This document shows, piece after piece, positions 1 to 60,381 of a stretch of 60,381 bases of DNA. Within the stretch, counting starts at the first letter, position 1. Each line of letters opens with the position of its first letter. Source of the stretch: a virus. Lineage: Duplodnaviria; Caudoviricetes. Both the position numbers and the translations under genes were made by a program. The notes under the pieces are model-generated. The model was not told the origin of the DNA and did no database searches. It saw only the letters and a list, made by a program, of their open reading frames with translations. The stretch lies in IMG/VR virus record IMGVR_UViG_3300037235_000083, positions 1 through 60,381 of that record. One strand, written 5' to 3'.

Positions 1-127
1 CAGGCTCCGGTAGGACGGTTAAGCCTCTGGTTACAGCTTGGCGTGCCGCGCCGATGTCCCAAACGATGTCGGGCTCGCCGGTAGGGAACTTGTACCGGAA
101 GGTTTGCTGGATCCAGAGGACGCTCAT
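1..127 (-). CDS. hypothetical protein, 5' part only (runs off window edge)
   Basis: ATG at 127 overlaps the TGA of ORF 124-312 (ATGA coupling); frame is open to position 1 (MSVLWIQQTFRYKFPTGEPDIVW...). Confidence 0.5.
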   Translation of the reverse strand, partial: MSVLWIQQTFRYKFPTGEPDIVWDIGAARQAVTRGLTVLPEP

Positions 128-312
128 GGTTTCCTCGGTTCATTGATCCGGGTGATCGTGCCAGTGTCTAGAATGATTCCGCAGCACGTCGGGCAAACCC
201 ACTCCCCGCCCGATATCGGGATCGCGTCTTCTTCGGTCAGGATCGTTGCGCACCAATCGCACTGGCGCGGGAACGAATCGCCGCGAAGGCCATGGATCAG
301 CCCTTTGATCAT
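124..312 (-). CDS. small Zn-finger protein
   Basis: CDWC...CPTCC motifs; ATGA-coupled to both neighbours. Confidence 0.65.
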   Translation of the reverse strand: MIKGLIHGLRGDSFPRQCDWCATILTEEDAIPISGGEWVCPTCCGIILDTGTITRINEPRKP

Positions 313-530
313 GTTTTCATGTATTGCTGAAAAACGTCGTTCAGCAATTCATTCAGTTTCATTCCACGGTCGAGCGCAGTCTGTTTGAACTGACGGACAA
401 ACTCTGCCGACATGCGGAACTGCATCGGGATCAGATCCCCGGAGGGCACGACCCCGCGCTGCCTCGAGGCGCCCTTCCCTTTCGTGGCAGCGGCCAGGTC
501 CGCGTTGCTCAACGCTACAGTTTTAGCCAT
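309..530 (-). CDS. ParA partner, ribbon-helix-helix/ParG-like DNA-binding protein
   Basis: 73 aa, overlaps the end of parA; PMQFRMSAEFVRQFKQTALDRGMKLNELL fits a beta-helix-helix pattern. Confidence 0.7.
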   Translation of the reverse strand: MAKTVALSNADLAAATKGKGASRQRGVVPSGDLIPMQFRMSAEFVRQFKQTALDRGMKLNELLNDVFQQYMKT

Positions 531-1179
531 GGACGACTTCCTTTACTGGTTTGCGTTTTTCAACAAAGCATGATTTCACGTTATCCCATAAGGCCCGGAT
601 TTCCTCGGCAGCTGGGCTTTGGGCGCCAATTTCCGGCGCGGTGCGGCCGCCCGTCATGGCCACGGCGTACGGCACCCGATCGCCCAGAAAGGCCTCCGCG
701 ACTGGTCCGTGCTGGGATAGCGCCGCTACCGCCTGGGCGGTGATGGTCGCCTGGGCCTTAGCCTGCGTGATGACGAACATGAAGCGCCGACCGGACTGCT
801 TCACCCGTGCAATCGTCTCTGATACGGACCAAAGATCCGCGGGCGAAGGCCTCACCGGGATCAGGACTAGGTCAGCTACCGCTAGAACTTCGTCTGTTTG
901 ATCCGAAATCGTCGGGGCAGTGTCGATGAAGCAGTACGCCGCATCGCGTCCAGGAAGGCTCTGAACGCCTGTGGCGAGGCGCGCAAAGGCGACCTCGAGG
1001 CGTTGGGGTGTTTCATTCTCCCGGCGCTCATGCCACTGGGACAAAGTGCGCTGCTTATCGGTGTCGATGACCCAGGCCGGACCGTCCCCAGCTCGTTCGG
1101 ATTCAACGGCCAGATGAGCGGCCAGCGTGGTCTTGCCGCTGCCGCCTTTCTGGGACGTGATGACGATTGTTTTCATCAA
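523..1179 (-). CDS. parA: ParA-family partitioning ATPase (short, type Ib-like)
   Basis: Deviant Walker A KGGSGKTT, IDTDKQ (A'), FIDTAP (Walker B), ADLVLIPVRPSPADL. Confidence 0.92.
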   Translation of the reverse strand: MMKTIVITSQKGGSGKTTLAAHLAVESERAGDGPAWVIDTDKQRTLSQWHERRENETPQRLEVAFARLATGVQSLPGRDAAYCFIDTAPTISDQTDEVLAVADLVLIPVRPSPADLWSVSETIARVKQSGRRFMFVITQAKAQATITAQAVAALSQHGPVAEAFLGDRVPYAVAMTGGRTAPEIGAQSPAAEEIRALWDNVKSCFVEKRKPVKEVVHG

Positions 1180-1366
1180 AACCGCCTTTCATCCGAAGAT
1201 GAAAGCAAGTCTTAATGAAAACAGCAATGCCGTCAAGCGAAACGGATGTACAAGCCGACCGCGAGGATGATTACAGCGGCCAGCCAAACCGCGGCGCTGA
1301 CCCACCACCAAAGGTGACAGCGCATCTTGATTTGCGCGTCCGAAAGGGGAGGTTGGCGCCAGACCT

Positions 1367-1672
1367 TCACGGCCTGTTCCCTCTGATCGCGTCGCGAATC
1401 TCGCTGTACTTCTCCACGTGGCCGCACGGATTGATCCAGCTATGGACCTCCAGGCGCCGGCTGCCGTCGTAGCTCAGGGCAGCGAAGGGTTCGCCGCGCG
1501 GCCCCCCGCAGTGCAGGCACTTCCACGGCAGCGTCAGGTGCAGGATCAGGTGACCCTCGTGCTGCTCGCGCGCCGGAATGACGACGGTGCGCACGCCCCG
1601 TGCCTTCTCGATCGCCTTGTCGGTCCGGTATTGCGCCTTCAGTCGGTCAATCAACTCTCTTGCCTTGCCCAT
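1367..1672 (-). CDS. phage Zn-binding hypothetical protein
   Basis: WKCLHCGGPRGEP...WINPCGH; tightly packed in the leftward operon. Confidence 0.7.
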   Translation of the reverse strand: MGKARELIDRLKAQYRTDKAIEKARGVRTVVIPAREQHEGHLILHLTLPWKCLHCGGPRGEPFAALSYDGSRRLEVHSWINPCGHVEKYSEIRDAIRGNRP

Positions 1673-1673
1673 T

Positions 1674-1853
1674 TCAGGCTGCCCTTTTCAACAGCGCACG
1701 GCGCCGCTCGATGTTGCGGGCGATCACGCGCCCCCAGGTGTAGCGGACGTTGACCCCGTGTTTCATGGAATGCCAAGGATTGCGGGAGAGGTCGTATTCG
1801 GGGTGGAGCACGTAGTGCCAGCCGAGGTAGGCCTTGGCTTCGGCGACGGTCAT
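1674..1853 (-). CDS. hypothetical protein (59 aa, below ORF-track cutoff)
   Basis: Hand translation MTVAEAKAYLGWHYVLHPEYDL...KRAA*; fills the gap exactly, ATGA overlap upstream. Confidence 0.65.
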   Translation of the reverse strand: MTVAEAKAYLGWHYVLHPEYDLSRNPWHSMKHGVNVRYTWGRVIARNIERRRALLKRAA

Positions 1854-2042
1854 GTTTCTCGCCTATGCGCTTCTGCTCGAGCCCTTTCGAAGCCTAAGCG
1901 TGGCGCCGGTCCTTCGCCGATAGAGGCCACTCGCGTTGCCGCAGTAGCGCCGTTTTCCCACACCTCCCAAAATTTTGGGCCTAACCGCACGTAAAAACGG
2001 CCACTAGGCGTCTGGTAGGCAATCGCCGCACCGGCGCTCATT
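1850..2042 (-). CDS. hypothetical protein (start approximate)
   Basis: C-terminal part of ORF 1850-2137, likely starting MSAGAAIAY. Confidence 0.5.
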
Positions 2043-2124
2043 TGGCGACTCCCAGAATTCGAACGATCGGGCGGCTGATCAGCCAGCCGGTTGCGAGGCA
2101 AAAGGCGAAGATGATGAGCAGCAT

Positions 2125-2316
2125 TTACGCGCAGCACAGAGCGGCGAAGGTTTCGGCGTCGCCTTGCTTGGGGAACACGCGCAGCGCCGGGAGAGCTTGC
2201 CCAGCGTCGACGTCGAAGACTTCAACGCCGAAGCCGCCGCGGCAGAACGCGAAGACCGAAGCGCGAACTCCGGTTTCTTCGTTGGTCTGGGTGAAAAGCA
2301 CGGTTTCCATGGTCAC
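2125..2316 (-). CDS. hypothetical protein
   Basis: ORF coupled to the upstream gene; typical codon usage. Confidence 0.6.
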   Translation of the reverse strand: MTMETVLFTQTNEETGVRASVFAFCRGGFGVEVFDVDAGQALPALRVFPKQGDAETFAALCCA

Positions 2317-2564
2317 TGCGTCCCGAGGGTTGCGAAGGAATAGCGGCGGATCACGCCGTATCCCAGGTTGGTTTGCCCGATCTTCATCAGCTCCGAAGCG
2401 GCAAACGTCTTGCCTTCGAAAAGGACCGGACCGACTCTGCGGGCGAAGGGTTTGACCTCGCGGACGATGTAACCGGCCTCGATCTTGTAGAGGCTTCCGA
2501 CGTACGCCCCATGGTGATAGAACTCACCCAGGAACTTTTCGGCCTTGTTCGTTTTCGCTTCCAT
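2313..2564 (-). CDS. hypothetical early protein (possibly leaderless mRNA)
   Basis: ATG at 2564 (MEAKTNKA) lies 7 nt after the predicted -10 box. Confidence 0.6.
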   Translation of the reverse strand: MEAKTNKAEKFLGEFYHHGAYVGSLYKIEAGYIVREVKPFARRVGPVLFEGKTFAASELMKIGQTNLGYGVIRRYSFATLGTQ

Positions 2565-2570
2565 ACACGC

Positions 2571-2608
2571 ATGATGACACAAGTAAAGCGCTATGTCAAT
2601 CGTTCAGT
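2571..2608 (-). promoter_or_regulatory. sigma70-type promoter with conserved operator-like spacer
   Basis: TTGACA-17 nt-CATCAT on the minus strand; near copy of the 4763-4800 element. Confidence 0.7.
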
Positions 2609-2611
2609 CAA

Positions 2612-3124
2612 TCAAAAAGGCCGCTGTTTCACCTGTCCCGGTTCGTCTTCGGTGACCAGCCGCGTGTCCCAGCCCATAGGCCATTGCCGCCCTTCGGGTA
2701 GAACCCACAGGTGAAACTGGTTCGCCGTGTCGACCAAGCGCGACTCGGCCGGGTAGATTTCGACCGCCTCGCGCTCCGGTCCGCACAGCGTGTTTTTGAT
2801 CATCTGGAATTCGCGCCAGTCGTGAATCGGCTCCCGGTCGATCCGCTTGATCGATAGGTGCGTGAGCGTGACGGCGAGCGGCAGGCACGGCCAGTCGATC
2901 ATCGCGACCTGGTAGGTGTCGCTGCGGAGGACCCACTCGCGGGCCATGCGCGCCGCGGTGTCGCGCGCGTCCTGTTCGGACAGGTTCCAGGGCGCGGCCA
3001 TGAACGCGCGGTAGTCGATCTTCTCCGGCGGGTAGCGGGCCGGCTCGAACTTGAACCGGTCCGGACTCAGGCGGGCAGCCGATAGCAGCTCAAGGCGCCT
3101 TTCCACTTTGGTCGGCGGCTTCAC
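2612..3124 (-). CDS. conserved phage protein (HLSIKR...W.E.Q.IK...EAVE.YP...HLW family)
   Basis: Motif THLSIKRIDREPIHDWREFQMIKNTLCGPEREAVEIYPAESRLVDTANQFHLW; GTG start at 3124. Confidence 0.75.
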   Translation of the reverse strand: MKPPTKVERRLELLSAARLSPDRFKFEPARYPPEKIDYRAFMAAPWNLSEQDARDTAARMAREWVLRSDTYQVAMIDWPCLPLAVTLTHLSIKRIDREPIHDWREFQMIKNTLCGPEREAVEIYPAESRLVDTANQFHLWVLPEGRQWPMGWDTRLVTEDEPGQVKQRPF

Positions 3125-3414
3125 ACGTTGTCCAGTGCCGCTTGCGCGGCCAGGTCCATCGATAGCATGCAGCCAGCCGGCAGGATCCCGTTGTCGACCC
3201 AGTTCTGGCACATCGCCTCATATGCCTTGCGAAGATCCGAACCGGCCGTGCCGTCGACCGGACCGCGGGCGCCGACTCCGAACGGAATCGTGGCCACGAT
3301 GACGCCAAAGTTCATCATCGGATCGGGCTGCTTGTCCATGAACGTGATGCCCCAGTGGCCCCACTCGACCGTGCGGCCCAGGTACCTGGGGTGGGTGTGC
3401 GTCTGCGTTTTCAT
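3121..3414 (-). CDS. hypothetical protein
   Basis: SD GGAGG upstream; overlaps both neighbours by 4 nt. Confidence 0.7.
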   Translation of the reverse strand: MKTQTHTHPRYLGRTVEWGHWGITFMDKQPDPMMNFGVIVATIPFGVGARGPVDGTAGSDLRKAYEAMCQNWVDNGILPAGCMLSMDLAAQAALDNV

Positions 3415-3680
3415 TTGCCTCCTTCCTTCTTGCGTTTGCGCAAGCCGAAGATTTTGAGCCAGCAGGGCAGGGTGGTTTCCGACTGCAATCCCGGCCGGAA
3501 CTGGTTGTTCAGGTGGCGCACCCAGCCCTTGCGCGCCTCGGTGTGGCTGTCGTACACCGTCACCGTCACACCCATTTCCTCAGCCTCGGCGATGTCCTTT
3601 GCCTCAGCGGCCAGCTCGCGCTCGAGCAGCTTTTCCTGCTTGGCGATCGCGCGGGCTTCGGACTTGCTAGGGGATTTCAT
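3411..3680 (-). CDS. hypothetical protein
   Basis: Likely start MKSPSKSE after GGAG SD. Confidence 0.65.
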   Translation of the reverse strand: MKSPSKSEARAIAKQEKLLERELAAEAKDIAEAEEMGVTVTVYDSHTEARKGWVRHLNNQFRPGLQSETTLPCWLKIFGLRKRKKEGGK

Positions 3681-4018
3681 GCTGCTCCTTCCAAGGGTTG
3701 ATCGGGCGCCGGCAGCCGATCCCACCACCACCCACGGCGGTGCTCCGGTCCCAAGCGCGGCCCGCTACGACGTTCGACGAAACATTCCATCGAGCGGCGC
3801 TTCAGCTCAGCACGCATTTGATCGAGCGAATCTTCGGCGCGGCGCAGCAAACCGTGGGCGACCTCGAATTGGTAAGTCGCCGCTTTGCCGCGGCGCCGGT
3901 CTTCGCCTCCGCTCGCGGCGAACCTGGCTTGGGCTTCGGCCGCGCGCTGGCGCGCCAGACGCACCATTTCGGCCAGCTTGGGCGTGTCCCAGTATTCGAA
4001 GCGGGGCGCCTCAGTCAC
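3677..4018 (-). CDS. hypothetical helical protein
   Basis: GTG start at 4018 within ORF 3677-4162. Confidence 0.55.
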   Translation of the reverse strand: MTEAPRFEYWDTPKLAEMVRLARQRAAEAQARFAASGGEDRRRGKAATYQFEVAHGLLRRAEDSLDQMRAELKRRSMECFVERRSGPRLGPEHRRGWWWDRLPAPDQPLEGAA

Positions 4019-4020
4019 GT

Positions 4021-4221
4021 TCAGGCTCCCAGCAGGATCGCGCGGGCCATGCCCAGCGGCACGCCCAGCGATGCGAGGTAATGCGCCGCCATGAAGACGG
4101 ACACGCCCGCGGCCAGCCAGCGCGCCACGCGGGCGGCTTCGACCCAGGCTCCCAGGTTCCACATCGCTTCCAGAACGTTAGCGGCGTGCATCGAAATCCT
4201 CGCGATCTGCATCGTTGGCAA
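4021..4221 (-). CDS. small hydrophobic hypothetical protein
   Basis: Fits the operon packing. Confidence 0.5.
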   Translation of the reverse strand: MPTMQIARISMHAANVLEAMWNLGAWVEAARVARWLAAGVSVFMAAHYLASLGVPLGMARAILLGA

Positions 4222-4411
4222 AGTCGGAAATCCTGCCCTTCACAAGGCCGACGTACTGAAGCCATTCGTCGGCGGTCAAATCCTGGTCGACGAGCCACGC
4301 TCCATCCGGGTGGCGCGTGTGGGTCACTGTCTTTCCGCTGGCCAGCGTCACGTCGCGCTTGGCGGCTTCGCGGGCTCGGTTGGCCGCGATGGCATCGTTC
4401 AGAGTGGCCAT
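4178..4411 (-). CDS. hypothetical protein
   Basis: ORF in the leftward operon. Confidence 0.65.
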   Translation of the reverse strand: MATLNDAIAANRAREAAKRDVTLASGKTVTHTRHPDGAWLVDQDLTADEWLQYVGLVKGRISDFANDADREDFDARR

Positions 4412-4414
4412 CTG

Positions 4415-4723
4415 TCAGGCTCCAATGGTGGCGTAGTAGCCGGCCGCTTTGACGCGGTAGACGCACCCGGACTTCAGGACGCGAATCGCGGTGAAGGTCG
4501 GCACGGACCCGGTCATGTGGATCACGGCCTCCCGGATCACCAGCATCTTGAAATGCTTGGCGATCAGGACTTCCGTATCGATCGGGTTCTTCCAGGCCGT
4601 GCCGGGCCCGGTCTTGGGAGCGACCAGGTCGAAGGCCTTGGACAGGGCGCCCTGCGTGACTTTCTTGCCCAGAATGACGGCCGCAACCGTCTTCGAGAAA
4701 TCGGGCACTGCACTGACTGGCAT
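4415..4723 (-). CDS. hypothetical protein, first gene of leftward operon
   Basis: Strong SD AAGGAGG upstream; WKNPID...YRVKAAGYY. Confidence 0.75.
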   Translation of the reverse strand: MPVSAVPDFSKTVAAVILGKKVTQGALSKAFDLVAPKTGPGTAWKNPIDTEVLIAKHFKMLVIREAVIHMTGSVPTFTAIRVLKSGCVYRVKAAGYYATIGA

Positions 4724-4762
4724 GGGGAACCTCCTTTTTCAACGAACCCCAATCACAGACTC

Positions 4763-4800
4763 AGCGTACCGGAGGTAAAGCGGCATGTCAAGTGTTCAGT
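4763..4800 (-). promoter_or_regulatory. leftward sigma70-type early promoter
   Basis: TTGACA-17 nt-TACGCT on the minus strand. Confidence 0.75.
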
Positions 4801-4846
4801 AAAAGAAAATGACCCGGAATACCCGCTCTTTTCCTAGACATAACGC

Positions 4847-4875
4847 TTGACTTACTGATTTACCTGGGCTATGCT
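4847..4875 (+). promoter_or_regulatory. rightward sigma70-type early promoter
   Basis: TTGACT-17 nt-TATGCT at the strand switch point. Confidence 0.75.
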
Positions 4876-4911
4876 TCGTTATGTGGTGGTTGGTTCTTTC
4901 AGGAGGTTGAA

Positions 4912-4995
4912 ATGGTGGTCTTCGGTGTCGTGATGGTGGTCTTCGCGGTGGTCGTGGTCGCCGGAATGTCGGCCTCCGAATCGGTGGGATTCTGA
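4912..4995 (+). CDS. 27-aa Val-rich membrane microprotein
   Basis: AGGAGG SD then MVVFGVVMVVFAVVVVAGMSASESVGF*; next gene starts 2 nt after the stop. Confidence 0.65.
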   Translation: MVVFGVVMVVFAVVVVAGMSASESVGF

Positions 4996-4997
4996 CC

Positions 4998-5216
4998 GTG
5001 GCCAAATACATGTTCGAAATCGAAGACAGCGACGGCAACGATTCGACGCAGGAAGTCTGCGCGCTGACCTACGCCCAAGCCCGCAAACAGGCCTGCAATC
5101 GCCACGACCGCCAGCTTGGTTACGAACCGGGCGACGAGGGCAACGGGCCGATGATTGTGCGTTGCACTCTGACGCACACGACCGATCGCAATGCAGCCCA
5201 TAAGGTGGCATCGTGA
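4998..5216 (+). CDS. hypothetical protein
   Basis: Operon packing. Confidence 0.65.
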   Translation: MAKYMFEIEDSDGNDSTQEVCALTYAQARKQACNRHDRQLGYEPGDEGNGPMIVRCTLTHTTDRNAAHKVAS

Positions 5217-5419
5217 AAACCTACTACCAGAAAGTGATCGAGCCGCTTGCCCCGGGTTACGACCCGCGTCACATCGAGGCCTACATGCGCATGGGCTTCT
5301 CGACCCTGGACGGCCTGAGCGAGCGCCAGTTCCGCGCCCAGGTCGGGATCGCAAAATTCTGCGTCGACGAGGCCGGTCACGAGATGGCCGAACGCGTTGC
5401 GCAGTCCTTCGGACTCTGA
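5213..5419 (+). CDS. hypothetical protein
   Basis: DPRHIEAYMR...TLDGLS...F; GTGA coupling. Confidence 0.7.
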   Translation: MKTYYQKVIEPLAPGYDPRHIEAYMRMGFSTLDGLSERQFRAQVGIAKFCVDEAGHEMAERVAQSFGL

Positions 5420-5422
5420 CCC

Positions 5423-5707
5423 ATGCCGCTCGAACCGACCCCCGCCGATCTGAAGGCGAAAATCAACGCGATGCTGGACGCGATCGCCCCTTTGATGGCC
5501 AGCCTGTATGCGCGCTGGCAGGATGAACGCGATTACGAGGACATCGACGAGTATGCGGTCCCGATCCGCAAGCATCTCCCGGAAGGCTTCAGCCTGTCCC
5601 AGATGCATCGCCGGCCGTTCGGCTTCAGTTTTGTGTGCGTCGGCTTCGATGCGGAATACCAGTTCTCTGTCACCGCTCGCGCGGTCGGTTGGAAGCGCAA
5701 GACCTGA
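5423..5707 (+). CDS. hypothetical protein
   Basis: LYARWQDERDYEDIDEY...RPFGF phage-type motif. Confidence 0.7.
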   Translation: MPLEPTPADLKAKINAMLDAIAPLMASLYARWQDERDYEDIDEYAVPIRKHLPEGFSLSQMHRRPFGFSFVCVGFDAEYQFSVTARAVGWKRKT

Positions 5708-5723
5708 AAGGGGAAAGACCAAG

Positions 5724-6074
5724 ATGGCCAGCAAATTGAACGTGAGCGTCGACGAGTTCGTCGCCACCGCCAAGCAGGAAATCATCATGGAGTGTGTCGG
5801 AGAGCGCCCCGGCATGAAGGTAATCCCGTGGCGCACTCTCACATCGTTCGAGCAGTTACACGACTACCGAGACGCTAACGAATTCGGGGGTTTTTGCGAC
5901 GACAGCATCGCCGACGCCCTGATCGAGCACTTCGGCGGCCGCGACGCAAACGAGGGCATGCCGGACGCGATGCTCGATTTCATGAACCAGGTGCATAACG
6001 CGCTCGATGTCTGGATCCGCACCGGCGGCTTGCGTCGCGAAGTCAACGGCTGGTACGACGCGCGCGAAGTCTGA
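5724..6074 (+). CDS. hypothetical protein
   Basis: SD AGGGG; SFEQLHDYRDANEFGG motif. Confidence 0.7.
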   Translation: MASKLNVSVDEFVATAKQEIIMECVGERPGMKVIPWRTLTSFEQLHDYRDANEFGGFCDDSIADALIEHFGGRDANEGMPDAMLDFMNQVHNALDVWIRTGGLRREVNGWYDAREV

Positions 6075-7066
6075 TGCGGCACGCGTACTACAACGAAAAC
6101 GAGCCGTTCGCGGCACAATGGCTCCGGAATCTGATCACGGCTGGCCACATTTCGGCTGGCGTGGTCGATGACCGATCAATTGTGGATGTTCGATCCGATG
6201 ACCTCAAGGGCTTCGCGCAGTGCCACTTCTTCGCCGGCATCGGAGGGTGGGCCTACGCGCTCCAGCTCGCCGGCTGGCCCGTCGACCGACCTGTTTGGAC
6301 AGGCTCTTGCCCCTGTCAGCCTTTCTCGAACGCCGGCAAAGGCAATGAGTTCGCTGATGCGCGCCACTTATGGCCGGCTTGGTTCGCTCTCATCGGCGAG
6401 CGGCGCCCTTCAATCATCTTTGGTGAGCAGGTTGCAGTGCGCAAAGGGCTTGCCTGGTTCGACCATGTGGCGACTGACTTGGAAGCTGCGCACTACGCCG
6501 TCGCGGCGGCCGATCTGTGCGCTGCTGGCGCGGGAGCGCCGCATATCCGGCAACGCCTCTGGTTCGTGGCCTACGCCAGTATCGCCGCGGGAACACGATT
6601 CGGATCAGACGGCGGGGAAGTGGTACGCCTCGAAGAATCAGGCATATCTGGATTGCGTCGCGCAGCTGGCGTCCTGGCCGACACCGACGAAGGTAGACGC
6701 CATTCGAGGGGTAGAGACGAACCAAGCGCGCCTCGATCGAGGAGCGAAAACCGGAACCACGCTGAACGACGCGGCCGCCTGGGCGACGCCGAACGCGCGG
6801 GACTTCAAGGTGGGATCTTCGACGACATACCTCGAGCGCACCGGACAGAAGAAGGGCGACAGTTTGAGCAACCAGGCCGCGAGCCTTGGGCCGAAATCGA
6901 TTGGCTCGCCTGTCGGGACGGGAAAAACCGGCCAACTAAACCCGAGCTTTTCCCGCTGGCTCATGGGATTCCCGGCCGCGTGGGACGCCTGCGCGCCTAC
7001 GGCAACGCGATCGTCCCGCAAGTTGCTGCCGAATTCATCCGCGCCGTGATGGATTGCCTGCCGTGA
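6074..7066 (+). CDS. DNA (cytosine-5) methyltransferase, main (alpha) frame
   Basis: FFAGIGG (motif I), GSCPCQPFS (IV), GEQV (VI variant), HIRQRLW (VIII), YGNAIVPQVA (X). Confidence 0.92.
   Translation: MRHAYYNENEPFAAQWLRNLITAGHISAGVVDDRSIVDVRSDDLKGFAQCHFFAGIGGWAYALQLAGWPVDRPVWTGSCPCQPFSNAGKGNEFADARHLWPAWFALIGERRPSIIFGEQVAVRKGLAWFDHVATDLEAAHYAVAAADLCAAGAGAPHIRQRLWFVAYASIAAGTRFGSDGGEVVRLEESGISGLRRAAGVLADTDEGRRHSRGRDEPSAPRSRSENRNHAERRGRLGDAERAGLQGGIFDDIPRAHRTEEGRQFEQPGREPWAEIDWLACRDGKNRPTKPELFPLAHGIPGRVGRLRAYGNAIVPQVAAEFIRAVMDCLP
6168..7049 (+). CDS. nested +1-frame ORF, putative beta subunit of the methyltransferase
   Basis: 293-aa open frame inside the MTase with WPTP/WPTP/WATP repeats and LNPSFSRWLMGFP (motif IX-like); GC3-rich codons where the main frame is atypical. 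Confidence 0.75.
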   Translation: MTDQLWMFDPMTSRASRSATSSPASEGGPTRSSSPAGPSTDLFGQALAPVSLSRTPAKAMSSLMRATYGRLGSLSSASGALQSSLVSRLQCAKGLPGSTMWRLTWKLRTTPSRRPICALLARERRISGNASGSWPTPVSPREHDSDQTAGKWYASKNQAYLDCVAQLASWPTPTKVDAIRGVETNQARLDRGAKTGTTLNDAAAWATPNARDFKVGSSTTYLERTGQKKGDSLSNQAASLGPKSIGSPVGTGKTGQLNPSFSRWLMGFPAAWDACAPTATRSSRKLLPNSSAP

Positions 7067-7551
7067 TGCGCTGGAAAATCTCCTACCGCAACGATGACCG
7101 TGCCCGACCGCTGGCCGATCGGCATTACAACCGGCAGCGGATCGGCGCCCCGGGGTTCGTGCCGCCTGGCCGCTGCCTCGTGCTGCTGACCGATGATGAG
7201 CGCGCGCTGTGGGTCACATCCTGGCCGATCGCCGAGTTCGTTCAGCACGCCTGGGCGGGCGCCTGGGTCAATTCGCTGTTCCGAAAAGAGAACGGCGAGC
7301 GCGCTTCCGACCTCATCCTTGAGGCGGTTGCGGCGACCCGCTCGGTATGGACACCGCCAGCGCTAGGACTCGTCACGTTCGTCGATCCCGATGAAGTGCC
7401 AGGCGTTTGCGTTCGCGGCACCCGCGTCTTTGGCTACTGCTACCTTCGCGCCGGCTTCGAGCACGTCGGCTTCACAAAAAAGGGGTTGTGGGTCTGGCAA
7501 TTGGTTCCGGATCGCATGCCGGAACCGCAGCAGATTCCGATCCTGGTTTGA
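7066..7551 (+). CDS. conserved phage protein, possible Mom-like GNAT DNA-modifying enzyme
   Basis: LADRHYNRQ..FVPPGRCLVL..W.NSLFR..TFVDP..GYCYLRAGF; TGATG-coupled to the MTase. Function is inference. Confidence 0.6.
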   Translation: MRWKISYRNDDRARPLADRHYNRQRIGAPGFVPPGRCLVLLTDDERALWVTSWPIAEFVQHAWAGAWVNSLFRKENGERASDLILEAVAATRSVWTPPALGLVTFVDPDEVPGVCVRGTRVFGYCYLRAGFEHVGFTKKGLWVWQLVPDRMPEPQQIPILV

Positions 7552-7565
7552 AAGGCCTCTAGACA

Positions 7566-7861
7566 TGCAACTTGACTTTCAGCGTAAAATCGTCGGCGAG
7601 GCCGAAAAGGGATGCGACGTGGTTAGGAAAAAAATCAGGAAAAAGCGGGTCGAACCGTTTCCGCGGGCCATGTCGGAGGAATCGAGGAAGGCGCGCGCGG
7701 AAAAAGCCGAGTTCCGTCAGGGGATTCTTGCGCTGCGGGAAGAAGGCAAGATGACGCTGGAGGAAATCGGCGAAATGCATGGCCTGACCAAGCAGCGCGT
7801 CGGCCAGATCGTGGCGCAAGCGTTGGCGGAGCGAGCCGCGGCGCGGAAGGGCTCCACGTGA
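7566..7861 (+). CDS. HTH DNA-binding protein (sigma70 region-4-like)
   Basis: MTLEEIGEMHGLTKQRVGQIV; true start uncertain. Confidence 0.75.
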
Positions 7862-8115
7862 GCGAAGCGCCAGCCGACACCAAGTATGCCGACCTGGACG
7901 CGGCGATCGTGGCCAGAATCAGGGCTGGCGCGAAGCGCTTTCATCAGATCAACATCGAGGAAGTGCGCCTGATCGCCGGACAAGCAACCCCGAACGATAT
8001 GCGCGATCCGTACCGCGTGATCGACCGGCGCTTGCAGCACCTTCAGCACAAGCACGTGATCCAGTATTCGAGAGCGCACGGGTGGGCTGTGCTGACGCCG
8101 AAAGTGCATACGTGA
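7858..8115 (+). CDS. winged-helix-like phage protein
   Basis: LDAAIVARI...YRVIDRRLQHL...IQY..GW. Confidence 0.65.
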   Translation: MSEAPADTKYADLDAAIVARIRAGAKRFHQINIEEVRLIAGQATPNDMRDPYRVIDRRLQHLQHKHVIQYSRAHGWAVLTPKVHT

Positions 8116-8336
8116 TCGATCGCTTCAGCAGTAAAGAGGATCCGCCCAAGTGGGACGAGCCCGCATTCCGCGAAGGCTTCAAGGCGCGGTCCGACGGCCT
8201 GGGGCTGTCTCATTGCCCAAGCGTTGCGACCATAGGACCGTGGGCCTGGAAAAGCTGGCGCGCCGGCTGGAACGATGCGCACGCTGGGATCGCGGCCGAT
8301 GGCTTGGCAGATCAGATGCCGATTCGATCACCTTGA
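8112..8336 (+). CDS. RMF/CrpP-like small protein
   Basis: AFREGFKARSDG...CP...WRAGW follows the ribosome modulation factor pattern A..GY.A...G.....CP......W..GW. Confidence 0.6.
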   Translation: MIDRFSSKEDPPKWDEPAFREGFKARSDGLGLSHCPSVATIGPWAWKSWRAGWNDAHAGIAADGLADQMPIRSP

Positions 8337-8345
8337 AGGTGCTCG

Positions 8346-8657
8346 GTGGATGAGAATATCCGCAACCTTGCCGCCCAGCTCGCGCGTGATTTAACTGATG
8401 ACGGCAAACTGATCGAGGCCGGCTGGATGACCTATCGGTATTTGGTCATGCAAGCCGCCGCGCCGCAGGTTCAGATCGACGAATGCCGGATGGCGTTCTT
8501 TGCCGGCGCGCAACACCTATTTGGGTCGATTCTGGCGCTGGTAAGCCAAGGTGGCAGAGACGCCACGCCGAAGGATCTGGAGCGCATGTCGCAGATCGAC
8601 GCCGAGTTAAAAGCGTTCATCGCAGTTTTTTCGGCAAAGCACGGGCTGGGACTCTAA
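8346..8657 (+). CDS. conserved phage hypothetical protein
   Basis: QIDECRMAFFAGAQHLF motif. Confidence 0.7.
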   Translation: MDENIRNLAAQLARDLTDDGKLIEAGWMTYRYLVMQAAAPQVQIDECRMAFFAGAQHLFGSILALVSQGGRDATPKDLERMSQIDAELKAFIAVFSAKHGLGL

Positions 8658-8661
8658 AAAA

Positions 8662-8910
8662 GTGGCAGTCGGCCCCGGCAAATACGATGACCTGTGCACC
8701 CTGGTCATGGAGAAGACGAAAGCGCGCGCGGCGATCGTGATCGTCATCGGCGGAGAGCATGGCGAAGGTTTTTCGGTGCAGACCGGTGACTTGAGAGTGA
8801 TGGCGTTCTTGCCCGAAATAATCGAGCAGGTGGCCGCCAGTATTCGTTCAGATCGTCTGCGCGCACTGGTGGATGGATGGCGACCGGCACAAGGGGAGAG
8901 TGAACCATGA
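8662..8910 (+). CDS. hypothetical protein
   Basis: GPGKYDDLCT...IVIGG..G.GFSVQ. Confidence 0.65.
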   Translation: MAVGPGKYDDLCTLVMEKTKARAAIVIVIGGEHGEGFSVQTGDLRVMAFLPEIIEQVAASIRSDRLRALVDGWRPAQGESEP

Positions 8911-9170
8911 GCGTGAAACGTAAACCGAGGAAGACCGGAAGGACGAAGAAACTTGCAACGCTGGGACTGGACTTCACGGCGCGCGAGGCCATTGGCGTCG
9001 GTGATGGTACCGCGACTGAATTCCAGGTCGCCACAAACGGCAATGGCGCCAGGCCCTTCAGCATCAAGCTGGACGATGACGTCCGGGAAATCCTGGGCCA
9101 GCTCGGTGGCGGAAACATCAGCGAAGGGGTGCGGCGCGCGGCCGATATCGCCAAGCGCCTGAACTACTGA
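8907..9170 (+). CDS. RHH-like DNA-binding protein
   Basis: FSIKLDDDVREILGQLGGGNISEGVRRAA. Confidence 0.65.
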   Translation: MSVKRKPRKTGRTKKLATLGLDFTAREAIGVGDGTATEFQVATNGNGARPFSIKLDDDVREILGQLGGGNISEGVRRAADIAKRLNY

Positions 9171-9200
9171 TTTCAAAATGGTCGCGAAGCGCAAGCGCGC

Positions 9201-9273
9201 GCGGAGCGCGTATAAACCGGCGCGGTCTGCAAGCCGTTGGATAGCCGGTACGGGTTCGAATCCCGGTTCCGTT
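9201..9273 (+). tRNA. degenerate tRNA-Cys(GCA)-like element
   Basis: Acceptor GCGGAGC/GTTCCGT plus U discriminator; anticodon arm GCGGT-CTGCAA-GCCGT; T arm CGGG-TTCGAAT-CCCG; 73 nt, intergenic. D arm poor, anticodon loop only 6 nt, no CCA. Confidence 0.45.
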
Positions 9274-9311
9274 GCATCCCGGGTAGCGCCGGGCGCGACC
9301 TCCATTTTCCT

Positions 9312-9998
9312 ATGTACTTGACGCCCATCGAACGCAGCCGATTGCTGAAGGCCTGCCGGGTCCCGCCAGCTGTTCCGATGGGCGATTTTTATCCGTGGGT
9401 GCTAGATCGCGTGAAGCTCAACGGAGAGACCGCCGAACTGATATCGACAGGACCACCAACCAATGAGCAGGCGATCGCTAGGCTTATATGCTGCTGGGAC
9501 ACCTACGTGATCCTGGGCCGTTGGACCGAAGCGAAGATGCACCTGCCGCACGGCGATATCGTGATGCTCGATCATCAGATGGAACTGATGAAGCATTTGC
9601 CGATCCTGATACACGGCGCGGGCCGCGTGCTGGTCACCGGTCTGGGGCTGGGATGCGTGGTTCGGGGGTTGCTCACACGTGACCAGGTCGACCACATCGA
9701 CGTAATTGAGCTGGATCGCAAGATCGTGGACCGGATTGGGCCAGAGTTCGCCGGCAACGACCGGGTGACATTGCATCACGCCGATGCACTGACGTTTCCG
9801 CTGAACGGCCAGCGCTGGGACTTCGCCTGGCACGACCTGTGGGACGAGAGCCGGCCCCTGGCCATGTTGCACGCCGACGTGATGACTCGATTTTTCACAA
9901 AGGTCACTCGTCAAGGCGCATGGGAGCTACCCAGATGGGTCAAGCGCCGATGGGGCCGCAGCGAATGGCTGATGAATCGGCGAATAAAACTGCCGTGA
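9312..9998 (+). CDS. class I SAM-dependent methyltransferase / spermidine-synthase-like protein
   Basis: VLVTGLGLG, IDVIELD, HHADA, WDFAWHDLW. Confidence 0.8.
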   Translation: MYLTPIERSRLLKACRVPPAVPMGDFYPWVLDRVKLNGETAELISTGPPTNEQAIARLICCWDTYVILGRWTEAKMHLPHGDIVMLDHQMELMKHLPILIHGAGRVLVTGLGLGCVVRGLLTRDQVDHIDVIELDRKIVDRIGPEFAGNDRVTLHHADALTFPLNGQRWDFAWHDLWDESRPLAMLHADVMTRFFTKVTRQGAWELPRWVKRRWGRSEWLMNRRIKLP

Positions 9999-10189
9999 CG
10001 GAAACGCCGCCACCGTACAGTTTCGAAGCGTGGTTCGCGAAATACTGCGATGACTTCGATGTTGATGAGGATCCGGGCACGATTTCCGCGATGCGTGTTG
10101 CCTACGAAGCCGGGATGACGGCTTGCTGGGTGGCGATCGCGCAGTCCAAGAAAGAGTTGGACGAACTTCTCCGCACCAAAAAGCTATGA
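9995..10189 (+). CDS. hypothetical protein
   Basis: GTGA coupling; FEAWF...AYEAG. Confidence 0.55.
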   Translation: MTETPPPYSFEAWFAKYCDDFDVDEDPGTISAMRVAYEAGMTACWVAIAQSKKELDELLRTKKL

Positions 10190-10437
10190 ACCTGCCGACG
10201 CTTGAACTGCCGCCGTTACCGATCGGCATCGGCCACCTTTCTGAAGCGCAATGGAAGAATCTTGAAAAATGGGCACGCCTCGCCATCGAGCAGGACCGCG
10301 CACGGCGGATACGCGAGCCGGTCGCTTGGGTCCATGGCTTCGAGCATCGATTCAATAAAGAGGGCTTCCGGGCCACGGTTTCGTTCGTTCATCATGATCA
10401 TTGGACGGACGAATACTGGAAACCGCTCTACCTATGA
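10186..10437 (+). CDS. hypothetical protein
   Basis: ATGA coupling; LPPLP...EPVAW...PLY. Confidence 0.6.
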   Translation: MNLPTLELPPLPIGIGHLSEAQWKNLEKWARLAIEQDRARRIREPVAWVHGFEHRFNKEGFRATVSFVHHDHWTDEYWKPLYL

Positions 10438-11078
10438 GCGACCTGGCCGATCGCCAGCGCGCGCACTGGCCCGATGCCAAGGCGAAGGGCAATGCGAACA
10501 TCGAGCGCTACAACCTGGAACGCGGCGGCAGCGAAACACTAAATCCACTGGCCCTGTCGATTCAGAAGCCCGGCCAGACCAAGCAAAAGCGCCTCGCCAA
10601 GCTGATCGAGTTGGCCTCGAGGTTCAGCGACCAGCTGAAACCTTATTCAGCCTGCCGGCACAGTTGCTCGTACTGCTGCTACGTGGCGGTGCCGGTATCT
10701 GAATCGGAAGCTGAACTGCTGGCGCGCGCGTCAGGCCGAAAGCTTCAGAAGCCACTTCAGCCGGTTGACCGCGTCTACTGGTTGGCCGAACGTTCCTATG
10801 AGCACCCGTGCCCATTCTTAAAAGAGGGACGCTGTTCCGTGTACGCGGCGAGGCCGGTACCGTGCCGGACCTGCGTCAACATGGACGACACGCCGCTGCA
10901 ATGCGAGCTGGCCCAGGACTCGAACGCCAACGTGCCATACGCCAATGCGACCGTGATCTGGGCCTTGCACGCAATGGTCACCGGGGGTGAAATACAGGCG
11001 GACATCCGCGATTGGTTCCGGGCAGACGGCGATGGCGCGCCTGACATTGTTCAGAAATCAGAAAGCAAAGCCGAGTGA
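10434..11078 (+). CDS. YkgJ-family cysteine-cluster protein
   Basis: CRHSCSYCC ... CPFL...CSVYAARP..CR. Confidence 0.85.
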   Translation: MSDLADRQRAHWPDAKAKGNANIERYNLERGGSETLNPLALSIQKPGQTKQKRLAKLIELASRFSDQLKPYSACRHSCSYCCYVAVPVSESEAELLARASGRKLQKPLQPVDRVYWLAERSYEHPCPFLKEGRCSVYAARPVPCRTCVNMDDTPLQCELAQDSNANVPYANATVIWALHAMVTGGEIQADIRDWFRADGDGAPDIVQKSESKAE

Positions 11079-11562
11079 TGCCGACCTTGAGCGCGCACGC
11101 TATGTCGTGTTCGGGATGGTCGATGGTCTGGGCCAAGATGACAAGCGAGGGTGGCGGCATTTTTGGCGCCGGATTGCAAAGCTCGAGCCAGGCGAAATCC
11201 TCGAGTTCGAAACGCGCTTCCTGCGCAACGGCAAACACCATCGACTATTCTTCGCGATGATCACGGCCGTCTACGACTCGCAGGAACGGTTCACAGACTT
11301 CGAACAATTCCGCCATTGGCTGCTGATCAACGCCGGTCATGTCACCTGGGCAGCCGGCGCAAAAGGCGGAGTCGTACCGCTGGCCAAGTCGATCAGCTAT
11401 TCCAAGGCCGACGAAGAAGAATTCATCACCGTCCATGAAAAAGTCCTGGACTTTTTGCGGGGCAACGACTGCGCGCCGTTCCTCTGGCCTCACCTGAAAG
11501 GCCAAGACCCGTTCGACATGATGGAAGGCGTGCTTGATGGCTTCGAACGAAATCCCGACTGA
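11032..11562 (+). CDS. DUF1367-like phage protein
   Basis: RNGKHHRLFFA...FRHWL...AGH...KSISYSKADEEEF. Confidence 0.75.
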   Translation: MARLTLFRNQKAKPSDADLERARYVVFGMVDGLGQDDKRGWRHFWRRIAKLEPGEILEFETRFLRNGKHHRLFFAMITAVYDSQERFTDFEQFRHWLLINAGHVTWAAGAKGGVVPLAKSISYSKADEEEFITVHEKVLDFLRGNDCAPFLWPHLKGQDPFDMMEGVLDGFERNPD

Positions 11563-11788
11563 AGCCGACCGCGTCCTGTCGACCTGGACGATCTACCGCG
11601 ATCCGCTGGACTACCCCGGCAAGTGGGTGTTGCGTAGATGGGACGTGTTGCGCGGCGAACTGCGCCCACACGGCCAGGCGTGCGTTTGTTACAGCCTGGA
11701 CCACGCGCGGGCCGGCGTGCCCGAAGGCCTCGTGTGTATTCCGCGTGCTGAAGCCGATGATCCGGCCGTGTTCGAAACCTGGATTTGA
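11537..11788 (+). CDS. hypothetical protein
   Basis: WTIY.DP.DYPGKWV.R.W...R..DDP.V.ETW. Confidence 0.7.
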   Translation: MASNEIPTEADRVLSTWTIYRDPLDYPGKWVLRRWDVLRGELRPHGQACVCYSLDHARAGVPEGLVCIPRAEADDPAVFETWI

Positions 11789-11846
11789 AGGGGATCACTG
11801 GTACCAACTACCTGGAAGCATCTAATCCCCCCGGGTAACTCACCCC

Positions 11847-12218
11847 ATGAAACGTGAACCCACTGTACTAGAGCAGGCGTGGATGGCACTTGTGCAGAGC
11901 CTTGGGTGCGTCGTGTGCCGGAATCTTGGATGGGGTGCGACGCCGGCACAGATACATCACATACGCGAAGGGCAGGGCGGTGGTCAACGTGCCCCCCATA
12001 TGCTGGTCCTTCCGCTCTGCGAGCCGCACCACACTGGGGACCTCGGTATCCATAAAAATCGGCGCCTGTTCGAATTGCAGCATGGTTCAGAGCTATCCTT
12101 GCTCGCGCAAGTGATCAGCGAAGTGTTCAACAAGATGAGGGAGCGCTGGTCCCATTGGCGACAGGTGCCGGGCCATGCTCGAACAACAAGTCAGCGCAGC
12201 GAAGAACAGCAGCCATGA
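11847..12218 (+). CDS. Ref/DUF968-like HNH-type Zn nuclease
   Basis: GCVVC...AQIHH.R.GQG..QRA....LPLC..HH. Confidence 0.8.
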   Translation: MKREPTVLEQAWMALVQSLGCVVCRNLGWGATPAQIHHIREGQGGGQRAPHMLVLPLCEPHHTGDLGIHKNRRLFELQHGSELSLLAQVISEVFNKMRERWSHWRQVPGHARTTSQRSEEQQP

Positions 12219-12771
12219 AACCGACCGACTACATGCACAGATCCGGGCCTGGTCGTCATTAGCGCGACAGGCGCCCGAACCGATCTTCTCTAACGTTCGG
12301 GCGGCTTTGATGTTTTCATTTCGGCTGAGCGAGTCGACCATCCTCGCATTCAGCCAGTGCTACGCGGGCGCGCCGACCTTCGGGGCCCGCGTGATGCTCA
12401 CAAGCCAGGAATGGCATCAGCAGTCAGCGGCGATCCGCCGCATCATCGAAACGAATTTCCGCGGGATCGAGCTGGCCCTAGTGCTGGCGGACTACGCGGC
12501 TGGCCGGCACCGGATCGAGGGCGCGCGCATCTGCGCCGAACACTTAGCCTCGCACTCGAGCCGGCCGTTTCTGATCAAGCTGGGCACGCTGCGCTACTTC
12601 GGAGTTTCGGAAAAATCCGCGCGGGAAATTTCGCGCATTGCCTCGGTGCCACAGCGCACCGTGGAGCGCTACCTAGCGCGGGTGAGGGAAGACCTCGGTA
12701 GGCTCAGCGACAGCATCGCGCCGCGCCTGGAATCACTGCTGGTCGATACGCGGATCTGCTGCCGGCTCTGA
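12175..12771 (+). CDS. putative transcription regulator (late activator/antiterminator-like)
   Basis: C-terminal HTH SAREISRIASVPQRTVERY. Confidence 0.55.
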   Translation: MLEQQVSAAKNSSHETDRLHAQIRAWSSLARQAPEPIFSNVRAALMFSFRLSESTILAFSQCYAGAPTFGARVMLTSQEWHQQSAAIRRIIETNFRGIELALVLADYAAGRHRIEGARICAEHLASHSSRPFLIKLGTLRYFGVSEKSAREISRIASVPQRTVERYLARVREDLGRLSDSIAPRLESLLVDTRICCRL

Positions 12772-12957
12772 ACGAATCATCTTTACCAGCCAGCCCGTAA
12801 AGTCCGCGTGTATGTGGTCACGCGTCTGTTCGTTGACCGGCCAGCCGATATAACGCATTGCGATAGCTTCGAACGCACGATCGATTGCGATCATTTGCCG
12901 TCGCTTCGACATCGCACGGATCCGCCGCGCACTAAGCGTTCCGCCCCTACCGCCCAT
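12733..12957 (-). CDS. hypothetical protein
   Basis: Follows the small HTH gene on the minus strand. Confidence 0.4.
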   Translation of the reverse strand: MGGRGGTLSARRIRAMSKRRQMIAIDRAFEAIAMRYIGWPVNEQTRDHIHADFTGWLVKMIRSEPAADPRIDQQ

Positions 12958-13105
12958 TTTTCCGGCCAAGTATCACTCCCACCCGATTCCGGCTGAGCCC
13001 TTCGCGCCTGCCGATTTCGGCGTCCGGAACCCCAAGCGCCCGTAGTCGCGCCATTCGGCGTTTGCGCTCTCGGCGCTTTGCTTTCCCGTTGACAGATGTC
13101 ACCAT
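12947..13105 (-). CDS. small HTH regulator divergent from the recombination operon
   Basis: MARLRALGVPDAEIGRREGLSRNRVGVIL; 3' end of track ORF 12947-13720; start uncertain. Confidence 0.6.
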   Translation of the reverse strand: MVTSVNGKAKRRERKRRMARLRALGVPDAEIGRREGLSRNRVGVILGRKNGR

Positions 13106-13117
13106 ACTAGATACGAT
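13089..13117 (+). promoter_or_regulatory. sigma70 promoter for the recombination operon, with operator-like palindrome
   Basis: TTGACA-17 nt-TACGAT; TGACA-GA-TGTCA inverted repeat overlaps the -35 box. Confidence 0.75.
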
Positions 13118-13147
13118 TGTAATCACTTTAGCGAGGGAAAAGCAACC

Positions 13148-14269
13148 ATGGTGGCAATCGTCGGAAACGAAGTCACGGTGCGCGAGGAATTCGGCGCCAG
13201 TGAAACCAAGGGCGCGGAATCGACCCCGATGGGCATCGCCCTGGCCGCGCGCGCCAAGGCGACCGTCGAAGCCCGCTACATCGCGGCCTGGAATCGGCCG
13301 CGTAACTGGGATCAGGTGCGCACGGACATCCTGAAAGAATGCAAGCGTCCAGGGTTCGCTCACAACAAATCGGCGTTCTATAACAAGCCGATCGGCGACG
13401 GTGTCGAAGGCTTGGGAATCCGGTTCGTCGAAGTGGCGATCCGCTGCATTCGGAACCTGTCCTGCGAAACCGAAATGATCTTCCAGGATCAATTGCAGGA
13501 AGTGCATCAAGTCACGATCACGGACTTCGAGTCGAATGTGCCGTACGCGCTTCAGGTGGTCGTGCCGCGCACGGTCGAACGTGCGAAGCCCATGGATGAC
13601 GGGTCGTATCTGTCGGTACGGACCAACAGCCGCGGCAAAAAGACCTACACCGTGCCGGCGACGGAAGACGACATGCTGAACAAGCGCGGCGCGTATCTGT
13701 CGAAGGCGATCCGCACGCAAGGCTTGCGCCTCATCCCGGGCGACATACAGGATGAAGCCGAGGCGATCATCAAAGCGATCCGGCGTGACGAAGCGGCCAG
13801 GGATCCGAGTGCGACGCGCAAGGCGATCGTCGATTCATTCGCGGAAATCGGCGTGAGCGCGACCATGCTGGTCGAATACCTTGAACACCCGCTAGACCAG
13901 TGCAGCCCGGATGAAATGGTGCGCCTGCGCGGGATCTTCGGGGCGATCAGCGAAGGCGAAGCAAGCTGGGTACAGGTGATGGAAAACCGCGCGCTGGAGA
14001 AAGAAGGAAAAGAGATTCCGACTTGGGAGCCCGCGGAATTCGAAGCCGAACTGGTCAAGTGGACGCCAGTGCTGCAACAGCGCCAGCGATCCGCCCAGCA
14101 AGTCATCGCGATGGCCGAATCGAGGAAACCTCTGACCGAAGATCAGAAGAAGAAGATTCATGCCTTGCAGCCAGCCGCCCCGCCTACGCCCGCCCCGGCG
14201 GCCGATGCGCCCAAGCCGAAGGAATCGACCGAACAACCGAAGAAGAAGGATCCGAATGCGCCTGCTTGA
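13148..14269 (+). CDS. putative phage recombination (single-strand annealing) protein
   Basis: Directly upstream of the YqaJ exonuclease; A...PR.W....C.RP.FA..Y..P.G..VEGL.IRF. Function inferred from context. Confidence 0.65.
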   Translation: MVAIVGNEVTVREEFGASETKGAESTPMGIALAARAKATVEARYIAAWNRPRNWDQVRTDILKECKRPGFAHNKSAFYNKPIGDGVEGLGIRFVEVAIRCIRNLSCETEMIFQDQLQEVHQVTITDFESNVPYALQVVVPRTVERAKPMDDGSYLSVRTNSRGKKTYTVPATEDDMLNKRGAYLSKAIRTQGLRLIPGDIQDEAEAIIKAIRRDEAARDPSATRKAIVDSFAEIGVSATMLVEYLEHPLDQCSPDEMVRLRGIFGAISEGEASWVQVMENRALEKEGKEIPTWEPAEFEAELVKWTPVLQQRQRSAQQVIAMAESRKPLTEDQKKKIHALQPAAPPTPAPAADAPKPKESTEQPKKKDPNAPA

Positions 14270-15929
14270 GGTAGTTCAGGGCACGCCCGACTGGCACGTT
14301 GCGCGCGGCACGACGCACCGCACGGGTTCGGTCGCACCCGCAATGATGGGTGTATCGCTGCGAGTGAAGCGCACCGACCTGTTGCACATGACGGCCACGG
14401 GCAGTGAACAGGAATTCTCCGATTGGTTTCGCAAGAATGTGCTCGAGCACGGGCACGCGGTCGAACGACTGGCACGGCCGATCGCGGAGGAAATCCTTGG
14501 CGAAGCCTTGTATCCGGCCACGGTCACCGATGACGATGGTTATCTGCTGGCGAGCCTGGACGGCCTCATCATGGACGGCCGGATCACCTGGGAATGCAAG
14601 CAGTACAACCGGGAACTGTTCGCCGCGGTGCAGGCTGGAGAGTGCCCGCCGTACCACCGCTGGCAAGTCGCGCAAGGCCTGCACATCACCAGCGCCGAAA
14701 AGTGCCTTTTCATGTGCAGCGACGGTACGCGCGAGAACACGGTGTGGTGCTGGGTGAGCCTGCGCGAAGGCGAGGCCGCGGAACTTCTGGCCGGCTGGAA
14801 GCAGTTCGACGTCGATTTGGCCGCGTACACGCCGCCCGAAATCGTGCTCGAGCCGACGGGCACGTCAATTCAGCAACTACCCGCGCTGCTGATAACGGTC
14901 GAAGGGCGCGTGCTGACATCGAACCTGGCCGCCTTTCGCGACGCCGCGCATGACCTCATCGCCTCGATCCGCACCGATCTGCAAAACGATCAGGACTTCG
15001 CCGATGCCCGCAAGGCGGTCGTTTGGTGCAAGGATGGTGAAGACCGGCTCGAAGTCGTCAAGGGGCAGGCGCTTTCACAGACCTCCAGCATCGACGAACT
15101 GTTCCGAACCGTCGACGAAATCCGCAGCGATCTGCGCGACAAGCGCCTGTCGCTTGAAAGGCTGATCAAGGCGCGTAACGATCAGATCCGCTTCGTCATT
15201 GTCCAGAAGGGCAAGCAAGCGTTCGCCGAGCACGTGATCCAGATGAATGATCGATTGGCCAAGGTCGCCGCCGGTTGGTGGCCCAAGGGCGCTGCGGGCC
15301 CGAAGCTGGCCACCATCGAGGAAGACTTCGCGGGCTCGATCCGAAGCCTGAAGTCCATTGCCAGCATGCACGACCGTGTGAGCACGCATCTGGCGCATCA
15401 AACCATCAAGGTCGACCGCGCGGCCGATGCGATCCAGGCCAACATCGGCACGCTGCGGGAACTGGCGCCCGAACACGCGTTCCTGTTCACCGACGCGGCC
15501 CAGCTCGTGCTCAAAGCCAATTCTGACTTGGTGCTGGTCATCGAATCGCGCATGACGGCGCACCGGGAGCGGGTGCGGCAGGAAGAACTGGAGCGCGACC
15601 GGGCGGCAGCGGCGAAGCAGGCGGCCGCCGATGCGATCCAGGTCGCGGCCACCGCCGTCGCGTCCCCGCCGCCAGCAATAGAGTCGGTGACAAACACCGG
15701 CGCGCCGGGAGTCGGAGCGACGCTGCCAAGTGGCGCAGTTCTGCACTCCGGCGCGGTCGCAACAGTGGACTGGACAAACGTATCCCTGTGCGCCATTAAC
15801 ATTCAGCGTCCCCGGGGGCCGTTAGTCGCTTTCTTGGATGACACGCACCTTATCGTGGAATTTAGCCGTGCGCCAAGCGACGAAGAAGTGCTGGGCATCG
15901 TACGCACGGGTCAATTGCGGATTGCATGA
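14256..15929 (+). CDS. YqaJ-family (lambda-exonuclease-like) nuclease with coiled-coil extension
   Basis: QGTPDWH..R, GH..E..AR, LASLDGL, WECK, Y..WQV. Confidence 0.9.
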   Translation: MRLLEVVQGTPDWHVARGTTHRTGSVAPAMMGVSLRVKRTDLLHMTATGSEQEFSDWFRKNVLEHGHAVERLARPIAEEILGEALYPATVTDDDGYLLASLDGLIMDGRITWECKQYNRELFAAVQAGECPPYHRWQVAQGLHITSAEKCLFMCSDGTRENTVWCWVSLREGEAAELLAGWKQFDVDLAAYTPPEIVLEPTGTSIQQLPALLITVEGRVLTSNLAAFRDAAHDLIASIRTDLQNDQDFADARKAVVWCKDGEDRLEVVKGQALSQTSSIDELFRTVDEIRSDLRDKRLSLERLIKARNDQIRFVIVQKGKQAFAEHVIQMNDRLAKVAAGWWPKGAAGPKLATIEEDFAGSIRSLKSIASMHDRVSTHLAHQTIKVDRAADAIQANIGTLRELAPEHAFLFTDAAQLVLKANSDLVLVIESRMTAHRERVRQEELERDRAAAAKQAAADAIQVAATAVASPPPAIESVTNTGAPGVGATLPSGAVLHSGAVATVDWTNVSLCAINIQRPRGPLVAFLDDTHLIVEFSRAPSDEEVLGIVRTGQLRIA

Positions 15930-16171
15930 AAACGCGCCCTCTGCGCCGAGGCCGCCCTGTGAATGACTGGGTCGGCATGATCGTCGAAACGCGACGTGAA
16001 ATGCGCAACGGCATGCTGATCATTCCGGCCGGGACCAAATGCGAAGTCACTTACGCCCGCTCAGGCCTGACGCTGGAAGCCGATCCGTGCCCGCACTGCG
16101 GTGTCCAGATCCGCGTCACGCGAGTTGATTCGGCCGATGTTCTGGCACTAGAACGGAAGGCGGGGCCGTGA
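15926..16171 (+). CDS. small Zn-ribbon protein
   Basis: CPHCG; ATGA coupling. Confidence 0.65.
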   Translation: MKTRPLRRGRPVNDWVGMIVETRREMRNGMLIIPAGTKCEVTYARSGLTLEADPCPHCGVQIRVTRVDSADVLALERKAGP

Positions 16172-17001
16172 TCACTCTGAACGAAGCGCGGGCGTTGCTG
16201 AAGTACGTAGCCCCGCAACAGGAAGTGCCTGGACATTGCGTTCTGAACGAAACGCAACTCATCAATCTCATCGCCGTCGCCCGTGCCACGGATCAGCGCA
16301 CGGATCAGCAGCACGAAGCGATGGCGTTGCTGCCAAGATGCCGCAGCATTATCGAGAAGACGCTTTATTCTCGGACCGCGACGGGCGAAGAGTTACTTGG
16401 CGAAATCGATGCTGCGCTATCCGGCGCCTCAAAGTTCGAGGCACCCGACATCATCACACCAACGATGCCGCTCGATTGGCCTGTTCCGTGGTCCGCTGGG
16501 GGATCAGACAAAGCCAGGGAGCATCAGGAGCCTTTCGGGTTCTTCGACCCTGGCTCAACATCGGAGCAGGGCTTTTTATCGGTGCGTGATCGAAAGATTG
16601 AAACGTGGACCGATCCGCTGTATTACATAGCTCCCGACACCGCCGCGATGATCGCGGAGCGCGACGCAAAGATAAAGCGCCTTGAGGACGAGACGGCCGA
16701 CTGGTACCAGAGCGACAAGGCGTTACGCGATCGCATCGAAGCGCTCGAGGCCGAACGAGACAAACTGCTTGGGGGTGCCGGCTGGCTTGCGCAATTGGTG
16801 ACCGGCGAAGCAACCGCCCGGATCGCAGCCGAGCGCGCGCTGGCGGAGAAGATAGAACAGGCTGCTTTGATCTGCGACAAGATCGCCGAAATGCGTGAGC
16901 AAGGCGCTGGTCTTATCAACGGTCCTGGAAGCAGGTTACGGCAGGCAGCACGAATGATCCGCGAACTTGCGGTCGCGCCCGCACCGGGGAAGGTCGCGTG
17001 A
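16168..17001 (+). CDS. hypothetical coiled-coil protein
   Basis: Coupled ORF, 277 aa. Confidence 0.65.
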   Translation: MITLNEARALLKYVAPQQEVPGHCVLNETQLINLIAVARATDQRTDQQHEAMALLPRCRSIIEKTLYSRTATGEELLGEIDAALSGASKFEAPDIITPTMPLDWPVPWSAGGSDKAREHQEPFGFFDPGSTSEQGFLSVRDRKIETWTDPLYYIAPDTAAMIAERDAKIKRLEDETADWYQSDKALRDRIEALEAERDKLLGGAGWLAQLVTGEATARIAAERALAEKIEQAALICDKIAEMREQGAGLINGPGSRLRQAARMIRELAVAPAPGKVA

Positions 17002-18722
17002 CCTACCCAGTCCCAGCGGCCGCCCTTCGCGAGTCGATCGCCGCAGTGGGGCGCACCGGTTCTGGCAAGACCTTCGCCCTCAAAGCCGCAGTCGAAGCGC
17101 TCCTGAATGAAGGCGCGCGCGTGTGCATCCTGGATCCGACCGGCGTCTGGTACGGGCTGCGATCGAATGCCAAGGGAACCGGGCCAGGCTTCCCGGTGGT
17201 CGTGTTCGGAGGCGACCACGCCGACGTGCCGATCGTGGACACGTCCGGGGAGGCCTTGGCCGAGCTGGTCGCCACGAAAAACGTGCCGATCGTGGTCGAC
17301 TTGTCCGAATTCACCATGGGTGGTCGCACCCGGTTCGCGACGCGCTTCCTCGAGGACCTGTATCGGCGCAACCGGCTGCCGCTCACTCTGGTGGTCGACG
17401 AGTCCGACGTTTTTGCACCGCAGCGAGTGCAGCCGGACGAAATGGTGATGCTGTCCCGCATGGAGCAAATCTGCCGGCGCGGGCGGGTGCGCGGGTTCCG
17501 GGTGTGGCTGATCACCCAGCGCCCGGCCGCGCTGAGCAAGGCGGTGCTGTCCCAGGCGAACACCCTAATTGCGATGCAGCTGACCGCGCCCCAGGATCGC
17601 GCCGCTGTGGGGGCCTGGATCGAGGGCCAGGCGGACAAGGAACGCGGCAAGCAAGTCCTGGCGGAGCTGCCGCGTCTGAAGCGCGGCGAGGGCTTTGTCT
17701 GGTCGCCCTCGCACGACATCCTGGAGCGGGTCAAATTCCCGCCTATCACGACGTTCGACACCGGCAAGACCCCGGTCGAGGGCGAAAAGGCTCCGGTGCT
17801 GAAGCTGGCCGAAATCGACCTGGCCTCGATCGGGGAGTCGTTCAAGCAGGCTGAAGCGGAGGCTTCCGCGAACGATCCGAAACGGCTGCGCGCGCGCATC
17901 GCCGAACTGGAGCGAGCGCTGAAGTCTTCCGGGAAGGATTTTGGGCTGCGCGCCGCCGTCGACCTTCGAAACGAGCGCAACGCCGGATATTTGGACGGCG
18001 AACGGGACACGCTCGCGCTGGCCAAGGGCGTTTTCACGCACGTAGAAAATGCCCTGATCATTGCGGTGCGCAAAGAATGCGCTGACGCGGTTCAGCTGAT
18101 CGGCGCGTCCAAGGCGACGCCGAAGAAGTGGGTTCCGGACGCGAAATCAATGGCCGCAAAGCACGCGGTCGACGCCATGCAAATTGCCAACGCAGAGGGC
18201 CTAAAACGCGGCTCAGCGCCGCGCGGCAATGGCGCGACCGCACATGCCGGTGCAACGCTGAACGCGGCCCAGAGGAAGTTCCTGACGGTCCTGGCTCAAC
18301 GGCAGGGCAAGGCGACCAGTCGCAACCAGGTCGCCCTTTTCGCCGGCTACTCGTCCAAGTCGGCGCACGTGGACAACGTGCTCAGTTCCCTGCGAGCTGC
18401 CGCCTACGCCGAAGGCCGCCGCGGCGATATCCGAATCACCGACGCCGGCCTGGCAGCGCTGGGCGAGTTCGAACCGCTCCCATCCGGGGACAGACTGCGC
18501 GATTACTGGATGCTCGAGGCCGGGGGCGCCGCTGAAGCAGCGTTCCTGAAGGTGGTTTTCGAGGCCTACCCCGGCAGCCTCACCCGTGATGAAATCGCAC
18601 AACGGGCAGGCTATTCGACCACCAGCGCACACGTGGACAATGTCTTGAGCCGACTGCGGTCACTGGACCTCATTACTGGCGGCCGATCGGCGATCAGCGC
18701 CAGCGGGGAACTGTTTGAATGA
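16998..18722 (+). CDS. HerA/FtsK-like (DUF87) P-loop ATPase with two C-terminal wHTH repeats
   Basis: GRTGSGKT, ILDPTG, VVDESDVFAP, RRGRVRG..LITQRP; duplicated AGYS..SAHVDNVLS.LR. Confidence 0.88.
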   Translation: MTYPVPAAALRESIAAVGRTGSGKTFALKAAVEALLNEGARVCILDPTGVWYGLRSNAKGTGPGFPVVVFGGDHADVPIVDTSGEALAELVATKNVPIVVDLSEFTMGGRTRFATRFLEDLYRRNRLPLTLVVDESDVFAPQRVQPDEMVMLSRMEQICRRGRVRGFRVWLITQRPAALSKAVLSQANTLIAMQLTAPQDRAAVGAWIEGQADKERGKQVLAELPRLKRGEGFVWSPSHDILERVKFPPITTFDTGKTPVEGEKAPVLKLAEIDLASIGESFKQAEAEASANDPKRLRARIAELERALKSSGKDFGLRAAVDLRNERNAGYLDGERDTLALAKGVFTHVENALIIAVRKECADAVQLIGASKATPKKWVPDAKSMAAKHAVDAMQIANAEGLKRGSAPRGNGATAHAGATLNAAQRKFLTVLAQRQGKATSRNQVALFAGYSSKSAHVDNVLSSLRAAAYAEGRRGDIRITDAGLAALGEFEPLPSGDRLRDYWMLEAGGAAEAAFLKVVFEAYPGSLTRDEIAQRAGYSTTSAHVDNVLSRLRSLDLITGGRSAISASGELFE

Positions 18723-18880
18723 CCGAGAACGAAAAAGAAGGATGGACCACGTTCAGGATTGTGAGGTCTGAGCGCATGCGCGTCTTTGTCGATGGGCTCG
18801 AATGGCCGGAAGGCATGAGCGAGGAAGATTTCAAGAAGTACCACGACGAGTGGTTCAAAAAACACGACATGCAAGGGTGA
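18719..18880 (+). CDS. small acidic hypothetical protein
   Basis: Hand translation MTENEKEGW...HDMQG*; ATGA coupling. Confidence 0.5.
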   Translation: MTENEKEGWTTFRIVRSERMRVFVDGLEWPEGMSEEDFKKYHDEWFKKHDMQG

Positions 18881-18889
18881 CCTGTTCGA

Positions 18890-19072
18890 ATGAGCCAAAC
18901 CGAAGAACATCGCTCTTTGAAATTGCTCAAGGCCATCCACGATCTTGCCTCGGTGCTGTATCCATATCCGGAAGGGGCCCAGGTATCGCCTCACCTGACC
19001 TTCGCGCTGGGCGAAATCGCCGGGATCGCCAGCAAAGCAATCCAGCAGGCAAAAGACTCGAGCAAAGAATGA
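18890..19072 (+). CDS. hypothetical protein
   Basis: Operon packing. Confidence 0.55.
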   Translation: MSQTEEHRSLKLLKAIHDLASVLYPYPEGAQVSPHLTFALGEIAGIASKAIQQAKDSSKE

Positions 19073-19413
19073 GCGACGCCGCGGCGAAGTGGTTCGCCAA
19101 TTTCCGCCAGACGCACGCGATGCCGGCCGGCATCGTGACGATTTTCGAATGGTTCGAAAACGTGATGCAGATGGCCTACGACGTTGGCGCTCTAAATTCG
19201 GCCAGAACGATCAAGCAAATGATCGAAGAACGTCGCGGCAAGCCCGCCAACGCGACGATGCACTGCCCGAACTGCGAAGCACTGACCCAAATCACGTTCA
19301 CCTATGGGCACGCGCACAAGGTCCATACCGACACGCTCGAGCAAGTAGCGGCGTGGCTTGATGCGAACGGGCAGCCTTCCGCGGCCGTTCTCGTGCGGGA
19401 CTTTGCCAAATGA
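19069..19413 (+). CDS. hypothetical protein with CxxC
   Basis: ATGA coupling; HCPNC. Confidence 0.6.
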   Translation: MSDAAAKWFANFRQTHAMPAGIVTIFEWFENVMQMAYDVGALNSARTIKQMIEERRGKPANATMHCPNCEALTQITFTYGHAHKVHTDTLEQVAAWLDANGQPSAAVLVRDFAK

Positions 19414-19694
19414 GACTGCGGCGCATCGCGGCGATCCCCTTCGCGTTGCTGGCGGATATGGTTACGCTGTTCAACATGGGCGATCGCTCTTTCACCCAGC
19501 AACTATTCGACGCCGAGCGGCGCGAGCAGTACGACCTGGAAATGCGCGAGATTGCAAAACTGGTCATCCGCATTCTCTGCGCTGCCAGGGACGAGGCTAA
19601 AGCACGCGAGACTGCGAGGGCGGCGCCCGTTGGCGACGCATCAGCAAGCCAGGTGGCCGGCTCCGCAGCGGCCACAGCGCCGAATCTGGACTGA
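19410..19694 (+). CDS. hypothetical protein
   Basis: ATGA coupling. Confidence 0.5.
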   Translation: MRLRRIAAIPFALLADMVTLFNMGDRSFTQQLFDAERREQYDLEMREIAKLVIRILCAARDEAKARETARAAPVGDASASQVAGSAAATAPNLD

Positions 19695-19697
19695 CCC

Positions 19698-19997
19698 GTG
19701 GCCACGATCATCATCAAGTGGCCGATCGAGCGGGACCCGCGCCAAGTATTGATGTTGCCGGTGGGCGCGAAGATCCTGTGCGTACAGGTGCACCGCGATC
19801 GGCCTTGCATCTGGGTGATCGGTGAGGAACCGCCCTACATCGAAGTGGAAAGGCGTGTTCTGGTCACTTTGCACACCGGCGCGCGTGTGCTAGCAGAGGA
19901 CGTCGGGCACATTCGCTACGTGGGCACGTACCAGCTCGAAAATGGTGACGCGATAGGCCACGTGTTCGAACGCATGGATGCACTATCCAGTTGGTGA
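19698..19997 (+). CDS. conserved phage protein
   Basis: IIKWP...LPVGAKIL.VQ...CIW...TG...YVGTYQ...HVFE. Confidence 0.75.
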   Translation: MATIIIKWPIERDPRQVLMLPVGAKILCVQVHRDRPCIWVIGEEPPYIEVERRVLVTLHTGARVLAEDVGHIRYVGTYQLENGDAIGHVFERMDALSSW

Positions 19998-20010
19998 AAG
20001 GGGAACCGTC

Positions 20011-20532
20011 ATGCTGACTCTTGTTCATCAAAAGGCGAAGCTAGTCCACTTCAATGTACGCAAAGAAGTGCATGGCGACGAAAAGGTGCTCGTGGCCGAT
20101 CTGAAGTTCTCGTTCCTGACAGCCAACGATCTTCTGAGCGAGTTCGATCCGGCGCTTAAATCGAGCCTGTATCGCAAGCCGGATCGTCGCGACCAGTTGG
20201 AGCTTGAGCCCGGCTGGCTGCCTGAACTGCGCTTCCCGAATATGGCCCCGATCGACTGGGAACTGGAGATAATCGGCGGCATGCTTTACGTTCATTACGG
20301 TGTGAGCGAGCGATCGGCGATGCATCTGGATGTTCGATCTGCCGATAAGTTCCACTTCGAATTGATGAACGGCGGCAGCGTGAACGTGCAGTTTCGGGTG
20401 CAGTGCAGGCCCGATGAGCAGCAATGCGGCAAGTTGTGTTATCTGGTACAGGAAGATATCGAGATTTCGCTTCAACCGCCCGATGACAATCGCCAGGTCG
20501 AAATCGGTGAGCCTGTCGAGGCCACGGCGTGA
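20011..20532 (+). CDS. conserved phage protein
   Basis: SD AGGGG; NVRKEVHGDE...DLKF...FDPALK..LY. Confidence 0.75.
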   Translation: MLTLVHQKAKLVHFNVRKEVHGDEKVLVADLKFSFLTANDLLSEFDPALKSSLYRKPDRRDQLELEPGWLPELRFPNMAPIDWELEIIGGMLYVHYGVSERSAMHLDVRSADKFHFELMNGGSVNVQFRVQCRPDEQQCGKLCYLVQEDIEISLQPPDDNRQVEIGEPVEATA

Positions 20533-20535
20533 ACT

Positions 20536-20787
20536 ATGATGATCTGCACGGCGATCTGCATCAAAGCTCACACCTTCCGCGATCAGGCAGGAACCGAGTT
20601 TAGTATCGCGCGCGGGCGCCGGTATACGCTGTCCGACAAGCATGGCAACGGCTACCGCACCCTGCTCAGTTTCTACTGGATCCCGCTCGAGCCGGAATTC
20701 CTGGCCGAACATTTCGGGGCGTTTCGCGACGAAAAGCCATCGCCGTTGAGCCGACATTTCCGGGCCCGTCAGGGTGAACGCGCGTGA
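20536..20787 (+). CDS. hypothetical protein
   Basis: Operon packing. Confidence 0.55.
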   Translation: MMICTAICIKAHTFRDQAGTEFSIARGRRYTLSDKHGNGYRTLLSFYWIPLEPEFLAEHFGAFRDEKPSPLSRHFRARQGERA

Positions 20788-21062
20788 CTTGCCATCCGTT
20801 CAGAACCGGGACTCTCGGCGGTATCTTCTGTACGCGCGAGAGGCGCCAGCGTTGCCAGTGCGGGAACATCGCAACGCGGGCGTGCGATTGGAAAGTGCCG
20901 GCGCGGCGCAGCGGGACGTGCGACGCACATTTGTGCGGTAGTTGCACATCCGAGCCGGCGCCGGAAAAGGATCTGTGTCCGAAGCATGCCAGGGAATGGG
21001 CTGAAAGGCAGGCGGCGAAAAATGATCCCGATCAGCATCGATCCGAATCTAGGACCGGATGA
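20784..21062 (+). CDS. Cys-rich Zn-finger phage protein
   Basis: C.CG..A..ACDW......TCDAHLC..C......DLCPKH. Confidence 0.75.
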   Translation: MTCHPFRTGTLGGIFCTRERRQRCQCGNIATRACDWKVPARRSGTCDAHLCGSCTSEPAPEKDLCPKHAREWAERQAAKNDPDQHRSESRTG

Positions 21063-21306
21063 TTGGACCATCCGTGATGCCAGCGCCGACGCTACGCTGG
21101 CGCTGCAAATCGTCGAACGGATCAAGCCGCTGCTGGCGGGTCAGCCGCCCCATGTCCAGGGGGCAGTCCTGGCAGACTTGCTCTCAATGTGGCTGGCCGG
21201 TCACTTTCTAATGGGCAACGCCGTGATTGAAAGCGCTCTCACTTCGCATATCGATGCCGTGCGACGGCTGATCCCGGTTTCGATCCTAGAGTTGAAGCAA
21301 CGATGA
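21022..21306 (+). CDS. hypothetical protein
   Basis: IKPLLAGQPP.VQGAVLADLL.MWLAGH. Confidence 0.6.
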   Translation: MIPISIDPNLGPDDWTIRDASADATLALQIVERIKPLLAGQPPHVQGAVLADLLSMWLAGHFLMGNAVIESALTSHIDAVRRLIPVSILELKQR

Positions 21307-21509
21307 ACATTCCAGCCGATGCGCTTGATATCAGTGACGACGCACTCGCCGACTATCAGAAGATGCCGATCCTGTTCCGACAGGAGGTTCTACGCTGTAT
21401 GTTCATGACTGGCGAATCGATGGAGTCCGCCATCAAGCTGGTTAACGAAACCGCGGCAGAAGTAATGCAACGAATGTTGGCAGACGGATCATGCAAGTCC
21501 GAGTCGTAA
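21303..21509 (+). CDS. hypothetical protein
   Basis: ATGA coupling. Confidence 0.55.
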   Translation: MNIPADALDISDDALADYQKMPILFRQEVLRCMFMTGESMESAIKLVNETAAEVMQRMLADGSCKSES

Positions 21510-21901
21510 TCCCGATGCGCACGCATTCGAAACTGAACGAACGCGTGCACTGGTCGCGAGCTGCAAAGATCGCCAAATACGAACGGCGGGAAACGTACTT
21601 TCGCTTGCGGGAGGCGCACCCGTTCCCGCTGTCGATGATGGACATCATGGGACCGATACACATCAGGCTCACGCGCACCGGCCCGTCGCGGCTGGACAGT
21701 CACGATAATCTGCGCGCTGCTTGCAAGAATGTAGTCGACGGGATCGCCGACTTTCTGAAAATCGATGACGGCGATCCGCGCCTGGTGTTCAGCTACGACC
21801 AGGAACGCAACGATCGCTGGCGCGTGATCGTCGAGGTCGAAGGACCCGATAAGACGCCGCCGCCGCGGCGCCGGCCTCGAGCCGCCGAGGTCGAGACATG
21901 A
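21491..21901 (+). CDS. RusA-like Holliday junction resolvase
   Basis: LD.HDNL..ACK.VVDGIA.....DDGD. Confidence 0.75.
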   Translation: MQVRVVIPMRTHSKLNERVHWSRAAKIAKYERRETYFRLREAHPFPLSMMDIMGPIHIRLTRTGPSRLDSHDNLRAACKNVVDGIADFLKIDDGDPRLVFSYDQERNDRWRVIVEVEGPDKTPPPRRRPRAAEVET

Positions 21902-22116
21902 GACAGATTCGCGACATGACGGAAGCTGAGCTTGATCGGCTCGAGCGGGGAGAGTGTCCGGTATGCGGCGAGAAGGTGGCGACGGACGAGCTGTTGCTTG
22001 GTCCTAGCGGCGGTGAGTCGCGAAACGTGAAGATGCCATGCGGAGCGAAAATCAACATCATCGATCCGGAAACTTACGGCTGGCCACCGCCGATGCGGTT
22101 CGGGCAGATCATTTGA
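21898..22116 (+). CDS. small Zn-ribbon protein
   Basis: CPVCG...GP.GG.S.N. Confidence 0.6.
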   Translation: MRQIRDMTEAELDRLERGECPVCGEKVATDELLLGPSGGESRNVKMPCGAKINIIDPETYGWPPPMRFGQII

Positions 22117-22325
22117 AAGAGCCTGACGAAGCCCGCTGGTTCAAGCAGCTGGGGAATTGCAGTCATCCCGCGTGCACGATTCCCGCAACGGGCACTGTCA
22201 TGGGCCTCCAGAATCAGCCATTGGGAAATTACTGCGCCCGGCACGGCCAGGCGCGTATCCGGAAGGCCGCTCAGGAGCGAAACGCATGCGCCGAAGAAAG
22301 CCCCCCACCGAAGAAGCCAAGCTGA
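22113..22325 (+). CDS. small Cys/His protein
   Basis: C...AC...A........YCARH. Confidence 0.55.
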   Translation: MKEPDEARWFKQLGNCSHPACTIPATGTVMGLQNQPLGNYCARHGQARIRKAAQERNACAEESPPPKKPS

Positions 22326-22666
22326 TCGAAGACGCCGAGTCGGTGGCCCTGTTCGAGTCGGCGATCCGCGCGATCACGGAACGCTACGAACAGCACAGCG
22401 AAGCGCTGTTTCAGGAATTCCTCGAAGCAGTAGACGAAGCGCGCCGTCTGCCGCGGAATAGATGCCAGGGCGACAGCCGGCCGCTGATCCGGGTACAGGC
22501 CTGTCGTGAGGAAGATCGAGCGATGCTTGAAACGCCAGCCGGCGCCGAACTGGTCCGGGAGGTCCGCGACAAGATGATCCGCGATGGGATTGTTCGGCCC
22601 GGTGATCCGACCGTCGAAGAGCTTCGCGCCGCGGGCAAGTGGCCATTCCCGGAGAAGATGCCGTGA
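22286..22666 (+). CDS. hypothetical protein
   Basis: 3' part of ORF 22157-22666. Confidence 0.55.
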   Translation: MRRRKPPTEEAKLIEDAESVALFESAIRAITERYEQHSEALFQEFLEAVDEARRLPRNRCQGDSRPLIRVQACREEDRAMLETPAGAELVREVRDKMIRDGIVRPGDPTVEELRAAGKWPFPEKMP

Positions 22667-23100
22667 GCTTCGGATCGGCGCTGATCATCGGCGAGCACGA
22701 GAAGGCGGCCCTAGCCGAGCTGCGACGCCTAGCAGCCGAAAACCCGGTCAATGTGGTGGGCCTGTTCGAGCGCATTCAGACACCCGACGGCAAGCGGGCA
22801 CACATGGCTCAGATGGACGCCCAGACGGTCGATCTGCCGATGACGTACCTTGTGACCTTTTCGATCGAGAACGGCCACCCGATAGGGACCTGCCGTCACA
22901 TGTCGATGTCATCCACCCGCAAGGGCAGGGCGCCGAACCAATACGCCGTTTGGATGGTGGCCGAAGAATTGGGATTCGTGGTCGGCTTGGAAACATGCAC
23001 CGTATGGACCGAGGATCTACAGCGCGGAGCCGAACGCGCGATCGCGGTGAACGTGGTGCAGCCGATCATGGCCATCAACGTTATGCAGAAGCCGTCATAG
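22663..23100 (+). CDS. conserved phage protein
   Basis: VTFSIE..HP.G.CRHMSMS....GRAP. Confidence 0.65.
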   Translation: MSFGSALIIGEHEKAALAELRRLAAENPVNVVGLFERIQTPDGKRAHMAQMDAQTVDLPMTYLVTFSIENGHPIGTCRHMSMSSTRKGRAPNQYAVWMVAEELGFVVGLETCTVWTEDLQRGAERAIAVNVVQPIMAINVMQKPS

Positions 23101-23102
23101 CG

Positions 23103-23312
23103 ATGGCTTACCCGGCGGTCTTGCCCGCGCGGCCGTGGTACTGGTGGGTATGCCTTCCGTTCGCGCTGCTTTTCCTGCTGGCTCTGGGCATTGTGGCGCT
23201 GGCATCAGCGGCGCCATATCACGGCAGCCGTTACTTGCTCGAGCGGCTAATGGATTGGTTTCTGGGCCTGAAACGACCGCGTCCTAGCCGCCTTTCTTCG
23301 CGGTCACCGTGA
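23103..23312 (+). CDS. small membrane protein, last gene of rightward arm
   Basis: One TM segment WYWWVCLPFALLFLLALGIVALA. Confidence 0.55.
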   Translation: MAYPAVLPARPWYWWVCLPFALLFLLALGIVALASAAPYHGSRYLLERLMDWFLGLKRPRPSRLSSRSP

Positions 23313-23868
23313 TGCGTTCGGCGTGCTCGAGGGCGTAGCGCTGCTGCCAGCCGGCGGCGATGCGGGCGAGGCGCTTGTTTTCTGCTTCGAGGCGAGCGCC
23401 CTCTGCTTTACCTTCTTCGAGAAGTTGGACACTTTCTCGGAGTAGGTCGTCGACGTCTCCGTAGTCCTCGGAGATTCGAGCAATTCGGACGGTACAGGCG
23501 TCGCTGTCGGTTCGACTACGGGACAGGTCGGCTTCGAGAGCGCTGCGCACCCGGCCAGCGTGCTGAGCAAAAGCCATGTGGTTGCGCTGGCGAAGCTGGG
23601 CCTCTTTCTCATTTTCTTTTCTCTCGGTTTGGAGTAATTCATTCAAGTGCGCCTCGCGCGCGCCCGCGTCTTCGCGATCCTGTTTCCGGTCTTTTGCGAC
23701 CTGTTCTGCCAGCTTGATTGCGGCCGCTTTGTCGTAGCGCGAAGTGATCACCGAGCCCGTGCTGACGCACACCGCGGCCGCGAGAAGACAGGGCGTCACC
23801 CACGCAAGCGGGTGAATGCGCTTGCGCTTCGGCGCGGCTTCATCGTCCACCATCTGCTCATTCATCAT
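23284..23868 (-). CDS. i-spanin (Rz-like), pair 2
   Basis: N-terminal TM then long coiled coil; contains a nested lipoprotein ORF. Confidence 0.7.
   Translation of the reverse strand: MMNEQMVDDEAAPKRKRIHPLAWVTPCLLAAAVCVSTGSVITSRYDKAAAIKLAEQVAKDRKQDREDAGAREAHLNELLQTERKENEKEAQLRQRNHMAFAQHAGRVRSALEADLSRSRTDSDACTVRIARISEDYGDVDDLLRESVQLLEEGKAEGARLEAENKRLARIAAGWQQRYALEHAERITVTAKKGG
23304..23612 (-). CDS. embedded o-spanin (Rz1-like) lipoprotein, pair 2
   Basis: Signal peptide with lipobox LAG-C; Pro-rich PVPSELL; fully nested in an alternative frame. Confidence 0.7.
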   Translation of the reverse strand: MRKRPSFASATTWLLLSTLAGCAALSKPTCPVVEPTATPVPSELLESPRTTETSTTYSEKVSNFSKKVKQRALASKQKTSASPASPPAGSSATPSSTPNASR

Positions 23869-24212
23869 CTGCCCCCGCAGGCCTTGCCGCCGTCAACCTT
23901 GCATTCCATTAACTGCATTTGCCCCTTAAGCTCGTCGATCCGCTGGTCGCGCAATTGAAAATCCTTAGCGATCAGTTCCTTGTCGCTTACGGCCTTTTCG
24001 CGATCTTTTTCCTGCTGCGCAGCGACCACGTCGACCTTGCCGAATCTGTGATCGATATATGCAACCGCAGCGCCCGTCCATAGCAGAACGCCGACCGCTG
24101 TCTGTAGCGGCACGCTCAGACTCATGATTGACCACGGCGCGCGCGGCGGCGGAGGCGGCCGTTCGCTCTCGCCGACGTCGACCTCGCGCAAATGTCGCAT
24201 GGCTCCCATCAT
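23865..24212 (-). CDS. single-TM coiled-coil protein (lysis-associated)
   Basis: TM LQTAVGVLLWTGAAVAYI then coiled coil. Confidence 0.6.
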   Translation of the reverse strand: MMGAMRHLREVDVGESERPPPPPRAPWSIMSLSVPLQTAVGVLLWTGAAVAYIDHRFGKVDVVAAQQEKDREKAVSDKELIAKDFQLRDQRIDELKGQMQLMECKVDGGKACGGR

Positions 24213-24378
24213 TCAATGATGGCTCAGCCTGCAATACCGCGATCGCGCTAATAACTCAATGATTCAGCACGTGCCGACGGGTCACTTGCCGTTGCGCGAC
24301 TTGGTCGTGAACACGGTCCACAACAGCGCTGCGAGAAGGATCAGCGCAATGACTTCTCCGGCTTCTGGAGGCATCGAA

Positions 24379-24672
24379 TTACTTCCTGCAACCGTCCAAC
24401 GCCGCGCGAAGCACGCGCTCTGTTTCGGCGCGCGCCAGCCGATCCGCAGTGAGCAATTCCACTTTCGTGTCGATTGGAGAGTCTTTGGTGGCTTCGTCGA
24501 ACGGATACTTCACCGCCGGCACGTCAGCGACCTGGCACGGCACGCGCACCTGGACTTCTTCCTTCTGAATCTCGATCACGGGCTGAAGTGGTGGCGAGGC
24601 AGCAGTGCTGCAAGCCTGCACCAAGGTGGCTGCAAACATACCCGCCGTGAGTTTACTTAACCGGGCCAGCAT
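24379..24672 (-). CDS. o-spanin (Rz1-like) lipoprotein, pair 1
   Basis: Lipobox VQA-C; V.VPC...LRAALDGC. Confidence 0.8.
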   Translation of the reverse strand: MLARLSKLTAGMFAATLVQACSTAASPPLQPVIEIQKEEVQVRVPCQVADVPAVKYPFDEATKDSPIDTKVELLTADRLARAETERVLRAALDGCRK

Positions 24673-25078
24673 CGATCTGCTCAGTCAAGATTCTGTCTGC
24701 GTTCTGGCATGCGTCCAGCCCAGCGGGGCGCGGCGCGCTCGCCCTGGCCTGCCCCTCGAGCGCGGCCACGCGAACCGCGAGCGTTTGATTGGCGACCCGT
24801 GCGGCCGAAACCTCTTGCTGGGCCGCGGCGTCGGCTTTCTTGCCATCGGCCGCTGCATCCAGCGTGCGCTGATTGGCGTCGACGAGGGCCCCACGAACGG
24901 TTGTCAGGTTCGCATTGGCGATCGCCAGATCGGCTTCGCTGGTCGAGAGCTTGCCTTGCGTCGTTGTGAGGGCCGCCTGCGTCGTTGCCAGCTCACCCTT
25001 GGCAACCAGCAGCCACACGCCCAGCATGACCGCGACCGCGGCGGGCACGCCGATCTTGATGTAGTCGAGCAAGTTCAT
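24653..25078 (-). CDS. i-spanin (Rz-like), pair 1
   Basis: N-terminal TM, Ala-rich coiled coil, C-terminal Cys. Confidence 0.75.
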   Translation of the reverse strand: MNLLDYIKIGVPAAVAVMLGVWLLVAKGELATTQAALTTTQGKLSTSEADLAIANANLTTVRGALVDANQRTLDAAADGKKADAAAQQEVSAARVANQTLAVRVAALEGQARASAPRPAGLDACQNADRILTEQIDAGPVK

Positions 25079-25380
25079 TTGCCGTCCCCCCGGCCCGCGT
25101 AAACCGCGTCGCCGCGCGCGCCCTGCGCCTTGCCGAGGGCCCAGATCGCCGCGGCGACCGACGCACCCACCGCGCTAAGGCCGATGCCAAAGGACTGTAG
25201 ATCGGGCACGCCAGAGGCCTTGCAGGCCTTCCACAGCCAGATCAGCGTGCCAGTGCTGGCCACCATCATCGTGAAAAGGCAGTGCACGATCGCCATCACG
25301 TTGGCCGGCTCGATGGTCTGATTGTCCGGGCCGGTGCTGATGTGGCGCCAGAACTTCGACCAGGCGCTTTCGGGGTTCAC
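25075..25380 (-). CDS. putative holin
   Basis: Two TM segments; lies between endolysin and spanins. Confidence 0.65.
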   Translation of the reverse strand: MNPESAWSKFWRHISTGPDNQTIEPANVMAIVHCLFTMMVASTGTLIWLWKACKASGVPDLQSFGIGLSAVGASVAAAIWALGKAQGARGDAVYAGRGDGK

Positions 25381-25850
25381 GCGACGCTGTCCAGGCCGAG
25401 CAGGCCGTGCGCACGAATGATCGAGGCGATCTTGCTGGCGTACTGAGGATCGGTGGCGTAGCCGGCCGCCGCAACGGCACTGGCAAAGTCGATGCCGTTC
25501 GTGGTTTCGAACGCCGCCTGGTAGCGCGGGTTACCGAGCAGAAAGGCTGCGTGATCCTGGATAGCTCCGAGCCAGTCGCCATACTTGCGCCAGTTCGCAA
25601 GCTGCATCACCCACTGGCCGTTCAGGAATTCGCGGGTGTTCATCTGAAGCACGTCGCCGGTCCAGGAGGGATCGGCCTTCACACCGAACAGGTTGAAGCC
25701 ATCGCGCGCCAGCTGCGAGGCACCCCAGCCCGATTCGAGCGCCGCTTCGGCGATCGTGAACGAGGCCGGGATCTTGGTGATAGCGGCCGATGACTGCGCG
25801 GCCGGCGTTAGCTGACTGATGAAATCCTGCGGTGTCATTGGTTGGCCCAC
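25377..25850 (-). CDS. endolysin, GH73/FlgJ-type glucosaminidase
   Basis: AEAALESGWG, NLFGVKA, T.E, NPRY, GYATDPQY. Confidence 0.92.
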   Translation of the reverse strand: MGQPMTPQDFISQLTPAAQSSAAITKIPASFTIAEAALESGWGASQLARDGFNLFGVKADPSWTGDVLQMNTREFLNGQWVMQLANWRKYGDWLGAIQDHAAFLLGNPRYQAAFETTNGIDFASAVAAAGYATDPQYASKIASIIRAHGLLGLDSVA

Positions 25851-26053
25851 CTGTATCCAGCCGACGGTCCGGGAAACGAGGCCCTAGCGGCCCGCTCTGG
25901 CGTCGTCCCCCAGCAGCACCAGTATTCGCCCGTCCAGCGCGCCCAGCGCACTTCCGTGGGCCGCAATTGGACGTTCGAAGGGCCTACCGGCACCGTCACC
26001 GGAAAGACTCCCGGGCGCGCGGGCCTAACATTAGGTGACTGCCACGTGAACAT
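25835..26053 (-). CDS. hypothetical protein
   Basis: Likely start MFTWQSPNVRPARPGVF. Confidence 0.5.
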   Translation of the reverse strand: MFTWQSPNVRPARPGVFPVTVPVGPSNVQLRPTEVRWARWTGEYWCCWGTTPERAARASFPGPSAGYRWANQ

Positions 26054-26261
26054 AAAGGATGTACCAGGCCAGGGCGCCGAGCAGGCAAACCACCGCGGCA
26101 AAGGTGAGTAGCGTGGCGTACGGCATTGTCGGCTGCACCGGAACCACGCCGATGCCACGCGACGCCGTTGCGGCCTCGAGCGGCTTAAGCGGGGCCGGAT
26201 CAAGCGGCGCCGCCGGAACCTTTGCGGTCCAGATTGGATCGTTTGCAGGCATGGGGCGCAT
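26031..26261 (-). CDS. small membrane protein
   Basis: C-terminal TM segment. Confidence 0.5.
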   Translation of the reverse strand: MRPMPANDPIWTAKVPAAPLDPAPLKPLEAATASRGIGVVPVQPTMPYATLLTFAAVVCLLGALAWYILYVHVAVT

Positions 26262-26434
26262 TCTGGCTATGCCCGATGGCCTTAATCGCTCGAAAAACGG
26301 CCCACTGCGCGCACCGATGATCCAGAGCGAACCGCGTTTGATACGCGGGTGGACTCGTTTAGAGCACTTTCAACCCTGCGGATACTGGATTCGAATCCTT
26401 AATCCCGTATCCGTGGTGCTGTTGCCGAGGTCAG

Positions 26435-26689
26435 CTATTCTTCTTTCCAGTAACGCATGAATTTGGCATCCGCGGCATGCTCGAGCAGGTAACGGGCCAG
26501 CACTTCTCCGTCTAAACCAGTTGGTACGGCCTTCGGATTGAAGCGGTACTGGAATGTGATGCCGTCCTCATCCCTAGTGACGGTGAAGATGTAAAAAGGC
26601 CCTGGCGTTTCAGTCGACGTGTAGTGATCGACAGCGACCAGGGCGTTGCCGATTCGGAAGACAGGCGCGTTTTTGTTCCGTTTCTTCAC
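26435..26689 (-). CDS. hypothetical protein
   Basis: ORF abutting the upstream gene. Confidence 0.55.
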   Translation of the reverse strand: MKKRNKNAPVFRIGNALVAVDHYTSTETPGPFYIFTVTRDEDGITFQYRFNPKAVPTGLDGEVLARYLLEHAADAKFMRYWKEE

Positions 26690-26989
26690 TTATGACAGCT
26701 GCTTTCTCAGAGCCTCGATCTGATCGTAGATATTGACCAGCCAGTCGCGGCCTCGTTCCGTCAGGATCGCTTCGCGCAGCCGGCGCGGCGTCACGCTCGC
26801 TTCCAGTTCGAGAATCCTGTCGTGGGCGCCGGGAAGCTGCGGCGCACCCGCGGGCGCAGCCGCTTGGGTAACGTCATGGACTTCTTCCCAATGCGCATCG
26901 ATGGCTTTGCCGATCAGATCGTCCTGCGATCCGTCGACGTCGTAGCCGTGAATCTGACCATTGGCAGGATTTTGGAAGTGGCGCATCAC
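26690..26989 (-). CDS. tail fibre assembly chaperone-like protein
   Basis: Downstream of the fibre; I.ELEA..TPRRLREA. Confidence 0.65.
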   Translation of the reverse strand: MMRHFQNPANGQIHGYDVDGSQDDLIGKAIDAHWEEVHDVTQAAAPAGAPQLPGAHDRILELEASVTPRRLREAILTERGRDWLVNIYDQIEALRKQLS

Positions 26990-26999
26990 GGTGTCCTTT

Positions 27000-27941
27000 T
27001 TACCTGCATTCGGCCCACAGATTCAACGCTTGCGCTGTGGTTCCTATGTTGTTCACCTGGTAGACGCCGCCAGGGGGCACGATGAAAGAAACGTGGTTCT
27101 GGTAGTTCAAGTTGAAATTGCTGGCCTGCGAAATGGTGACGCCATTTACCAGAGCAGAAATCGAGCCGCCGTTACCTGGACCCGTATTCCGCGTGGTCAC
27201 CGATACGTAGATCGGCCGTCCCGTCGAATTCGTGTATGCCACTCCCACCGAGCGCGCGCCGGTCTGGTCCCCCCAGGTCTGGCCGCCTGTACCGAACGCG
27301 TTCTGATTGACGAAGGCCGTCGTGGCAATCGTGGTGTTGTTGGTGCCAACCGCCTGGGTCGACGAGTTGCTTGCGCTGCCGGCAACCGTCGCGCTGGCGG
27401 CCGTCGTGGCCGTGGTGGCCGTGGTTGCTGAGCCCGCGGTCAGCGCCGAGGTCGCCGTGTTAGCCGTGGTGGCCGTGGCTGCATTGCCGGTGATGCTGAT
27501 GCCGTAGGTGTGGCCGTCGTTCTTTACGTAAATGGCCAGTAGGTCGTTCCAGCCGGCGCCCCCCGTGTCCGGATCGGTTACGTTGTTGTCGGCCGTCGAA
27601 ATCCAAAACCCGTTGCCGGAAGCCTTGATCAGCACGGCGCCGTTCGGGTAGCCGCCGATCGCGGTCTGAAGCGTCGAGTTGTACTGCGCGAGGCCCCCGG
27701 CCTGAAGCCACTGCAAGCCGGCCGTGATCTGCTCGAGCAACCCGTTGAAATCCTGACCGAACGGTGCAAAGCCGCCGCTCTCGATCGGCTGAAAGCACAA
27801 CGGCGGGAAACCATCGTTCAGGCTCGCGGCCCCGTTGATGAGGCCGATTTGCGAATTCTTCGGGATCGGGCGCGTGTACCCGGCTCCGGCGTTGATCGCG
27901 AATGGCTCTGGAAAATAGGTCGGAATCTGACTGGCAAGCAT
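27000..27941 (-). CDS. tail fibre protein
   Basis: Baseplate-anchor N-terminus (ASLNDGFPP..GQDFNG..GGYP.GA), ATT repeats, C-terminal YTNSTGRPI..VPPG..Y domain. Confidence 0.88.
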   Translation of the reverse strand: MLASQIPTYFPEPFAINAGAGYTRPIPKNSQIGLINGAASLNDGFPPLCFQPIESGGFAPFGQDFNGLLEQITAGLQWLQAGGLAQYNSTLQTAIGGYPNGAVLIKASGNGFWISTADNNVTDPDTGGAGWNDLLAIYVKNDGHTYGISITGNAATATTANTATSALTAGSATTATTATTAASATVAGSASNSSTQAVGTNNTTIATTAFVNQNAFGTGGQTWGDQTGARSVGVAYTNSTGRPIYVSVTTRNTGPGNGGSISALVNGVTISQASNFNLNYQNHVSFIVPPGGVYQVNNIGTTAQALNLWAECR

Positions 27942-27953
27942 CGGTTGGCGTCC

Positions 27954-29366
27954 CTATGGGGCAATCGTGAATGTCACGCCGGTGGGCGGCGAGAACACGC
28001 CCGTTTGTTGCAGGATCGCCTTCTGCACAACGGAGAGCGGCGCCGGAAAGGTGAGCTGGGCCGTCATTGGGCCTGTTTCGATCACGTAGCAGTTGCCGAT
28101 CCCAGGAAAAAGCGTCATCAGCGCCTTGTTGTACGTCGGCGTCGCCGTGCGCGAAATGTTCATCAGGGCCTTGACCAGAATCAGCGTGCGGAAGATCGCA
28201 TCGGAAATGGCGAAGTTCGAGGCGACGTTCACATTGAAGAACACCGCATTGTTGAAGCCCTCGATATGCGCGCCGCTGGCTTCCTGGAATCCGAAATACT
28301 TCGCGGTCGTGGTCGGAATGTTCAGGATGCGAGTCACCCCGACGATGCGGCCCCACACGTCCAGCCCGTAGCCCTGCGCCGTGTCGATATTCCAGATCAG
28401 GTTGAAAAAGGCCTCGATGTTGGCCGCCGGGTCAACGCATTCTTCGAACGACTGGATCAGAGCCAGCAATGCAGGGCTGTTGGCGTACTGGCTTGCGATG
28501 CTGGCTTTCCAGGCCGGTAGCTCGCCGAGTTCAAAGATGAAATTGCCAACCCAGGTGAGCTGCGAATTGGGCAGCGGCGTGACAGTGAACTTGATGAGGC
28601 CCGTAAGGGCATCGAACACGTAGTCAGTCAGCGTGATCGTGGTGAGGATCGTGACGAGGTAGGAAGTGGCCCTATTGCCAACCTCGAGTTGGGCGCCCCA
28701 CAGGTAGTAACTGCCGTTCGCGCCGGTGAAGTCGTAGATTTGGAAGCGCACCTTGGTGTTATTCGGATCGGTGCCCACACCTGAAATCGAGATGCGATAC
28801 CAGCCGTTCGGAAGTGCCGTGATCGAATAGTTGGTGAGCGTCGCGATGTTCGAACCGGTGGCAACCAGGCCCCCCGTTGCAGGGTTCATCGCCACGTTCA
28901 CTGACTGCGTAGTTCCGCCCGTGAACCAGAAGATCGTGAGCGATATGTCGGTGCTGGTTGCACCCTTCACGTACGCGGACGCTGTCCAGGCCTGGGTGCC
29001 GATCGAGGCCACATCCTGGTAGACCGAACTGGCGTTGGCCGTTTGGGTGACAAGCGTGGCCGTGTTCGAACCGTCCGGCGCCGTGCCGGCGGTCGCGCCA
29101 AGCGTGACGCTTCCGAGAGTGGCCCACGGCGTTTGGCCGAAGGCCTGCGATTGCAGCAAGTTGTTCGTGCGCGGCGTGGCGTAAAGCGCCTGGTTGCCCT
29201 GCCAGTCGTTGCGCCACAGGCCAAAGAGGTTGGCCGATACCATTTCCTGGCCCACCGCGCCGATTAAAAACTGATTGGTGCCCCCGTCGCCCACCCCCAG
29301 CAGCGTCGGGCCAGGGGTCACGTAGAACTGAAACTGGCCCCCGGTGTCCTCGTCCGGAATGATCAT
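27954..29366 (-). CDS. baseplate wedge protein (DUF2612-like) with long N-terminal extension
   Basis: SQYANSP..IWNIDTAQGYGLDVWGRIVG; start MIIPDED overlaps the upstream stop. Confidence 0.8.
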   Translation of the reverse strand: MIIPDEDTGGQFQFYVTPGPTLLGVGDGGTNQFLIGAVGQEMVSANLFGLWRNDWQGNQALYATPRTNNLLQSQAFGQTPWATLGSVTLGATAGTAPDGSNTATLVTQTANASSVYQDVASIGTQAWTASAYVKGATSTDISLTIFWFTGGTTQSVNVAMNPATGGLVATGSNIATLTNYSITALPNGWYRISISGVGTDPNNTKVRFQIYDFTGANGSYYLWGAQLEVGNRATSYLVTILTTITLTDYVFDALTGLIKFTVTPLPNSQLTWVGNFIFELGELPAWKASIASQYANSPALLALIQSFEECVDPAANIEAFFNLIWNIDTAQGYGLDVWGRIVGVTRILNIPTTTAKYFGFQEASGAHIEGFNNAVFFNVNVASNFAISDAIFRTLILVKALMNISRTATPTYNKALMTLFPGIGNCYVIETGPMTAQLTFPAPLSVVQKAILQQTGVFSPPTGVTFTIAP

Positions 29367-30571
29367 GTGTAGGTCACGGCGATGTTGGTGGCCGTGATGG
29401 TCGGGACCTGGTTGATCTGCATCAGGATCGCGGTCTGATTGGCCACCGACGTGCCGATCTGCACCGAATACACGACGGCCCAAGGTCCGAGCGCCGCGAT
29501 GTTCTGGTAGAAGCGGCTGGCCAGTATCCAGGCCCCGATGCGCGCGCGCGGGCCGCCGTCGGCTCCCGCAAACGAGGACATCACGGCACTCTGGATCAGC
29601 ACCGTCGCGTTGGGCGGAACGCCGGTGTTGTTCTGCATCGACACAGCGAACAGGACCGGCGTGGGCGTCGGGATCTGGAAATTGATCGTGTAGGAGGGAA
29701 GGGGCGCCTGGTAGCCGGAACCGTCGTCATAGACGATAACGGCCGTGTTGCCGGTGGTCGGAGCGCCCGGGCTTTTCTTGGTCCATATCGCCTTGGCGAT
29801 CGCCGCGCTCGAGCCCCCGTAGGCCGCGCAATAAACCGCATTGGCCCCGATCGTCACCCCGCCGATGGATGCAGGCGAACTGGTCGGATTGTCGATGGTG
29901 TAGGCATCCAGCACGCCCGGCAGCCCCAGGACGGCGGCCTGTATCGCCTGGGTGGATCCTTGGGCATTGTTGGCCACCGACTGCTGCCGGCGCTCTTCGA
30001 AGGCGTAGCGGGATTCGACGAGGGTCCCGGCGACGCCGGCCACCAGGTTGTTGATCGAATCCCAGCCCGGGATCGCCTTGTAGATGCGATTCAGGAACCC
30101 GATCGGGCAGGCCGTCGGTCCTACGATGGCGCACGCGAACGGCAGCACGATCGAGCCGCCCACCGGGATCGTGCCGCTGGTTGCGCAGTAGTAGATGTTG
30201 CCGGCCTGGTCGACCGCCTGGGCGTTCACCGGAATGATGGCATTCGTACGGCCGTAGCACGTGGCACTGACGACCGTCGGTTGCGCCGGCCGGCGCTTCA
30301 GGTACCAGATGCGTCCGATCGCATCCTGCATCCGCCCGCTGGCAAAAGCGGGGTCGACGCCGTTGAAAAGGGCGATCTGCTGGTTGTTAGAGTTGCCGAT
30401 AATCGCCGTCTGGCTCTGCGCCAGTTGTCCCTGCGGCGTGGAAAGACCCGTGGTGAGGCCGGCGCCCAAGGCGGCCATCTGATCCTGCTGTACGCCCGCC
30501 AAAATGGCCGATTCGGCCGGTGCTACGAATCCGGTCGACGTGAAGGCGAGCGCTGGGACGTTGGTGGGCAT
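29363..30571 (-). CDS. baseplate J/gp47-like protein
   Basis: STPQGQLA, DP..ASGRMQDAIGRI, ESR..FE.RR. Confidence 0.88.
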   Translation of the reverse strand: MPTNVPALAFTSTGFVAPAESAILAGVQQDQMAALGAGLTTGLSTPQGQLAQSQTAIIGNSNNQQIALFNGVDPAFASGRMQDAIGRIWYLKRRPAQPTVVSATCYGRTNAIIPVNAQAVDQAGNIYYCATSGTIPVGGSIVLPFACAIVGPTACPIGFLNRIYKAIPGWDSINNLVAGVAGTLVESRYAFEERRQQSVANNAQGSTQAIQAAVLGLPGVLDAYTIDNPTSSPASIGGVTIGANAVYCAAYGGSSAAIAKAIWTKKSPGAPTTGNTAVIVYDDGSGYQAPLPSYTINFQIPTPTPVLFAVSMQNNTGVPPNATVLIQSAVMSSFAGADGGPRARIGAWILASRFYQNIAALGPWAVVYSVQIGTSVANQTAILMQINQVPTITATNIAVTYT

Positions 30572-30931
30572 TTAGAAGCTCGCCGCGGCGATCGTGCCGG
30601 TTGCGTCTGTAATCTGGACCTGGCCGTTCACCTGTCGAACGATAGGATCGAAGGCGGAGATGAAAACCCGTGCCGACACCACTCCCGGAACTTTCAGCGC
30701 CTCGCTTGCCAGCGTCGACTTCAAAAGCGTGAGCGACACCGGCGTTCCCAGCAACAGGCCGAAGTAGTCGATGCCCTGCGCCTGGTTGTAGTAGATGTCG
30801 CCCAGGAAGGTGCGCAGCGCGCTCGCCGCATCCTGCGCCAAGCCATAGGGATCGGTCGCGACGGCGAGATTTCCGTTCACGTCCACGACCAGGTCCCACG
30901 CGGACGGATCCAGGTAAAGCGTCGTACTCAT
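30572..30931 (-). CDS. baseplate wedge/sheath initiator (gp25-like)
   Basis: TLYLDP..WDL.VD..GNLA..AQD.A. Confidence 0.8.
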   Translation of the reverse strand: MSTTLYLDPSAWDLVVDVNGNLAVATDPYGLAQDAASALRTFLGDIYYNQAQGIDYFGLLLGTPVSLTLLKSTLASEALKVPGVVSARVFISAFDPIVRQVNGQVQITDATGTIAAASF

Positions 30932-31680
30932 CAGAGCGGTGTCCCTGTGTTGCCACTGCCGGTGGTGACTCCCGTGTGCACGTGCGTGCTATCGACAGGG
31001 AGCCCGTTGTTGGTGATCGTGCCGGTGCTCGCGATGTTGCCGTTGATCGTGAGCAAGGGCGTCGTGAGGGTGAGTCCGCTCGAGGCGGTAAGGTTCACCG
31101 TGGGCGCCGTAAACGAGAGCGTCGCGGCATCAATTTCCAGCGTGCTGCCCGATTGAAGCAACACGTCCGGCGCGTCAAGTTTTACTTGCTGCGGCGAACT
31201 GATCCGGATGCCGGTCGCGGAAAATTCTACGAACTGCGTCGGCACGCCATTGAGCACTCCGCCAAGGTATAGGCCATCGGCCATGTCATACCGGCGCCGG
31301 CTGCCCGGTGGGGCCTGGGCCTTGCTCGCGATCACGCTGGACAGGTCACGGCTGGCGAAGACTGCGATCCCGATGTCGCCCACCTGCGGATCCAGGATGA
31401 TCGCGTTCGCGCCCCCCTGCATCCGCAGGTACGGGCAATTGAAAATGATCCCGTGCGGCGTCGTGTTACCTGAGCCGTCCATCTGGTTGACCAGAGGCAG
31501 GATGTTGACGAAACCGACCGGCGCCACTCCCCCGGTGGTCGTGACCTCTTGCACCTGGACCAGTGTCGCGGTAGCGATGCGCGACAGGATCGACCAGATC
31601 AGGAAATTCTGGGCGTTGAATTCGTTCAGGAAATCAGTCGGGCTCTGAAGGCCCGAATAGCCTTCGCCTGCGTTGATCAT
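30931..31680 (-). CDS. baseplate central spike (Gp138/GpV-like)
   Basis: PY.R.QGG..DP.VGDIG; C-terminal H.H.GV..G. Confidence 0.85.
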   Translation of the reverse strand: MINAGEGYSGLQSPTDFLNEFNAQNFLIWSILSRIATATLVQVQEVTTTGGVAPVGFVNILPLVNQMDGSGNTTPHGIIFNCPYLRMQGGANAIILDPQVGDIGIAVFASRDLSSVIASKAQAPPGSRRRYDMADGLYLGGVLNGVPTQFVEFSATGIRISSPQQVKLDAPDVLLQSGSTLEIDAATLSFTAPTVNLTASSGLTLTTPLLTINGNIASTGTITNNGLPVDSTHVHTGVTTGSGNTGTPL

Positions 31681-32609
31681 GGTGCCGGATACAGGTCACT
31701 GGACGTGGGAACGCCATGGAACGAGGTCGACCACTGGCCTTCCGGCATTTCGCTTTCGATTTCGTGCGAGATATCGAACATCACAAAGGTCCCGTTCGCA
31801 AACGGCAGACTGCTTTGCACCTGGCAGAGCTTGCCGATGCGCAGCTTGGGATTGAAAAGCGTGGTAATCGCCACGCCCAGATTCCAGTTCGTCGGATACC
31901 CGCGCATGCCGGTCGCCGGGGAAATGAGCGGGGCCAAGGCAGGAGCCGTGACAACGATCTGCGGAATATCGGCGCTGCCAGAACGAAAACCGCCCTTCGG
32001 CCATATCGCCAGCACCCCATCATCCAGGCTGTTCCACTCGAAGTGCGCCTGCTGGACGCACGCGTACATCTGTTCGCGCAATGAGCCGCTGAAATACGGT
32101 GCGTCCAGAATGGCCGAGGCGCCATTGTTTTCGAAGGCATAGGGCGGGCTCGCCTGAGCGGCGAGGTTCGCCAACACCTGCGCCGCGTCGACCGGCACCG
32201 AATAACTGCTAGGCGGGATCATCTGCACTTGCTCGAAGGCGCCGGCATACGCGGCCAGTTCCAGAACGGCGTCCGGGGCGCCGGCCATCTGGATCGGGGC
32301 GAGGGTGATCTGCCCTTGGAAGATTTTTGTGAGGTTGGTGCCGTAATCACCCGCTGCGATGATGATCTGGTTAAAGCGCATCGTCACGGACCCGTTGGCC
32401 AGCCGGATGACTTGGGCCAGTTCGTTCATCATCGAGCGCGTCAGGCCATGCACCCTCACCGTGGCCTGGCCCATGGAAGGGCCGCCCGCATTCTGGATGC
32501 TGACCTGAACGCGCAGGCCTGAGACGGTCACCTGGTCGAAGCTACTCTGGCCGAAGGTGCCTTTGCCCAGCCTGAAGGTCAGATCGATCGCGCGGCGAAC
32601 GTAGGTCAT
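31677..32609 (-). CDS. baseplate hub protein
   Basis: Start MTYVRRAID; position and GM.GYP motif. Confidence 0.78.
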   Translation of the reverse strand: MTYVRRAIDLTFRLGKGTFGQSSFDQVTVSGLRVQVSIQNAGGPSMGQATVRVHGLTRSMMNELAQVIRLANGSVTMRFNQIIIAAGDYGTNLTKIFQGQITLAPIQMAGAPDAVLELAAYAGAFEQVQMIPPSSYSVPVDAAQVLANLAAQASPPYAFENNGASAILDAPYFSGSLREQMYACVQQAHFEWNSLDDGVLAIWPKGGFRSGSADIPQIVVTAPALAPLISPATGMRGYPTNWNLGVAITTLFNPKLRIGKLCQVQSSLPFANGTFVMFDISHEIESEMPEGQWSTSFHGVPTSSDLYPAP

Positions 32610-35600
32610 CAGGGCAACGCCGGCACAGGATCGGTACTTTCGATGTAGCAGAGCTGGTATCGCGTACCGAGCCCGGGGCTGGTCGGGTCGTTGGTGCCGT
32701 GCGTGTCCTGCCAGATCAGATCGCCGATGAATCCCAGGTAGTCCAGCCGCACCAAGCGGTTCAAGTTCTGGCACGCGACGCCGGTCGCCAAGGGCACGTC
32801 GTTCACGAAAAGGTCCAGATAGAGCGCATCAGGTCCGTCGGTGCTGCTGATCGTGTCGACAAACAATGAAGCGTAAGCAGCCGGCGGGGAATACGTGAAG
32901 GTGTTGGCTCCCAGGTTGAAGACCGTGGCGCTGCCGATCGCGCTCACGCTCATGGCCGGAAACCACGTGTTCGATGCGATGCCGCTCAGCGTGAAAACGA
33001 ACACGCCGTTGCGGTACATCGACAGCGTGCCGGTCGAAGCATTGAAGGCGAACCCGAGCACGTCGCCCATGTTGAATGGGTACGTGCCGTCGGCCACGAT
33101 CTGCGTACCGTTGTAGAAGATCCCGCCCAAATACGACCATCCGACCGAGGAAGCCGATGTGTCGCTGCCGATTCCCACCGGGCCGGAGAGCGGGAACGTG
33201 GCCGTGGCGATCCCGATCCGGTAAATGCCCGTCGGATTGATGAAGGTCGGGATCACTTCCCAGTAATAGCTGCCGGTTGCGACGCCGACATACGTCCTGG
33301 CGGTCTGCACGATGACCATCGCGGAGGTCGCTGGCAGAATGGTCCACAAAGCCAGTGTGTTCGAACGAATGAACGCACCATATCCATTGGCCGCCAGCAT
33401 CGCGCCAGGACCAGCGAGCGCGGAATTGGAAAACACGCTCGCGGTCGAGTACAGCAACGCCGTGGTGCCGCCGCTTAACTGCAATATCGATAGGCCGTTG
33501 GCCGAACTTCCACCTTCCCACAACCAGAGCGTTTGAAGATCGCCGTCCAGGCAGCCTTTGAACTGCGTTGTGTTATTCGGCGACGAATCGCTGAAGTCGC
33601 CGCTCAGTGCGGCAATAGAAGGGAAATACGTGCCGGAAATGCTGCCGTACGCTACCAGAGAGGCCGAACCTCCCGTCACATTGACGACGTTCCACTCCAG
33701 CGGTGACGCGTCGCTCGCGTTGGCCGTCAGAATCACGATATGCGCACCGTCTGCGCATGGATAAATTCCCTGCACATACATCTGAGAGGGAACGTTCGCG
33801 TTGCCGGCCAGACAGGGTAAGCAATCGAACTGGTAGGCCGCCGTTCCTGTCGCGTATCCTGACGTCACGACCACGTAGCCGCCGCCTGGATCGCTCGAGT
33901 AGGCCGCTGCCGGTGTCGTAAACGGTGAGGTTGGCGGCGTGAAGTTGCCCGTGTACTGCGCCACGCCCATCGAGATTCGCACTTCGTCGATATAGCCGGC
34001 CCACACACTGCCGCCGCCTAGCGCTGGGAATGCCGCGCCTATCGCTAGTCCTGATTGCGTGGATCCGATCGAACCGCTCGCAGTCACCGTCCATTGGCTG
34101 ACGCCGTCCAAATATGCATCGAACTGGTTGCCGTGGCGGACGAAGGCGTAATGATGCGGAACATTGGCAGTGACAAACGCGCCAGCGGTCATCGCTACCA
34201 TAAATCCGGTGAACGTTGAGTTTGCGCACGTCATCGTGAGCTGACCCATGTTCAGGAAAAACGCGATACCGTTGTTCGGGCTGCCGAAGATTTGACTCCC
34301 GAATAAAACACGCGATCCGGTCACGTCCGTCGCGTTACCCCAGCATTCGAAGGTGAAATCTGCGGAGCCAGGCTTGTAAAGATCGTCCGTTGTCGTGATG
34401 CAATCGGTGGTGCCGTTTAAAAGTAACGACGATGGCCCGAACTGGGCCCACGCGGTCGACAGATGAGCCGTGTTGTCACGCACCCAAGTGCCGGGATATT
34501 CATCAACCATTGTGGTTGAACCATTAGCCCCGTCGAAGTGCAATAGCGCGGTCACATTCGAGAATGGGAAGGGCGCTGTTGGGGGCGTGAAATTGGCCGT
34601 GTAGAGGGCGATATTGCTGATCCGCACCTCGTCGATATAGCCGTTGAAGATTTCGCCGATGTTAGCGATATCCCCGCCTATCCCAATAGGCTGACCGTTC
34701 GTAGAAATGGTGCCGGTGAGCGTCGCGCTGCCAAAGGACGTCCCGTTCAAATATGCGGTAACAGTCCCGGAGCTGCGAACGAGCGCACAGTGATACCACT
34801 GTCCGGTGGACAAAAGCGGGCCAGTTACGTTGAATCCGTACGAGCCGTGGCTGTTGCTGGCGTAGAAATGAATGTGATCATTTAGATCATCTTGGAATAG
34901 CAACCAGGAAGAGCCGCCTACCGTTCCGGTCTGGCCTAAAAACGAAGTGTTGATGCCGCCCGAAGAGAGCGCATTGAAGTAGACAAAGCACTCAAGCGTG
35001 AAATCGCCGGTAAATTCCCAGGTCGGATTATCCGGAGTCGTAATGTGTTGGTTGGTGGTGCTCGCAAGCGAAGCCGTTCCAAATTTGAAGTGCGACGTCG
35101 TTAACGTCGCGCCATTTACGGCCGACCATGAATTGCCGGCCGCGTCCGTGAATGTGCTGGATCCATTTGGGCCGTCCAGATGCAACAGTGCGAGTGTTCC
35201 TCCACCCACGGAAGCAGCAGCGGACACGCCGGGCGCAAAACAGACGCTATTGCCCTCTCTAGTCCCGAACGCCCCGTAGCCGGCTCTACTGATCCCGAAG
35301 CCGGAACCGACGGGGCCGACGCTGCTTTGACTGCGCGATCCCCACGCAGCCTGAACGGTAGAGTCGGCCACGGATCCGTGATATGAACCGGTCGCGATGT
35401 CGTAGGTGTATGAGTTGCCGTCACCTCTGAGCTGCGGGAATGTGGTCCCGTAGTTACACCCATCGGTGATGTGTATCCCGGTCGGATCGATACCGGTCAC
35501 GATTGGCCAGAGAGCGCCAGCGTTGGTTTGCGTGCCGGAAGTCGCAAAGGTCGGGGTCGACACGGCGACCTCGAACACGTCGCGCAATCCGGATCCTGGA

Positions 35601-35827
35601 GGCAGCCCAGACGTTGTCGGAGCCGACGTCATGATCGCGAGGTTGCCTTGGATAGATATGCCGGAGCCGGCGGGCCCCAAGGCGACGCCGCTGGCGGATG
35701 GACTTTGCTGTGCGCCGATGGCCGGATTACGGGTGGACTTCTGATAGATGTTCAGCGTGCACGACTGGCCACCCAGGATGACGTCCAGGCTTTGCGAAAA
35801 CGCATCGACCACCGGAACGATCTGCAT
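32609..35827 (-). CDS. small baseplate protein carrying a ~970-aa insert (2 LamG/ConA + SPRY-like domains)
   Basis: Baseplate-like N- and C-termini flank two LLH.DG.NGS..GYIDEVRIS repeats and YYWEV..GDVLG.A..WFPA. Confidence 0.8.
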   Translation of the reverse strand: MQIVPVVDAFSQSLDVILGGQSCTLNIYQKSTRNPAIGAQQSPSASGVALGPAGSGISIQGNLAIMTSAPTTSGLPPGSGLRDVFEVAVSTPTFATSGTQTNAGALWPIVTGIDPTGIHITDGCNYGTTFPQLRGDGNSYTYDIATGSYHGSVADSTVQAAWGSRSQSSVGPVGSGFGISRAGYGAFGTREGNSVCFAPGVSAAASVGGGTLALLHLDGPNGSSTFTDAAGNSWSAVNGATLTTSHFKFGTASLASTTNQHITTPDNPTWEFTGDFTLECFVYFNALSSGGINTSFLGQTGTVGGSSWLLFQDDLNDHIHFYASNSHGSYGFNVTGPLLSTGQWYHCALVRSSGTVTAYLNGTSFGSATLTGTISTNGQPIGIGGDIANIGEIFNGYIDEVRISNIALYTANFTPPTAPFPFSNVTALLHFDGANGSTTMVDEYPGTWVRDNTAHLSTAWAQFGPSSLLLNGTTDCITTTDDLYKPGSADFTFECWGNATDVTGSRVLFGSQIFGSPNNGIAFFLNMGQLTMTCANSTFTGFMVAMTAGAFVTANVPHHYAFVRHGNQFDAYLDGVSQWTVTASGSIGSTQSGLAIGAAFPALGGGSVWAGYIDEVRISMGVAQYTGNFTPPTSPFTTPAAAYSSDPGGGYVVVTSGYATGTAAYQFDCLPCLAGNANVPSQMYVQGIYPCADGAHIVILTANASDASPLEWNVVNVTGGSASLVAYGSISGTYFPSIAALSGDFSDSSPNNTTQFKGCLDGDLQTLWLWEGGSSANGLSILQLSGGTTALLYSTASVFSNSALAGPGAMLAANGYGAFIRSNTLALWTILPATSAMVIVQTARTYVGVATGSYYWEVIPTFINPTGIYRIGIATATFPLSGPVGIGSDTSASSVGWSYLGGIFYNGTQIVADGTYPFNMGDVLGFAFNASTGTLSMYRNGVFVFTLSGIASNTWFPAMSVSAIGSATVFNLGANTFTYSPPAAYASLFVDTISSTDGPDALYLDLFVNDVPLATGVACQNLNRLVRLDYLGFIGDLIWQDTHGTNDPTSPGLGTRYQLCYIESTDPVPALP

Positions 35828-35832
35828 CGGCT

Positions 35833-36423
35833 TTACTGGAGCCCGGCTGGAACTGGCACGCTGGTACCAGGCTGCACCAGCCCCACGGTTTGTGGATCAG
35901 CACCGCTGGGCGCTTTGGTGTCCGCGAAGGCCAGGGTTGCCGTTGACCGGATTTCGATGAGGCCAATTTCCACCGTGATCAGCGTCTTGCCGTGATCGGC
36001 GGTGCGTTCGTACTCGACGTGCGCGATGTTCACGCTCGAAAAGATCCGCTCAGGTGTCAGGACGTCGTACAGCGCCAACGACTGCGCGGCCGCATCGATG
36101 GCTGCCAGGAAGGCGTATCGGTCCGCCTGGGAGCCGCCCTTGGACAGCTTCACCATGACATCGAAGGGCATTTCAACTTTGTTGTAGGACTCAAACGCCC
36201 CTTGCTCGAGCGGGTAGTCCGCAATGCGCCAGTCCTGGCGGTACCGCAGGCTCACCACCGAATCGGCTAGGGCGATCGGCTCGTTGTTAAGGTAAATGCC
36301 CCACGGGGCCTGCAAGGCGCCGAATAGGCTCACCGCGTCGGCCTGAAGCAGGACGGTGGTGTTCAGGAGGTTGCTAAGCCCGGCTGGCGCCGCGACCAGC
36401 GGGGGAAGGCCCGCTATGCTCAT
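35833..36423 (-). CDS. tail tube initiator / Dit-like baseplate protein
   Basis: WGIY..DYPLEQG.F.SYNKV..P. Confidence 0.78.
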   Translation of the reverse strand: MSIAGLPPLVAAPAGLSNLLNTTVLLQADAVSLFGALQAPWGIYLNNEPIALADSVVSLRYRQDWRIADYPLEQGAFESYNKVEMPFDVMVKLSKGGSQADRYAFLAAIDAAAQSLALYDVLTPERIFSSVNIAHVEYERTADHGKTLITVEIGLIEIRSTATLAFADTKAPSGADPQTVGLVQPGTSVPVPAGLQ

Positions 36424-37808
36424 CGGGCGCCCCCGTTAGCCTGCGTCGTTGTGCTGAACTGCTTGGTGACCTCGGTCTTCAGACCTCGAGCCACGCCGGA
36501 CGCGTCGGTCGCCTGTGTGTTCACGATGATGGGAGCGTTGAAGTTCACGGTCCCGCCCGCTGCCGCGGCCGGCTGCGCGCTCGCAGCCGCAGCAGAGGGC
36601 TGCACGGCCGGATTTGCACTGGCGGCAGCTGGCGCGCCCTCGATGAACTGCTGAAACGGACTGCCGGCGAAGTTTTTATGGCGTTTCGCGAAATCCTTGT
36701 ACCAGTCGCTTTCGAGCACTTGTTTCTTGAAGTCGACTACTTCGCGCCCTAGTAGTCCACCGAGCAAAGCACCGCCGATTCGGCCCGGGATGCCGAATGG
36801 GGTTCCGACGCGCGCGCCGATGGAAGCTCCAGCCAGCTCGCCGCCGACTTCTTTTACATTGCCTAGCAGTCCGACAATGCGTTCGACGATCTGACCGATA
36901 CCTTCTAGCGTGTTTTCGACTTTGGCCCAGTCGATGCCATCGATCCATGCCGCGAAGCGCTTGGCGCCATCGACCAGCTTGTTAAAGCCTCCGCCCGCGA
37001 TCAGCCAGGTTTCCAGTTCCGTCATCACCCGCAGGATCGGACCCTCCAGCTGCGTAACGATCGAGGCGCCCGCCGTCCGGATCCGGTCGATGAACTTGTT
37101 CCACAGGATCAGCATTTCCTGCTGATGCTTGGCTTCGGCGTCGCTGAAAACGAAGAGCTTCCTTTGCTCTGCCACGCGGGCTTCCAGCGCGGCACGCCCT
37201 TGTTCGGCCATCGTGATGAAGCCAGGTCCGACCATCCCGCCGAGTAAGCCCTGAGCCATAACCGGGCCGATTTTCTTGACCACGTCGGCTAACTTCAGCA
37301 GTCGTTCCGTCGGGTTCTTTTCCACGAGAAACTTGCCGAGGTCTTCGCCAGCCAGCGCGAACGCCTTCGACAAGTTTTCCATGTCGGCCGGCACCTTGCC
37401 GACCGTAATATCGGCGATCTGCTGCGCCATGGTTCGAAACGCCTGGTCAACGTCGCCAGCCGTCGCGCCCATCTTGTTCGCCGCGCCTTCCCAGGCCGAC
37501 AGCGTTTCCGTCGACACGCCGACGTTCTTCGCCAGATATCCGACTGCGGCTCCAGCGTGGAGCAGGTTCGATGTGAACGACTTGATCGACGACAGGCCCA
37601 GGTAGGCCGTACCGATGGCAATGATTTCGTTGCGGAAGGAGCGAAACGCGGCGGCGGCCCGCTTGGCGTCGCCCTCCCACGCCTTGCGAGTCTTCTCTGA
37701 CGACTCGCGCGCGCGTTTCAGGGACTCATCGGTGTCCTTCTGGCCTTTCTTGTAGTTCGAAGGATCCAGGCCCAGTTTTACGATGAGCGAATCGATGACA
37801 GTCGGCAC
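36420..37808 (-). CDS. tape measure protein (short)
   Basis: MPTVIDSLIVKLGLD; helical and Ala-rich; follows the chaperone pair. Confidence 0.85.
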   Translation of the reverse strand: MPTVIDSLIVKLGLDPSNYKKGQKDTDESLKRARESSEKTRKAWEGDAKRAAAAFRSFRNEIIAIGTAYLGLSSIKSFTSNLLHAGAAVGYLAKNVGVSTETLSAWEGAANKMGATAGDVDQAFRTMAQQIADITVGKVPADMENLSKAFALAGEDLGKFLVEKNPTERLLKLADVVKKIGPVMAQGLLGGMVGPGFITMAEQGRAALEARVAEQRKLFVFSDAEAKHQQEMLILWNKFIDRIRTAGASIVTQLEGPILRVMTELETWLIAGGGFNKLVDGAKRFAAWIDGIDWAKVENTLEGIGQIVERIVGLLGNVKEVGGELAGASIGARVGTPFGIPGRIGGALLGGLLGREVVDFKKQVLESDWYKDFAKRHKNFAGSPFQQFIEGAPAAASANPAVQPSAAAASAQPAAAAGGTVNFNAPIIVNTQATDASGVARGLKTEVTKQFSTTTQANGGAR

Positions 37809-37811
37809 AGT

Positions 37812-38042
37812 TCAATCCTTGCGTTCGTAGGCGACCTGTTCGTTATGCCGGTCGACCACGATGATTTCGACCAGGTCGTACAGGTCTTTCACGCCCAGGA
37901 CGGTGTCCAGTTCGTGCTTGGTGGCCAGACGCGCCGAAATTACTGTGCCAATGGCCCGGGGGACGTTCTGGTACGAAGCGTACGATTTGCCGTCGGACCT
38001 GGGGCCGTGGCCGAGTTCGAGGGGACGGCGTCCGAAAAAAAA
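37812..38042 (-). CDS. -1 frameshift extension of the tail assembly chaperone (gpGT-like)
   Basis: T8 run GGTTTTTTTTCGG; the -1 frame reads FGRRP...YQNVPRAIGTVISARLATKHELDTV..DLYDLVEI..KD*. Confidence 0.8.
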   Translation of the reverse strand, partial: FFFGRRPLELGHGPRSDGKSYASYQNVPRAIGTVISARLATKHELDTVLGVKDLYDLVEIIVVDRHNEQVAYERKD

Positions 38043-38461
38043 CCGGTTTCCAGCCAGATGATTTTCTTGTAGAGCTGAGCCCGCGTCATCACTTCTTCGA
38101 TGTCACTTTCCACCAATGGAGCAATGCCGCCCGCGCCGCGCCGGATGGCGGGCTGGGTCCGGTCCGGCACGTATGAGACGCAACAGGTGAACACTTCATC
38201 CTTGATCGCCTTGGCGTCGGCAAACGGAACATGCCCCAGCGACATGAACACGCCCACGCCAGAAAAGAACCATTCCACCAGGCCCGCAAAGCCAGCGTCC
38301 TGCACTTCCTGTGGAATGTCGACGCCGCCCTTGGCCAGAGCCAGAAAGATGCGCAGCGCAACGTCTTCGGCCTGCGAGGCGGGCAATTCGACTAGGTGGA
38401 AGAGCTTGCCTTTGTCGCGCCCTTCCTCTTCGATCAGAACGTCTGCTTCCCTTCGAGCCAT
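37940..38461 (-). CDS. tail assembly chaperone
   Basis: GRDKGK.F...E.PA.QAE; lies between tube and tape measure. Confidence 0.8.
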   Translation of the reverse strand: MARREADVLIEEEGRDKGKLFHLVELPASQAEDVALRIFLALAKGGVDIPQEVQDAGFAGLVEWFFSGVGVFMSLGHVPFADAKAIKDEVFTCCVSYVPDRTQPAIRRGAGGIAPLVESDIEEVMTRAQLYKKIIWLETGFFSDAVPSNSATAPGPTANRTLRTRTSPGPLAQ

Positions 38462-38474
38462 TGCGCCCCCTTTA

Positions 38475-38906
38475 TCAGAGCGGACCGGCGAAAATCTTCG
38501 ACCAGGTGATTTCGTACTTGCGAGGCTGGAGGACCTTTTTCACGTCCGGTGTCGGCTTGTGCAAGGTCAGAACCCCCTTGGTCATCACATAGGAGCGCGA
38601 CGTGGCCGGTAAATGGATGGTCGCGCTCGCGAAGTAAAGCTCCTGAATGGCCTGCTGCGCCTGGTACCACGCTTCGAAGAGCGCGTTGCTGGCACTATCG
38701 GCCTGAAGCGTGTAGCCCTGTTTGATCGGCACGTAAACCCAGCCGGCCGACATGTTGCCGTCCACGCCCGTGAGGATTTCGGCCGAAGCGATTCCCTCGG
38801 AATCAAAAACGTCATCGGCGGCGAAACCTTGCAGCTGTTGCGCCACCGGGTAAAGAGCCGCGATCGCCAGCATGACGACCGAATTCGCGCCAGTGATGGA
38901 TGCCAT
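38475..38906 (-). CDS. tail tube protein
   Basis: ITGAN..LQGFAADD..GVDG..SAG..LQADS.S. Confidence 0.82.
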   Translation of the reverse strand: MASITGANSVVMLAIAALYPVAQQLQGFAADDVFDSEGIASAEILTGVDGNMSAGWVYVPIKQGYTLQADSASNALFEAWYQAQQAIQELYFASATIHLPATSRSYVMTKGVLTLHKPTPDVKKVLQPRKYEITWSKIFAGPL

Positions 38907-40871
38907 TTATTCCACCTCGATCGAAGCAAGCGTGATCTGCTGAATCGATCCCGCGTCGTTGTACCAGAACGTACAGGGGGGAGTCGTTCGATTCGCGCGC
39001 GCCGTGGGCGTCGCTGGAAGAATCTGCAAGTACCAGCCATTGGCCGACAGCACATCATCGATGCGCGTGCCCGCGGCCGCGTTGACTTGCGCGACCTGGG
39101 TTGACGACAGCGGCACGCCCCCGGCGAAGGCGCCGAAGTTAAGACCCGCCAGGATCGGGCCCGGCGCATCCGGAGTGCCAAGGCACGTGTTTCGGATCAG
39201 GGCATAGCCGGTCGTGTTGTACGGGATGCTGTTGACGTTGAAGAGCAGATTCATTAGCGCGGCCTGGAACGAATTGTTCAGCCAAATCTGGTCGACAAAC
39301 GAATCGAGCCATTCGAAAGGCCCCGTCACGGTTCCCGGGGCGAGCCCGATGAATTGCTGATTGGCCGTGGCCCAGGCACCGTAGTAGTTGTAACCGTTGG
39401 CCGCGAGATTGATGGACGCGGTCAGGTTGGTGACGGTTGGCGTCAGTCCGCTTGGGCTGGACTTGTTTGCGAAGGCGATGCGGCCGTTGGTGCGAGCCGT
39501 ATCGATCGATGCGATCGCGCCGCACACGAATGCGGCGATCGTATAGTCGACCGAGTAAATCGGGCAGGTACCAGAGACTTCGGTAGATTCGAGGATGTAG
39601 CCCAAGCTGCTGGTCGCGCTGCTTGACAGCGTGGGCGAGACGTCCGTGTCCCAGCAAATGTAGGCGAAGTTATTGACCGCGACCGCGCCACCCGCCCATT
39701 TGGCAAAGGCCACCTTTTGCGTGTTGCCGTAGCCGCCATCCGGATCGAAGAGCGTGAAAAAGCTCGCCCAGTTGGTGGTGATGTTCACCGCCGCGTTCAT
39801 GAATGCCGCTGGCGTGGCCGCGGCCGCGCCTTGCGAGGTCACGGCGCCGGTGGCCGCTGTCAGCAGTAACGAGGCCGAAAGCGTGCCGGTGGCAAAGCCG
39901 ATCGTGCCGGGCGCGCCGGGCGTCCCGCCCGTGAGCGTAAAGGCGCCGGACACGCTGTCGTAGGTGCACAGCAGGGGGCCGGCGCTGATGGTGGTCGCCG
40001 ATACGCTCTGAGCGCCGCCCGACGTGTAATAGGTCCCCGCGGCACCAGTTCCGCTGCCCAGCGCCGTGATCGTGGTCCCGACCGCGACGCCAGAGCCAAC
40101 GATGGTCTGGCCCACCGCCAGAAAGCCGCTCGCCATGCTGCCGGACACCGTCATCAGGCCTGCCGACTGCGTAATCGCGGTGGAGGCCACGTTCTGAATC
40201 ACAGATACCTGATAGGTGCCAACCCCGCCGGCAATCCCGGTGAGCTGGGACACGATGGTGGTGCCGGCAGTGATGCCCGTGCCGGAAATGACGCCACCGA
40301 CCACCAAGGTTCCCGTGACCGCGGTGGCGTTCATCACGTTGCCGGTGATCGAAGCGGTGCCGGTCGTGGAACTGGCCGCGGCGATCGTAGTCGTGTTGGC
40401 CGTGACGCCGTCATAGGCGGCAAACGCGGTGGCGATGAGTGCCGCAGCATTCGAAAAACTGGTCGCCGCGGCCAGGCTGATCGAGGAAGCAGTCTGGACT
40501 TCGCCGTCGACCGTGACCGTGAGCGATCCGCTAAGGGCTTGCAGCTGAGCGAGCGTCATCGATGCGACCGATGCTCCGCGCAAGTACGCGGGCACCGCGA
40601 CGGACGGATACTGCGCAAACAGCATCGCGCCCGGCTTGGCGGTCGAATTGGTGAACCCGCCGAAGTAGATAGACGCCGCGGCCGCCTCGCTCGAGCTTCC
40701 GCCGAATGCCGTGCTGACCGCCAGGGCCGACGGATATGAGGCTACCGTGCCGATCGGCACGCGGGAATTCTGGGTCAGGCAAAGGCCGGTGAGCTGCAAA
40801 GCATTGCCGCCCGCCCCGATCACACCCGGAACGATGTTAACGAGTGCCGATGCCGGGATGGAAGATCCCAT
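38907..40871 (-). CDS. tail sheath protein (DUF3383-like) with beta-repeat insert
   Basis: IPAS..V...PGV, NGYNYYG, WLDS...QIWLN, WY.D.GSIQ. Confidence 0.88.
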   Translation of the reverse strand: MGSSIPASALVNIVPGVIGAGGNALQLTGLCLTQNSRVPIGTVASYPSALAVSTAFGGSSSEAAAASIYFGGFTNSTAKPGAMLFAQYPSVAVPAYLRGASVASMTLAQLQALSGSLTVTVDGEVQTASSISLAAATSFSNAAALIATAFAAYDGVTANTTTIAAASSTTGTASITGNVMNATAVTGTLVVGGVISGTGITAGTTIVSQLTGIAGGVGTYQVSVIQNVASTAITQSAGLMTVSGSMASGFLAVGQTIVGSGVAVGTTITALGSGTGAAGTYYTSGGAQSVSATTISAGPLLCTYDSVSGAFTLTGGTPGAPGTIGFATGTLSASLLLTAATGAVTSQGAAAATPAAFMNAAVNITTNWASFFTLFDPDGGYGNTQKVAFAKWAGGAVAVNNFAYICWDTDVSPTLSSSATSSLGYILESTEVSGTCPIYSVDYTIAAFVCGAIASIDTARTNGRIAFANKSSPSGLTPTVTNLTASINLAANGYNYYGAWATANQQFIGLAPGTVTGPFEWLDSFVDQIWLNNSFQAALMNLLFNVNSIPYNTTGYALIRNTCLGTPDAPGPILAGLNFGAFAGGVPLSSTQVAQVNAAAGTRIDDVLSANGWYLQILPATPTARANRTTPPCTFWYNDAGSIQQITLASIEVE

Positions 40872-40884
40872 GGGGTAACTCCGT

Positions 40885-41430
40885 TTAGTGGTACGTTGCT
40901 TCGACTGAAACCACGTTGATCTTCACGCCGGTCGTGAAGTCCTGCGGGACCGTCACGATCGGATTGCACTGAAGGATGCAGGCGATCACCCAGCGCTCTT
41001 CCACCTGTTGCTCCGCATTCGTATACGGAATCTGGTGCGGCGGCTCGCCGGTGTGCAGCGGAGTAACGTCAAAGCCGCTGGTCGCGAACTGCTGGCAGCC
41101 CCAATCGCTGCGAAAGAGCGTCACGATCGCCTGAGTGTTGTCGCCGCTGGCGGGCCCGTGCACGTCGAGCTGCACCGTCACGATGGCCGGATCGCGGATC
41201 GCCAGCGTGCTGGGCGCGCTCGGATAGCCATCCGTGTACGTGTCGGTGTTCGTCTCGATGCGTTCGGCGAACATGAACGTCATTTCGACGAAATTGACCG
41301 CTTCTGGTTCGGGAACGCGGTTGTCCTGGCCGGCCACCACCGGGGTGCCAGGGGGTAGAACGGCCAGCAGGAAGCTGCGCAGCGCCGCGAGTGTCTGTTC
41401 CTCGGTCAGGCTGACGGTCGGGGCGCCCAT
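40885..41430 (-). CDS. neck/tail terminator protein
   Basis: GQDNRVPEP..QLDVHGP..LFRS..EQQ.E.RW. Confidence 0.75.
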   Translation of the reverse strand: MGAPTVSLTEEQTLAALRSFLLAVLPPGTPVVAGQDNRVPEPEAVNFVEMTFMFAERIETNTDTYTDGYPSAPSTLAIRDPAIVTVQLDVHGPASGDNTQAIVTLFRSDWGCQQFATSGFDVTPLHTGEPPHQIPYTNAEQQVEERWVIACILQCNPIVTVPQDFTTGVKINVVSVEATYH

Positions 41431-41456
41431 CTACTAGATTTAATTCGTATTTAAAT

Positions 41457-42029
41457 CTAGACGTGCCGGCCAGGCCAGATCATGTTCGGGCTGATTGCGG
41501 TGGCCGCCTGCGGCGACTCATTGCCGGGGACCGTGTTAGGTTGCTGCTGATCCGGCAGCATCTTTTGCGGGGGCGGTTCGTCCTGCGCGCCGTCCGGACC
41601 CTTGGCGGTTGCCGCGTTGTCGACGCTGATCGTTTCATCTTCGTTGAACCAGGCCAGCCGTTGACCCACATCACTTTGAGCCGGTGGACCTTTGGGCGCT
41701 TCACCGCTTTTGGCCGCCTCACCGGACATGGGATCCGACGCGGGTGCCTTCTTCGCTGGCTCAGCCGCTCGCGCTTTTGCTTGCGCTTCGCTCTTCTGTT
41801 TTTGCTCGACTTGCATTTTCAGAGACGTCATGGCCGCAGAGGGCGGCGAACTACCACCGCCAGAACCAAACCGACCTTGCTCGTCGCGCTGTTGCTCTGC
41901 GTCCATGGCATCGATGCCGCTGATCGTGCCTTTGTTCGCGCTCGCGTAGAGCACCTGTTCGCCTTTTTCCTTGCCGTACTGGTCCTGCATCGCGCTCTTG
42001 ATTTCCTCGCCCTTCGAGGTCAGTGGCAT
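41457..42029 (-). CDS. putative internal head protein (modular, low complexity)
   Basis: MPLTSKG..YG.EKG..V.YAS.NKG.I.G module, then AMD-AEQQRDEQGRFGSGGG. Confidence 0.7.
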   Translation of the reverse strand: MPLTSKGEEIKSAMQDQYGKEKGEQVLYASANKGTISGIDAMDAEQQRDEQGRFGSGGGSSPPSAAMTSLKMQVEQKQKSEAQAKARAAEPAKKAPASDPMSGEAAKSGEAPKGPPAQSDVGQRLAWFNEDETISVDNAATAKGPDGAQDEPPPQKMLPDQQQPNTVPGNESPQAATAISPNMIWPGRHV

Positions 42030-42031
42030 TT

Positions 42032-42186
42032 TTAGCTCCAATGAATACGGCCGACCAACTCACTTAGAAGCCAGCAGGCGAGGCCCGCCCAGCCCAGCGA
42101 CACACGCGCCGACGCCACGTTCACGGCAGCCAGGATCAGCAAAACGAGCGCGGCCACTTGCAGGATCAGGGTTGCGGTGATCATGG
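42032..42186 (-). CDS. small two-TM protein
   Basis: LILQVAALVLLILAAVNV..VSLGWAGLACW. Confidence 0.6.
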
Positions 42187-42207
42187 GAGATTTTCCTTTC
42201 TCCATAT

Positions 42208-42588
42208 CTAGTCGTTCTGCTGGGTAACTCCGACCTTGGTCCAGCCAGCGGTTTCGGACCAGTTCTCGAGCACGATCGCCACAAGCCACCCCGTACCGTC
42301 CGGGAGAGTGATGAGGTCGCCGCCCTTTACGTCCGGGCGACTGACGCCCTGAATGTTCCCGCTGATGTACATCGCTAGGCGCACACCTTGCAGGTTCAGG
42401 CCTTGGATCTGGGCTAGGTCTTTCCAGGACAGTGCTTGCGCCTGAATCTGAACGGACACCGGCGCCGCGTAATTCGGAGCACGCTTACCCGATGCGTTCT
42501 GCTGGGACCCGGTCGATTGCTGCCACTGGCCGATCACCCACGGATTTACCTTGGATACGTAGGGCGCGGCGATCTGATGCAGGTTCAA
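42208..42588 (-). CDS. head closure / head-tail adaptor
   Basis: NLH..A...VNP...G.R.P.Y..Q.QAL...GGDL...WLV..VLE.W..W. Confidence 0.75.
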   Translation of the reverse strand: MNLHQIAAPYVSKVNPWVIGQWQQSTGSQQNASGKRAPNYAAPVSVQIQAQALSWKDLAQIQGLNLQGVRLAMYISGNIQGVSRPDVKGGDLITLPDGTGWLVAIVLENWSETAGWTKVGVTQQND

Positions 42589-42959
42589 GCGGCGTCCCCA
42601 TTCGTTACGAAACCGTGCCATCCGCAACCGCCGCCTGTCAAGGCGACGCTACGGCTGCGAGTCTCTGACGGCACGAAGGTCAGATCCGCTAATCCAGTCC
42701 CTTGCGTCACCCAGCGGCCTGGACCAGGCCGCGCGTCATCCGGTACTTTGCCGACGAACCAACAGACCACGGCATGCGTGCCAGGACGTCCGCCATTGGA
42801 CGCAAAGCACTTCGGGCACAGGAACCAGACCCCGTCCGCTTCGGCCAGCGTATCGACCCATTTCTGGCCGCCGTTCTGGTAGACCTCGCCGTTTTCAGCA
42901 ACCCAGCCGGGAGGCAAATACCGCAGGAAGTGCGCTTCCAGATCGGGAACGAGCCTCAC
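42585..42959 (-). CDS. DUF6527-like protein
   Basis: FLCPKC..H..W..G....LT..PS...C.WHGFVTNG. Confidence 0.65.
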   Translation of the reverse strand: MRLVPDLEAHFLRYLPPGWVAENGEVYQNGGQKWVDTLAEADGVWFLCPKCFASNGGRPGTHAVVCWFVGKVPDDARPGPGRWVTQGTGLADLTFVPSETRSRSVALTGGGCGWHGFVTNGDAA

Positions 42960-43273
42960 ACGGCCCGCCAGACGCCGCGCTCAAGAAACCCGTGCCAGAG
43001 TTCCTGTTTCGGCCGGCCAAGATCGGCCCGCGCCGGAATGCTGATCAGGATCGAGGGCGACACCGTGATCGTGCCGTCTTCGTGTTCAACGACCTTGTGC
43101 CCGCGCAGGTTGCAATGGTGCCCATCGGGCGTCACGCCCATCCAGCCGGCCGCTCCCGGGTGAGTCTTGGCCACCCCTTCGCCAATGTGCCCGTAATCGC
43201 CTGGCTCGAGGTTTGGCAGCCAGCCGTCTTCCTTCGGGTAGACGCGACGACCGATTACGGGAGTGATGATCAT
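42956..43273 (-). CDS. DUF6527-like protein (paralog)
   Basis: H...EHEDGTITVSPSILI...WHGFLERGVW. Confidence 0.65.
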   Translation of the reverse strand: MIITPVIGRRVYPKEDGWLPNLEPGDYGHIGEGVAKTHPGAAGWMGVTPDGHHCNLRGHKVVEHEDGTITVSPSILISIPARADLGRPKQELWHGFLERGVWRAV

Positions 43274-43455
43274 GTGAATAGCTTGAGCTGATCGCCGCGA
43301 ACCTCACCGCGCTGCCAAGCGTCGAAGCGCTCGAAAAAGCTAGCTGGCTCGCTATCGCGGCGATGACAACGGCAATGGCAAGCCACGGTCGACAAACTGC
43401 GCTGCACGGCGCAGCGCCAAGCGTCAGAGAACATGCACCCGCAAGGCATTGCCAT
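43270..43455 (-). CDS. small Cys-rich protein
   Basis: CGC...C...CHCRCH. Confidence 0.5.
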   Translation of the reverse strand: MAMPCGCMFSDAWRCAVQRSLSTVACHCRCHRRDSEPASFFERFDAWQRGEVRGDQLKLFT

Positions 43456-43456
43456 T

Positions 43457-43999
43457 TCAAATGACCTCGAAGTCGACCGAATCGAGCAGATGGCCGGAAT
43501 CGACCAGCGGTTTCGTCGACACGCCCCCGGCACTCTCGCCAGCCGCTACGCGCGCGGCCGCCTCGCCCACCACGCGGCCTGTAACGACAAGGGCCTGGTT
43601 GTCGGATTTCATCTTGCGCAGCATCAGCGTCACCGGCGACAGGCTCGGTGTGTTGGTGTCGACGATCGATTGCTGCAATTCGCCGCGGATCTGCTCGCCT
43701 AGTAGGGCCAGCGCGCGCGACGCATCGAACTTGTTCGCCTTCAGAAGTTTCCCCAGGTCCGGGCCCCAGTGCGGGCTCTCGGCCTTCACCATCGTACGGA
43801 AGTAGGGGCGCGGCGGAATGCTGGCTCGAGGCGCCCCGAATTCTTGAATCGCCGCAACCGCAGCCACCGGCATGCCAGTCGGATACGTCGCCCCGGCCAG
43901 AAATCCGACGTTAAGCGTCGCCTTCTTCGTGATCTGCTGACCCAGCTTTTCCAGATAGGCCTTGAGCTTTTCCCCGCCCTCGAGCGCCTGTCCCGCCAT
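43457..43999 (-). CDS. neck/tail completion protein
   Basis: VGF..GATYP..VA.VAAIQEFG...IPPRPYFR..KPLVDSG.L. Confidence 0.8.
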   Translation of the reverse strand: MAGQALEGGEKLKAYLEKLGQQITKKATLNVGFLAGATYPTGMPVAAVAAIQEFGAPRASIPPRPYFRTMVKAESPHWGPDLGKLLKANKFDASRALALLGEQIRGELQQSIVDTNTPSLSPVTLMLRKMKSDNQALVVTGRVVGEAAARVAAGESAGGVSTKPLVDSGHLLDSVDFEVI

Positions 44000-44003
44000 G
44001 GCG

Positions 44004-44231
44004 TCAGTGGTCCCGGGCAACGCGTTCGCGGAAAACCCGGAAGTTCTCCGCGAGAGACGTTGCAACCGCCTCGATCAGATCGCCGTGGGTGCAATGCAGC
44101 TGCCGGCAGGACTGATCGATCACGCTAGCTATCAGGCCACCGGTGTGCTTAACGCAGCACAGGCTGTCCGTCTGGACCAGGACCAAGCTCGATTCATCAT
44201 CCACGGTGACTTTGATCACTTCTCGTCCCAT
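44004..44231 (-). CDS. hypothetical protein
   Basis: Fills the gap; TGATG coupling. Confidence 0.5.
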   Translation of the reverse strand: MGREVIKVTVDDESSLVLVQTDSLCCVKHTGGLIASVIDQSCRQLHCTHGDLIEAVATSLAENFRVFRERVARDH

Positions 44232-44731
44232 CAGCGCACCTGTGGGTTGACCGGATCGCCCTGCCAGTAGTCGGGCCGACTGTACGGATACGGATCAAAC
44301 TGCCGTTTCGGGCCGACGATGTAGAAGAACTGCCGGTACGGGAGCGCGGCCACCCAGAACGCGACGCCGTACTTGGTCTGGGCCCAGAACTGCGGAGTGC
44401 CTTCCGGGACCTTGAATTCAGCCTGCACGGTGACGCTGCCCTCGGTGGCGCTGCTGATCCGGCCAACCAACGGGGAAGAAGGAGTGGTGCCGGAAGCGGT
44501 CGCCACCGGCATGTTCAGGGCCGCGACGTGCGCCGTGATCATGTGCAGGAATAGGTAGCGCTGGCCGCCGACGCTGGAATCTTTCACCGGGCTCGCGGCC
44601 GTGTTATCGCAATAGAGGCAAGCTTCGTTGAAGTAGAGCTGCGCGAGTGCTATGCCGGCCGAGGCCAGTTCCGCGTAACGGGTCGAGAAAAACGACCAGT
44701 CGAACGCGACCGATCCGGCCGGGGTGGTCAT
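44231..44731 (-). CDS. head-tail connector (DUF4054-like)
   Basis: F..RY.E..AHVA.L..VGRISSATEGSVTV..QTKYG..FW. Confidence 0.85.
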   Translation of the reverse strand: MTTPAGSVAFDWSFFSTRYAELASAGIALAQLYFNEACLYCDNTAASPVKDSSVGGQRYLFLHMITAHVAALNMPVATASGTTPSSPLVGRISSATEGSVTVQAEFKVPEGTPQFWAQTKYGVAFWVAALPYRQFFYIVGPKRQFDPYPYSRPDYWQGDPVNPQVR

Positions 44732-44732
44732 T

Positions 44733-45194
44733 TCAAGCCGGCCGGCGCGCGGCCATGGCTTCGGCGTCGATTCTCACGCCGGGCAGCGCATTCGGGTCCA
44801 AACGCTCCAGGCCCGACCTCGTCGCTTTGCGTTCCTTGGCCATGGCCTCTGCGCTTTCCGATCTTGGCTGCGCGAAGATGAGGCCGTTTTTGACCATGTC
44901 GGAACGGCGGTTCTGGTCCAGCCACTTCTCCCACAGTTCCTTCGGCACGCCTGGCGTGAGCGCGAACCCCTCGATGATCGGGTGAGCGGCCGCGCGGTTC
45001 TGCGGATGGGAAAAGCCGTTAATCACGAACCGTTCCGGCCGTTCCTGCGAAATCTTGCTCTTGCGAAACCCGCCCCCCAGCACCGGTTCGTCGAATTCGA
45101 CCATGTCGAAGACACGAAGAACCAGGCCGTGCGGCAGTTTGCAAGCGATCGTCACGGTTTCCGTCGAGTTGGTCGCCGGTGCTGTGGGTGCCAT
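44733..45194 (-). CDS. conserved virion-associated protein
   Basis: VTIACKLPHGL..G.ALT.GVP...W..W..SGLE.LDP. Confidence 0.75.
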   Translation of the reverse strand: MAPTAPATNSTETVTIACKLPHGLVLRVFDMVEFDEPVLGGGFRKSKISQERPERFVINGFSHPQNRAAAHPIIEGFALTPGVPKELWEKWLDQNRRSDMVKNGLIFAQPRSESAEAMAKERKATRSGLERLDPNALPGVRIDAEAMAARRPA

Positions 45195-45356
45195 GTGTGC
45201 ATTCCTTCAAAATGAGGGAAAATTTCGAACTGCAACCCGCGCGGGACACATTGCATGCCCCGCGCGGGCTTCTCCCGCGGCAGCGCGGGACTTCGGCGCG
45301 GTTCACCTGGACCAGTGGGCTGCCCGGTACTGTCCTAGGCTTTCGGCGCCGTCAAT

Positions 45357-45379
45357 AAAAAACCGCCCGTAGGCGGCGC
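45357..45379 (-). terminator. intrinsic terminator after the major capsid gene
   Basis: GCCGCC-TACG-GGCGGT followed by a T run on the minus strand. Confidence 0.8.
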
Positions 45380-45398
45380 ATTCAGCTTCGAACCGCGA

Positions 45399-46511
45399 TC
45401 AGACCCCAATCATCTGCGCGATGGCGAATGGCTGGCGGATGACTGCGCCCCACGTTCCTTGCGTCATCTTTTGCTTGTAGCTCGAAAGGTCGCGGATGAT
45501 CGGGCCGGCGCGCAGTTTTTCGCTGAACGCGCAGTAGCCCGTTTCCTGGCCTTCGACCTTGGTAGCGATCAGCTGCACGATTTCGCCCGCCGCCGACCCT
45601 TGCGCGTTCTGAGTGGTCAGGGCCCCGTACTGGATGGCCGGAACCACCTTCAGGTTCGGGTAGTTGGTGCCAAGCAGCGTTTTCACGTTCACGTTGTACG
45701 TGTTCGTGAAATTGAGCGCGCCCGCCGAGTGCGGCGACATGCCCAGCACCATGTCGGATTCGGCGTTGATGTTGCCGCCCGATTGCGCAATGAGCTGCAC
45801 GACCAGGGCGACGATGTCGTTGTAGACCTCCAGGCCCGTCGCGTTGGGGCTGTTGCCGATGAACCAGGTCAGGCCCCCGGCCGCCTTTGGTCCCGGCGCG
45901 ATCGCCGCAGGAAGAGACGGATCGTTCAGCAACCCGTAGTTCTGAAGGCCGGCGATGCCGAAGAAGTAGGACAGGTTTTGGAACTTGTTCAGGTTCACGA
46001 TCGAAGCCTGCTTCAGTTCCGAGGCCCAGCCGATCTTGGCCGCGCCCATGCGCTCCATTTCCAGTTCGCCGTACTCGGCGATGGTCTGGTATAGGTAGTT
46101 TTCGCGCTGTGGGAAGTTCGTGTTGGCGCCGGACTTGCCCGCCTGCGAAAAGTCCCCGTAGGTCGAGACCTCGCCCGTGTGTTCAACGACCGAGAAGACG
46201 GCCGTCACGTCGACGAATGAGCCCTTGCGGACTTCGCCGAAGATTTCAGCCGCGGCGTTCTTCGCGGTCAGGATCCGCAGCACTTCCGGATCCAGGAACG
46301 TGACCAGGAAGGCCGGAATGCCGGACTGCGGGGTGGTAACAAGCTGCGGCTGCGCGTCGTAGGCTCCCTTGAAGTCGCGCTTCCAGGAAGGCTTGACGAA
46401 CACCTGAGCGCCGTCAAAAGCGATGCCATAGGTTTCGCGGTAAAAATCGAGCACCGCGCGCTGCTCGCGCAACGACAGGTCGTATGCGAGTCTGTCGGGC
46501 ATTCTGTCCAT
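45399..46511 (-). CDS. major capsid protein (DUF2184-like)
   Basis: GIPAFL...DP, GE...YGD, YGELE, GL.NYGLLNDP.L, QK...GTWGA.I..P.AI..M.GV. Confidence 0.9.
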   Translation of the reverse strand: MDRMPDRLAYDLSLREQRAVLDFYRETYGIAFDGAQVFVKPSWKRDFKGAYDAQPQLVTTPQSGIPAFLVTFLDPEVLRILTAKNAAAEIFGEVRKGSFVDVTAVFSVVEHTGEVSTYGDFSQAGKSGANTNFPQRENYLYQTIAEYGELEMERMGAAKIGWASELKQASIVNLNKFQNLSYFFGIAGLQNYGLLNDPSLPAAIAPGPKAAGGLTWFIGNSPNATGLEVYNDIVALVVQLIAQSGGNINAESDMVLGMSPHSAGALNFTNTYNVNVKTLLGTNYPNLKVVPAIQYGALTTQNAQGSAAGEIVQLIATKVEGQETGYCAFSEKLRAGPIIRDLSSYKQKMTQGTWGAVIRQPFAIAQMIGV

Positions 46512-46548
46512 TTTCAGTGATCCTTCTCGGTGGGGTAGGGTTTGGCGA

Positions 46549-47724
46549 TCAGCCGAGCGGCCAGCTGCTCATCTTGACGAGTTCGCCGGGTTGACCGACC
46601 GACAGCGCGTACCACTTGGTTTCGGTGCCGGAGTTGGCGTTGATCGCCTGCGAGGACAGGGTTTGGCCCTGGTTCAGGTAATACGTGCCCGCCCCGCCCG
46701 TGCCCGTGCCCAGCGCGATGATGGACGTGCCCGCGTTCACGCCCGAGCCGGTCAGCAGATCCCCGACCGCGAAGGTGCCGGTAAGCGTGCCCCCGACCGT
46801 CAGTGTTCCGCCGGAAGCCGTGATCGAGGTCGACGTGGCCGCCGTCTGGGCAATCGCAGAAAAGACCGAGAAGGTCGCCCCGTTGGTCGAGGGCGTGGCT
46901 CCCGTGAGCTGTTGGTAGATCGTGGAGCCCGCGGCAACGCCGGTACCGGTCAGGGTTTGCCCCGGAAGGAAGGCGCCCGTGATAGTGGTCGCGATGGTCA
47001 GGGTCGACCAGTTCGGCGCCGTAAGCGTGATCGGCGTGCCGGACGAACCCACGGTCTGCGAAATGTTGACCTGGTAGGTTCCGGTCGATCCCGTGGAGCC
47101 GGTGAGCTGTTTCACGACGGTCGTGGCCGGATCCAGGTTGGTGCCAGACAGCACCATTCCCGGCCCGATCGAACCGCCCGTGACAGTGACATTCAGCAAG
47201 CCCCCGCCGCCCGCGCCGGTGTACGGCACGACGTAGCCGGTGGCGGCCAGCAAGTCCAGGTGGCCAGCGGTCGTGTTGTTCAGCGCGATCGACGAGGCCG
47301 TGCTGGTTGCGCCAGCCGGCGGGGTGCCGGTGGCGGCGAACGTCACCAAGCCCGTGCTGTTATTCGCGTAGGCCTTGTTGTTGATGGCCGACGCGCTCGA
47401 GCCGCTGTTCAGTACCCAGAATTCGCCCTCGCTGTACAGGGTCACGCCCAGGCCTTGCGGGATGATCTGGGTGTTGTCGGCCAGGAATTGCGTGATAAGG
47501 GCCGCGCCCGGGTGCCGACCGGCAAAGCCGGTGGGCGCGCCGATCCCGGCGTTGCTCACGAACCTGTTGCTCGCATCGGCCCAGCCAAAGGCACCGATGA
47601 CAATGCCGGCCGCGGCCGCCACGAACGCGCCCGGCCCGTTGATCACCGATGCGCGGATATTCGTGCTTGCGAAGTCGCCGGCCACGCCTACGCCGGGTAC
47701 GGTGTTTACTTGTCCAGGGAACAT
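46549..47724 (-). CDS. capsid decoration/cement protein with beta-repeat insert
   Basis: F...VN..P..GV.GDFAS.N N-terminus and ETKW..GELVKMS C-terminus flank three Gly/Thr repeats. Confidence 0.78.
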   Translation of the reverse strand: MFPGQVNTVPGVGVAGDFASTNIRASVINGPGAFVAAAAGIVIGAFGWADASNRFVSNAGIGAPTGFAGRHPGAALITQFLADNTQIIPQGLGVTLYSEGEFWVLNSGSSASAINNKAYANNSTGLVTFAATGTPPAGATSTASSIALNNTTAGHLDLLAATGYVVPYTGAGGGGLLNVTVTGGSIGPGMVLSGTNLDPATTVVKQLTGSTGSTGTYQVNISQTVGSSGTPITLTAPNWSTLTIATTITGAFLPGQTLTGTGVAAGSTIYQQLTGATPSTNGATFSVFSAIAQTAATSTSITASGGTLTVGGTLTGTFAVGDLLTGSGVNAGTSIIALGTGTGGAGTYYLNQGQTLSSQAINANSGTETKWYALSVGQPGELVKMSSWPLG

Positions 47725-47760
47725 GTGATGGCTCCGAAATGGGTAAGAGGGAACCGGCGC

Positions 47761-50700
47761 TTACACGACGCGCAGGCCTGCCGCGGCTGGCGACAGACTG
47801 GCAATCACGCTGTCGACCGTCGCCGCGGAGTCCGCCGCCATGCGCGGGGGCGGCTCACCGTCGGGCCGGCGCTTGGGCTGCGCGGCCAGAATGTGCTTGT
47901 AGGCGGTCGGGTGCACGTCGGTTAAGTCGATTTCCAAGGCTTCGAGCGCCGCCTTGAAGACGCCCTCAGCCGTATCGCAGGCGAGGGTGAGCTTGCCGAC
48001 CCACGGCTGCACGAAGGCCTCGGCGTCGGCCAGGGCGCGCATCTGCGCCATGGTTTCCTTGCGCGTGTTCTTGGTCGCCTCGGCGATCGCCGCGTCCATG
48101 GCGGCCTTGCTGACTGCTTGGGTCATGGCTGCGTCCTTGTCCTTGAGGGGGTCCTTGCCGGGTGAGGTTGCTGGGGGTTTGGGCTGACCTTCGCCGCCAG
48201 GCGGTTCATCCTGGGCCGGCTTCGTTTCTGCCGGAGTGGGCGAGCCCGCTGGCGCAATTTCGGCATGCGGGCCGGCGGGGCGCAGCGCCTTGAGCTTTTC
48301 GCCCAGCCAAGCGTGATGCTCAGGCTTCAGGTGGGGCTTTAAAGCCTCCAGGATTTCGTTCACCGGATCGGCTTCCCCCGGCTTGGCGCCCGGTGCCGCC
48401 GGTGCTGCGGCGGCCGGCGCGGCTGGCGGTTCGCCTTCGGCCGGCGGGGCATCACCGGCTGCACCATAATCGGAATCCAGCGGTTCGGCGCCGCCGGGCG
48501 CCGGCTCGCCAGCTGGCGGCTCGCCCCCGGCTTCGCCCTCGAGCCCGTCAAGCAATTGCGTCAGGGATGCAACGCTCGCATCCTTGGCCAGGACAGTCGC
48601 CGGCAGTTTCAGCTTGCGAACGGCGGCGATGATTTCGGGCTTTTTCGTCTTCCAGTTATCCGAGGCGCACCCGATCAGGATCTTGTTCAGATCCTTTGCG
48701 AACGCGGGGCGCGCGTCTTTTGCCAGCAGTGGCGGAAGGACCGCGAGCAAGGCTCCCTTCGCCAGCATGGCCTTCCGTGACAGCACTTGCTGGGTGGTTC
48801 CCATCTGACCTGACTCCTTTGGTTGGCTATCTCCCACGATTACGTCGGATCCCGCGCGACCGTCCCGCACCAGTGCGACATGGTTGCCTCGGATTTCACG
48901 CATCACGCCGTCGTAACGGCGCCCCTCGAATACGCCCGGCGTCATATCGGCCACGTACCGGTACGAAGCCGACAGTTCACGCGTCTGATTCGTTTCGATC
49001 TGGTCGCACGCGTCCCCGTCCCAGAACACGAGCGAATTGGTGAGGTACGGCGCATTGAAGGCTGCATCCGTTCCGGTCGACCCGATCACCAGTTCCTTGT
49101 CCAGGTCATCAGCGGTGGTGGGCCGGTGATCGGACAGGAGCGGAATGTTGTTGAAGGTCGGAACCGCCTTGGCCAATTCCTGCGGATCGCGCAGCAGGTA
49201 ATAGACCTTGCGTGGTTCGAGCCCGAGTTCTTCGGCGTCCGGAATCTCGAAACCGTAGTACGGGTTGACGGTCGCCTTGCTGATGTTGGCGACCTCGATG
49301 TGCAGCCGGCCGTCCTGGTCGTAGCTGCGCACGCTCGCGCGATCGAACGCCAGCCGTTCGCCGGTGGCGCGATCGAATGCCAGTTCGGGATCTTCGGCCA
49401 GCTCATCGCCAGCCAAGCGGGCAGGGCGCCCGCTATCGTCTACGGAACTGTCTCGTCCGGATGATCCTTCAGGAAGGCTTGCGCTTCCTGGTCCGCCTGG
49501 TCGTCCGCTTCGTTCGCCAGATCCACCAAGGTCTTGCCCTGATGTTTGGCCGCGAACTTCTTCACGGCTTCCGCCACCTTGGCCGGATCCAGTGAGATAT
49601 TCGTATCGGTCTTGCTTGATTCGGCCATCGTCGAGCAGCTTTTTGGCAACGAGTTTCAGAGACGACTTGATGACCTCTGGATCATACCTCGGAACATCAT
49701 CGATCGATCCGACGTGGATATCGCCCAGGTGGCCCTGATTGTTCAGGATATTGATCTTGACTCTGGGATTGCCCGCATAGTGCTGCGCCAGTTCGCGCAC
49801 CGTTTTCGAGGCGCCCAGATGCGCGTGCTCGAGCGTTGCGCCTTGTACGGCCCGCTTGCGGATCGCGTTGAACGCGAAAGCCTTCTCGATGGGCGAGTTC
49901 GTGTAAACGATGCTGACCGGGCCCGGGGCCGTGTTCAGCGCCTCGTCGATTTTCTTGATCGCGGACTTCGTGTTCGACAGCGTCGAATCGAAGGTCAAGC
50001 CATCGTCAGGCAGCCCTAGCGCCTGGATCGCGACGTCCATCGCTTCGGACTTGCCCGACCCGCTGCCGCCGGCCGTGAACAAGGTCGGGCTCTTATCGCC
50101 GCGCGCGGCCTTGTCCTTCAGTGCCGCCGTGAAGATCATCTTCGACAGCAGCGAAGAGGGCTCATGAACCACCGGCGCGAGCTTGCGATCGCCGACGAAC
50201 GATCGGGACAGGAGTTTCACCTTGTCCGGATCGATCACGTTGCCGAAGCGCTTGCGATAGGTACCGATCAGCGCCTTCGGGTTGTGGCGGATCGCGTCGT
50301 AGAAGCCCTGCTCGATCGCGCGGTGCTCAGGGCTCAGGCCCGCGGCGCGCGTGAAGCCGTGCTCGTCGATGTGCTCAGCTTGTGCAGCGCTCTTTTTCGC
50401 CTGCACGGTTGCGGCACGTTTCGCGGCCGTTTTTTCCTTCTTTTCGTTGGCTAGGTCTTCTTCCTGGAGCGCGTTGGCCTGTTCATACAGACGGCGACTT
50501 TCCTGTGGGTTGCTCGCCCGCAGCGCATTGGATTGCCGCAGTAGATCCTTTTGTTTAGCCCGATTGGCTTCCCGGTTGAATGGCGCAGCGCCACCGCCCT
50601 CACCGAACCGTCCACCCTCGTCGCGCGGGTGCTTGGACTCGTCCCACTCAGCGTCCATTCCCATGCGCGCCGCGGCAAGCATCGGCAGGATGCGTTCTAC

Positions 50701-51078
50701 GCCAGGGTGCAGCGGTTCGGGCGGATCGTCGATCTGCGCCCAAATGTGATCCGTGTGTTCGTAGTTCAATTCCGGAGCGAAGAGGTCATCTTTGACGCGC
50801 TGCACGAAGGTGACGAATTCGACGCCGTCCAGTGTCAGGTGCGCCAGCTCGCGAAGCTTTCCTTCCGGAATGTCACCGATTTCCTCGATCGCCTCGCGCC
50901 GGGCCGTCTCGAGCGGGGTTTCATCATCCTTCGCGGTGCCACCTGGCAGGCACCATTCGCCCGCGTGGTCGCCGCGGCTCGAGCGCTTCAGAAACAGGCA
51001 CAGGCCGTCCGGGGTGATGAACGCAATGCCGGCGCCTTCGGTAACGGCGGTACCGGCGTAGCCCGGATCGAATGGCAT
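47761..51078 (-). CDS. polyprotein: NUDIX hydrolase + zeta-toxin-like P-loop kinase + DUF2213-like prohead protease + scaffold
   Basis: Nudix box [22 protein letters not shown]; [17 protein letters not shown]; NISKA.VNPY.G.EIP, ELSASY, NHVALV..GRAG. Confidence 0.88.
49440..49628 (-). CDS. nested +1-frame 62-aa acidic helical protein (candidate antitoxin)
   Basis: [39 protein letters not shown]; GC3-rich codons while the host frame has A/T-ending Gly/Ser/Arg codons. No clear SD. Confidence 0.6.
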
Positions 51079-51087
51079 GGCATCGTT

Positions 51088-51762
51088 TTAATAGGTGAAG
51101 GGCGCCGCAGGCGGGGTGAAATTCGCTGTGTAGCGCGCGACTCCCATGGAAATGCGTGCTTCGTCAACGTATCCGTTCCAGCTGCTAGTGCCGCCAGCAT
51201 TAGCCGCTCCGATCGCCTGGCCCGTCATGCCTTTGATAATTGAACCGCTATACGTAGCGGATCCTTGTGAAACACCGTTCAAGTAGGTGTTGAAATTATT
51301 TCCGTGCCTGACACCTGCCACGTGATACCAGGTGCCCGTTGACAGAGTTGCACCCGAGGTAAACGCGACACTCCAATTGGTACCGCCGTCAGCACTGCCG
51401 CATAGCAAAGTGATCACGCCGCCGTTTAGAAATAAAAGCACTCCCGAAAATCCGGCACCTTGTGAACCGAAGATAACCTGTGATCCCCCAATGCTGATGG
51501 CGTAGACAAAAGCCTCATAGGTCCAATCCTGAAGGAGCGCAGCGAAGATATCGTTGCTCGTGCTTATAAAAGCACCGCCAGGAAGCAACAGCGAACTGGG
51601 GCCGAACTTCTGCTGTGCCGTCGATAGCGTCGCACTACTACCCGACCACGTACTTGAGTAAACGTCGGTAAAGGTGGTCGAACCATTCGTGCCATCGAAG
51701 TGCAGCAGCGCAGTGCTGACGATGATGCTGCTGCGATAGCGCGTCGCTAAAGCGCCAGTCAC
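51088..51762 (-). CDS. LamG/concanavalin-like domain protein (virion decoration)
   Basis: LLHFDGTNGSTTFTD..WYHVA.VR..YLNG..GYVDEARIS..YTANFTPP; GTGA coupling. Confidence 0.82.
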   Translation of the reverse strand: MTGALATRYRSSIIVSTALLHFDGTNGSTTFTDVYSSTWSGSSATLSTAQQKFGPSSLLLPGGAFISTSNDIFAALLQDWTYEAFVYAISIGGSQVIFGSQGAGFSGVLLFLNGGVITLLCGSADGGTNWSVAFTSGATLSTGTWYHVAGVRHGNNFNTYLNGVSQGSATYSGSIIKGMTGQAIGAANAGGTSSWNGYVDEARISMGVARYTANFTPPAAPFTY

Positions 51763-52472
51763 GTCAGGTCCCCACCGATCAGCCAGGTATCGCTGCCCAA
51801 ATATTTGGCCCATATGGTGGAGTTTTGGGCGCGCGCCGTGAGCGAACTGGGGTTCGCAAAGGTCACGCCGGCACCTGCCACGAACGCCGTCTGTCCGGCG
51901 CCAAGTTGTGGCACGACAATGAGCGTACCCGTGACCCAGGCCGTCGTGCTGTGCGGGTCGAGCGTCACGTTGTTGGCCGAGGCGTTGTTCATGGTGACCC
52001 AGCCCTCGTAATTCGAAGACTGTGGCGCATCGGCGAGAACCGGGTGATAACTCGTCCCGGTTTGCGGGTTAATCGGTGGGGCACTCCCAGTGGCCGGAAG
52101 CGCAGTCCATGCTGGAGCGCCCGCCACCGAAGTCAGAACGTAGTTGGCGGTGCCGATGCCAAGCCTTGCCGCTGCTCCGGAAACCCCGCCGATGATGATG
52201 TCGCCAGCCGTGGTCATCGGATTGGCAAGACCGGTGGCCGCTGCCCACGCTGGTTCGCCCGCAACGACCGTCAGGACTTGGCCAGTAGATCCGATCGGTA
52301 TCCGCTCCGGCGTGCCGCTTGTGCCGCCGTCGATCAGATCGCCGGAAGCGGTCATCGGATTCGTCATACCGCCGCCGCCCCCGCCGCTGATTGCCTGCGC
52401 TACGGCCGCGGCCGTGCTGGGCGCATCCCCGCTGGCAATGGCGCGCGCTTGCGCTGGAGTCAGGGATGTCAT
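51759..52472 (-). CDS. head fibre-like protein
   Basis: Two NPMT..GD.I.GG.SG...R..IG....VLT.VAG.PAW repeats; C-terminal IN.QTGTSY..W.IGGDL domain. Confidence 0.72.
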   Translation of the reverse strand: MTSLTPAQARAIASGDAPSTAAAVAQAISGGGGGGMTNPMTASGDLIDGGTSGTPERIPIGSTGQVLTVVAGEPAWAAATGLANPMTTAGDIIIGGVSGAAARLGIGTANYVLTSVAGAPAWTALPATGSAPPINPQTGTSYHPVLADAPQSSNYEGWVTMNNASANNVTLDPHSTTAWVTGTLIVVPQLGAGQTAFVAGAGVTFANPSSLTARAQNSTIWAKYLGSDTWLIGGDLT

Positions 52473-52482
52473 CGGATAAACC

Positions 52483-52821
52483 TCAGAGGATATTGGTGAC
52501 GTTGAACACGGTCGGATTGACGCTGGACGTGCATGTCACAGCGTCGCCTGGCCGCAGCAAAAACTGGCCCGAGGTAAGGCCCGTGATGCCGCCCTGCGAT
52601 AGTGTGATCACGGTGATGGTGCCACCGTCGATGGTGACCGTTTGCAGATAAGGGCCCGGATTCGTGTAGGGGATGCCGTTGCCTGGATAGGTCGTGGCGA
52701 CGGTCGGGCCGGTCTGCGGCGCTCGCATCAGCTGGTTCAGCACTTGCGCAAGCGTTTGCGTGTCGCCCGCCGCGATGGCCTGGATCATCTGGGCGGACAG
52801 GGCAGAGGTCAGGGCTCCCAT
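52483..52821 (-). CDS. small putative virion protein
   Basis: SD GGAGAG; beta-rich YTN.GP..GGT...I...G.F.LRPGD. Confidence 0.65.
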   Translation of the reverse strand: MGALTSALSAQMIQAIAAGDTQTLAQVLNQLMRAPQTGPTVATTYPGNGIPYTNPGPYLQTVTIDGGTITVITLSQGGITGLTSGQFLLRPGDAVTCTSSVNPTVFNVTNIL

Positions 52822-52854
52822 TTTGGATAGCTCTCCGTGAGTGAACGTATCGGG

Positions 52855-52884
52855 AAAAAAGAAACGCCCTCTGGAAGAGGGCGC
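52855..52884 (-). terminator. intrinsic terminator
   Basis: GCGCCCTCT-TCC-AGAGGGCGT followed by TTCTTTTTT on the minus strand. Confidence 0.8.
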
Positions 52885-52923
52885 CCCTGGCCTCGATCGC
52901 GGCCTACGCGTCGGTGTGCTGTG

Positions 52924-53205
52924 TCAGCCTGTGCGCTCGCTGTCGCGATCGCTTTCGCGCACGGGCCACGTACAAAACGGTACCGGAGCCACAGCCCCGT
53001 CCTGCGCTAGGTAAACCTTCTCCTGTGAGAACAGGTTCCCGTAACAGTCGAACACGGCTAGGTTCACCAAGTTCGGGCTATGCACGAACACGACCGTGGC
53101 CGCCAGCGGTACCGGACCCTCGCCTGGATCCGGAATGGGCCTGGACCCCGGAAACATTTCGTCTGGCCAAAACCAGACTTGTCGGCCGACTGTGGGCTTG
53201 ATCAT
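52924..53205 (-). CDS. conserved phage protein
   Basis: MIKPTVGR.VW..PLAA.V..V....VNLAVFD..G. Confidence 0.75.
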   Translation of the reverse strand: MIKPTVGRQVWFWPDEMFPGSRPIPDPGEGPVPLAATVVFVHSPNLVNLAVFDCYGNLFSQEKVYLAQDGAVAPVPFCTWPVRESDRDSERTG

Positions 53206-53381
53206 TTTTGCCGCTCCATTGATCGCTGACCCTCGATGAGTTTGCGCACCCGCTTCATGAGCGCGGCATCGCACTCCGGGCACAAACGCTCATACCAGAT
53301 GGTCCTCGAGCATCCGTGGCACTTCCTGAACCCCAGCAGTCGCAAGAAAAGGTTCACCGGCGGTAAGTATGCCCCGCTCAC
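53202..53381 (-). CDS. small Zn-finger protein
   Basis: CHGC...CPEC; coupled start and stop. Confidence 0.55.
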   Translation of the reverse strand: MSGAYLPPVNLFLRLLGFRKCHGCSRTIWYERLCPECDAALMKRVRKLIEGQRSMERQK

Positions 53382-53653
53382 CTCCAGAGCGCATCCAGAG
53401 CGTCGGCTGGCGACTGGCGCGGATCCCGCACGGTACGTCTTATGGCCACGGCTGCAATCAGCTTGGCGATCGGGACGGTGCGCAGCTGGATCAGGATCGG
53501 GGGCGCCTTCGGTTGCACGAACGTGCGCAGCGTGCAGGCACACCAGCTGTTCACGTGCCCCGGCAAAGCCACTATCTGGACCGGCTGGCGGCAGCGGGTG
53601 CACGCCTGCTCACCATTATCATCCGGGCCCCAGTGGCGAACGCGCTCAGCCAT
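53378..53653 (-). CDS. small Zn-finger protein
   Basis: CTRC...WCAC. Confidence 0.5.
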   Translation of the reverse strand: MAERVRHWGPDDNGEQACTRCRQPVQIVALPGHVNSWCACTLRTFVQPKAPPILIQLRTVPIAKLIAAVAIRRTVRDPRQSPADALDALWR

Positions 53654-53867
53654 CGCCCGCAGCCCTAATTTGGCTAGGCTGAGTCCGACCGGCAGCAATG
53701 TGGCGAAGGTGGCGGGCGCGTTCACGCTCGCCATGGTGCGGATAGGATCGGCCGCGCTTGTCATCAAGCGCCACTGAGCGCGCTGGAATGGAGCGCTGAC
53801 CGAGATTCGCGAATGCTCCCATTGCGGACATCATCATCAAAGCTGGACTAATTTCGCGCTTTCCCAA
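53646..53867 (-). CDS. hypothetical protein
   Basis: Fills the gap after MuF. Confidence 0.45.
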   Translation of the reverse strand: MGKREISPALMMMSAMGAFANLGQRSIPARSVALDDKRGRSYPHHGERERARHLRHIAAGRTQPSQIRAAGDG

Positions 53868-53868
53868 T

Positions 53869-54750
53869 TTACGACTCCATTCGACCGAGTCCCGGAATCA
53901 CGGACCGGCTGACACACCGGCAATTGATCAACTCGCCCGGAAAGATGTACTGCTGTTCCTTCTCGGACCACATGCCTTCACTGATCTTGTAGCGTTTTCG
54001 CGCTGCGCCCCACGCGACATGATCCGGGCGCGGCTCGCGTCCGCCGCCGCTGTGCACCCAGATCGCTTCGGTGATCCCCAGTTCATGCTGCCGCACGCGG
54101 ATACGCGTCGCGGTCGCCTTGTTGTTCTGGTCCCGTGCGATCAGAGCGGCCCGGCGTTCGGTGCGTGCCGAGAGTGACTTGTTAGACTCGCCGGGCTTGC
54201 GACCCAGGCCGATACGCGCCAGGTTCACCTTCGGCCCCAGGTAGTCGGTCAGCGCCGCAAGGTCGCGCCCTACCGCGGCCGATCGCATGACCTCGGTTTC
54301 GATGTCTGTGAAGTAGCGCTGCGGGATCGATTTGATCAGGGACACGTTCTCGCCCGTGGTCGCTTGCCAGACGTCGCGGGTGAGCGGCGTTGTGCGCAAC
54401 CGCACAGAAAAAGCGTGCTTTGCCAGAATCGCCTTCAGCGCCGCGTCGGTGCGCTCGCTAACCTTGGTCGCGAAATACTCGGCTAGGTCCGGGGCCAGTT
54501 CATCGAACCGTTGCTGCCAGCGCTTGGCCAGAGCCCGGATGATCCGGCGCAGGATGACCGATGGGGCGTCGTCCTGCGCCATGCGCGGCGTGTGCGCCCG
54601 ATACGCGGCGGTGAGCCAGTGCACGACGCTGTTGTGCATCTGGGCAATCAGCAATAGCAGCCGGCGCCGGTATTCGACCTCGAGGCCAACGTTGGGGTGG
54701 ATAGGCGCGGCGACTTTAATCGTCGTCTTCGCCGCCTTCGCCATCGTCAT
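53869..54750 (-). CDS. head morphogenesis protein (MuF/SPP1 gp7 family)
   Basis: ENVSLIKSIP, RAALIARDQ..KA, W.HS...PR..H, PGELINCRC. Confidence 0.9.
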   Translation of the reverse strand: MTMAKAAKTTIKVAAPIHPNVGLEVEYRRRLLLLIAQMHNSVVHWLTAAYRAHTPRMAQDDAPSVILRRIIRALAKRWQQRFDELAPDLAEYFATKVSERTDAALKAILAKHAFSVRLRTTPLTRDVWQATTGENVSLIKSIPQRYFTDIETEVMRSAAVGRDLAALTDYLGPKVNLARIGLGRKPGESNKSLSARTERRAALIARDQNNKATATRIRVRQHELGITEAIWVHSGGGREPRPDHVAWGAARKRYKISEGMWSEKEQQYIFPGELINCRCVSRSVIPGLGRMES

Positions 54751-54889
54751 CTTCCGGAATGCTTAGCTTGGCCAGTTCGCGCGCCGTCTGCCGATCCTCT
54801 TCCTCCCACGGTTTCAATCCCAGCATCGCGCGCACCAAGTTCCCGCCAGCCGGGGATTTCCAGATCGCTTTCGCATCAGGGCTCAGCAT
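54716..54889 (-). CDS. 57-aa acidic protein overlapping the portal stop (candidate inhibitor/immunity)
   Basis: SD AAGGGG then MLSPDAKAIWKSPAGGNLVRAMLGLKPWEEEDRQTARELAKLSIPEDDDGEGGEDDD*; below track cutoff. Confidence 0.65.
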   Translation of the reverse strand: MLSPDAKAIWKSPAGGNLVRAMLGLKPWEEEDRQTARELAKLSIPEDDDGEGGEDDD

Positions 54890-57869
54890 GACCAATCCCC
54901 TTCAGTACGTCTTCGCGGCTCGCGGTCGGGATCTGCTCCCCGAAAATGTCGATGCCGCCTCGTTGAGATTCCTGGAAAGCGAAATCGGCCGCCGATCCCA
55001 AGCGTTCGCCGATCGCCTTACCGCTGCGAATGTTCTCCGCCATCATGCTGGCGATGGCGCCTTCGGCGCTGTTCGTGAGTAGATCGCCCTGTTTCAGGAA
55101 CTTCTTCACTGACACGCCGGAGCGCACCGCGTTGATGATTTGCTTGGCAGCACCGGTGACCAGTTCGCGGATGTCCAGTTCGCCCGCGTCTTTCAGCTTG
55201 GCCATCGAGCCGGCCGCGCGGCTCATGCCGGCGATCAGGGTTCTGGATTCCGGGTCGGTCGCCTGAGCCATCAGCCCGACCAGTTCCGAATCGCCGTAAG
55301 CAGCGTGGAAGGTCGCCGCGTGCATCCGGTCTATCGCCTGGCGGGTAGGGCGCCCGTTCGGCGCAAGCGACTGCTGTTCCGAGGCCGGCATCGTCTGTAT
55401 GAAACCGCGCACTGAGGCCTCGGACGGCTGCCCATCATCGTCGTAATCGATCTGGGACGCATCGAACCGATCCGCGTCGTTTCGGGCCTGCTCCACCGCC
55501 GACAGCGTCAAGGTCTGCGTCGTGTTCGACTCGTCTGCTATGCCCTCGGACACGTCGTCTGCATCCATGACCCGGACCAGTACCGGCGATTTCATCGCGC
55601 GGATCGTCTTGCCCGGGATCCCGTGCACCTTGGCGCCCGCGGCGATCGCCGCCTTGTAGGCATCCGCGGTGCCTTTCTTGTAGGCCTCGATGACGCCGGC
55701 CGTGCGGCCGTTATTGATCGCGACCATCTTGTCAGGGTCTTTGGCGTAGTCGGCGTTCTTCACGCCGTCAGCGCTGTTGGACGTGGATATCTGATCGGCT
55801 TCGACCACCGCGTAACGAACGCCCAGTTCGCGCTTTGGCGTCACGATGATGTCCCGGTGGCCGGTGGCCACGGCAATCCCGCGACCGTGAAGATCGGCCA
55901 CCACGGGCGCGCCGTCGGCCATCGTGGGCGCTGCCATCAGTAGGCGCGGGTTCGGGTTGGCCGCGATCTTGGACATCTGGTTGATGCTCGCCGCGCTCGA
56001 GCGGTTGCGGTTCTGCAAAGACTTCAGCAACCCCTCGAGCTTGGCCGAATGCTCAGGCTTGGGCGCCTCGCCCGCGCCTTCCTTGCCGGCTTTGCGCAGC
56101 ACCATCCCGTTCATGCTGCCGCCCGCGCCACCCTTGACCACCCCGCCTTCGGTGATCAGCACCGGCTGGCCACCGCCTTCTTTGCCGCCGTGTACGGTGA
56201 TCCACTTTTCATCGTGGGCCGGCACGGCGCCATTAGGGCGCGCGCCCGGCGGCCGTGCTCCATTGGGGGGCGGCACCGCGCCCGCGTTCGGATTCGGCGG
56301 CTGTTCGGGTCCAGGCTCGCCCTCCGGACCCAGGCCAGGCAGGCCCATCCCTTCCTCGCCAGGCGGTTCGGGCACCATGCTCACGTCCAGCCCGGAATAG
56401 GGCGAGTCTTCCTGCTGGGCCACCCGGTTGCGCGCCTCAGCCGGCGAAATGACGCCGGAATTGATCATCACTTCGTCGGTGTCGGCCTCCACCTTGCGGG
56501 TTTCGGCCAGGATCTTCATATCGTCGTCCGTCAACGGTTCGTACTTGAAACCGATTTCAGGATCGATTTCACCGAACTTCGCAAGCTGAACGATGTTCAG
56601 AATTCGCGTGATCGGCGGCGTATACAGCGATTGCTGCCAGCTCAGGACATTGCGCCCGAACGTCTTCAGTTCCGGCTCAGCCGTCGCATTCAGGCCCTTG
56701 GGCGTGATGCCGAACATGATGATGAGCGGGATGCCGGTCACCGCAGCCTGGTGTTCCTGTGACTGCGCCTGCAATGCATCCAGGGTACCCAGCGGAACAC
56801 TGATGTTGTCGAGTTCTTCAGTGTCCTTATTGAGCATGAACAGGCTGCGGTTATCGCGCGCGCGATTGAAAAGGTCCGCGCGATTGAACATCTGCGTGCC
56901 GGCGCCCGCATTCAGGATGTCCGTCAGATCCGTCTTAAGCGCCATCACGGAAAAATTGTGGATCAGGTCGGACACCGACTGCCGCGTTCGCAGCCAGTTG
57001 TCCACGTATGGCTTCATGATCTGCGTGAGCGACAGGCCCCCGAACCCGTACACCGGTTTGAGCATGTCCGGCACCGGCCGGCTGACCAGCGTCAGCATCC
57101 GGCTGGCGTGCACTTCCGTGCCCATCACATACCAGCTGGTCGCCTTGAAGAAGTCCGGTTTGAGCGGATTCTGGCTGTTGTAGCGATTCGGATACGTCCA
57201 CATCGCTTCGACCGGAACGAGTTGCTGAATACCTCTGCCGATCTTGGACCTCACATCCAGCAACGGCATCGCCAGTTCGTTTCGATCGCGCTCGCTATCA
57301 ACGCCGATCATGTCAAGGAACAGCTGCCCGCGTCCGAAAAACCCGTCATGCTCGGACATCGTGCAAAGCCGGTCCTGCACTTTCAGCCGCTTGAATTCGG
57401 CCTCGATCACGTCGATCTTGTCGTCTTTGTTTTGTTCTCCCGTGGCGGTGAACTTGATCCATTTCATCGTCATCGCCTTGGCGATGATTTCCGACGGACG
57501 GCGGTATTCGGCCCGCTGGGTCAGTTCGGCCAAGTACGGGTAACCGAAGAAGGTCATCCCCTCGCTAAAGCGGCTGTTCGTCATCCAGTCGAACGTGGAT
57601 GACATGTCCGAGTCCATCGCGAGCTTTACCTTGCTCGGAATCACACCGGGGTGAGGGTCAGCCGTTTCCCATTTCGTGCCGGCGGAAGTCGGCCCAGCCG
57701 CGGCCAAGGCCTCGTCGCTGATCCGCATCGGCGCGCGCCGAACCGGCGTGCCGAGGGGTGCCGCGCTGGCGACCGTTTCCAGTGCGGACGAGACTGGCGC
57801 AGGGCCTTTCGAGGGGGGAGAGAGGTGCCAGCCACGCGCCAGCGCGGCAACCTTCGCGAGCCAGTTCAT
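54876..57869 (-). CDS. portal protein (DUF1073-like) fused to a DdrB/ParB-like domain
   Basis: F.GYPYLAEL.QR.EYR, YVDNWLRTRQSVSDL, G.TP.GLNA; extension LQNRNRS..AS..Q...GAPVV..YAVVEA..NGRT..AY..PVLVR. Confidence 0.88.
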   Translation of the reverse strand: MNWLAKVAALARGWHLSPPSKGPAPVSSALETVASAAPLGTPVRRAPMRISDEALAAAGPTSAGTKWETADPHPGVIPSKVKLAMDSDMSSTFDWMTNSRFSEGMTFFGYPYLAELTQRAEYRRPSEIIAKAMTMKWIKFTATGEQNKDDKIDVIEAEFKRLKVQDRLCTMSEHDGFFGRGQLFLDMIGVDSERDRNELAMPLLDVRSKIGRGIQQLVPVEAMWTYPNRYNSQNPLKPDFFKATSWYVMGTEVHASRMLTLVSRPVPDMLKPVYGFGGLSLTQIMKPYVDNWLRTRQSVSDLIHNFSVMALKTDLTDILNAGAGTQMFNRADLFNRARDNRSLFMLNKDTEELDNISVPLGTLDALQAQSQEHQAAVTGIPLIIMFGITPKGLNATAEPELKTFGRNVLSWQQSLYTPPITRILNIVQLAKFGEIDPEIGFKYEPLTDDDMKILAETRKVEADTDEVMINSGVISPAEARNRVAQQEDSPYSGLDVSMVPEPPGEEGMGLPGLGPEGEPGPEQPPNPNAGAVPPPNGARPPGARPNGAVPAHDEKWITVHGGKEGGGQPVLITEGGVVKGGAGGSMNGMVLRKAGKEGAGEAPKPEHSAKLEGLLKSLQNRNRSSAASINQMSKIAANPNPRLLMAAPTMADGAPVVADLHGRGIAVATGHRDIIVTPKRELGVRYAVVEADQISTSNSADGVKNADYAKDPDKMVAINNGRTAGVIEAYKKGTADAYKAAIAAGAKVHGIPGKTIRAMKSPVLVRVMDADDVSEGIADESNTTQTLTLSAVEQARNDADRFDASQIDYDDDGQPSEASVRGFIQTMPASEQQSLAPNGRPTRQAIDRMHAATFHAAYGDSELVGLMAQATDPESRTLIAGMSRAAGSMAKLKDAGELDIRELVTGAAKQIINAVRSGVSVKKFLKQGDLLTNSAEGAIASMMAENIRSGKAIGERLGSAADFAFQESQRGGIDIFGEQIPTASREDVLKGIGHAEP

Positions 57870-59321
57870 TTACGCGCCTGCGATCGCCGCGGCGGAAATG
57901 CGCATCGGATCCAGGCCAGGGGCGAAGATGCTGACGCACGCGTCCGCCAGATTCGGCGATGGCACTTCGCGCTTCAGCAGATCCTTCTTTGATTCCACCT
58001 TGACTCGTCCGTTTTGATCGAAGTCTCGCTTCGGCGTAGATAGTTCGGCGATCAGTTTTTGCAGGTTCGGGGTATCGGAAGCGAACGAAATGATTTCGTC
58101 TTCCTTGAACTTTTCGGCCTTGCGCACCGCGTTGTATGTGTTGCGGCAGCGATCGGCGACCAGCCACCAGGTCTGAGCCTTCAGGTTCGCGAACTGGTCT
58201 TTGTTCTGCGTGGTCGTTCTGGCGTATCTCGCATCCGGGTGCCAGACCCCGGCGCCCGCGTTGAACTTCGAGTACGTGATGAACTTCGCATAGTCCGGCT
58301 CGAGCGCTGGCGGGTGCAGATGATTGGCTAGGTTCAACTCGCCGAATTTCGCGCCCGCCATGGCGCCCACGCCGATCGAGTCGTACACGATATGGGCACC
58401 GCGGTTCGTAGCTTCGCGATACACGCGCGTGCAGGATTTGAGCAGTTCGTCTTCCCCGCCTTTCCACTGCTCGGACCATGAAACGAGCGGCCCATGCCCG
58501 AAGACCTGGGCGTTCAGATCCTTACCTTCGTCGGCGACGTCGAATCCGATCCGGCGCGCGCCCTTCGGTTCCACCTTCAACGCTAGGTGCGCGTCGACCG
58601 CGGCCATCAGCCAGGACCGCTTGATCACGGACGATTCTTCGTCCGTCTTCGGCACACCCAGGTAAATGTGCTGGTATTCCTCGAAATCGCGCGCTTTCAG
58701 TTCCAGGATCGTTTCCAGGAAGTCCGGCGCCAGGAACGGGTTTTCCTCGTAATTGATCAGGCGAACGAGCGTTCGGGGAGGCGGGTTCAGTACGAAATGC
58801 TCGTAGACGAAATCGGTCGCCAGGTACGGATTGAAGATGATCCAGAGCTGGGCGCCGCGCTTGCGCGCGGTGGCCTCGATAACGAGCCACTGTTCCTCGG
58901 TCAGCGCCTCGGCTTCCTCGATCAGGAAAACGTCGATCCCCTCAAGGCCCTTGATTTCCCGAATCTGGCGCCAGATGCCGTAGAAAAGGAATTCAGACTT
59001 GGTCGCCTTGTTGACGATCTTGGCTTCATGCGCCACGAACCGGCGGCCCAAGCCGAATCGGTCGATGGTGTCGACCAGCACCGGCTGCACGGACTCTGAG
59101 AGCTTGTTCTGGAATTGGCGGCAGCAGCACACCCGCAGGCGCGCGTTGTCGGCCATGTAGATCAGCCGGCCGCACGCATCCCACGTCTTGCTCGAGGCCC
59201 GCCCGCCGTACAGGACCCGGTTCCGGTACTGCTTGCCGCTAGCCGGGTCGATGTTCGCGTCCCAGAACGGGCGCAAGCACGGATTCAGGCGCGGGCGCCC
59301 CGCGTACGCACCGTCAGGCAC
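57870..59321 (-). CDS. terL: terminase large subunit (PBSX-type)
   Basis: GGRASSKT, RQFQNK..ESV, IEEAE, IFNP, GFDVADEG.D, SPNLADA. Confidence 0.93.
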   Translation of the reverse strand: MPDGAYAGRPRLNPCLRPFWDANIDPASGKQYRNRVLYGGRASSKTWDACGRLIYMADNARLRVCCCRQFQNKLSESVQPVLVDTIDRFGLGRRFVAHEAKIVNKATKSEFLFYGIWRQIREIKGLEGIDVFLIEEAEALTEEQWLVIEATARKRGAQLWIIFNPYLATDFVYEHFVLNPPPRTLVRLINYEENPFLAPDFLETILELKARDFEEYQHIYLGVPKTDEESSVIKRSWLMAAVDAHLALKVEPKGARRIGFDVADEGKDLNAQVFGHGPLVSWSEQWKGGEDELLKSCTRVYREATNRGAHIVYDSIGVGAMAGAKFGELNLANHLHPPALEPDYAKFITYSKFNAGAGVWHPDARYARTTTQNKDQFANLKAQTWWLVADRCRNTYNAVRKAEKFKEDEIISFASDTPNLQKLIAELSTPKRDFDQNGRVKVESKKDLLKREVPSPNLADACVSIFAPGLDPMRISAAAIAGA

Positions 59322-59323
59322 GC

Positions 59324-60019
59324 TTACGCCGACGCAGGCGCGTCCGGTTCCGGATAGAACAGGGACAGACCCGCCGGCACGGACCCGGCCGGCGCATCCT
59401 TCGACAGCCCGTAAACGTCGGCCTCGGCGAGCAGCAGGGCCCCGGCGCTGGACATCAGCTTGTTGAACATGGTGATCCGCGCCTCGAGCGTGACGGCGTT
59501 TTCGACATCGGAAATCTGGTTCAAGGTCCCGCGGCGGGCGTTCGGATCCTCGATCTTTTCTGCCAAGTCGCGCAGCTGGCCCAGCAGGGCGGTCGACGCG
59601 TTGGCATCCATGCCCTCCATTTCGGCGACGAGCTTGGTCGCGGCGCTGCGCAGGCGTTCGACCATGGCGCGCCGGCCGGTCTGGACTTGGGCGATGATCG
59701 CGGCTTCGGCGCTGACGACTTCGCGCTCGGTAGCCTTACTGACTTGGCTACCCGGCTTGGCTACTGACTGCTTGGCTACCAGCGCGGCGGCCTTGGCGTG
59801 GATGCGTCCCTGGAGGTCGCGATCCCATCCGTCACGCTTGGCGCGCTTCTGGATCGCGGCGTGGGTGATGCCGTGCTGACCGGCAATCTCGCGTAAGGTC
59901 TTGAAACCAGCGCGAAAATCGATTTCGACGCGCTCCCAGTCAATGGATTTACGGGCAGCGCCATTGCCGTCGAGAGCGCCGGCAAGCTGCGAGTTAGTGG
60001 GGTCGGACATCATGTTCAT
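59324..60019 (-). CDS. terS: terminase small subunit
   Basis: DWE.VE.DFRAG..TLREIA..HGITH.AI.KRAKRDGW.RDL; upstream of terL. Confidence 0.85.
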   Translation of the reverse strand: MNMMSDPTNSQLAGALDGNGAARKSIDWERVEIDFRAGFKTLREIAGQHGITHAAIQKRAKRDGWDRDLQGRIHAKAAALVAKQSVAKPGSQVSKATEREVVSAEAAIIAQVQTGRRAMVERLRSAATKLVAEMEGMDANASTALLGQLRDLAEKIEDPNARRGTLNQISDVENAVTLEARITMFNKLMSSAGALLLAEADVYGLSKDAPAGSVPAGLSLFYPEPDAPASA

Positions 60020-60234
60020 GGCGTCTGGGTGCTTCGCTCGTTGCTACTGCTGCGCGGCACCCTCAAGCGCCACGTATGCTGCGGGCTCATGTTCATGCCA
60101 AGGTCGCGCATCTCTGCTGTGCTGCGGCAGCGCTTTGGAGCATTGCGTGGCGCGCGCCGAACCCCGGTAGCGTGCAGTTCGAAGGCCTCGCCAGACGCAA
60201 AGGACTGGCCGCAGCCAACGCAGCGCAGCGGCAT
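60016..60234 (-). CDS. small Zn-binding phage protein
   Basis: C.GCG..F.S..AF..H.....RC....M...G. Confidence 0.65.
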   Translation of the reverse strand: MPLRCVGCGQSFASGEAFELHATGVRRAPRNAPKRCRSTAEMRDLGMNMSPQHTWRLRVPRSSSNERSTQTP

Positions 60235-60381
60235 AGGTCGGAAACAGGCTTTTTAGGGGACGGTGAACGTCCCGCAACCCGGCTGGCACCCGCCGGCCAG
60301 CGCCGACCGATCCCAGAAGAACACTGCATGGTGGTCACAACCTCGGCTTAGCCAAGTCCAGGCCGACGGCGAAGCCGCTGC

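Follow-up and report, generated by a model that had tools for sequence, protein, structure and literature searches.

The window analysed here is the whole 60,381-nucleotide contig of a phage. Two unrelated genes on its minus strand carry copies of one short peptide motif, each directly behind a putative prohead-protease site. The first, ORF190, bears AMDAEQQRDEQGRFGSGGG at A41-G59 (41853-41909), and the second copy (G140-G163, 50590-50661) lies within a 1105-aa polyprotein encoded by ORF1105 (47761-51078). The relevant features are as follows, a slash marking a putative cut.

41457-42029, minus strand: ORF190 (190 aa), with an N-terminal helical hairpin, a truncated junction leader and a disordered tail (ORF, homologues and AF2)
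41910-42029, minus strand: N-module of ORF190, residues 1-40, a two-helix mini-domain (MPLTSKGEEIK..YG.EKGEQV[LF]YAS.NKGTI.G[IV][DH]) defined by near-invariant columns in 38 homologues
41853-41909, minus strand: truncated leader A41-G59 of ORF190, AMD/AE-QQ-RDEQGRF-GSGGG, without W-x-E-x-x-H-P (regular expression and profile, 16.3 bits)
41580-41588, minus strand: second A-x-D site, A148-Q149-D150/E151, in the ORF190 tail, a putative cut read from the sequence
46356-46364, minus strand: A50-Y51-D52/A53 of the major capsid protein, presumed maturation site (from the sequence)
47761-51078, minus strand: ORF1105, with NUDIX domain, cut site and canonical leader, helical linker, zeta-like kinase, G/S-rich linker, DUF2213 protease and scaffold tail (Pfam, PHROG)
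50683-51036, minus strand: NUDIX domain of ORF1105, residues 15-132, upstream of the putative cut (Pfam PF00293, 2.1e-13)
50590-50661, minus strand: canonical leader and its upstream site, G140-G163 of ORF1105 (regular expression and profile, 46.7 bits)
49582-50349, minus strand: zeta-toxin-like P-loop kinase, about residues 244-499 of ORF1105, the cargo behind the leader (AF2 pLDDT 87.8)
48826-49329, minus strand: DUF2213 prohead protease domain, residues 584-751 of ORF1105, presumed A-x-D cutter (Pfam PF09979, 4.6e-46)
56100-56219, minus strand: portal-cargo junction with a different leader, AHD/EK-WITVHGGKEGGGQPVLITEGG.., before ddrB-ParB (from the sequence)

The pattern R[DE]x.G[RK]F has exactly two matches in the six frames of the contig, both on the minus strand, at R48-F54 of ORF190 (41868-41888) and R152-F158 of ORF1105 (50605-50625). 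The pattern [AGS]MD.?AE likewise has exactly two six-frame matches (41895-41909 and 50647-50661), each directly upstream of a motif copy. When the contig was scored with a profile made from 117 foreign instances only, all rows from this contig having been removed, ORF1105 reached 46.7 bits and ORF190 16.3 bits (E 2.7e-4 in the six-frame set), while the next-best frame reached 2.9 bits. The initial annotation had proposed a leader common to two unrelated genes, and both the six-frame scan and the independent profile find it real, with the full strings as first given. Its coordinates for ORF190 also agree with the starts of the homologues, which match the ATG at 42029 (MPLTSK...).

The two copies differ in their extent. 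The C-terminal half, R-[D/G]-x-x-G-[K/R/Q]-[F/W] with a glycine-rich stretch behind it, is present in both ORF1105 and ORF190, the version in ORF190 being RDEQGRFGSGGG. The N-terminal half, [W/F]-[D/E]-E-x-x-H-P, is found in ORF1105 (W145-D-E-S-K-H-P151) and not in ORF190, which has Q46-Q47 instead. In ORF1105 the motif sits between domains and before a folded cargo (NUDIX on one side, zeta-like on the other), whereas ORF190 resembles it in position only, with a predicted-disordered segment following. At the DNA level the copies are identical in short runs of 8-9 bases only (CGCGACGAG, GGCGGTGG), indicating that the likeness is kept at the protein level and is no recent DNA repeat. A recent intragenomic DNA duplication as the origin of the two copies is ruled out by this short identity together with the retention of both copies in a sister phage.

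ORF1105 is assigned by Pfam to DUF2213 (157.3 bits, cut-off 22) and NUDIX (50.8 bits) and by PHROG to the head maturation proteases (5.5e-122), and the DUF2213 domain of this phage is placed between the MuF and the capsid gene. Its canonical leader is kept in the sister protein P0190; in the AF2 model the core of the leader has a pLDDT of about 75 and forms a small beta-bridge between R152 and F158. The best Foldseek match of the domain behind the leader is 6eph_B, the zeta1 of N. gonorrhoeae (E 1.2e-11, TM 0.55, 20 % identity over 283 columns), and further matches are AvrRxo1, a streptococcal zeta and PezT. Pfam Zeta_toxin (PF06414) scores 19.3 bits on ORF1105, under its 22.3 cut-off and over the P-loop region only; precomputed PF06414 assignments exist for some relatives of the cassette. 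A phmmer search of the zeta-like region against PDB sequences returned nothing. The fold search gives the cargo of ORF1105 a predicted zeta-type P-loop kinase fold, with a putative kinase activity. Polyvalent proteins, as delimited by Iyer et al. 2017, combine at least two unrelated effector-type domains, often in fusion with virion-assembly proteins. ORF1105 belongs to this class by its NUDIX, zeta-like kinase, DUF2213 protease and scaffold domains, and the portal carries ddrB-ParB.

We found 83 relatives of the zeta cassette of this phage, of which 63 are fused to Phage_portal_3, 8 to MuF and 2 to DUF2213. The motif is present in 67 of the 83. A search of GenBank phages with the zeta cassette (tblastn) gave a single weak match at 27.6 % identity, in an uncultured Caudoviricetes sp., and no cultured phage. 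Leader and domain act as one cassette that, depending on the phage, is joined to a portal, a MuF or a protease-scaffold carrier. Most portal fusions have the motif, while the MuF-zeta fusions that were inspected lack it, which indicates that the leader is not required for carriage.

Beyond this cassette, the profile matched 2232 of 1.84 billion cluster representatives at E<=1e-3, with a maximum of 19 matched stretches in one protein of 7334 aa. A strict 42-base pattern occurs in at least 130 IMG/VR stretches, with 123 distinct instances among the matches listed. The full consensus reads (A)-x-(D/E)-[W/F]-D-E-s-K-H-P-R-[D/G]-x-x-G-[K/R/Q]-[F/W]-x-x-G-G-G, in which W, E, H, P, R, D, G and F are near-invariant across very distant phages. 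Copies within a protein are spaced by a median of 264.5 aa (340 gaps). Of the 147 proteins from the best 150 of the 2232 profile matches, 56 have their first copy no more than 60 aa from the N-terminus and 6 have their last copy equally close to the C-terminus; in 22 the motif core is no further than 30 residues from the N-terminus. Seventy ORFs with the motif were scanned with Pfam; 27 have a match, and in each of these the motif lies outside the best-matched stretch. Domains that Pfam finds alongside the motif are ART-PolyVal, ADPrib_exo_Tox, MuF, portal, NUDIX, Zeta, PBECR1, LPD3, 2H, RelA_SpoT, InPase and C39. In the sets examined, the carriers belong to the polyvalent proteins, with a portal, MuF or head protease as fusion partner. 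The leader thus stands before a domain, an orientation that these positions support.

Searching PDB sequences with the profile returned one marginal match, QPRDASGRFAYSGGPG of phage 7-7-1, within a 454-aa chain of the baseplate core (9rku, E 0.026). A tblastn search of GenBank phages with the 46-aa motif region found nothing even at E 10, for which the low-complexity filter or the short query is the probable cause. Literature searched by motif strings yielded unrelated papers only and no description of a junction peptide. Taken together, the motif is a very widespread and apparently undescribed junction peptide of phage cargo proteins.

The residues just upstream of the motif follow the family of the head protease, as supported by the sequences. 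An aspartate occurs within five residues upstream in all 76 copies in zeta-cassette relatives, compared to 49 of the 123 general instances among the matches listed. DUF2213 is encoded in 8 of 9 contigs with upstream residues of the D[AS]xW type versus 0 of 8 others (Fisher p 4e-4), a comparison of 17 contigs picked by eye from their upstream residues, several of them incomplete and not phylogenetically independent. S78_2 shows the opposite trend (0 of 5 contigs of the D[AS]xW type versus 3 of 5 others). Peptidase_S78 of the HK97 type was considered as the protease of the contigs outside the D class and was dropped, being present in 1 of 5 only. The initial annotation had suggested building a profile of the motif and listing upstream residues and downstream domains across phages; done in this way, the motif is found to precede domains and its upstream residues to track the protease family.

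In the phage studied here, A-x-D followed by A or S recurs at the places where prohead processing is expected. Such a site is present in the major capsid protein, whose alignment with the PHROG capsid profile begins at residue 49, and the major capsid protein of PB1 has A62-M63-D64/S at 62-65. Capsid protein gp25 of E217 is, in the structural work on these phages, modelled only from residue 66, and the authors consider that the unseen residues before it may be disordered instead (PMC10329688, PMC11456595). Matching A-x-D sites occur in the portal N-terminus and in the scaffold tail of both this phage and PB1. The portal of this phage (Phage_portal_3 at 112-466, ddrB-ParB at 616-768) has a leader of its own, a difference that the first reading of the sequence had noticed, and A-x-D again lies two residues before W. 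A-x-D is a short word that is also found within the folded kinase domain (A346-M347-D348). From these positions we infer that DUF2213 cuts after A-x-D, and the comparison with PB1 and E217 backs this assignment so that both leader copies here probably become new N-termini after cleavage. Literature on DUF2213 gives nothing on specificity in its titles and abstracts, and nothing was found on capsid processing in PB1-like phages. The claim that both copies directly follow plausible prohead-protease sites is upheld. Their description as two head genes is not established for ORF190, which lies in the neck module, between the collar and tail-terminator genes.

We hypothesize, with a probability of about 60 %, that the two peptides are copies of one junction leader that is placed before cargo and cut at A-x-D by the DUF2213 protease, ORF1105 having the canonical and ORF190 a truncated form. 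The leader precedes each cargo domain of polyvalent proteins, which are presumed to be packed into the head. In phages with DUF2213, this one included, A-x-D stands directly before the leader, a site of the kind seen where capsid protein, portal and scaffold would be matured. Head maturation would then cut ORF1105 after D142 and ORF190 after D43 (or D40), and each released piece would start with the leader as its new N-terminus. As for the later role of the leader, our preferred guess is that it may keep the junction exposed to the protease and may then serve as an N-terminal handle holding or releasing the cargo. The ejection or capsid-targeting tag of the initial annotation would likewise be a candidate role.

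The part of this hypothesis that concerns ORF190 has a competitor in which the resemblance is functionless, a vestigial or chance glycine-rich linker in an unpacked accessory protein that acts via its N-terminal hairpin. We lean against it while regarding it as possible. Consistent with it, the copy scores 16.3 bits only and lacks W-x-E-x-x-H-P and with it four near-invariant residues (W, E, H and P). In the AF2 model the pLDDT is 86-97 for residues 1-40, with predicted helices at 5-18 and 20-33, and less than 70 elsewhere, the motif region being at 50-66. The conserved 38-residue hairpin is found in 37 of 38 members of the ORF190 family, and the RD..G(R/K)F piece in just 4 of these 37 proteins. 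The hairpin module also exists alone, as a 50-aa protein between the head and tail genes of L133, and is further present in Puniceispirillum phage HMO-2011 and in pelagiphages. Finally, the collar and gateway genes, direct neighbours in PB1, have ORF190 inserted between them here.

Against a functionless copy, the segments xMD/AE and RDExGRFGxGGG are common to ORF190 and the canonical copy in the same genome, and no other frame of the contig exceeds 2.9 bits. The truncated leader is also kept in the sister proteins P0002 and P0003 and, in reduced form as VDEQQRDQAGKFSSGGGG, in the 49%-identical homologue P0005, in which the A-x-D-E of the tail corresponds to ATD-E. The tail contains further short elements that are conserved among close relatives. 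ORF190 has no recognisable effector domain and is not a polyvalent protein in the sense of Iyer et al. 2017. It matched nothing in Pfam, PHROGs or NCBIfam and had no usable match in the ESM Atlas. A wide structure search with its model (VIA-align) gave a best Z of 3.4, a value that says little when the query is a helical hairpin. None of 1721 candidates for longer homologues scored, which is weak evidence. The best explanation is that ORF190 is a small accessory protein of the neck module, with a putative presence in the virion, built on an unrelated helical hairpin that acquired a partial leader. The initial annotation had called it a nearly empty cargo carrier, and this is not well supported given the truncated leader, the neck position and the separate, widespread hairpin module.

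A second alternative concerns the motif as a whole. It may be a processing signal, recognised or presented on the P' side by prohead proteases of the assemblin fold, and have no role after the cut, in which case it would be a cleavage cassette and not a tag. Its location at junctions and outside the best-matched Pfam stretches, the co-variation of its upstream residues with the protease family and its glycine-rich tail all agree with this idea, as does its occurrence in portal fusions, whose cargo has to be released, together with its absence from MuF fusions. However, the A-x-D sites of capsid protein, portal and scaffold, here and in PB1, have no motif downstream, indicating that the motif is not needed for cutting. 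In addition, little would be removed from the 22 of 147 proteins (best 150 of 2232 matches) whose motif core is within 30 residues of the N-terminus, and phages with different protease families use the same motif. We consider a signal with no role beyond processing doubtful.

It is conceivable that the leader has a broader meaning than the handle proposed above and is a general address label of the head cargo of tailed phages, an N-terminal hairpin that is exposed when the prohead protease cuts just before it and is then bound by some conserved part of the virion. This part, for instance the crown of the portal, a remnant of the scaffold or the end of the DNA, would hold the W-D-E-x-K-H-P-R-D-x-x-G-K-F hairpin at the exit, and cargo held in this way would leave first on infection. 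Any leader-bearing protein on a portal, MuF or protease carrier might then be deliverable by many unrelated phages. We regard this extension as unlikely.

That the motif is mainly a recombination joint for swapping cassettes of leader and domain between genes, comparable to the VENN-type demarcation motifs of polymorphic toxins and with no direct biochemical role, is very improbable: the same zeta cassette and leader on portal, DUF2213 and polyvalent backbones and the spacing of copies at one-domain intervals would fit, but the two copies here share only the short DNA runs described above, and the near-invariant residues are kept as amino acids even between very distant phages, which argues for selection on the peptide.

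Where polyvalent proteins are cut and how their pieces are handled has so far been a guess, and the junction leader gives concrete candidate cut sites and a candidate cargo label. For the phage studied here, the 1105-aa gene becomes readable as a polyprotein in the order NUDIX, leader with zeta-like kinase, protease and scaffold. If confirmed, the leader would make it possible to mark out cargo modules automatically in phage proteins from metagenomes and would provide an A-x-D specificity rule for DUF2213 proteases, so far uncharacterised, in the PB1/E217 group of therapy phages. It would also suggest a route for loading foreign proteins into phage heads.

Among described phages, this one resembles the Pbunavirus group (PB1, E217 and Pa193), as portrayed in passages of the structural reports, in having Phage_portal_3, MuF, a DUF2213 protease-scaffold and a cement protein, and further in its gp28-like collar, gp29-like gateway, DUF3383 sheath and A-x-D at equivalent places (PMC10329688, PMC11456595). 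Unlike this phage, PB1 has no copy of the motif in its portal, MuF, protease and capsid proteins. The gap between collar and gateway genes, empty in PB1, is here occupied by ORF190 and a 50-aa membrane ORF.

The internal proteins of T4 have a short N-terminal capsid targeting sequence at the prohead-protease site, which is upstream of the cut and is removed. Both this sequence and the leader are short peptides tied to a prohead-protease site on proteins packed into the head. The leader, however, is downstream of the putative cut, would stay on the cargo and is repeated many times per polypeptide; its position C-terminal to A-x-D in both proteins here and in all 76 copies in the zeta relatives sets it apart from the T4 type. 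Polymorphic toxins have demarcation motifs, VENN in CdiA and DPxGL in Rhs, that mark the border between constant carrier and variable cargo and are associated with cassette exchange and/or processing. The leader is likewise a border word, but it has a different sequence, belongs to the phage head and not to secretion, and occurs in many copies per protein.

The MuF polymorphic toxins of temperate phages also join a virion-assembly carrier to a variable C-terminal toxin-like domain (PMC5576092, PMC11699363), and the text of Jamet et al. 2017, searched by terms, describes no junction motif for them (PMC5576092). The closest framework is that of Iyer, Burroughs, Anand, de Souza and Aravind (2017), who predicted that polyvalent proteins enter the phage head, undergo processing and are delivered together with the DNA (PMC5512222). 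The passages of that paper on motifs or peptides that were examined (12 of 15) treat catalytic or domain-signature motifs and do not mention a junction peptide (PMC5512222). The repertoire described in those passages is the same as found here, with ART, zeta-like kinase, NUDIX, 2H, PBECR, LPD and InPase domains and fusions to MuF, portal or assemblin-like peptidases. Zincin-like peptidases are proposed there as the main processors (PMC5512222), whereas in our data the kind of site beside the motif varies with the family of the prohead protease.

Two proteins of the window carry the same short peptide, whose full form is W[DE]E..HPRD..G.F followed by a glycine run: ORF1105, a protease-scaffold protein of 1105 residues, and ORF190, a protein of 190 residues. 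In a six-frame scan of the window, R[DE]x.G[RK]F occurs exactly twice, as does [AGS]MD.?AE, each time immediately upstream of one R[DE]x.G[RK]F site. The copies span G38-I-D-A-M-D-A-E-Q-Q-R-D-E-Q-G-R-F-G-S-G-G-G59 in ORF190 and G140 to residue 163 in ORF1105, both directly behind x-M-D/A-E (the slash marks a putative cut position). A profile of 117 IMG/VR instances among the matches listed, with the window rows left out, scores ORF1105 at 46.7 bits and ORF190 at 16.3 bits, and finds nothing above 2.9 bits over the rest of the contig. By both scan and independent profile, the shared motif proposed in the initial annotation is real, and it is far broader than the two copies noticed there. The likeness is conservation at the protein level; recent duplication was rejected as its origin, as the two sites share DNA runs of only 8-9 bases and both copies are retained in a sister phage (P0002 for ORF190, P0190 for ORF1105).

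The window is the complete record of one virus contig (60,381 bases, about 62 % G+C). Pfam and PHROG matches place a PB1/E217/XM1-type structural module on the minus strand between about 60,000 and 27,000.

Structural module of the phage of the window
59324-60019, minus strand, small terminase
57870-59321, minus strand, large terminase
54876-57869, minus strand, portal (997 aa, Phage_portal_3 plus ddrB-ParB cargo)
53869-54750, minus strand, MuF
47761-51078, minus strand, ORF1105 (N-terminal NUDIX, C-terminal DUF2213 head protease plus scaffold)
46549-47724, minus strand, cement protein
45399-46511, minus strand, major capsid protein
42208-42627, minus strand, E217 gp28-like collar, among neck genes
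41457-42029, minus strand, ORF190
40885-41430, minus strand, neck terminator
38907-40871, minus strand, DUF3383 sheath, then tube

Residues 293-373 of the cement protein and 236-297 of the sheath match the same PHROGs (21413 and 38233, 'tail fiber protein'); these two different structural proteins seem to share one inserted small repeat domain. A Laminin_G_3 protein of 241 aa (51088-51813, minus strand) is encoded between MuF and the protease, within the head module, and two further copies of its domain lie in a 1072-aa baseplate/fibre-like protein (32609-35827, minus strand).

The initial annotation had proposed a motif HMM across phages, with a survey of upstream residues and downstream domains. 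We scanned IMG/VR with a degenerate pattern of 42 bases that encodes W[DE]E..HPRD..G.F and holds about 44 bits by our own estimate, so that well under one chance match is expected. At least 130 stretches matched, and the matches listed comprise 123 distinct instances with the logo consensus (D/A/K)(A/L/K)(E/K/D)[12 protein letters not shown](K/Q/R)-F-(T/S/A/G)-x-G-G-G. A profile built from all 119 segments and searched against 1.84 billion cluster representatives hit 2232 proteins at E≤1e-3, 224 at E≤1e-10 and 12 at E≤1e-30, with 19 matched stretches in a single protein of 7334 aa. This giant metagenomic protein (P0042, 18-19 copies) and a second one (P0126, 5313 aa, 15-17 copies) have one-domain spacing, with canonical copies taking turns with a local variant, FAFDP(N/D)(E/Q)PRDEHG(K/Q)W. 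Among solved structures, a profile search of PDB sequences found a sole motif-like sequence, QPRDASGRFAYSGGPG (E 0.026), at residues 83-100 of 9rku chain Af, a 454-aa 'putative tail biosynthetic protein' of the phage 7-7-1 baseplate core.

The motif stands in front of domains. Pfam was scanned over 70 of the 74 motif-holding ORFs among the matches listed, leaving out four near-duplicates; 27 of the 70 have a match at E≤1e-5, and the motif lies outside the best-matched stretch in all of these 27. A loose expression finds 487 copies in the best 150 of 2232 profile hits, spaced by roughly the length of one domain (median 264.5 residues, 5-95 % range 141-659). Of 147 proteins among these best 150, 56 have their first copy no more than 60 residues from the N-terminus and just 6 have their last copy that close to the C-terminus; the median distance of the last copy from that end is 305 residues. 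The repeating unit is therefore [leader-domain].

In ORF1105 the domain behind the leader is zeta-like. In the predicted structure of residues 125-520 (mean pLDDT 87.8), a long helical linker leads into an alpha/beta P-loop domain; the motif block has a pLDDT of about 75 and a small beta-bridge R152-F158, with flanks at about 50-60. Foldseek ranks zeta1 toxin from Neisseria gonorrhoeae first (6eph_B; E 1.2e-11, TM 0.55, 283 columns, 20 % identity), followed by AvrRxo1, streptococcal zeta and PezT. Pfam Zeta_toxin scores 19.3 bits, under its 22.3 cut-off, hence the name zeta-like. The cassette has 83 relatives, carried by Phage_portal_3 proteins (63), MuF (8), DUF2213 proteins of the phage of the window and its sister (2) and polyvalent or zeta-only proteins (7); 3 are without a Pfam entry. 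The motif precedes the P-loop domain in 67 of the 83, and is absent from three inspected MuF-zeta fusions, the core expression matching none of the eight. Since the same cassette and leader occur on different carriers, the two behave as a mobile cassette, which moves between proteins known to enter the procapsid and is exchanged among portal, MuF and protease carriers.

The residues before the motif resemble A-x-D sites elsewhere in the structural module, and also in PB1, a close relative of E217.

Putative A-x-D cut sites
Major capsid protein: PB1, S-A62-M-D64/S65-N66; phage of the window, A50-Y-D52/A
Portal N-terminus: PB1, V-A-M-D/S at 74-77; phage of the window, A84-M-D86/S
Protease-scaffold: PB1, A-A-D/S, A-Q-D/A, A-M-D/S, A-Q-D/S; phage of the window, A-K-D/A twice, A-G-D/A, A-M-D/A, A-A-D/S

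According to the E217 report, residues 1-65 of its capsid protein are invisible and the model spans 66 to 382 (PMC10329688); in the phage of the window the capsid profile alignment begins at residue 49. All 76 motif copies in zeta-cassette relatives have a D within 5 residues upstream of the aromatic residue, typically in A-Q-D/A-E-F or A-Q-D/D-A-K-W, and 49 of 123 instances among the matches listed in the general IMG/VR set have an upstream D. The upstream residues co-vary with protease family. In a small, phylogenetically non-independent sample of contigs picked by eye from those residues, several of them fragments, DUF2213 was found in 8 of 9 contigs searched with D[AS]xW-type residues (the miss is 30 % complete) and 0 of 8 with K or another residue before W (Fisher p 4e-4 for these 17 eye-picked, phylogenetically non-independent contigs); S78_2 was found in 0 of 5 and 3 of 5 respectively, and HK97-type S78 in 1 of 5 of the latter class. 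The few residues before the motif may thus form a lineage-specific protease site, the motif itself being protease-independent. The DUF2213 protease would cut after A-x-D, which is why we infer ORF1105 to be a polyprotein of NUDIX, leader plus zeta-like kinase, protease and scaffold. That proteolysis at A-x-D exposes the leader, as first proposed, is plausible: the recurrence of such sites in capsid, portal and scaffold of both phages and the agreement of upstream class with protease point to it indirectly. The initial interpretation gains support in this part, with the ejection or capsid-targeting tag as a candidate role.

The different leader initially reported for the portal cargo is present and is glycine-rich too: at residues 551-590 (56100-56219, minus strand), AHD/EK-WITVHGGKEGGGQPVLITEGGVVKGGAGG precedes the ddrB-ParB domain, again with A-x-D two residues ahead of W (A-H-D/E-K-W).

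The main rival explanation is that the motif purely presents the site to the protease. Its place beside protease-specific residues would fit, but cutting does not require the motif, since it is missing at the putative sites in capsid protein, portal and scaffold. Furthermore, 22 of 147 proteins (best 150 of 2232 hits) have the core no more than 30 residues from the N-terminus, which argues for a role beyond domain separation. The most interesting possibility, to which we give roughly one chance in five, is a leader handle acting after cleavage, in retention near the exit or in release.

The first 40 residues of ORF190 are a near-invariant module, MPLTSKGEEIK..YG.EKGEQV(L/F)YAS.NKGTI.G(I/V)(D/H), found in 37 of 38 homologues, the 38th being N-terminally truncated; AF2 predicts helices at 5-18 and 20-33 (pLDDT 86-97) and stays below 70 throughout beyond residue 40. 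This is a widespread small phage module: in Puniceispirillum phage HMO-2011 a hypothetical protein of 119 aa begins with it (6001-6360, plus strand), pelagiphages have it too, and an IMG/VR contig encodes a stand-alone version of 50 aa between its head and tail genes (L133, 3056-3208, plus strand). RD..G(R/K)F follows it in only 4 of 37 (ORF190, P0002, P0003 and P0005), and the ORF190 copy is without the W-x-E-x-x-H-P half. Close relatives keep SDVGQRLAWFNEDE, a C-terminal WPG(R/K)H and the second A-x-D/E noted initially (A148-Q-D150 here, A-T-D in P0005); putative cuts in ORF190 would come behind D40/D43 and behind D150.

Collar and gateway genes are adjacent in PB1; here the gap holds ORF190 and a 50-aa ORF (42032-42184, minus strand; MITATLILQVAALVLLILAAV...) with two hydrophobic stretches, a GGAG-type ribosome site and no PHROG match. 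With its stop two bases ahead of the ORF190 start, this ORF appears to be translationally coupled to ORF190. At 41434-41460 the 62 % G+C genome has an A+T-rich inverted repeat with perfect 10-bp arms (CTAGATTTAA, 7-base loop, TTAAATCTAG), which overlaps the stop codon of ORF190 and leaves 3 bases to the start of the tail-terminator gene; it could be an RNA hairpin, or a scar or border of an inserted two-gene unit. Given its own N-module, half-motif, neck position and conserved tail elements, the descriptions of ORF190 as a head gene and a 'nearly empty cargo carrier' are not established, and that reading of the protein is weak. It is most safely read as an accessory protein of the neck module that has a mini-domain of its own and acquired a partial leader in its lineage.

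Literature searches with motif strings returned nothing or unrelated papers only, and the searched text of the polyvalent-protein (PMC5512222) and MuF-toxin (PMC5576092) papers does not mention the junction motif; within the literature searched, neither the conserved leader nor its link to protease-specific sites appears to have been described. The system itself is that of the known polyvalent head-cargo proteins. The Pfam partners of the motif are ART-PolyVal, ADPrib_exo_Tox, Phage_Mu_F, Phage_portal, Phage_portal_3, NUDIX, Zeta_toxin, PBECR1, LPD3, 2H phosphoesterase, RelA_SpoT, SAM lyase, S78_2 and DUF2213, and 19 top profile hits (12 with Pfam at E≤1e-5) have an identical repertoire plus InPase, C39 and GNAT. 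The 'polyvalent proteins' of Iyer et al. 2017 (PMC5512222) have this same set of domains.

Follow-up and report, generated by a model that had tools for sequence, protein, structure and literature searches.

Does the linker of a phage head polyprotein hide, in a second reading frame, the gene for a partner of the kinase domain that precedes it? The question is raised by a locus in a 60,381-nucleotide DNA from a soil phage of the Caudoviricetes (IMG/VR record IMGVR_UViG_3300037235_000083; this entire stretch is referred to below as the window). A single ORF there joins a NUDIX hydrolase, a kinase and a prohead protease; past the kinase its codon usage becomes abnormal, and the +1 frame takes on the appearance of an ordinary gene. 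Small helical epsilon antitoxins neutralise zeta toxins, and the preliminary description of the window had read the two frames as a toxin–antitoxin pair of this type, captured in frame inside a phage gene. The locus is organised as follows.

47761..51078, minus strand: polyprotein ORF, 1105 aa, comprising NUDIX, spacer, zeta-like kinase, G/S/R linker, DUF2213 prohead protease and scaffold-like tail (ORF listing and domain searches)
50683..51036, minus strand: NUDIX hydrolase domain, aa 15-132 (Pfam PF00293, E 2.1e-13)
50374..50649, minus strand: N-terminal part of the mobile kinase module, aa 144-235, with an EW-E-HPRD-GRF motif and a helical spacer (common to the L004 portal-kinase fusion)
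49585..50373, minus strand: zeta-toxin-like P-loop kinase domain, aa 236-498 (profile, AF2, Foldseek)
50224..50226, minus strand: Asp285, the second D of an invariant DPD, aligned with the catalytic Asp56 of ng_zeta1 (HMM alignment)
50047..50070, minus strand: Walker A motif GGSGSGKS, aa 337-344 (read directly; largely invariant in the alignment of relatives)
49440..49628, minus strand: nested +1-frame gene, 62 aa, with ATG at 49628 and stop codon TAG at 49442-49440 (homologs, synteny, substitution pattern, models)
49399..49587, minus strand: main-frame G/S/R-rich linker, aa 498-560, with abnormal codon usage and a shifted image of the nested gene over ~147 nt (49443..49587)
48826..49329, minus strand: DUF2213 prohead (head maturation) protease domain, aa 584-751 (Pfam PF09979, E 4.6e-46)
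47761..48825, minus strand: A/P/E-rich scaffold-like C-terminal tail, aa 752-1105, and stop codon (within the phrog_2229 match up to aa 1090)

The ORF is flanked by the portal/MuF-like genes on one side and the major head gene on the other, in a neighborhood of terminase, portal, MuF-like and major head genes. Its C-terminal half matches the phrog_2229 head maturation protease across aa 574-1090 (E 5.5e-122), and the tail of this protease protein probably acts as a scaffold. NUDIX, kinase and protease are thus three domains of one ORF among virion genes, a feature of polyvalent proteins.

The kinase had been called zeta-toxin-like from its motifs, an assignment that profile and fold comparisons bear out. 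A profile built from seven relatives finds the gonococcal Zeta_1 toxin 6eph_B in the PDB at E 9.2e-12, the match covering positions 40-254 of the 262 in the profile. The AF2 model of the domain (pLDDT 88.4) retrieves the same chain as the best Foldseek match (E 1.8e-10, TMq 0.75), followed by AvrRxo1, 3q8x, PezT 2p5t and zeta 1gvn at TMq 0.37-0.45. A direct HMM comparison with Pfam PF06414 Zeta_toxin, the check first proposed for this domain, gave a divided result: all 7 of the 7 aligned relatives match at E<=0.1 (best 4.2e-15), but the window copy itself reaches 19.8 bits (E 5.9e-4), short of the 22.3 cut-off, and 13 bits in the context of the whole protein. The catalytic residue is Asp56 in ng_zeta1 and Asp67 in zeta, according to the part of PMC5923241 available to us. 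The window kinase is a zeta-toxin relative that retains its Walker A motif and catalytic Asp. It is probably toxic, presumably by phosphorylating UDP-sugars in the manner of zeta toxins.

At the 3' end of the kinase the +1 frame is open from 49655, and a TTG at 49649 would give 69 aa and the ATG at 49628 gives 62 aa. The latter start lies 39 nt upstream of the last codon of the kinase domain. As first described, the product is acidic (13 D/E vs 7 K) and helical, with two modelled helices. Since 50 ORFs of at least 40 aa occur within 6 kb of this 62% GC DNA, the length of the +1 ORF is by itself no evidence; what lifts it above chance is its codon signal together with its homologs. Across aa 491-540 the GC3 of the main frame drops to 0.27-0.37, and the same bases read in the +1 frame (about 0.77 at position 1, about 0.3 at position 2 and 0.73-0.83 at position 3) follow the phage's usual coding pattern. 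In nine stretches of reference genes from the window, GGA, CGA, CCA, TCA and CTT each account for just 7-11% of their synonymous set. The main-frame linker has a codon score of -0.302, under all 349 reference 62-codon windows (minimum -0.222), whereas the +1 frame scores 0.230, the 30th percentile of the same windows; the early impression of rare codons in one frame and ordinary ones in the other thus holds up quantitatively.

The G/S/R composition of the linker has a counterpart where no linker exists: the untranslated shifted frame of a free-standing small gene (L002) yields the same GQD..GSGERS image. Random synonymous recoding of the small gene left the main frame open in 7.2% of 20000 trials. 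No Shine–Dalgarno-like sequence was seen ahead of ATG 49628, and several other genes of this phage likewise have none. Contigs from three other runs (X7, spanning 49200-50186; X8, 49200-49672; X11, 49300-49568) match the linker with 0 differences and no indels, so that the window sequence is no assembly slip; being identical, they supply no variants, and those from RNA libraries do not show transcription.

Evidence of selection comes from a homologous protein, P0002, which is 75% identical overall to the window protein, with no indel in the overlap and an equally open main frame. All 10 of the 10 main-frame replacements in aa 498-540 can be explained by one base substitution each that leaves the +1 protein unchanged; the chance expectation is 0.28 per change (P about 3e-6). 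P0002 was compared as protein only, and the nucleotide changes were inferred by parsimony; main-frame third-position changes are therefore invisible, though they always alter the +1 frame. Its DNA was not found in metagenome or viral contigs, and its +1-frame start and stop lie outside the comparison. The P0002 linker also fits 46 of the 62 columns of the small-protein family, a value reached by 0 of 500 shuffles. Differences at +1-frame codon positions 1/2/3 number 23/16/32 vs L004 and 27/22/38 vs L002. The frame-specific conservation that the preliminary description had asked for is accordingly seen, and judged from these sequence comparisons the +1 frame of the linker is under selection. 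This would be a case of dual coding in which the small-gene frame is selected and the other is tolerated as a disordered linker. In three further relatives with similar linkers, full-length +1 compatibility was not significant, the observed value being reached by 180/500 shuffles for P0046, 26/500 for P0061 and 108/500 for P0068. Hidden full-length genes in these three were rejected on this ground, and their resemblance is confined to the core motif.

The nested ORF belongs to a small family of its own. A phmmer search of 1.84 billion representatives returned three proteins at E<=0.001: the ORF itself, a repeat protein, and P0082, a protein of 67 aa with 45% identity (E 7.7e-5). A profile search added two 63-aa relatives, P0084 and P0085. 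P0082, P0084 and P0085 are all free-standing genes of 63-67 aa with their own start codons, and the family shares the motif G-x-T-L-[LV]-D-L-A-N-E-A-D...H-P-x-x-T. It amounts to only four clusters among 5.8 billion database proteins. P0082 stands between a PLD-like gene and genes without known function, with no kinase nearby. A further match, L006, comes from an HsdR-like helicase in which a stretch of 26 residues is similar; it was left out of the family count. None of the 4 family members matches an antitoxin family in Pfam, and the peptide itself has no match to any Pfam family. With the peptide as query, the best PDB sequence hit is a ferritin at E 0.31, which is no match, tblastn gives no match in GenBank phages or plasmids, and the ESM Atlas offers no informative neighbour. 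Judged by sequence, the peptide is not an epsilon homolog.

A second gene arrangement of the same kind is found in an unrelated phage contig. In L004, L005 and L007 the kinase is the C-terminal part of a 915-aa portal-kinase ORF ending ...KYKYLVGSGSGS before its stop codon; aa 144-501 of the window protein align with residues 555-914 of the L004 protein at 59% identity (BLASTP, E 2e-117). There an 80-aa homolog of the nested protein begins 47 nt ahead of the portal-kinase stop, in the same +1 relative frame, and the nested ATG 49628 is homologous in position to the L004 small-gene start. Past the L004-type stop the kinase frame meets five more stops, and only the small-gene frame is therefore open there. 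The synteny of a +1-frame small gene at the kinase 3' end thus extends beyond the window. A second nested case is L010, where a longer ORF contains, as its kinase domain ends, an ATG-initiated +1-frame ORF of 58 aa (small-protein HMM E 2.3e-4). This copy has no C-terminal third, and the main frame there has the more coding-like base pattern.

Overall, the small family lies beside the kinase in 3 of 9 loci or lineages with downstream DNA (the window, the L004 group, L010, L001/L011, L012, L013, L015, L019 and L020). The kinase domain forms the end of the protein in about 73 of 80 homologs, most of which carry a PF06381 portal or PF04233 MuF-type domain; P0046, P0061 and P0068 pair the kinase with PF18763 or PF18760 domains. 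A P0061-like locus, L017, is without the kinase domain. A tblastn search with the kinase found one distant phage record, at 27.6% identity, and no match in plasmids. When 400 genomes of one class were scored with the kinase profile, two matched, and the small gene stood beside neither match. Two MAGs carrying L015 and L016 have no small-protein match.

We then turn to the predicted structures. AF2 models the peptide alone as two helices, residues 15-28 and 34-55 (pLDDT 76.5; the Atlas model reaches 0.53). The complex of kinase and peptide has an ipSAE of 0.81, whereas the best of 3 controls reaches 0.47; when the tool was calibrated, 58/80 solved complexes and 2/110 mismatched pairs came up to the mark used. 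The ipSAE is the model's own confidence, the alignments are thin (7 + 4 rows), and epsilon/zeta-type complexes are present in the PDB. Three complex runs share at least 89% of their contacts, with a partner pLDDT of at least 79. The complex model suggested at the outset thus passed its controls. The predicted interface includes kinase domain residues 116, 118-119, 122-129, 177 and 180-183 and, in the complex model, sits on the P-loop and the following helix. The peptide is thus predicted to lie over the P-loop and ATP site of the kinase.

Each refuting outcome named in the preliminary description that computation can address went in favor of its reading. Taken together, these results lead us to read the 62-aa +1 ORF as a real gene under purifying selection whose product is the kinase's cognate partner, with an immunity- or antitoxin-like function, at a probability of about 0.65. 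The ORF is probably translated independently, and its product probably inhibits the kinase. Mechanistically, the small acidic two-helix protein would cover the P-loop and ATP site and prevent kinase activity in the producing cell while late genes are expressed. The kinase module, aa 144-498, is probably a mobile cargo cassette that phages attach to head-built proteins. In most relatives a portal or MuF-type protein carries the module at its C-terminus, and the ORF stops there. In the window phage the kinase ORF has no stop and reads through the partner gene in a shifted frame. This read-through yields a disordered G/S/R-rich linker, its sequence dictated by the nested gene, that continues in frame into the protease/scaffold gene. 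The fusion to protease and scaffold would bring the NUDIX and kinase domains into the procapsid, where the kinase is probably packaged and released by the protease; as first proposed, it would be packaged without the peptide. Of the captured pair initially proposed, the kinase and a nested partner with predicted binding stand; the pair resembles a plasmid-addiction module less than a phage toxin-plus-downstream-immunity cassette, and the partner is no epsilon homolog. Most of the 80 relatives carry the kinase C-terminally on portal or MuF-type proteins.

Among the alternatives, the one that survives best accepts that the nested gene is expressed and gives its product a role other than kinase inhibition, as a chaperone, packaging adaptor, regulator or host-target protein. 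A family without known relatives, the lack of a kinase near P0082 and the absence of the partner beside most kinase relatives would all suit such a role. We nevertheless consider it unlikely: the predicted interface falls on the P-loop and the next helix and passed its controls, position and frame at the kinase 3' end are kept in an unrelated phage, and a small ORF 3' of a head-protein toxin domain occupies what is, in the part of PMC5576092 available to us, the usual place of an immunity gene.

It is distinctly improbable, in our view, that the +1 ORF is an untranslated relic, a separate gene overrun after the kinase lost its stop and coding-like only through recency. The substitutions that separate the window from P0002 all spare the +1 frame at 75% protein identity, the P0002 linker keeps its fit to the family columns, and the ORF has its full length, beginning at an ATG that corresponds to the start in L004. 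The missing ribosome-binding site at ATG 49628 speaks the other way, as do the shortened L010 copy with its more coding-like main frame and the mere core image in the linkers of P0046, P0061 and P0068.

A +1 ribosome shift near the kinase end, producing a NUDIX-kinase with an auto-inhibitory C-terminal tail to 49440 beside the full polyprotein, would account both for the +1-frame overlap between the ORF and the 3' end of the kinase, seen in the window as in L004, and for the missing ribosome-binding site. Yet the free-standing relatives are of the same size, with own starts and no kinase upstream, no known shift signal is seen by eye, and +1 ribosomal shifting is rare in bacteria; we regard it as very improbable. 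A programmed -1 shift at the CCAAAAAG run, 49643-49636, was also considered and rejected, as it leads to the wrong frame. An artefact, either a chance ORF (off-frame ORFs being as common here as noted above) or a sequencing indel pair falsely fusing two genes, is already refuted as far as sequence data allow, by homologs at E 7.7e-5 against 1.84 billion proteins, the identical contigs from other runs, the open P0002 main frame and the codon statistics.

If the cognate-partner reading is right, its functional logic is that an enzyme and its predicted inhibitor come from the same stretch of mRNA. The predicted peptide would be a candidate inhibitor of a zeta-type kinase, toxins of this class being of interest as antibacterial targets, and the prohead protease/scaffold fusion would be a further route for loading effectors into capsids, besides portal and MuF fusions. 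As gene finders miss such genes, and only four clusters appear in 5.8 billion proteins, immunity partners of phage-delivered toxins may be under-counted. A broader and doubtful idea is that the nested gene is the first seen case of a wider habit, in which immunity genes of head-packaged toxins are hidden in +1-frame linkers, the protease in cis arms the kinase in the capsid, and free-standing copies serve as host shields. Were this true, gene callers would never report immunity genes in the linkers of cargo or polyvalent proteins, and the G/S/R 'GQDLG..ER.G' linkers of P0046, P0061, P0068 and L010 would represent such genes, either still alive or in decay. Toxin and antidote would be made from a single mRNA, which would couple their synthesis. 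Inside the procapsid the cis protease would cleave the linker and degrade the antidote bound there, leaving the kinase armed only in the virion, and bacterial copies, such as P0082 next to its PLD-like gene, would shield the host from injected kinase.

How does this arrangement compare with known systems? The epsilon gene classically precedes zeta; in the window the partner gene lies 3' of the kinase, inside the kinase ORF and in another frame, with no separate cistron. In sequence and in fold the window kinase is related to zeta_1 of the ng_epsilon1/ng_zeta1 system of Neisseria gonorrhoeae (PDB 6EPG/6EPH/6EPI; available part of PMC5923241), and, as there, a small acidic helical partner is predicted over the ATP region. 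The window partner, however, has no detectable epsilon similarity, and epsilon is a three-helix bundle whereas the window model has two helices. Furthermore, the window kinase is no free toxin but a domain within a virion polyprotein of 1105 aa.

The MuF polymorphic toxins (Jamet et al. 2017, PMC5576092, as far as available) are similar in that an enzymatic effector is fused to a head-built protein and that a small ORF (<150 aa) of unknown family lies at the effector 3' end, here 62 aa in the window and 80 aa in L004. They differ in that the window carrier is a prohead protease/scaffold on the C-terminal side of the effector, which is consequently internal and not C-terminal, and in that the immunity-like ORF of the window is wholly nested out of frame and does not lie past a stop codon. 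Phage fusions of a zeta-toxin-like kinase with MuF domains are described in the available part of Iyer et al. 2017 (PMC5512222), and the window gene, like the polyvalent proteins treated there, is multi-domain and encoded among head genes. In that same part of PMC5512222 we found no partner or immunity gene, no overlapping gene and no prohead-protease fusion for the kinase. A full-text literature search listed engineered 'entangled' toxin overlaps and no natural precedent; relatives of the kinase or of the small ORF may already appear in the domain tables of Iyer and Jamet 2017.

The nested-partner arrangement is a variant of phage toxin-immunity cargo cassettes, here in a soil phage. As a gene architecture it has a parallel in phage lambda, where Rz1 lies wholly inside Rz in the +1 frame and both products are subunits of one lysis complex. 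The window likewise holds a small gene inside a larger one, in the +1 frame, with products that are predicted to act together. In contrast to the lambda pair, however, the window pair would consist of an enzyme and its predicted inhibitor, and the stretch in which the small gene is embedded is merely a linker.

The window (60,381 bases, 62% G+C) carries a minus-strand head-gene block, in which the putative toxin lies within a four-part protein of 1105 aa, to which the residue numbers below refer.

Head-gene block in gene order and parts of the 1105-aa protein
57870..59321, minus strand: terminase
54876..57869, minus strand: portal (PF06381)
53869..54750, minus strand: MuF-like head morphogenesis gene
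between the MuF-like gene and the 1105-aa ORF, minus strand: two structural genes
47761..51078, minus strand: 1105-aa ORF
between the 1105-aa ORF and the major head gene, minus strand: minor head protein
45399..46511, minus strand: major head protein
aa 15-132: NUDIX domain
aa 337-344: GGSGSGKS, centre of the P-loop domain
aa 498-560: G/S/R-rich stretch
aa 584-751: DUF2213 head-maturation protease, with a long tail behind it

The P-loop domain had been described as a zeta-toxin-like kinase. Against Pfam Zeta_toxin the window sequence alone reaches 19.8 bits, below the cut-off of 22.3, but all seven aligned relatives match (best 4.2e-15). A profile of these seven matches the solved gonococcal Zeta_1 toxin (E 9.2e-12) and places Asp285, the second Asp of an invariant DPD, on Asp56, described as catalytic in PMC5923241. 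In Foldseek the AF2 model (pLDDT 88.4) matches zeta_1 chains best (TMq 0.75), with AvrRxo1, PezT and zeta next in rank. By profile match, aligned catalytic Asp and modelled fold, the kinase is a zeta-toxin relative, as proposed, and it would presumably be toxic.

Across aa 491-540, main-frame GC3 falls to 0.27-0.37, and the same bases read one base on give the phage's normal coding pattern of GC by codon position. The codons singled out as rare in the preliminary description each make up 7-11% of their synonymous sets. The synonymous-usage score of the main-frame linker (-0.302) lies below every one of 349 reference 62-codon windows, whereas that of the +1 frame (0.230) is ordinary among them. 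The +1 frame is stop-free from 49655 to a TAG at 49442-49440, and an ATG at 49628 opens an acidic protein of 62 aa, modelled as two helices. The original observation of a rare-codon linker lying over a helical frame in ordinary codons is confirmed. Since ORFs of this size are common here (50 with 40 aa or more in 6 kb), length alone is no evidence for this one. A search upstream of the ATG found no Shine-Dalgarno sequence. An assembly slip is ruled out by contigs from three other runs, which cover the linker with 0 differences and 0 indels. We note that positions 49200-50400 recur in soil-metagenome contigs of several studies as well as in a single metatranscriptome library, and that the contigs of the four runs compared are identical base by base; this phage appears to be widespread in soils.

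Selection appears to act on the +1 frame. P0002, a database protein with the kinase, is 75% identical to the window protein overall, keeps the main frame open likewise, and has 0 indels in the overlap. All 10 of its linker residue differences within aa 498-540 are explicable by a single base change silent in the +1 frame, a count made from protein only and thus blind to main-frame third-position changes. Since only 28% of possible main-frame replacements are silent in that frame, this outcome has P about 3e-6, and the frame-specific conservation expected of a nested gene is borne out. Of 62 family columns, moreover, the P0002 linker fits 46, a value reached by 0 of 500 shuffles. At the DNA level, the small gene differs at +1-frame positions 1/2/3 by 23/16/32 from its homolog in locus L004 and by 27/22/38 from that in locus L002, third positions being hit most, with many synonymous third-base differences in the conserved core. 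Taken together, these patterns argue for a genuine gene in the +1 frame, which would be translated.

Relatives of the small protein support this reading. Among 1.84 billion representatives, a search with the 62-aa protein found P0082, free-standing and 67 aa long (45% identity, E 7.7e-5), and a profile search added two 63-aa homologs. All family members share G-x-T-L-[LV]-D-L-A-N-E-A-D ... H-P-x-x-T, and the family matches no Pfam family or PDB entry. On the viral contig of L004/L005 (the same as that of L007 and L008), a portal-kinase ORF ends in KYKYLVGSGSGS and its stop; an 80-aa homolog starts 47 nt before this stop, in relative frame +1 as in the window, and is followed by a MuF-like gene. 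Five more kinase-frame stops lie past the kinase stop, which leaves the small-gene frame as the sole possible coding frame in that stretch. L010 offers a second nested case: where the kinase domain ends within a longer ORF, the +1 frame contains an ATG ORF of 58 aa (family HMM E 2.3e-4; C-terminal third absent).

The family lies beside the kinase in 3 of 9 kinase loci or lineages with readable downstream DNA, and the low-GC loci L001 and L015 are without it. In both of them a convergent ORF, conserved and about 65-70 aa long, abuts the kinase stop (L001 1168-1470 and L015 1283-1492, both minus strand; M-G/S-T-Y-Y-Q/E-D-L-K-K-N..P-A-K-Y-A-D...), which may be a different partner family. The P0082 gene (L002 6001-6204, plus strand) is isolated, flanked by the gene of a 939-aa PLD-like protein and by large opposite-strand genes without Pfam match; no kinase gene is among its neighbours, and it may be an orphan immunity gene on the host side. 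Separately, a 1202-aa HsdR-like helicase ORF contains GTLVLDLANEADAIRAAFEPYYETTL (L006 5980-6102), strikingly similar to the family core, through either chance or distant kinship.

Read in its untranslated shifted frame, the free-standing L002 gene gives ...CGQDAAGSGERS..., which is no further from the window linker than are the translated linkers found in other long kinase proteins; the linker is a shadow of the nested gene. The linkers of database proteins P0046, P0061 and P0068 carry the core image only, and a full-length hidden gene in them is not supported by compatibility against shuffles. An open main frame across the small gene is the condition for kinase-protease fusion. With random synonymous codons in the small gene it stays open in only 7.2% of 20000 trials, so its openness in the window and P0002 is mildly unexpected.

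The kinase itself looks like a mobile head-cargo module. Its domain is common to 80 database proteins, about 73 of which end exactly with it, most of these behind a portal (PF06381) or MuF-type (PF04233) domain; Iyer et al. 2017 (PMC5512222) had already noted phage fusions of zeta-like kinases with MuF. [quoted passage not shown] This motif (50620-50649, minus strand; aa 144-153) marks the N-terminal module boundary in both proteins and may serve cargo modules as a signal for joining or processing. The kinase would be packaged and released by proteolysis. P0002 has at about residues 160-255 a short GNAT-like insert (PF00583, precomputed) instead of the window's NUDIX-kinase helical spacer (50374-50649), as though modules had been swapped within the polyprotein. 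The window portal (54876-57869, minus strand) also bears, towards its C-terminus, a ddrB-like ParB domain (PF18763, aa 616-768) as well as another tail segment matching polyvalent-type PHROGs, a second head-cargo fusion in this phage.

In line with the proposed pairing, a complex model of kinase and 62-aa peptide reached ipSAE 0.81; the highest-scoring of its three controls reached 0.47. Of the 80 solved complexes and 110 mismatched pairs in the tool's calibration, 58 and 2, respectively, reached its mark, counts that hold only roughly with custom alignments, as used here. Three runs agreed on at least 89% of contacts, with partner pLDDT of at least 79. On the kinase domain, contacts predicted with confidence involve residues 116, 118-119 and 122-129, which form the P-loop and its helix, and also 161-165, 177, 180-183 (a conserved Arg pair) and 214-230. 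Because the PDB contains epsilon/zeta complexes, part of the score may reflect memory of them; the small protein itself, however, has no solved relative. The two proteins are thus predicted partners, and we infer that the small one inhibits the kinase.

In sum, the preliminary reading of a kinase with a hidden partner is supported. The partner family appears new, and so do its complete out-of-frame nesting within the linker of the very ORF that encodes the putative toxin, the use of the prohead protease as kinase carrier and NUDIX as companion domain. The literature searched held no natural precedent, only engineered overlaps. Lambda Rz/Rz1 is a known case of a fully embedded +1-frame phage gene, and the predicted kinase-peptide pair would work like the epsilon/zeta pair.

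Follow-up and report, generated by a model that had tools for sequence, protein, structure and literature searches.

A phage portal protein fused in frame to a DdrB-type ParB module and overlapped by a conserved microprotein gene: a candidate head-cargo cassette

Effector domains fused to the portal, to MuF or to the capsid-processing peptidase of phages, and presumed to be injected, have been described by Iyer, Burroughs, Anand, de Souza and Aravind (2017, PMC5512222) and by Iyer et al. (2022, PMC9503650), the portal and MuF serving as anchors for the injected domains. DdrB-like ParB figures in these papers among the domains of polyvalent proteins, and fusions of NUDIX to portal, MuF and peptidase are described. 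The prototype of the corresponding Pfam family (PF18763) is DdrB of phage P1, a protein of the Dar anti-restriction system that resides inside the head and is ejected together with the DNA (PMC12810830, PMC9024508), and whose C-terminal region is a predicted metallopeptidase (Iyer et al., PMC5512222).

We have analyzed here a 60,381-nucleotide stretch of virus DNA (Caudoviricetes; IMG/VR record IMGVR_UViG_3300037235_000083), referred to as the window, in which a portal gene carries a DdrB-type module and is followed by an overlapping small gene. The features of the locus are collected in Table 1.

Architecture of the portal gene and its neighbours

The 997-aa ORF holds a Phage_portal_3 core, a Pro/Gly linker, a leader, a DdrB-like ParB domain and a helical domain, all in the same frame, and is a true in-frame fusion of the portal core to a DdrB-type module. 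An initial annotation, made from the sequence, had quoted a portal core, a Pro-rich linker, a leader and several motifs, and all of them are present: PAHD/EKWITVHGG at residues 550-562, LQNRNRS at 618-624, GAPVV at 653-657, YAVVEA at 686-691, NGRT at 720-723 and PVLVR at 762-766. The Pfam match of the core spans profile positions 3-356 of 357, and TerL (57870-59321; Pfam, PHROG) lies directly upstream. In architecture and context, the gene joins an effector domain to a head anchor inside the late head module.

The linker is the equivalent of the Pro-rich tail that forms the natural C-terminus of related portals, those of loci L060 and L061 finishing in a similar tail, and its position holds variable inserts in other portal-DdrB fusions. 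The leader, for which the AF2 model gives three short strands (pLDDT about 67-75), precedes the DdrB module in both portal fusions and free polyvalent proteins; a motif search of the window found no second copy. Counting the window's own, 10 of 49 homologues have the portal plus DdrB architecture, and 13 of the 49 have NUDIX, with or without zeta, plus DdrB. At ~70% identity, the module is also found at the end of free polyvalent proteins that have NUDIX and zeta-like domains.

Among the neighbouring head genes, the MuF-like gene starts within the 3′ end of the microprotein gene, with an overlap of 35 nt. Of the 1105-aa protease fusion, residues 564-1069 align with the L060 protease (its residues 47-484), and residues 13-152 and 248-537 with the NUDIX and zeta regions of the polyvalent protein of L061. 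In sister phages, the protease-fusion gene is the one in which the microprotein module and the DdrB cassette reside. No promoter-like site was found in 53500-58200.

Table 1. Features of the portal-DdrB locus in window coordinates
Feature	Position	Strand	Evidence or content
Portal-DdrB fusion gene, 997 aa	54876..57869	(-)	ORF and translation; Pfam PF06381 and PF18763
Portal core, residues 112-466	56472..57536	(-)	Phage_portal_3 (PF06381) 3e-67; phrog_146 portal protein 3.8e-90
Pro/Gly-rich linker, residues about 500-552	56214..56372	(-)	Sequence
Leader, residues 553-592	56094..56213	(-)	(D/E)(H/K)WIT..GG.G...LI..GGVV.GGAGG..NG; conserved ahead of DdrB module
DdrB-like ParB/Srx domain, residues 615-770, order B-A-C	55560..56027	(-)	PF18763 7.3e-23; domain model pLDDT 88
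Block B, residues 616-659	55893..56024	(-)	Q.R.R motif, helix, GAPVV strand; aligns to P1 DdrB 68-111
Block A, residues 670-711	55737..55862	(-)	Beta hairpin with YAVVEA, displaced behind block B; aligns to P1 DdrB 27-69
Block C, residues 713-766	55572..55733	(-)	NGRT (Arg 722), helix with Tyr 738, PVLVR strand; aligns to P1 DdrB 112-165, score 118
All-helical domain, residues 790-997	54879..55502	(-)	Common to P1 DdrB residues about 170-410
Shine-Dalgarno-like AAGGGG	54897..54902	(-)	7 nt before microprotein ATG
Overlap of 14 nt, microprotein start inside last DdrB codons	54876..54889	(-)	H-A-E-P-stop read as M-L-S-P-D
Microprotein gene, 57 aa ('N45' module and acidic tail)	54716..54889	(-)	ATG 54889, stop 54716-54718
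MuF-like head morphogenesis gene	53869..54750	(-)	PF04233 3.8e-7; phrog_324 4e-64
NUDIX / zeta-like P-loop / DUF2213 prohead protease fusion, 1105 aa	47761..51078	(-)	Pfam NUDIX and DUF2213; phrog_2229 head maturation protease 5.5e-122

A rearranged ParB-like domain

The DdrB-like ParB identity proposed in the initial annotation is confirmed by Pfam, where ddrB-ParB matches residues 616-768 with 81.4 bits against a cut-off of 27.6. Residues N720, R722, Y738, P762, L764 and R766 are invariant among 39 aligned sequences. R722 aligns to the NGRT of P1 DdrB and probably corresponds to the active-site arginine that is conserved in the ParB/Srx pocket of DdrB-like ParB domains (Iyer 2017, PMC5512222). 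Y738, which aligns to a tyrosine of P1 DdrB and sits in a helix of the predicted model, is likely the conserved tyrosine of the helix specific to this family (Iyer 2017, PMC5512222).

When the domain model was compared with 48,161 PDB chains (VIA-align), seven reached Z ≥ 2 and five of these are ParB/Srx proteins. The best neighbour is KorB (8qa8_A, Z 4.6, rmsd 3.0, 85 aligned), a match that is weak in absolute terms, and the others are PadC (Z 3.1), Spo0J (2.6), pNOB8 ParB (2.2) and a serine kinase (2.1). Foldseek gave no PDB match to the model at E ≤ 0.001, and the 12 BFVD matches at this threshold are all large phage proteins, six of them named DdrB-like, ddrB-like ParB or large polyvalent protein domain.

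A permuted variant, with the YAVVEA block behind LQ.R.R instead of ahead of it, had been suspected in the initial annotation, and the blocks indeed run B-A-C here, against A-B-C in the Pfam model and in P1 DdrB, which is colinear with profile positions 2-120. In the window protein the match is limited to profile positions 24-120, block A lies inside an insertion of about 56 aa, and the BLASTP alignment opens a gap of 41 residues in the window protein at P1's block B; the full colinear order of the family model (profile 1-121) is absent from the window domain. Aligned separately to their P1 counterparts, block B scores 64 (shuffles 22 ± 4.4) and block A 58 (shuffles 21.3 ± 4.4), values reached by 0 of 1000 shuffles in either case. 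The hairpin lies at profile positions 2-23 in P1, P0046, P0047, P0048, P0049 and P0050. Because most of P0003-P0045 have the order B then A (regex), the window domain is, as judged from these alignments, a member of a sizeable rearranged sub-family with hairpin A behind the Q.R.R-helix-strand block B, and not an outsider to PF18763. The string "permut" is absent from the main text of the polyvalent-protein paper (PMC5512222/PMC9503650).

The region that follows, residues 790-997, is predicted to be helical with a pLDDT of about 90 (AF2), and matches phrog_5143, phrog_2299 and phrog_14693, all without an assigned function; its structural matches are of a generic helical-repeat type only. The BLASTP alignment of the window protein to P1 DdrB (27% identity over 386 columns, E = 1e-28) spans P1 residues 27-410 of 995, and Pfam detects no peptidase family in the 997-aa protein.

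The microprotein gene and its junction with the DdrB module

The size of the 57-aa ORF alone is unremarkable, the last 10 kb of the window containing 94 ORFs of at least 40 aa, and it is its conservation that raises it above chance. The initial annotation had pointed to a 57-aa gene with a Shine-Dalgarno sequence, a C-terminus reading DDDGEGGEDDD and an overlap with the DdrB stop codon, all of which stand, and the reading frame shows a coding-like GC1/2/3 pattern. Relative to locus L058, codons 1-45 contain 13 nucleotide differences and a single residue change, and codons 6-43 contain 9 synonymous and 2 non-synonymous differences (binomial P = 8e-5; dN/dS about 0.05). Locus L001, where DdrB is 98% identical, keeps a 62-aa version at 58% identity.

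A profile search at E ≤ 1e-3 gathers 34 representative clusters, 24 of them 51-69 aa long, which share the core at 50% identity or less to each other. This core of about 43 residues has the consensus P-E/D-G/A-K-x-I-W-x-S-x-A-G-G-S-L-M-x-A-M-L-G ... L-K, and the alignment of 27 free members shows W10, G15, L18 and L39 (window numbering) as core residues, followed by a variable tail. Conservation sits in the N-terminal core and not in the tail; an acidic tail is seen in the window's clade alone, the majority of the 24 free members having tails rich in S/T/P/Q or K. No Pfam match was obtained for the window microprotein and no PHROG match for any of the 27 free members (0/27), and in a tblastn of the ORF against L003-L057 no hit fell below E 0.3. 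The 57-aa ORF encodes a conserved protein from an unannotated family, one that has no Pfam or PHROG name.

At all 12 junctions examined, which belong to one DdrB sub-clade of at least 65% identity to the window, the start codon of the microprotein falls within the final DdrB codons, so the proposed co-occurrence of the small ORF with the DdrB domain was recovered throughout. Six of the junctions are independent DNA loci containing a DdrB 3′ end (window, L058, L001, L060, L061 and L065; overlapping start in 6/6), and the other six are inferred from protein pairs whose longest contigs are equal in length and whose overlap is code-compatible, and not from DNA. At the 12 junctions, the module is free in five, forms the N-terminus of a DUF2213 prohead protease in five and that of another cargo protein in two. 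In the latter two proteins, P0074 and P0076, the module is accompanied by cargo and by the junction motif W.E..HPR...GQFG; Pfam (E ≤ 0.01) finds neither a portal nor a MuF nor a protease domain in them, and both come after portal-DdrB fusions. DdrB relatives of 35-47% identity have different 3′ ends. The module is missing from all 41 protease genes in loci that have no DdrB cassette, about 10 of which are NUDIX-protease fusions, and a distant 50-aa family member (L070) has no DdrB module upstream within its 5.8-kb contig.

Leader, DdrB, stop/start and microprotein core occur together as a unit at two sites: the 3′ end of the portal gene, which is the case in the window, and the interior of the NUDIX-zeta-protease gene. 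In the latter case the gene is split, and its products are a polyvalent protein with DdrB at its end and a protease whose N-terminus is the microprotein core. The boundary can be located by comparing L061 with the window: the NUDIX and zeta parts of L061 match residues 13-537 of the window protease gene, after which L061 continues into leader-DdrB and the window into the protease.

Proposed cassette, alternatives and relation to known systems

We propose, with a probability of about one half, that the leader-DdrB-microprotein unit serves the head module as a cargo cassette that is mobile and keeps the reading frame, that its cargo is delivered, and that the microprotein core docks on, or adapts to, the DdrB module. 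Twelve DdrB modules would hang from the portal into the capsid. Portal-bound cargo is covalently attached, so it cannot exit the capsid unless cut; the modules would probably, like P1 DdrB, be released by the prohead protease, here at a putative site near the leader, and would then leave with the DNA to target nucleotides or DNA at an early stage of infection, in an anti-restriction or anti-signalling role. A virion-delivered role of this anti-defence or nucleotide-acting type appears reasonable for the window module because of its homology to P1 DdrB. As a fusion partner, the core would link the protease, or cargo lacking an anchor, to DdrB, and the free microprotein, as in the window, might cap or regulate the same DdrB site, with its translation coupled to that of DdrB. 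The linkage of the microprotein to DdrB could also reflect common descent of one cassette and not function.

The core might instead be a general head-incorporation signal (capsid- or scaffold-targeting) that is independent of DdrB, the free form being a small internal head protein and the gene order inherited. Its position at the N-terminus of protease and cargo, ahead of a junction motif that precedes other cargo modules, is consistent with this, as is the L070 member without DdrB upstream. T4 internal proteins bear N-terminal capsid-targeting peptides, which the core may resemble. However, the 41 cassette-less proteases without the module indicate that the protease does not need it for prohead entry, and the start-in-stop overlap with DdrB is kept at every junction through three different downstream fusions, so that we consider such a signal unlikely. 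The reading of the initial annotation, an enzyme plus its inhibitor after the zeta/partner layout, would make the microprotein an antitoxin-like protein that silences the ParB-like enzyme in the producing cell, its acidic tail perhaps serving as a DNA mimic. In its favour are the close linkage of the microprotein to the DdrB module, with coupled translation, the acidic tail in the window's clade and the five free modules, but this reading is unsupported because the module is fused to protease or other cargo in 7 of 12 junctions and the tails of most free members are not acidic, the conserved part being the N-terminal core. P1 DdrB moreover has no annotated partner of this kind, and there is no indication of toxicity of the DdrB module; an inhibitor is thus quite improbable.

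The ORF might also have no protein function, acting as a restart or coupling ORF, or a relic of cassette insertion, that passes ribosomes from the portal to the next gene. It overlaps both neighbours, it gives the downstream protease its start codon in the split-gene contexts, and its surroundings are devoid of a promoter-like site; nevertheless, the purifying selection at the protein level relative to L058 and the conservation of the core over 34 divergent clusters leave this explanation with very little probability. A different role for the ParB-like domain itself would be that of a portal-tethered ring that remains in the capsid and, as an NTP-dependent clamp, grips the DNA end packaged last and ejected first, with a structural or DNA-retention function. 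The best neighbours of the predicted model are CTP-dependent ParB clamps (KorB with CTP, Spo0J, PadC), twelve copies would be placed round the portal channel, and no cleavage site is proven. The occurrence of the same module at the end of free polyvalent NUDIX/zeta-like proteins, for which ejected effectors are the better fit, and the co-ejection of P1 DdrB (PMC12810830) argue against the clamp, which we regard as improbable.

Set against the described systems, the proposed cassette resembles the head-anchored polyvalent effectors (PMC5512222, PMC9503650). The portal fusions named in the portions of these two papers available to us have PBECR, 2H or NUDIX, while the window portal has DdrB-ParB, and those portions contain no mention of an overlapping microprotein module. 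With P1 DdrB, the window module shares the ParB-like domain, the helical domain after it and a location among head genes. The P1 protein, however, is a free 995-aa protein with a predicted C-terminal metallopeptidase and the block order A-B-C, followed by hxr (an Xre-like gene) with no annotated microprotein over its stop, whereas the window module, part of a portal fusion and with the order B-A-C, lacks the metallopeptidase region and is overlapped by a microprotein.

The ParB/Srx CTP-binding domains of KorB, Spo0J and PadC, the best structural neighbours, have in common with the window domain a Q.R-type motif, a helix, a strand, G-x-x-R and a following strand, but Z does not exceed 4.6, the first hairpin is relocated, and a helical domain comes after in place of an HTH or dimerisation domain. 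The zeta/partner pairs are similar in having a small co-translated gene beside an enzyme domain, and a zeta-like P-loop domain is present in the same phages; here, in contrast, the partner is downstream, is often covalently fused elsewhere, and is conserved in a part other than its acidic tail. Like the T4 targeting peptides, the core can be a short N-terminal module on proteins bound for the prohead interior, but its length is about 43 residues, it exists in free form as a gene of its own, and it is tied to the stop codon of DdrB. The pair of portal-DdrB and microprotein thus looks like a movable head-cargo cassette, a variant of the virion-packaged polyvalent effectors that includes a previously unnamed microprotein.

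Architecture and kinship of the portal-DdrB protein

The record is linear (60,381 bases, ~62% G+C, completeness estimate 79%), and the late genes around the fusion, together with the parts of the fusion protein itself, are collected in the table. Beyond the gene for the 1105-aa protein, the order continues with a cement protein, the major head protein, and then the sheath and baseplate genes. Between the MuF-like gene and the protease gene (window 51088-52472, minus strand) are two genes that match Laminin_G_3 or virion-structural families, an odd site for lectin-like proteins in a head module.

Late genes of the window and parts of the 997-aa portal-DdrB protein
Feature	Position	Strand	Remarks
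Large terminase	57870-59321	-	late gene
Portal-DdrB fusion, 997 aa	54876-57869	-	late gene
57-aa microprotein ORF	start 54889	-	AAGGGG 7 bases before the ATG; C-terminal end DDDGEGGEDDD
MuF-like gene	53869-54750	-	late gene
NUDIX/DUF2213 gene, 1105 aa	47761-51078	-	late gene
Phage_portal_3 domain, complete	residues 112-466 of the 997-aa protein		E 3e-67
Pro/Gly-rich stretch	residues ~500-552 of the 997-aa protein		
Leader, conserved	residues 553-592 of the 997-aa protein		
ddrB-ParB domain	residues 616-768 of the 997-aa protein		E 7.3e-23

The architecture of the fusion is established, the feature is real and well observed, and the motifs quoted in the initial annotation are all found in the 997-aa protein at the places it gave. 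When 7,999 candidates were scored, 49 proteins were found to match residues 560-997, and portal plus DdrB is the architecture of 10 of them, the window's own included. A further arrangement, NUDIX (with or without a zeta-like domain) followed by DdrB at ~70% identity, is present in 13 of the 49. Alignment of the ten portal fusions shows conservation in the portal core and in the DdrB module, with a variable space in between that may hold extra modules, such as the zeta-like domain in P0021 and the long inserts in P0022, P0023, and P0026.

Of the 55 portal homologues taken from sequenced genomes, a contig end cuts only three, and five of the other 52 (L013, L029, L030, L038, and L047) carry C-terminal tails longer than 100 aa. 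The tail of L038 (5411-5851) is a NUDIX domain (2.3e-17), that of L029 (5474-6043) contains a canonical-looking ParB motif, DGNHR, recognized by eye with no Pfam match, and the 752-aa tail of L013 (2465-4720) gives a weak phosphoribosyltransferase match of 20.5 bits, below the cut-off of 26.3.

A tblastn search of 50,697 phage records matched 33 of them, and P1-like phages align with portal residues 670-994 at ~26% identity, under features annotated as DdrB. In a BLASTP comparison, P1 DdrB and the window protein are 27% identical over 386 columns (E 1e-28), covering residues 27-410 of the 995 in the P1 protein. Because the alignment ends at P1 residue 410, the ParB-like and helical domains are shared and the C-terminal part of the P1 protein is not. 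By sequence, the membership of the C-terminal module in the DdrB-type family is secure. The P1 gene iddB is annotated on the opposite strand inside ddrB (2977-3375 in the P1 locus, L062), within the region homologous to the ParB-like and helical domains of the window protein.

The AF2 model of residues 551-997 has a mean pLDDT of 85.8, and that of residues 600-795 alone has a pLDDT of 88 and a pTM of 0.84. With Foldseek, neither the 447-residue nor the 196-residue model has a match in the PDB at E <= 0.001, and phmmer with the C-terminal part finds no match among PDB sequences at E <= 1. With VIA-align, only 7 of 48,161 chains reach Z >= 2 against the domain model, five of which are ParB/Srx proteins: KorB with CTP (Z 4.6, rmsd 3.0, 85 aligned residues), PadC, Spo0J, pNOB8 ParB, and free serine kinase. 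Predicted viral structures give 12 matches at E <= 0.001, all of them large phage proteins, half being named DdrB-like, ddrB-like ParB, or large polyvalent protein domain. A ParB/Srx fold is supported for the modeled domain, but weakly in absolute score. The initial reading of this region as a DdrB-like ParB stands as to family and is in line with the VIA-align neighbors, but Foldseek offers it no PDB match at E <= 0.001.

Block order in the ParB-like domain

For the comparison with P1, the ParB-like domain is divided into block A (the YAVVEA hairpin), block B (the Q.R.R motif, a helix, and the GAPVV strand), and block C (from NGRT onward). In P1 DdrB the order is A-B-C, with the hairpin bearing FDIVDA at residues 27-69, LQPRDR, helix, and GAPII at 68-111, and NGRT onward at 112-165. 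In the window protein it is B-A-C, the blocks occupying residues 616-659 (B), 670-711 (A), and 713-766 (C). The window and P1 blocks score 64 for B (shuffles 22 +/- 4.4), 58 for A (21.3 +/- 4.4), and 118 for C, and for each of the three none of 1000 shuffles reaches the observed value; the cross-comparisons of window B with P1 A and of window A with P1 B remain at chance level. As judged from these alignments, the rearrangement is an exchange of the two N-terminal blocks and involves no circular permutation.

The Pfam model has the P1 order, and P1, P0046, P0047, P0048, P0049, and P0050 are colinear with it from profile positions 2-7 through 119-120. For the window protein and close relatives, the match is confined to positions 22-24 through 119-120, block A lying inside an insertion of ~56 residues. 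The statement in the initial annotation that the YAVVEA block normally precedes LQ.R.R is hence correct. A reading of the Pfam match of the window protein as colinear and hence not permuted is overturned by the P1 alignment, the profile positions, and the block scores. The leader was also considered as a degenerate copy of block A, but its score of 17 does not rise above that of shuffles (17.8 +/- 3.5). A motif scan places B before A in most of P0003-P0045, the exchange therefore being a sub-family trait rather than a private oddity. Such a natural rearrangement of the ParB/Srx fold shows which of its elements must stay together.

The microprotein at the DdrB stop codon

The microprotein ORF shares 14 nt with the portal gene, stop codon included, and 35 nt with the beginning of the MuF gene, and its GC pattern in frame is coding-like. 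Compared with its 55-aa version in L058, a relative whose DdrB module is almost identical, the ORF has 13 nucleotide differences over codons 1-45 and a single residue change; over codons 6-43, where there is no overlapping gene, 9 differences are synonymous and 2 non-synonymous (dN/dS ~0.05, binomial P = 8e-5). In L001, where DdrB is 98% identical and the downstream DNA has diverged, a 62-aa version with 58% identity is kept in the same position, ahead of a quite different MuF protein of 582 aa. A family profile built from 8 sequences and searched against 1.84 billion representatives finds 34 clusters at E <= 1e-3, of which 24 are 51-69 aa long and matched over almost the whole core and 10 are longer. 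The small ORF is accordingly a real gene, as had been proposed. The conserved region of the family is the N-terminal core of ~43 residues; the tails are variable, and acidic ones are confined to the window's clade.

None of 27 microprotein members has a PHROG match, and the window member has no Pfam family match. Megablast of window 52000-60381 against GenBank phages, and tblastn of the window ORF and of the relative P0067 against the 50,697 phage records, return nothing. The profile has no matches in 5 genomes with related portals or in 400 genomes of one class, the ESM Atlas search gives only small unnamed viral clusters (at 0.92), and scans of viral contigs with sub-alignments of the family add L070 as the only new locus. 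Three details of the neighboring loci may be recorded here: the L001 DNA parts from that of the window exactly at the portal gene end, which marks a recombination boundary; the L001 MuF gene (2348-4096) has a GNAT-type acetyltransferase (Pfam 2.9e-6) inserted behind the junction motif described below; and L058 has an extra 46-aa ORF with a hydrophobic stretch (2580-2720) between microprotein and MuF that is absent from the window.

In L060, L061, and L065, the DdrB module terminates a free polyvalent protein (NUDIX, zeta-like, leader, DdrB), and the next gene is a DUF2213 prohead protease that starts with the core, its ATG overlapping the DdrB stop by the same 14 nt. All five longer core homologues from a word search are DUF2213 proteins. 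Six further junctions were inferred without DNA, from equally long longest contigs and termini that one overlapping stretch can encode. At these, the DdrB-ending and core-starting proteins are P0003/P0053 and P0023/P0063 (core free), P0004/P0056 and P0008/P0058 (core on a protease), P0026/P0074 (219 aa; core, junction motif, and an unknown part), and P0027/P0076 (489 aa; core, junction motif, and a weak RelA_SpoT match). Taken with the six DNA loci, the core sits at the DdrB stop in all 12 junctions, 5 times free, 5 times on a protease, and twice on other cargo, which bears out the expected co-occurrence of the small ORF with the DdrB domain and establishes that it is linked to the stop codon of DdrB. 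L070, a distant 50-aa member, runs counter to this, with no DdrB upstream within its 5.8-kb contig.

We also considered the microprotein as a detached N-terminus of the protease family. This is ruled out, the core being absent from the protease in all 41 loci that have a related protease but no DdrB cassette; in those loci the protease either starts just ahead of its conserved LAFDRASVR segment or follows another domain in a fusion, that domain being NUDIX in ~10 of the 41. The window protease gene and the L061 polyvalent protein agree up to residue 537 (50% identity in the NUDIX part, 28% in the zeta-like part), after which the former continues into the protease body and the latter into leader-DdrB. 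This divergence, together with the portal setting, indicates one cassette unit (leader, DdrB, overlapping stop and start, core), located at the portal gene end or inside the NUDIX-zeta-protease gene. The predicted reading frames are continuous on both sides in either setting.

The 1105-aa protein (47761-51078, minus strand) is a second head-anchored cargo of the same phage, with NUDIX at residues 15-132, a zeta-like P-loop region at 248-537 (28% identity with the part of the L061 protein that bears Zeta_toxin), and the DUF2213 head maturation protease with a scaffold-like tail at 564-1090. Cargo modules in portal, MuF, protease, and polyvalent proteins are each directly preceded by a recurrent junction motif, W.E..H(P)R...G.FG.GG: at window 50605-50646 (minus strand), in the L001 MuF, in the portal tails of L013, L029, and L030, in the L060 polyvalent protein, and in P0061, P0065, P0074, and P0076; in P0029 it takes the place of the EHWIT leader. 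The motif may act as a linker or be a site for the protease, and no discussion of it was found in the available passages of the cited polyvalent-protein literature. Elsewhere, L018 has an in-frame domain before the protease (~6500-7000) whose two H.T motifs, HVTIAYS and HVTITYG, look 2H phosphoesterase-like by eye. In L065, the core-starting protease gene is divided between two ORFs (4816-5619 and 5564-6202), with a protease domain of 267 aa apart from the scaffold-like portion. Between portal and MuF, where the window has the DdrB cassette and microprotein, L060 (290-724) and L061 (698-1135) have an ORF of 144-145 aa with a weak HTH match. The profile phrog_30637 (length 1119) matches both the window portal (profile 1-259) and the window protease (profile 731-939), so that other phages must contain fusions of portal and protease.

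Possible roles and relation to known head-anchored effectors

The portal C-terminus points into the capsid interior, so that twelve DdrB modules would hang in the head, on a flexible Pro/Gly tether, and cutting would be required for them to reach the host. Cleavage near residues 550-560 is plausible, because a DUF2213 head maturation protease is among the phage's own gene products and because, in both settings, the conserved leader coincides exactly with the module boundary. The solved structures nearest to the ParB-like domain by VIA-align are CTP-binding ParB domains, and the role favored in the passages of Iyer et al. (PMC5512222) is NTP sensing or degradation, or NTP-regulated nicking. That the DdrB module is instead a DNA clamp that stays at the portal and is not delivered appears very unlikely to us.

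For the core, we favor, at a probability of roughly 0.4, a docking or adaptor role with the DdrB module, the free form in the window occupying or regulating the same DdrB site. This role is preferred because the proteases outside the cassette do without the core, because insertion of the cassette cuts the NUDIX-zeta cargo from the protease and a DdrB-core contact would relink them, and because P0074 and P0076 show no recognizable head anchor but the core and both follow portal-DdrB fusions. A core that targets proteins to the head independently of DdrB is considered unlikely. The initial annotation proposed an enzyme with the microprotein as its inhibitor; this is unsupported, the core being fused to a protease in 5 and to other cargo in 2 of the 12 junctions, and we regard an inhibitor as quite unlikely. 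Least probable of all is a coupling ORF with no protein function, given a coding sequence as constrained as that in L058.

Docking could take a more specific form, which we put forward tentatively and with some doubt, where the helical end of DdrB and the ~43-residue core are a plug-and-socket pair for non-covalent cargo loading. Proteins starting with the core (prohead protease, RelA/SpoT-like cargo, or nothing more) would be tethered to DdrB on the portal or on a polyvalent protein, and the start-in-stop overlap would hold socket and plug together as the cassette moves between head genes. If true, this would amount to a new principle of modular cargo loading in the capsids of tailed phages, with a self-contained, frame-preserving mobile cassette as its carrier. 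Docking of the core on DdrB would in any case explain the continued packaging of split polyvalent proteins and possibly provide a small tag by which proteins of choice could be loaded into phage heads in laboratory systems; if there is no docking, the locus is still a clear case of cassettes being shuffled between portal, MuF, and protease anchors.

Of all phage proteins, virion-packaged effectors are those that host defenses encounter first, and their route into the head is known for few model phages. A portal with twelve DdrB-type ParB modules would give a defined stoichiometry and location to this protein family, alongside a short conserved module locked to the DdrB stop codon and occurring free, on a prohead protease, or on cargo with no other anchor.

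The passages of Iyer et al. 2017 (PMC5512222) and 2022 (PMC9503650) describe portal, MuF, and capsid-processing peptidase as anchors of injected domains and name DdrB-like ParB as a polyvalent-protein domain. The class of head-anchored effectors is therefore known, and the portal-DdrB fusion is a new member of it; the supplementary architecture files of the 2017 paper might already include such architectures. Moonlighting of the T7 portal, the subject of PMC13483052, is tangential here. In its main text, the 2017 paper makes no use of the word stem 'permut'. Compared with the main text and passages of Iyer et al. and with the family libraries, what goes further is the block-swapped ParB sub-family, together with a core module that is tied to the stop codon of DdrB and travels with DdrB as a shuffled cassette.
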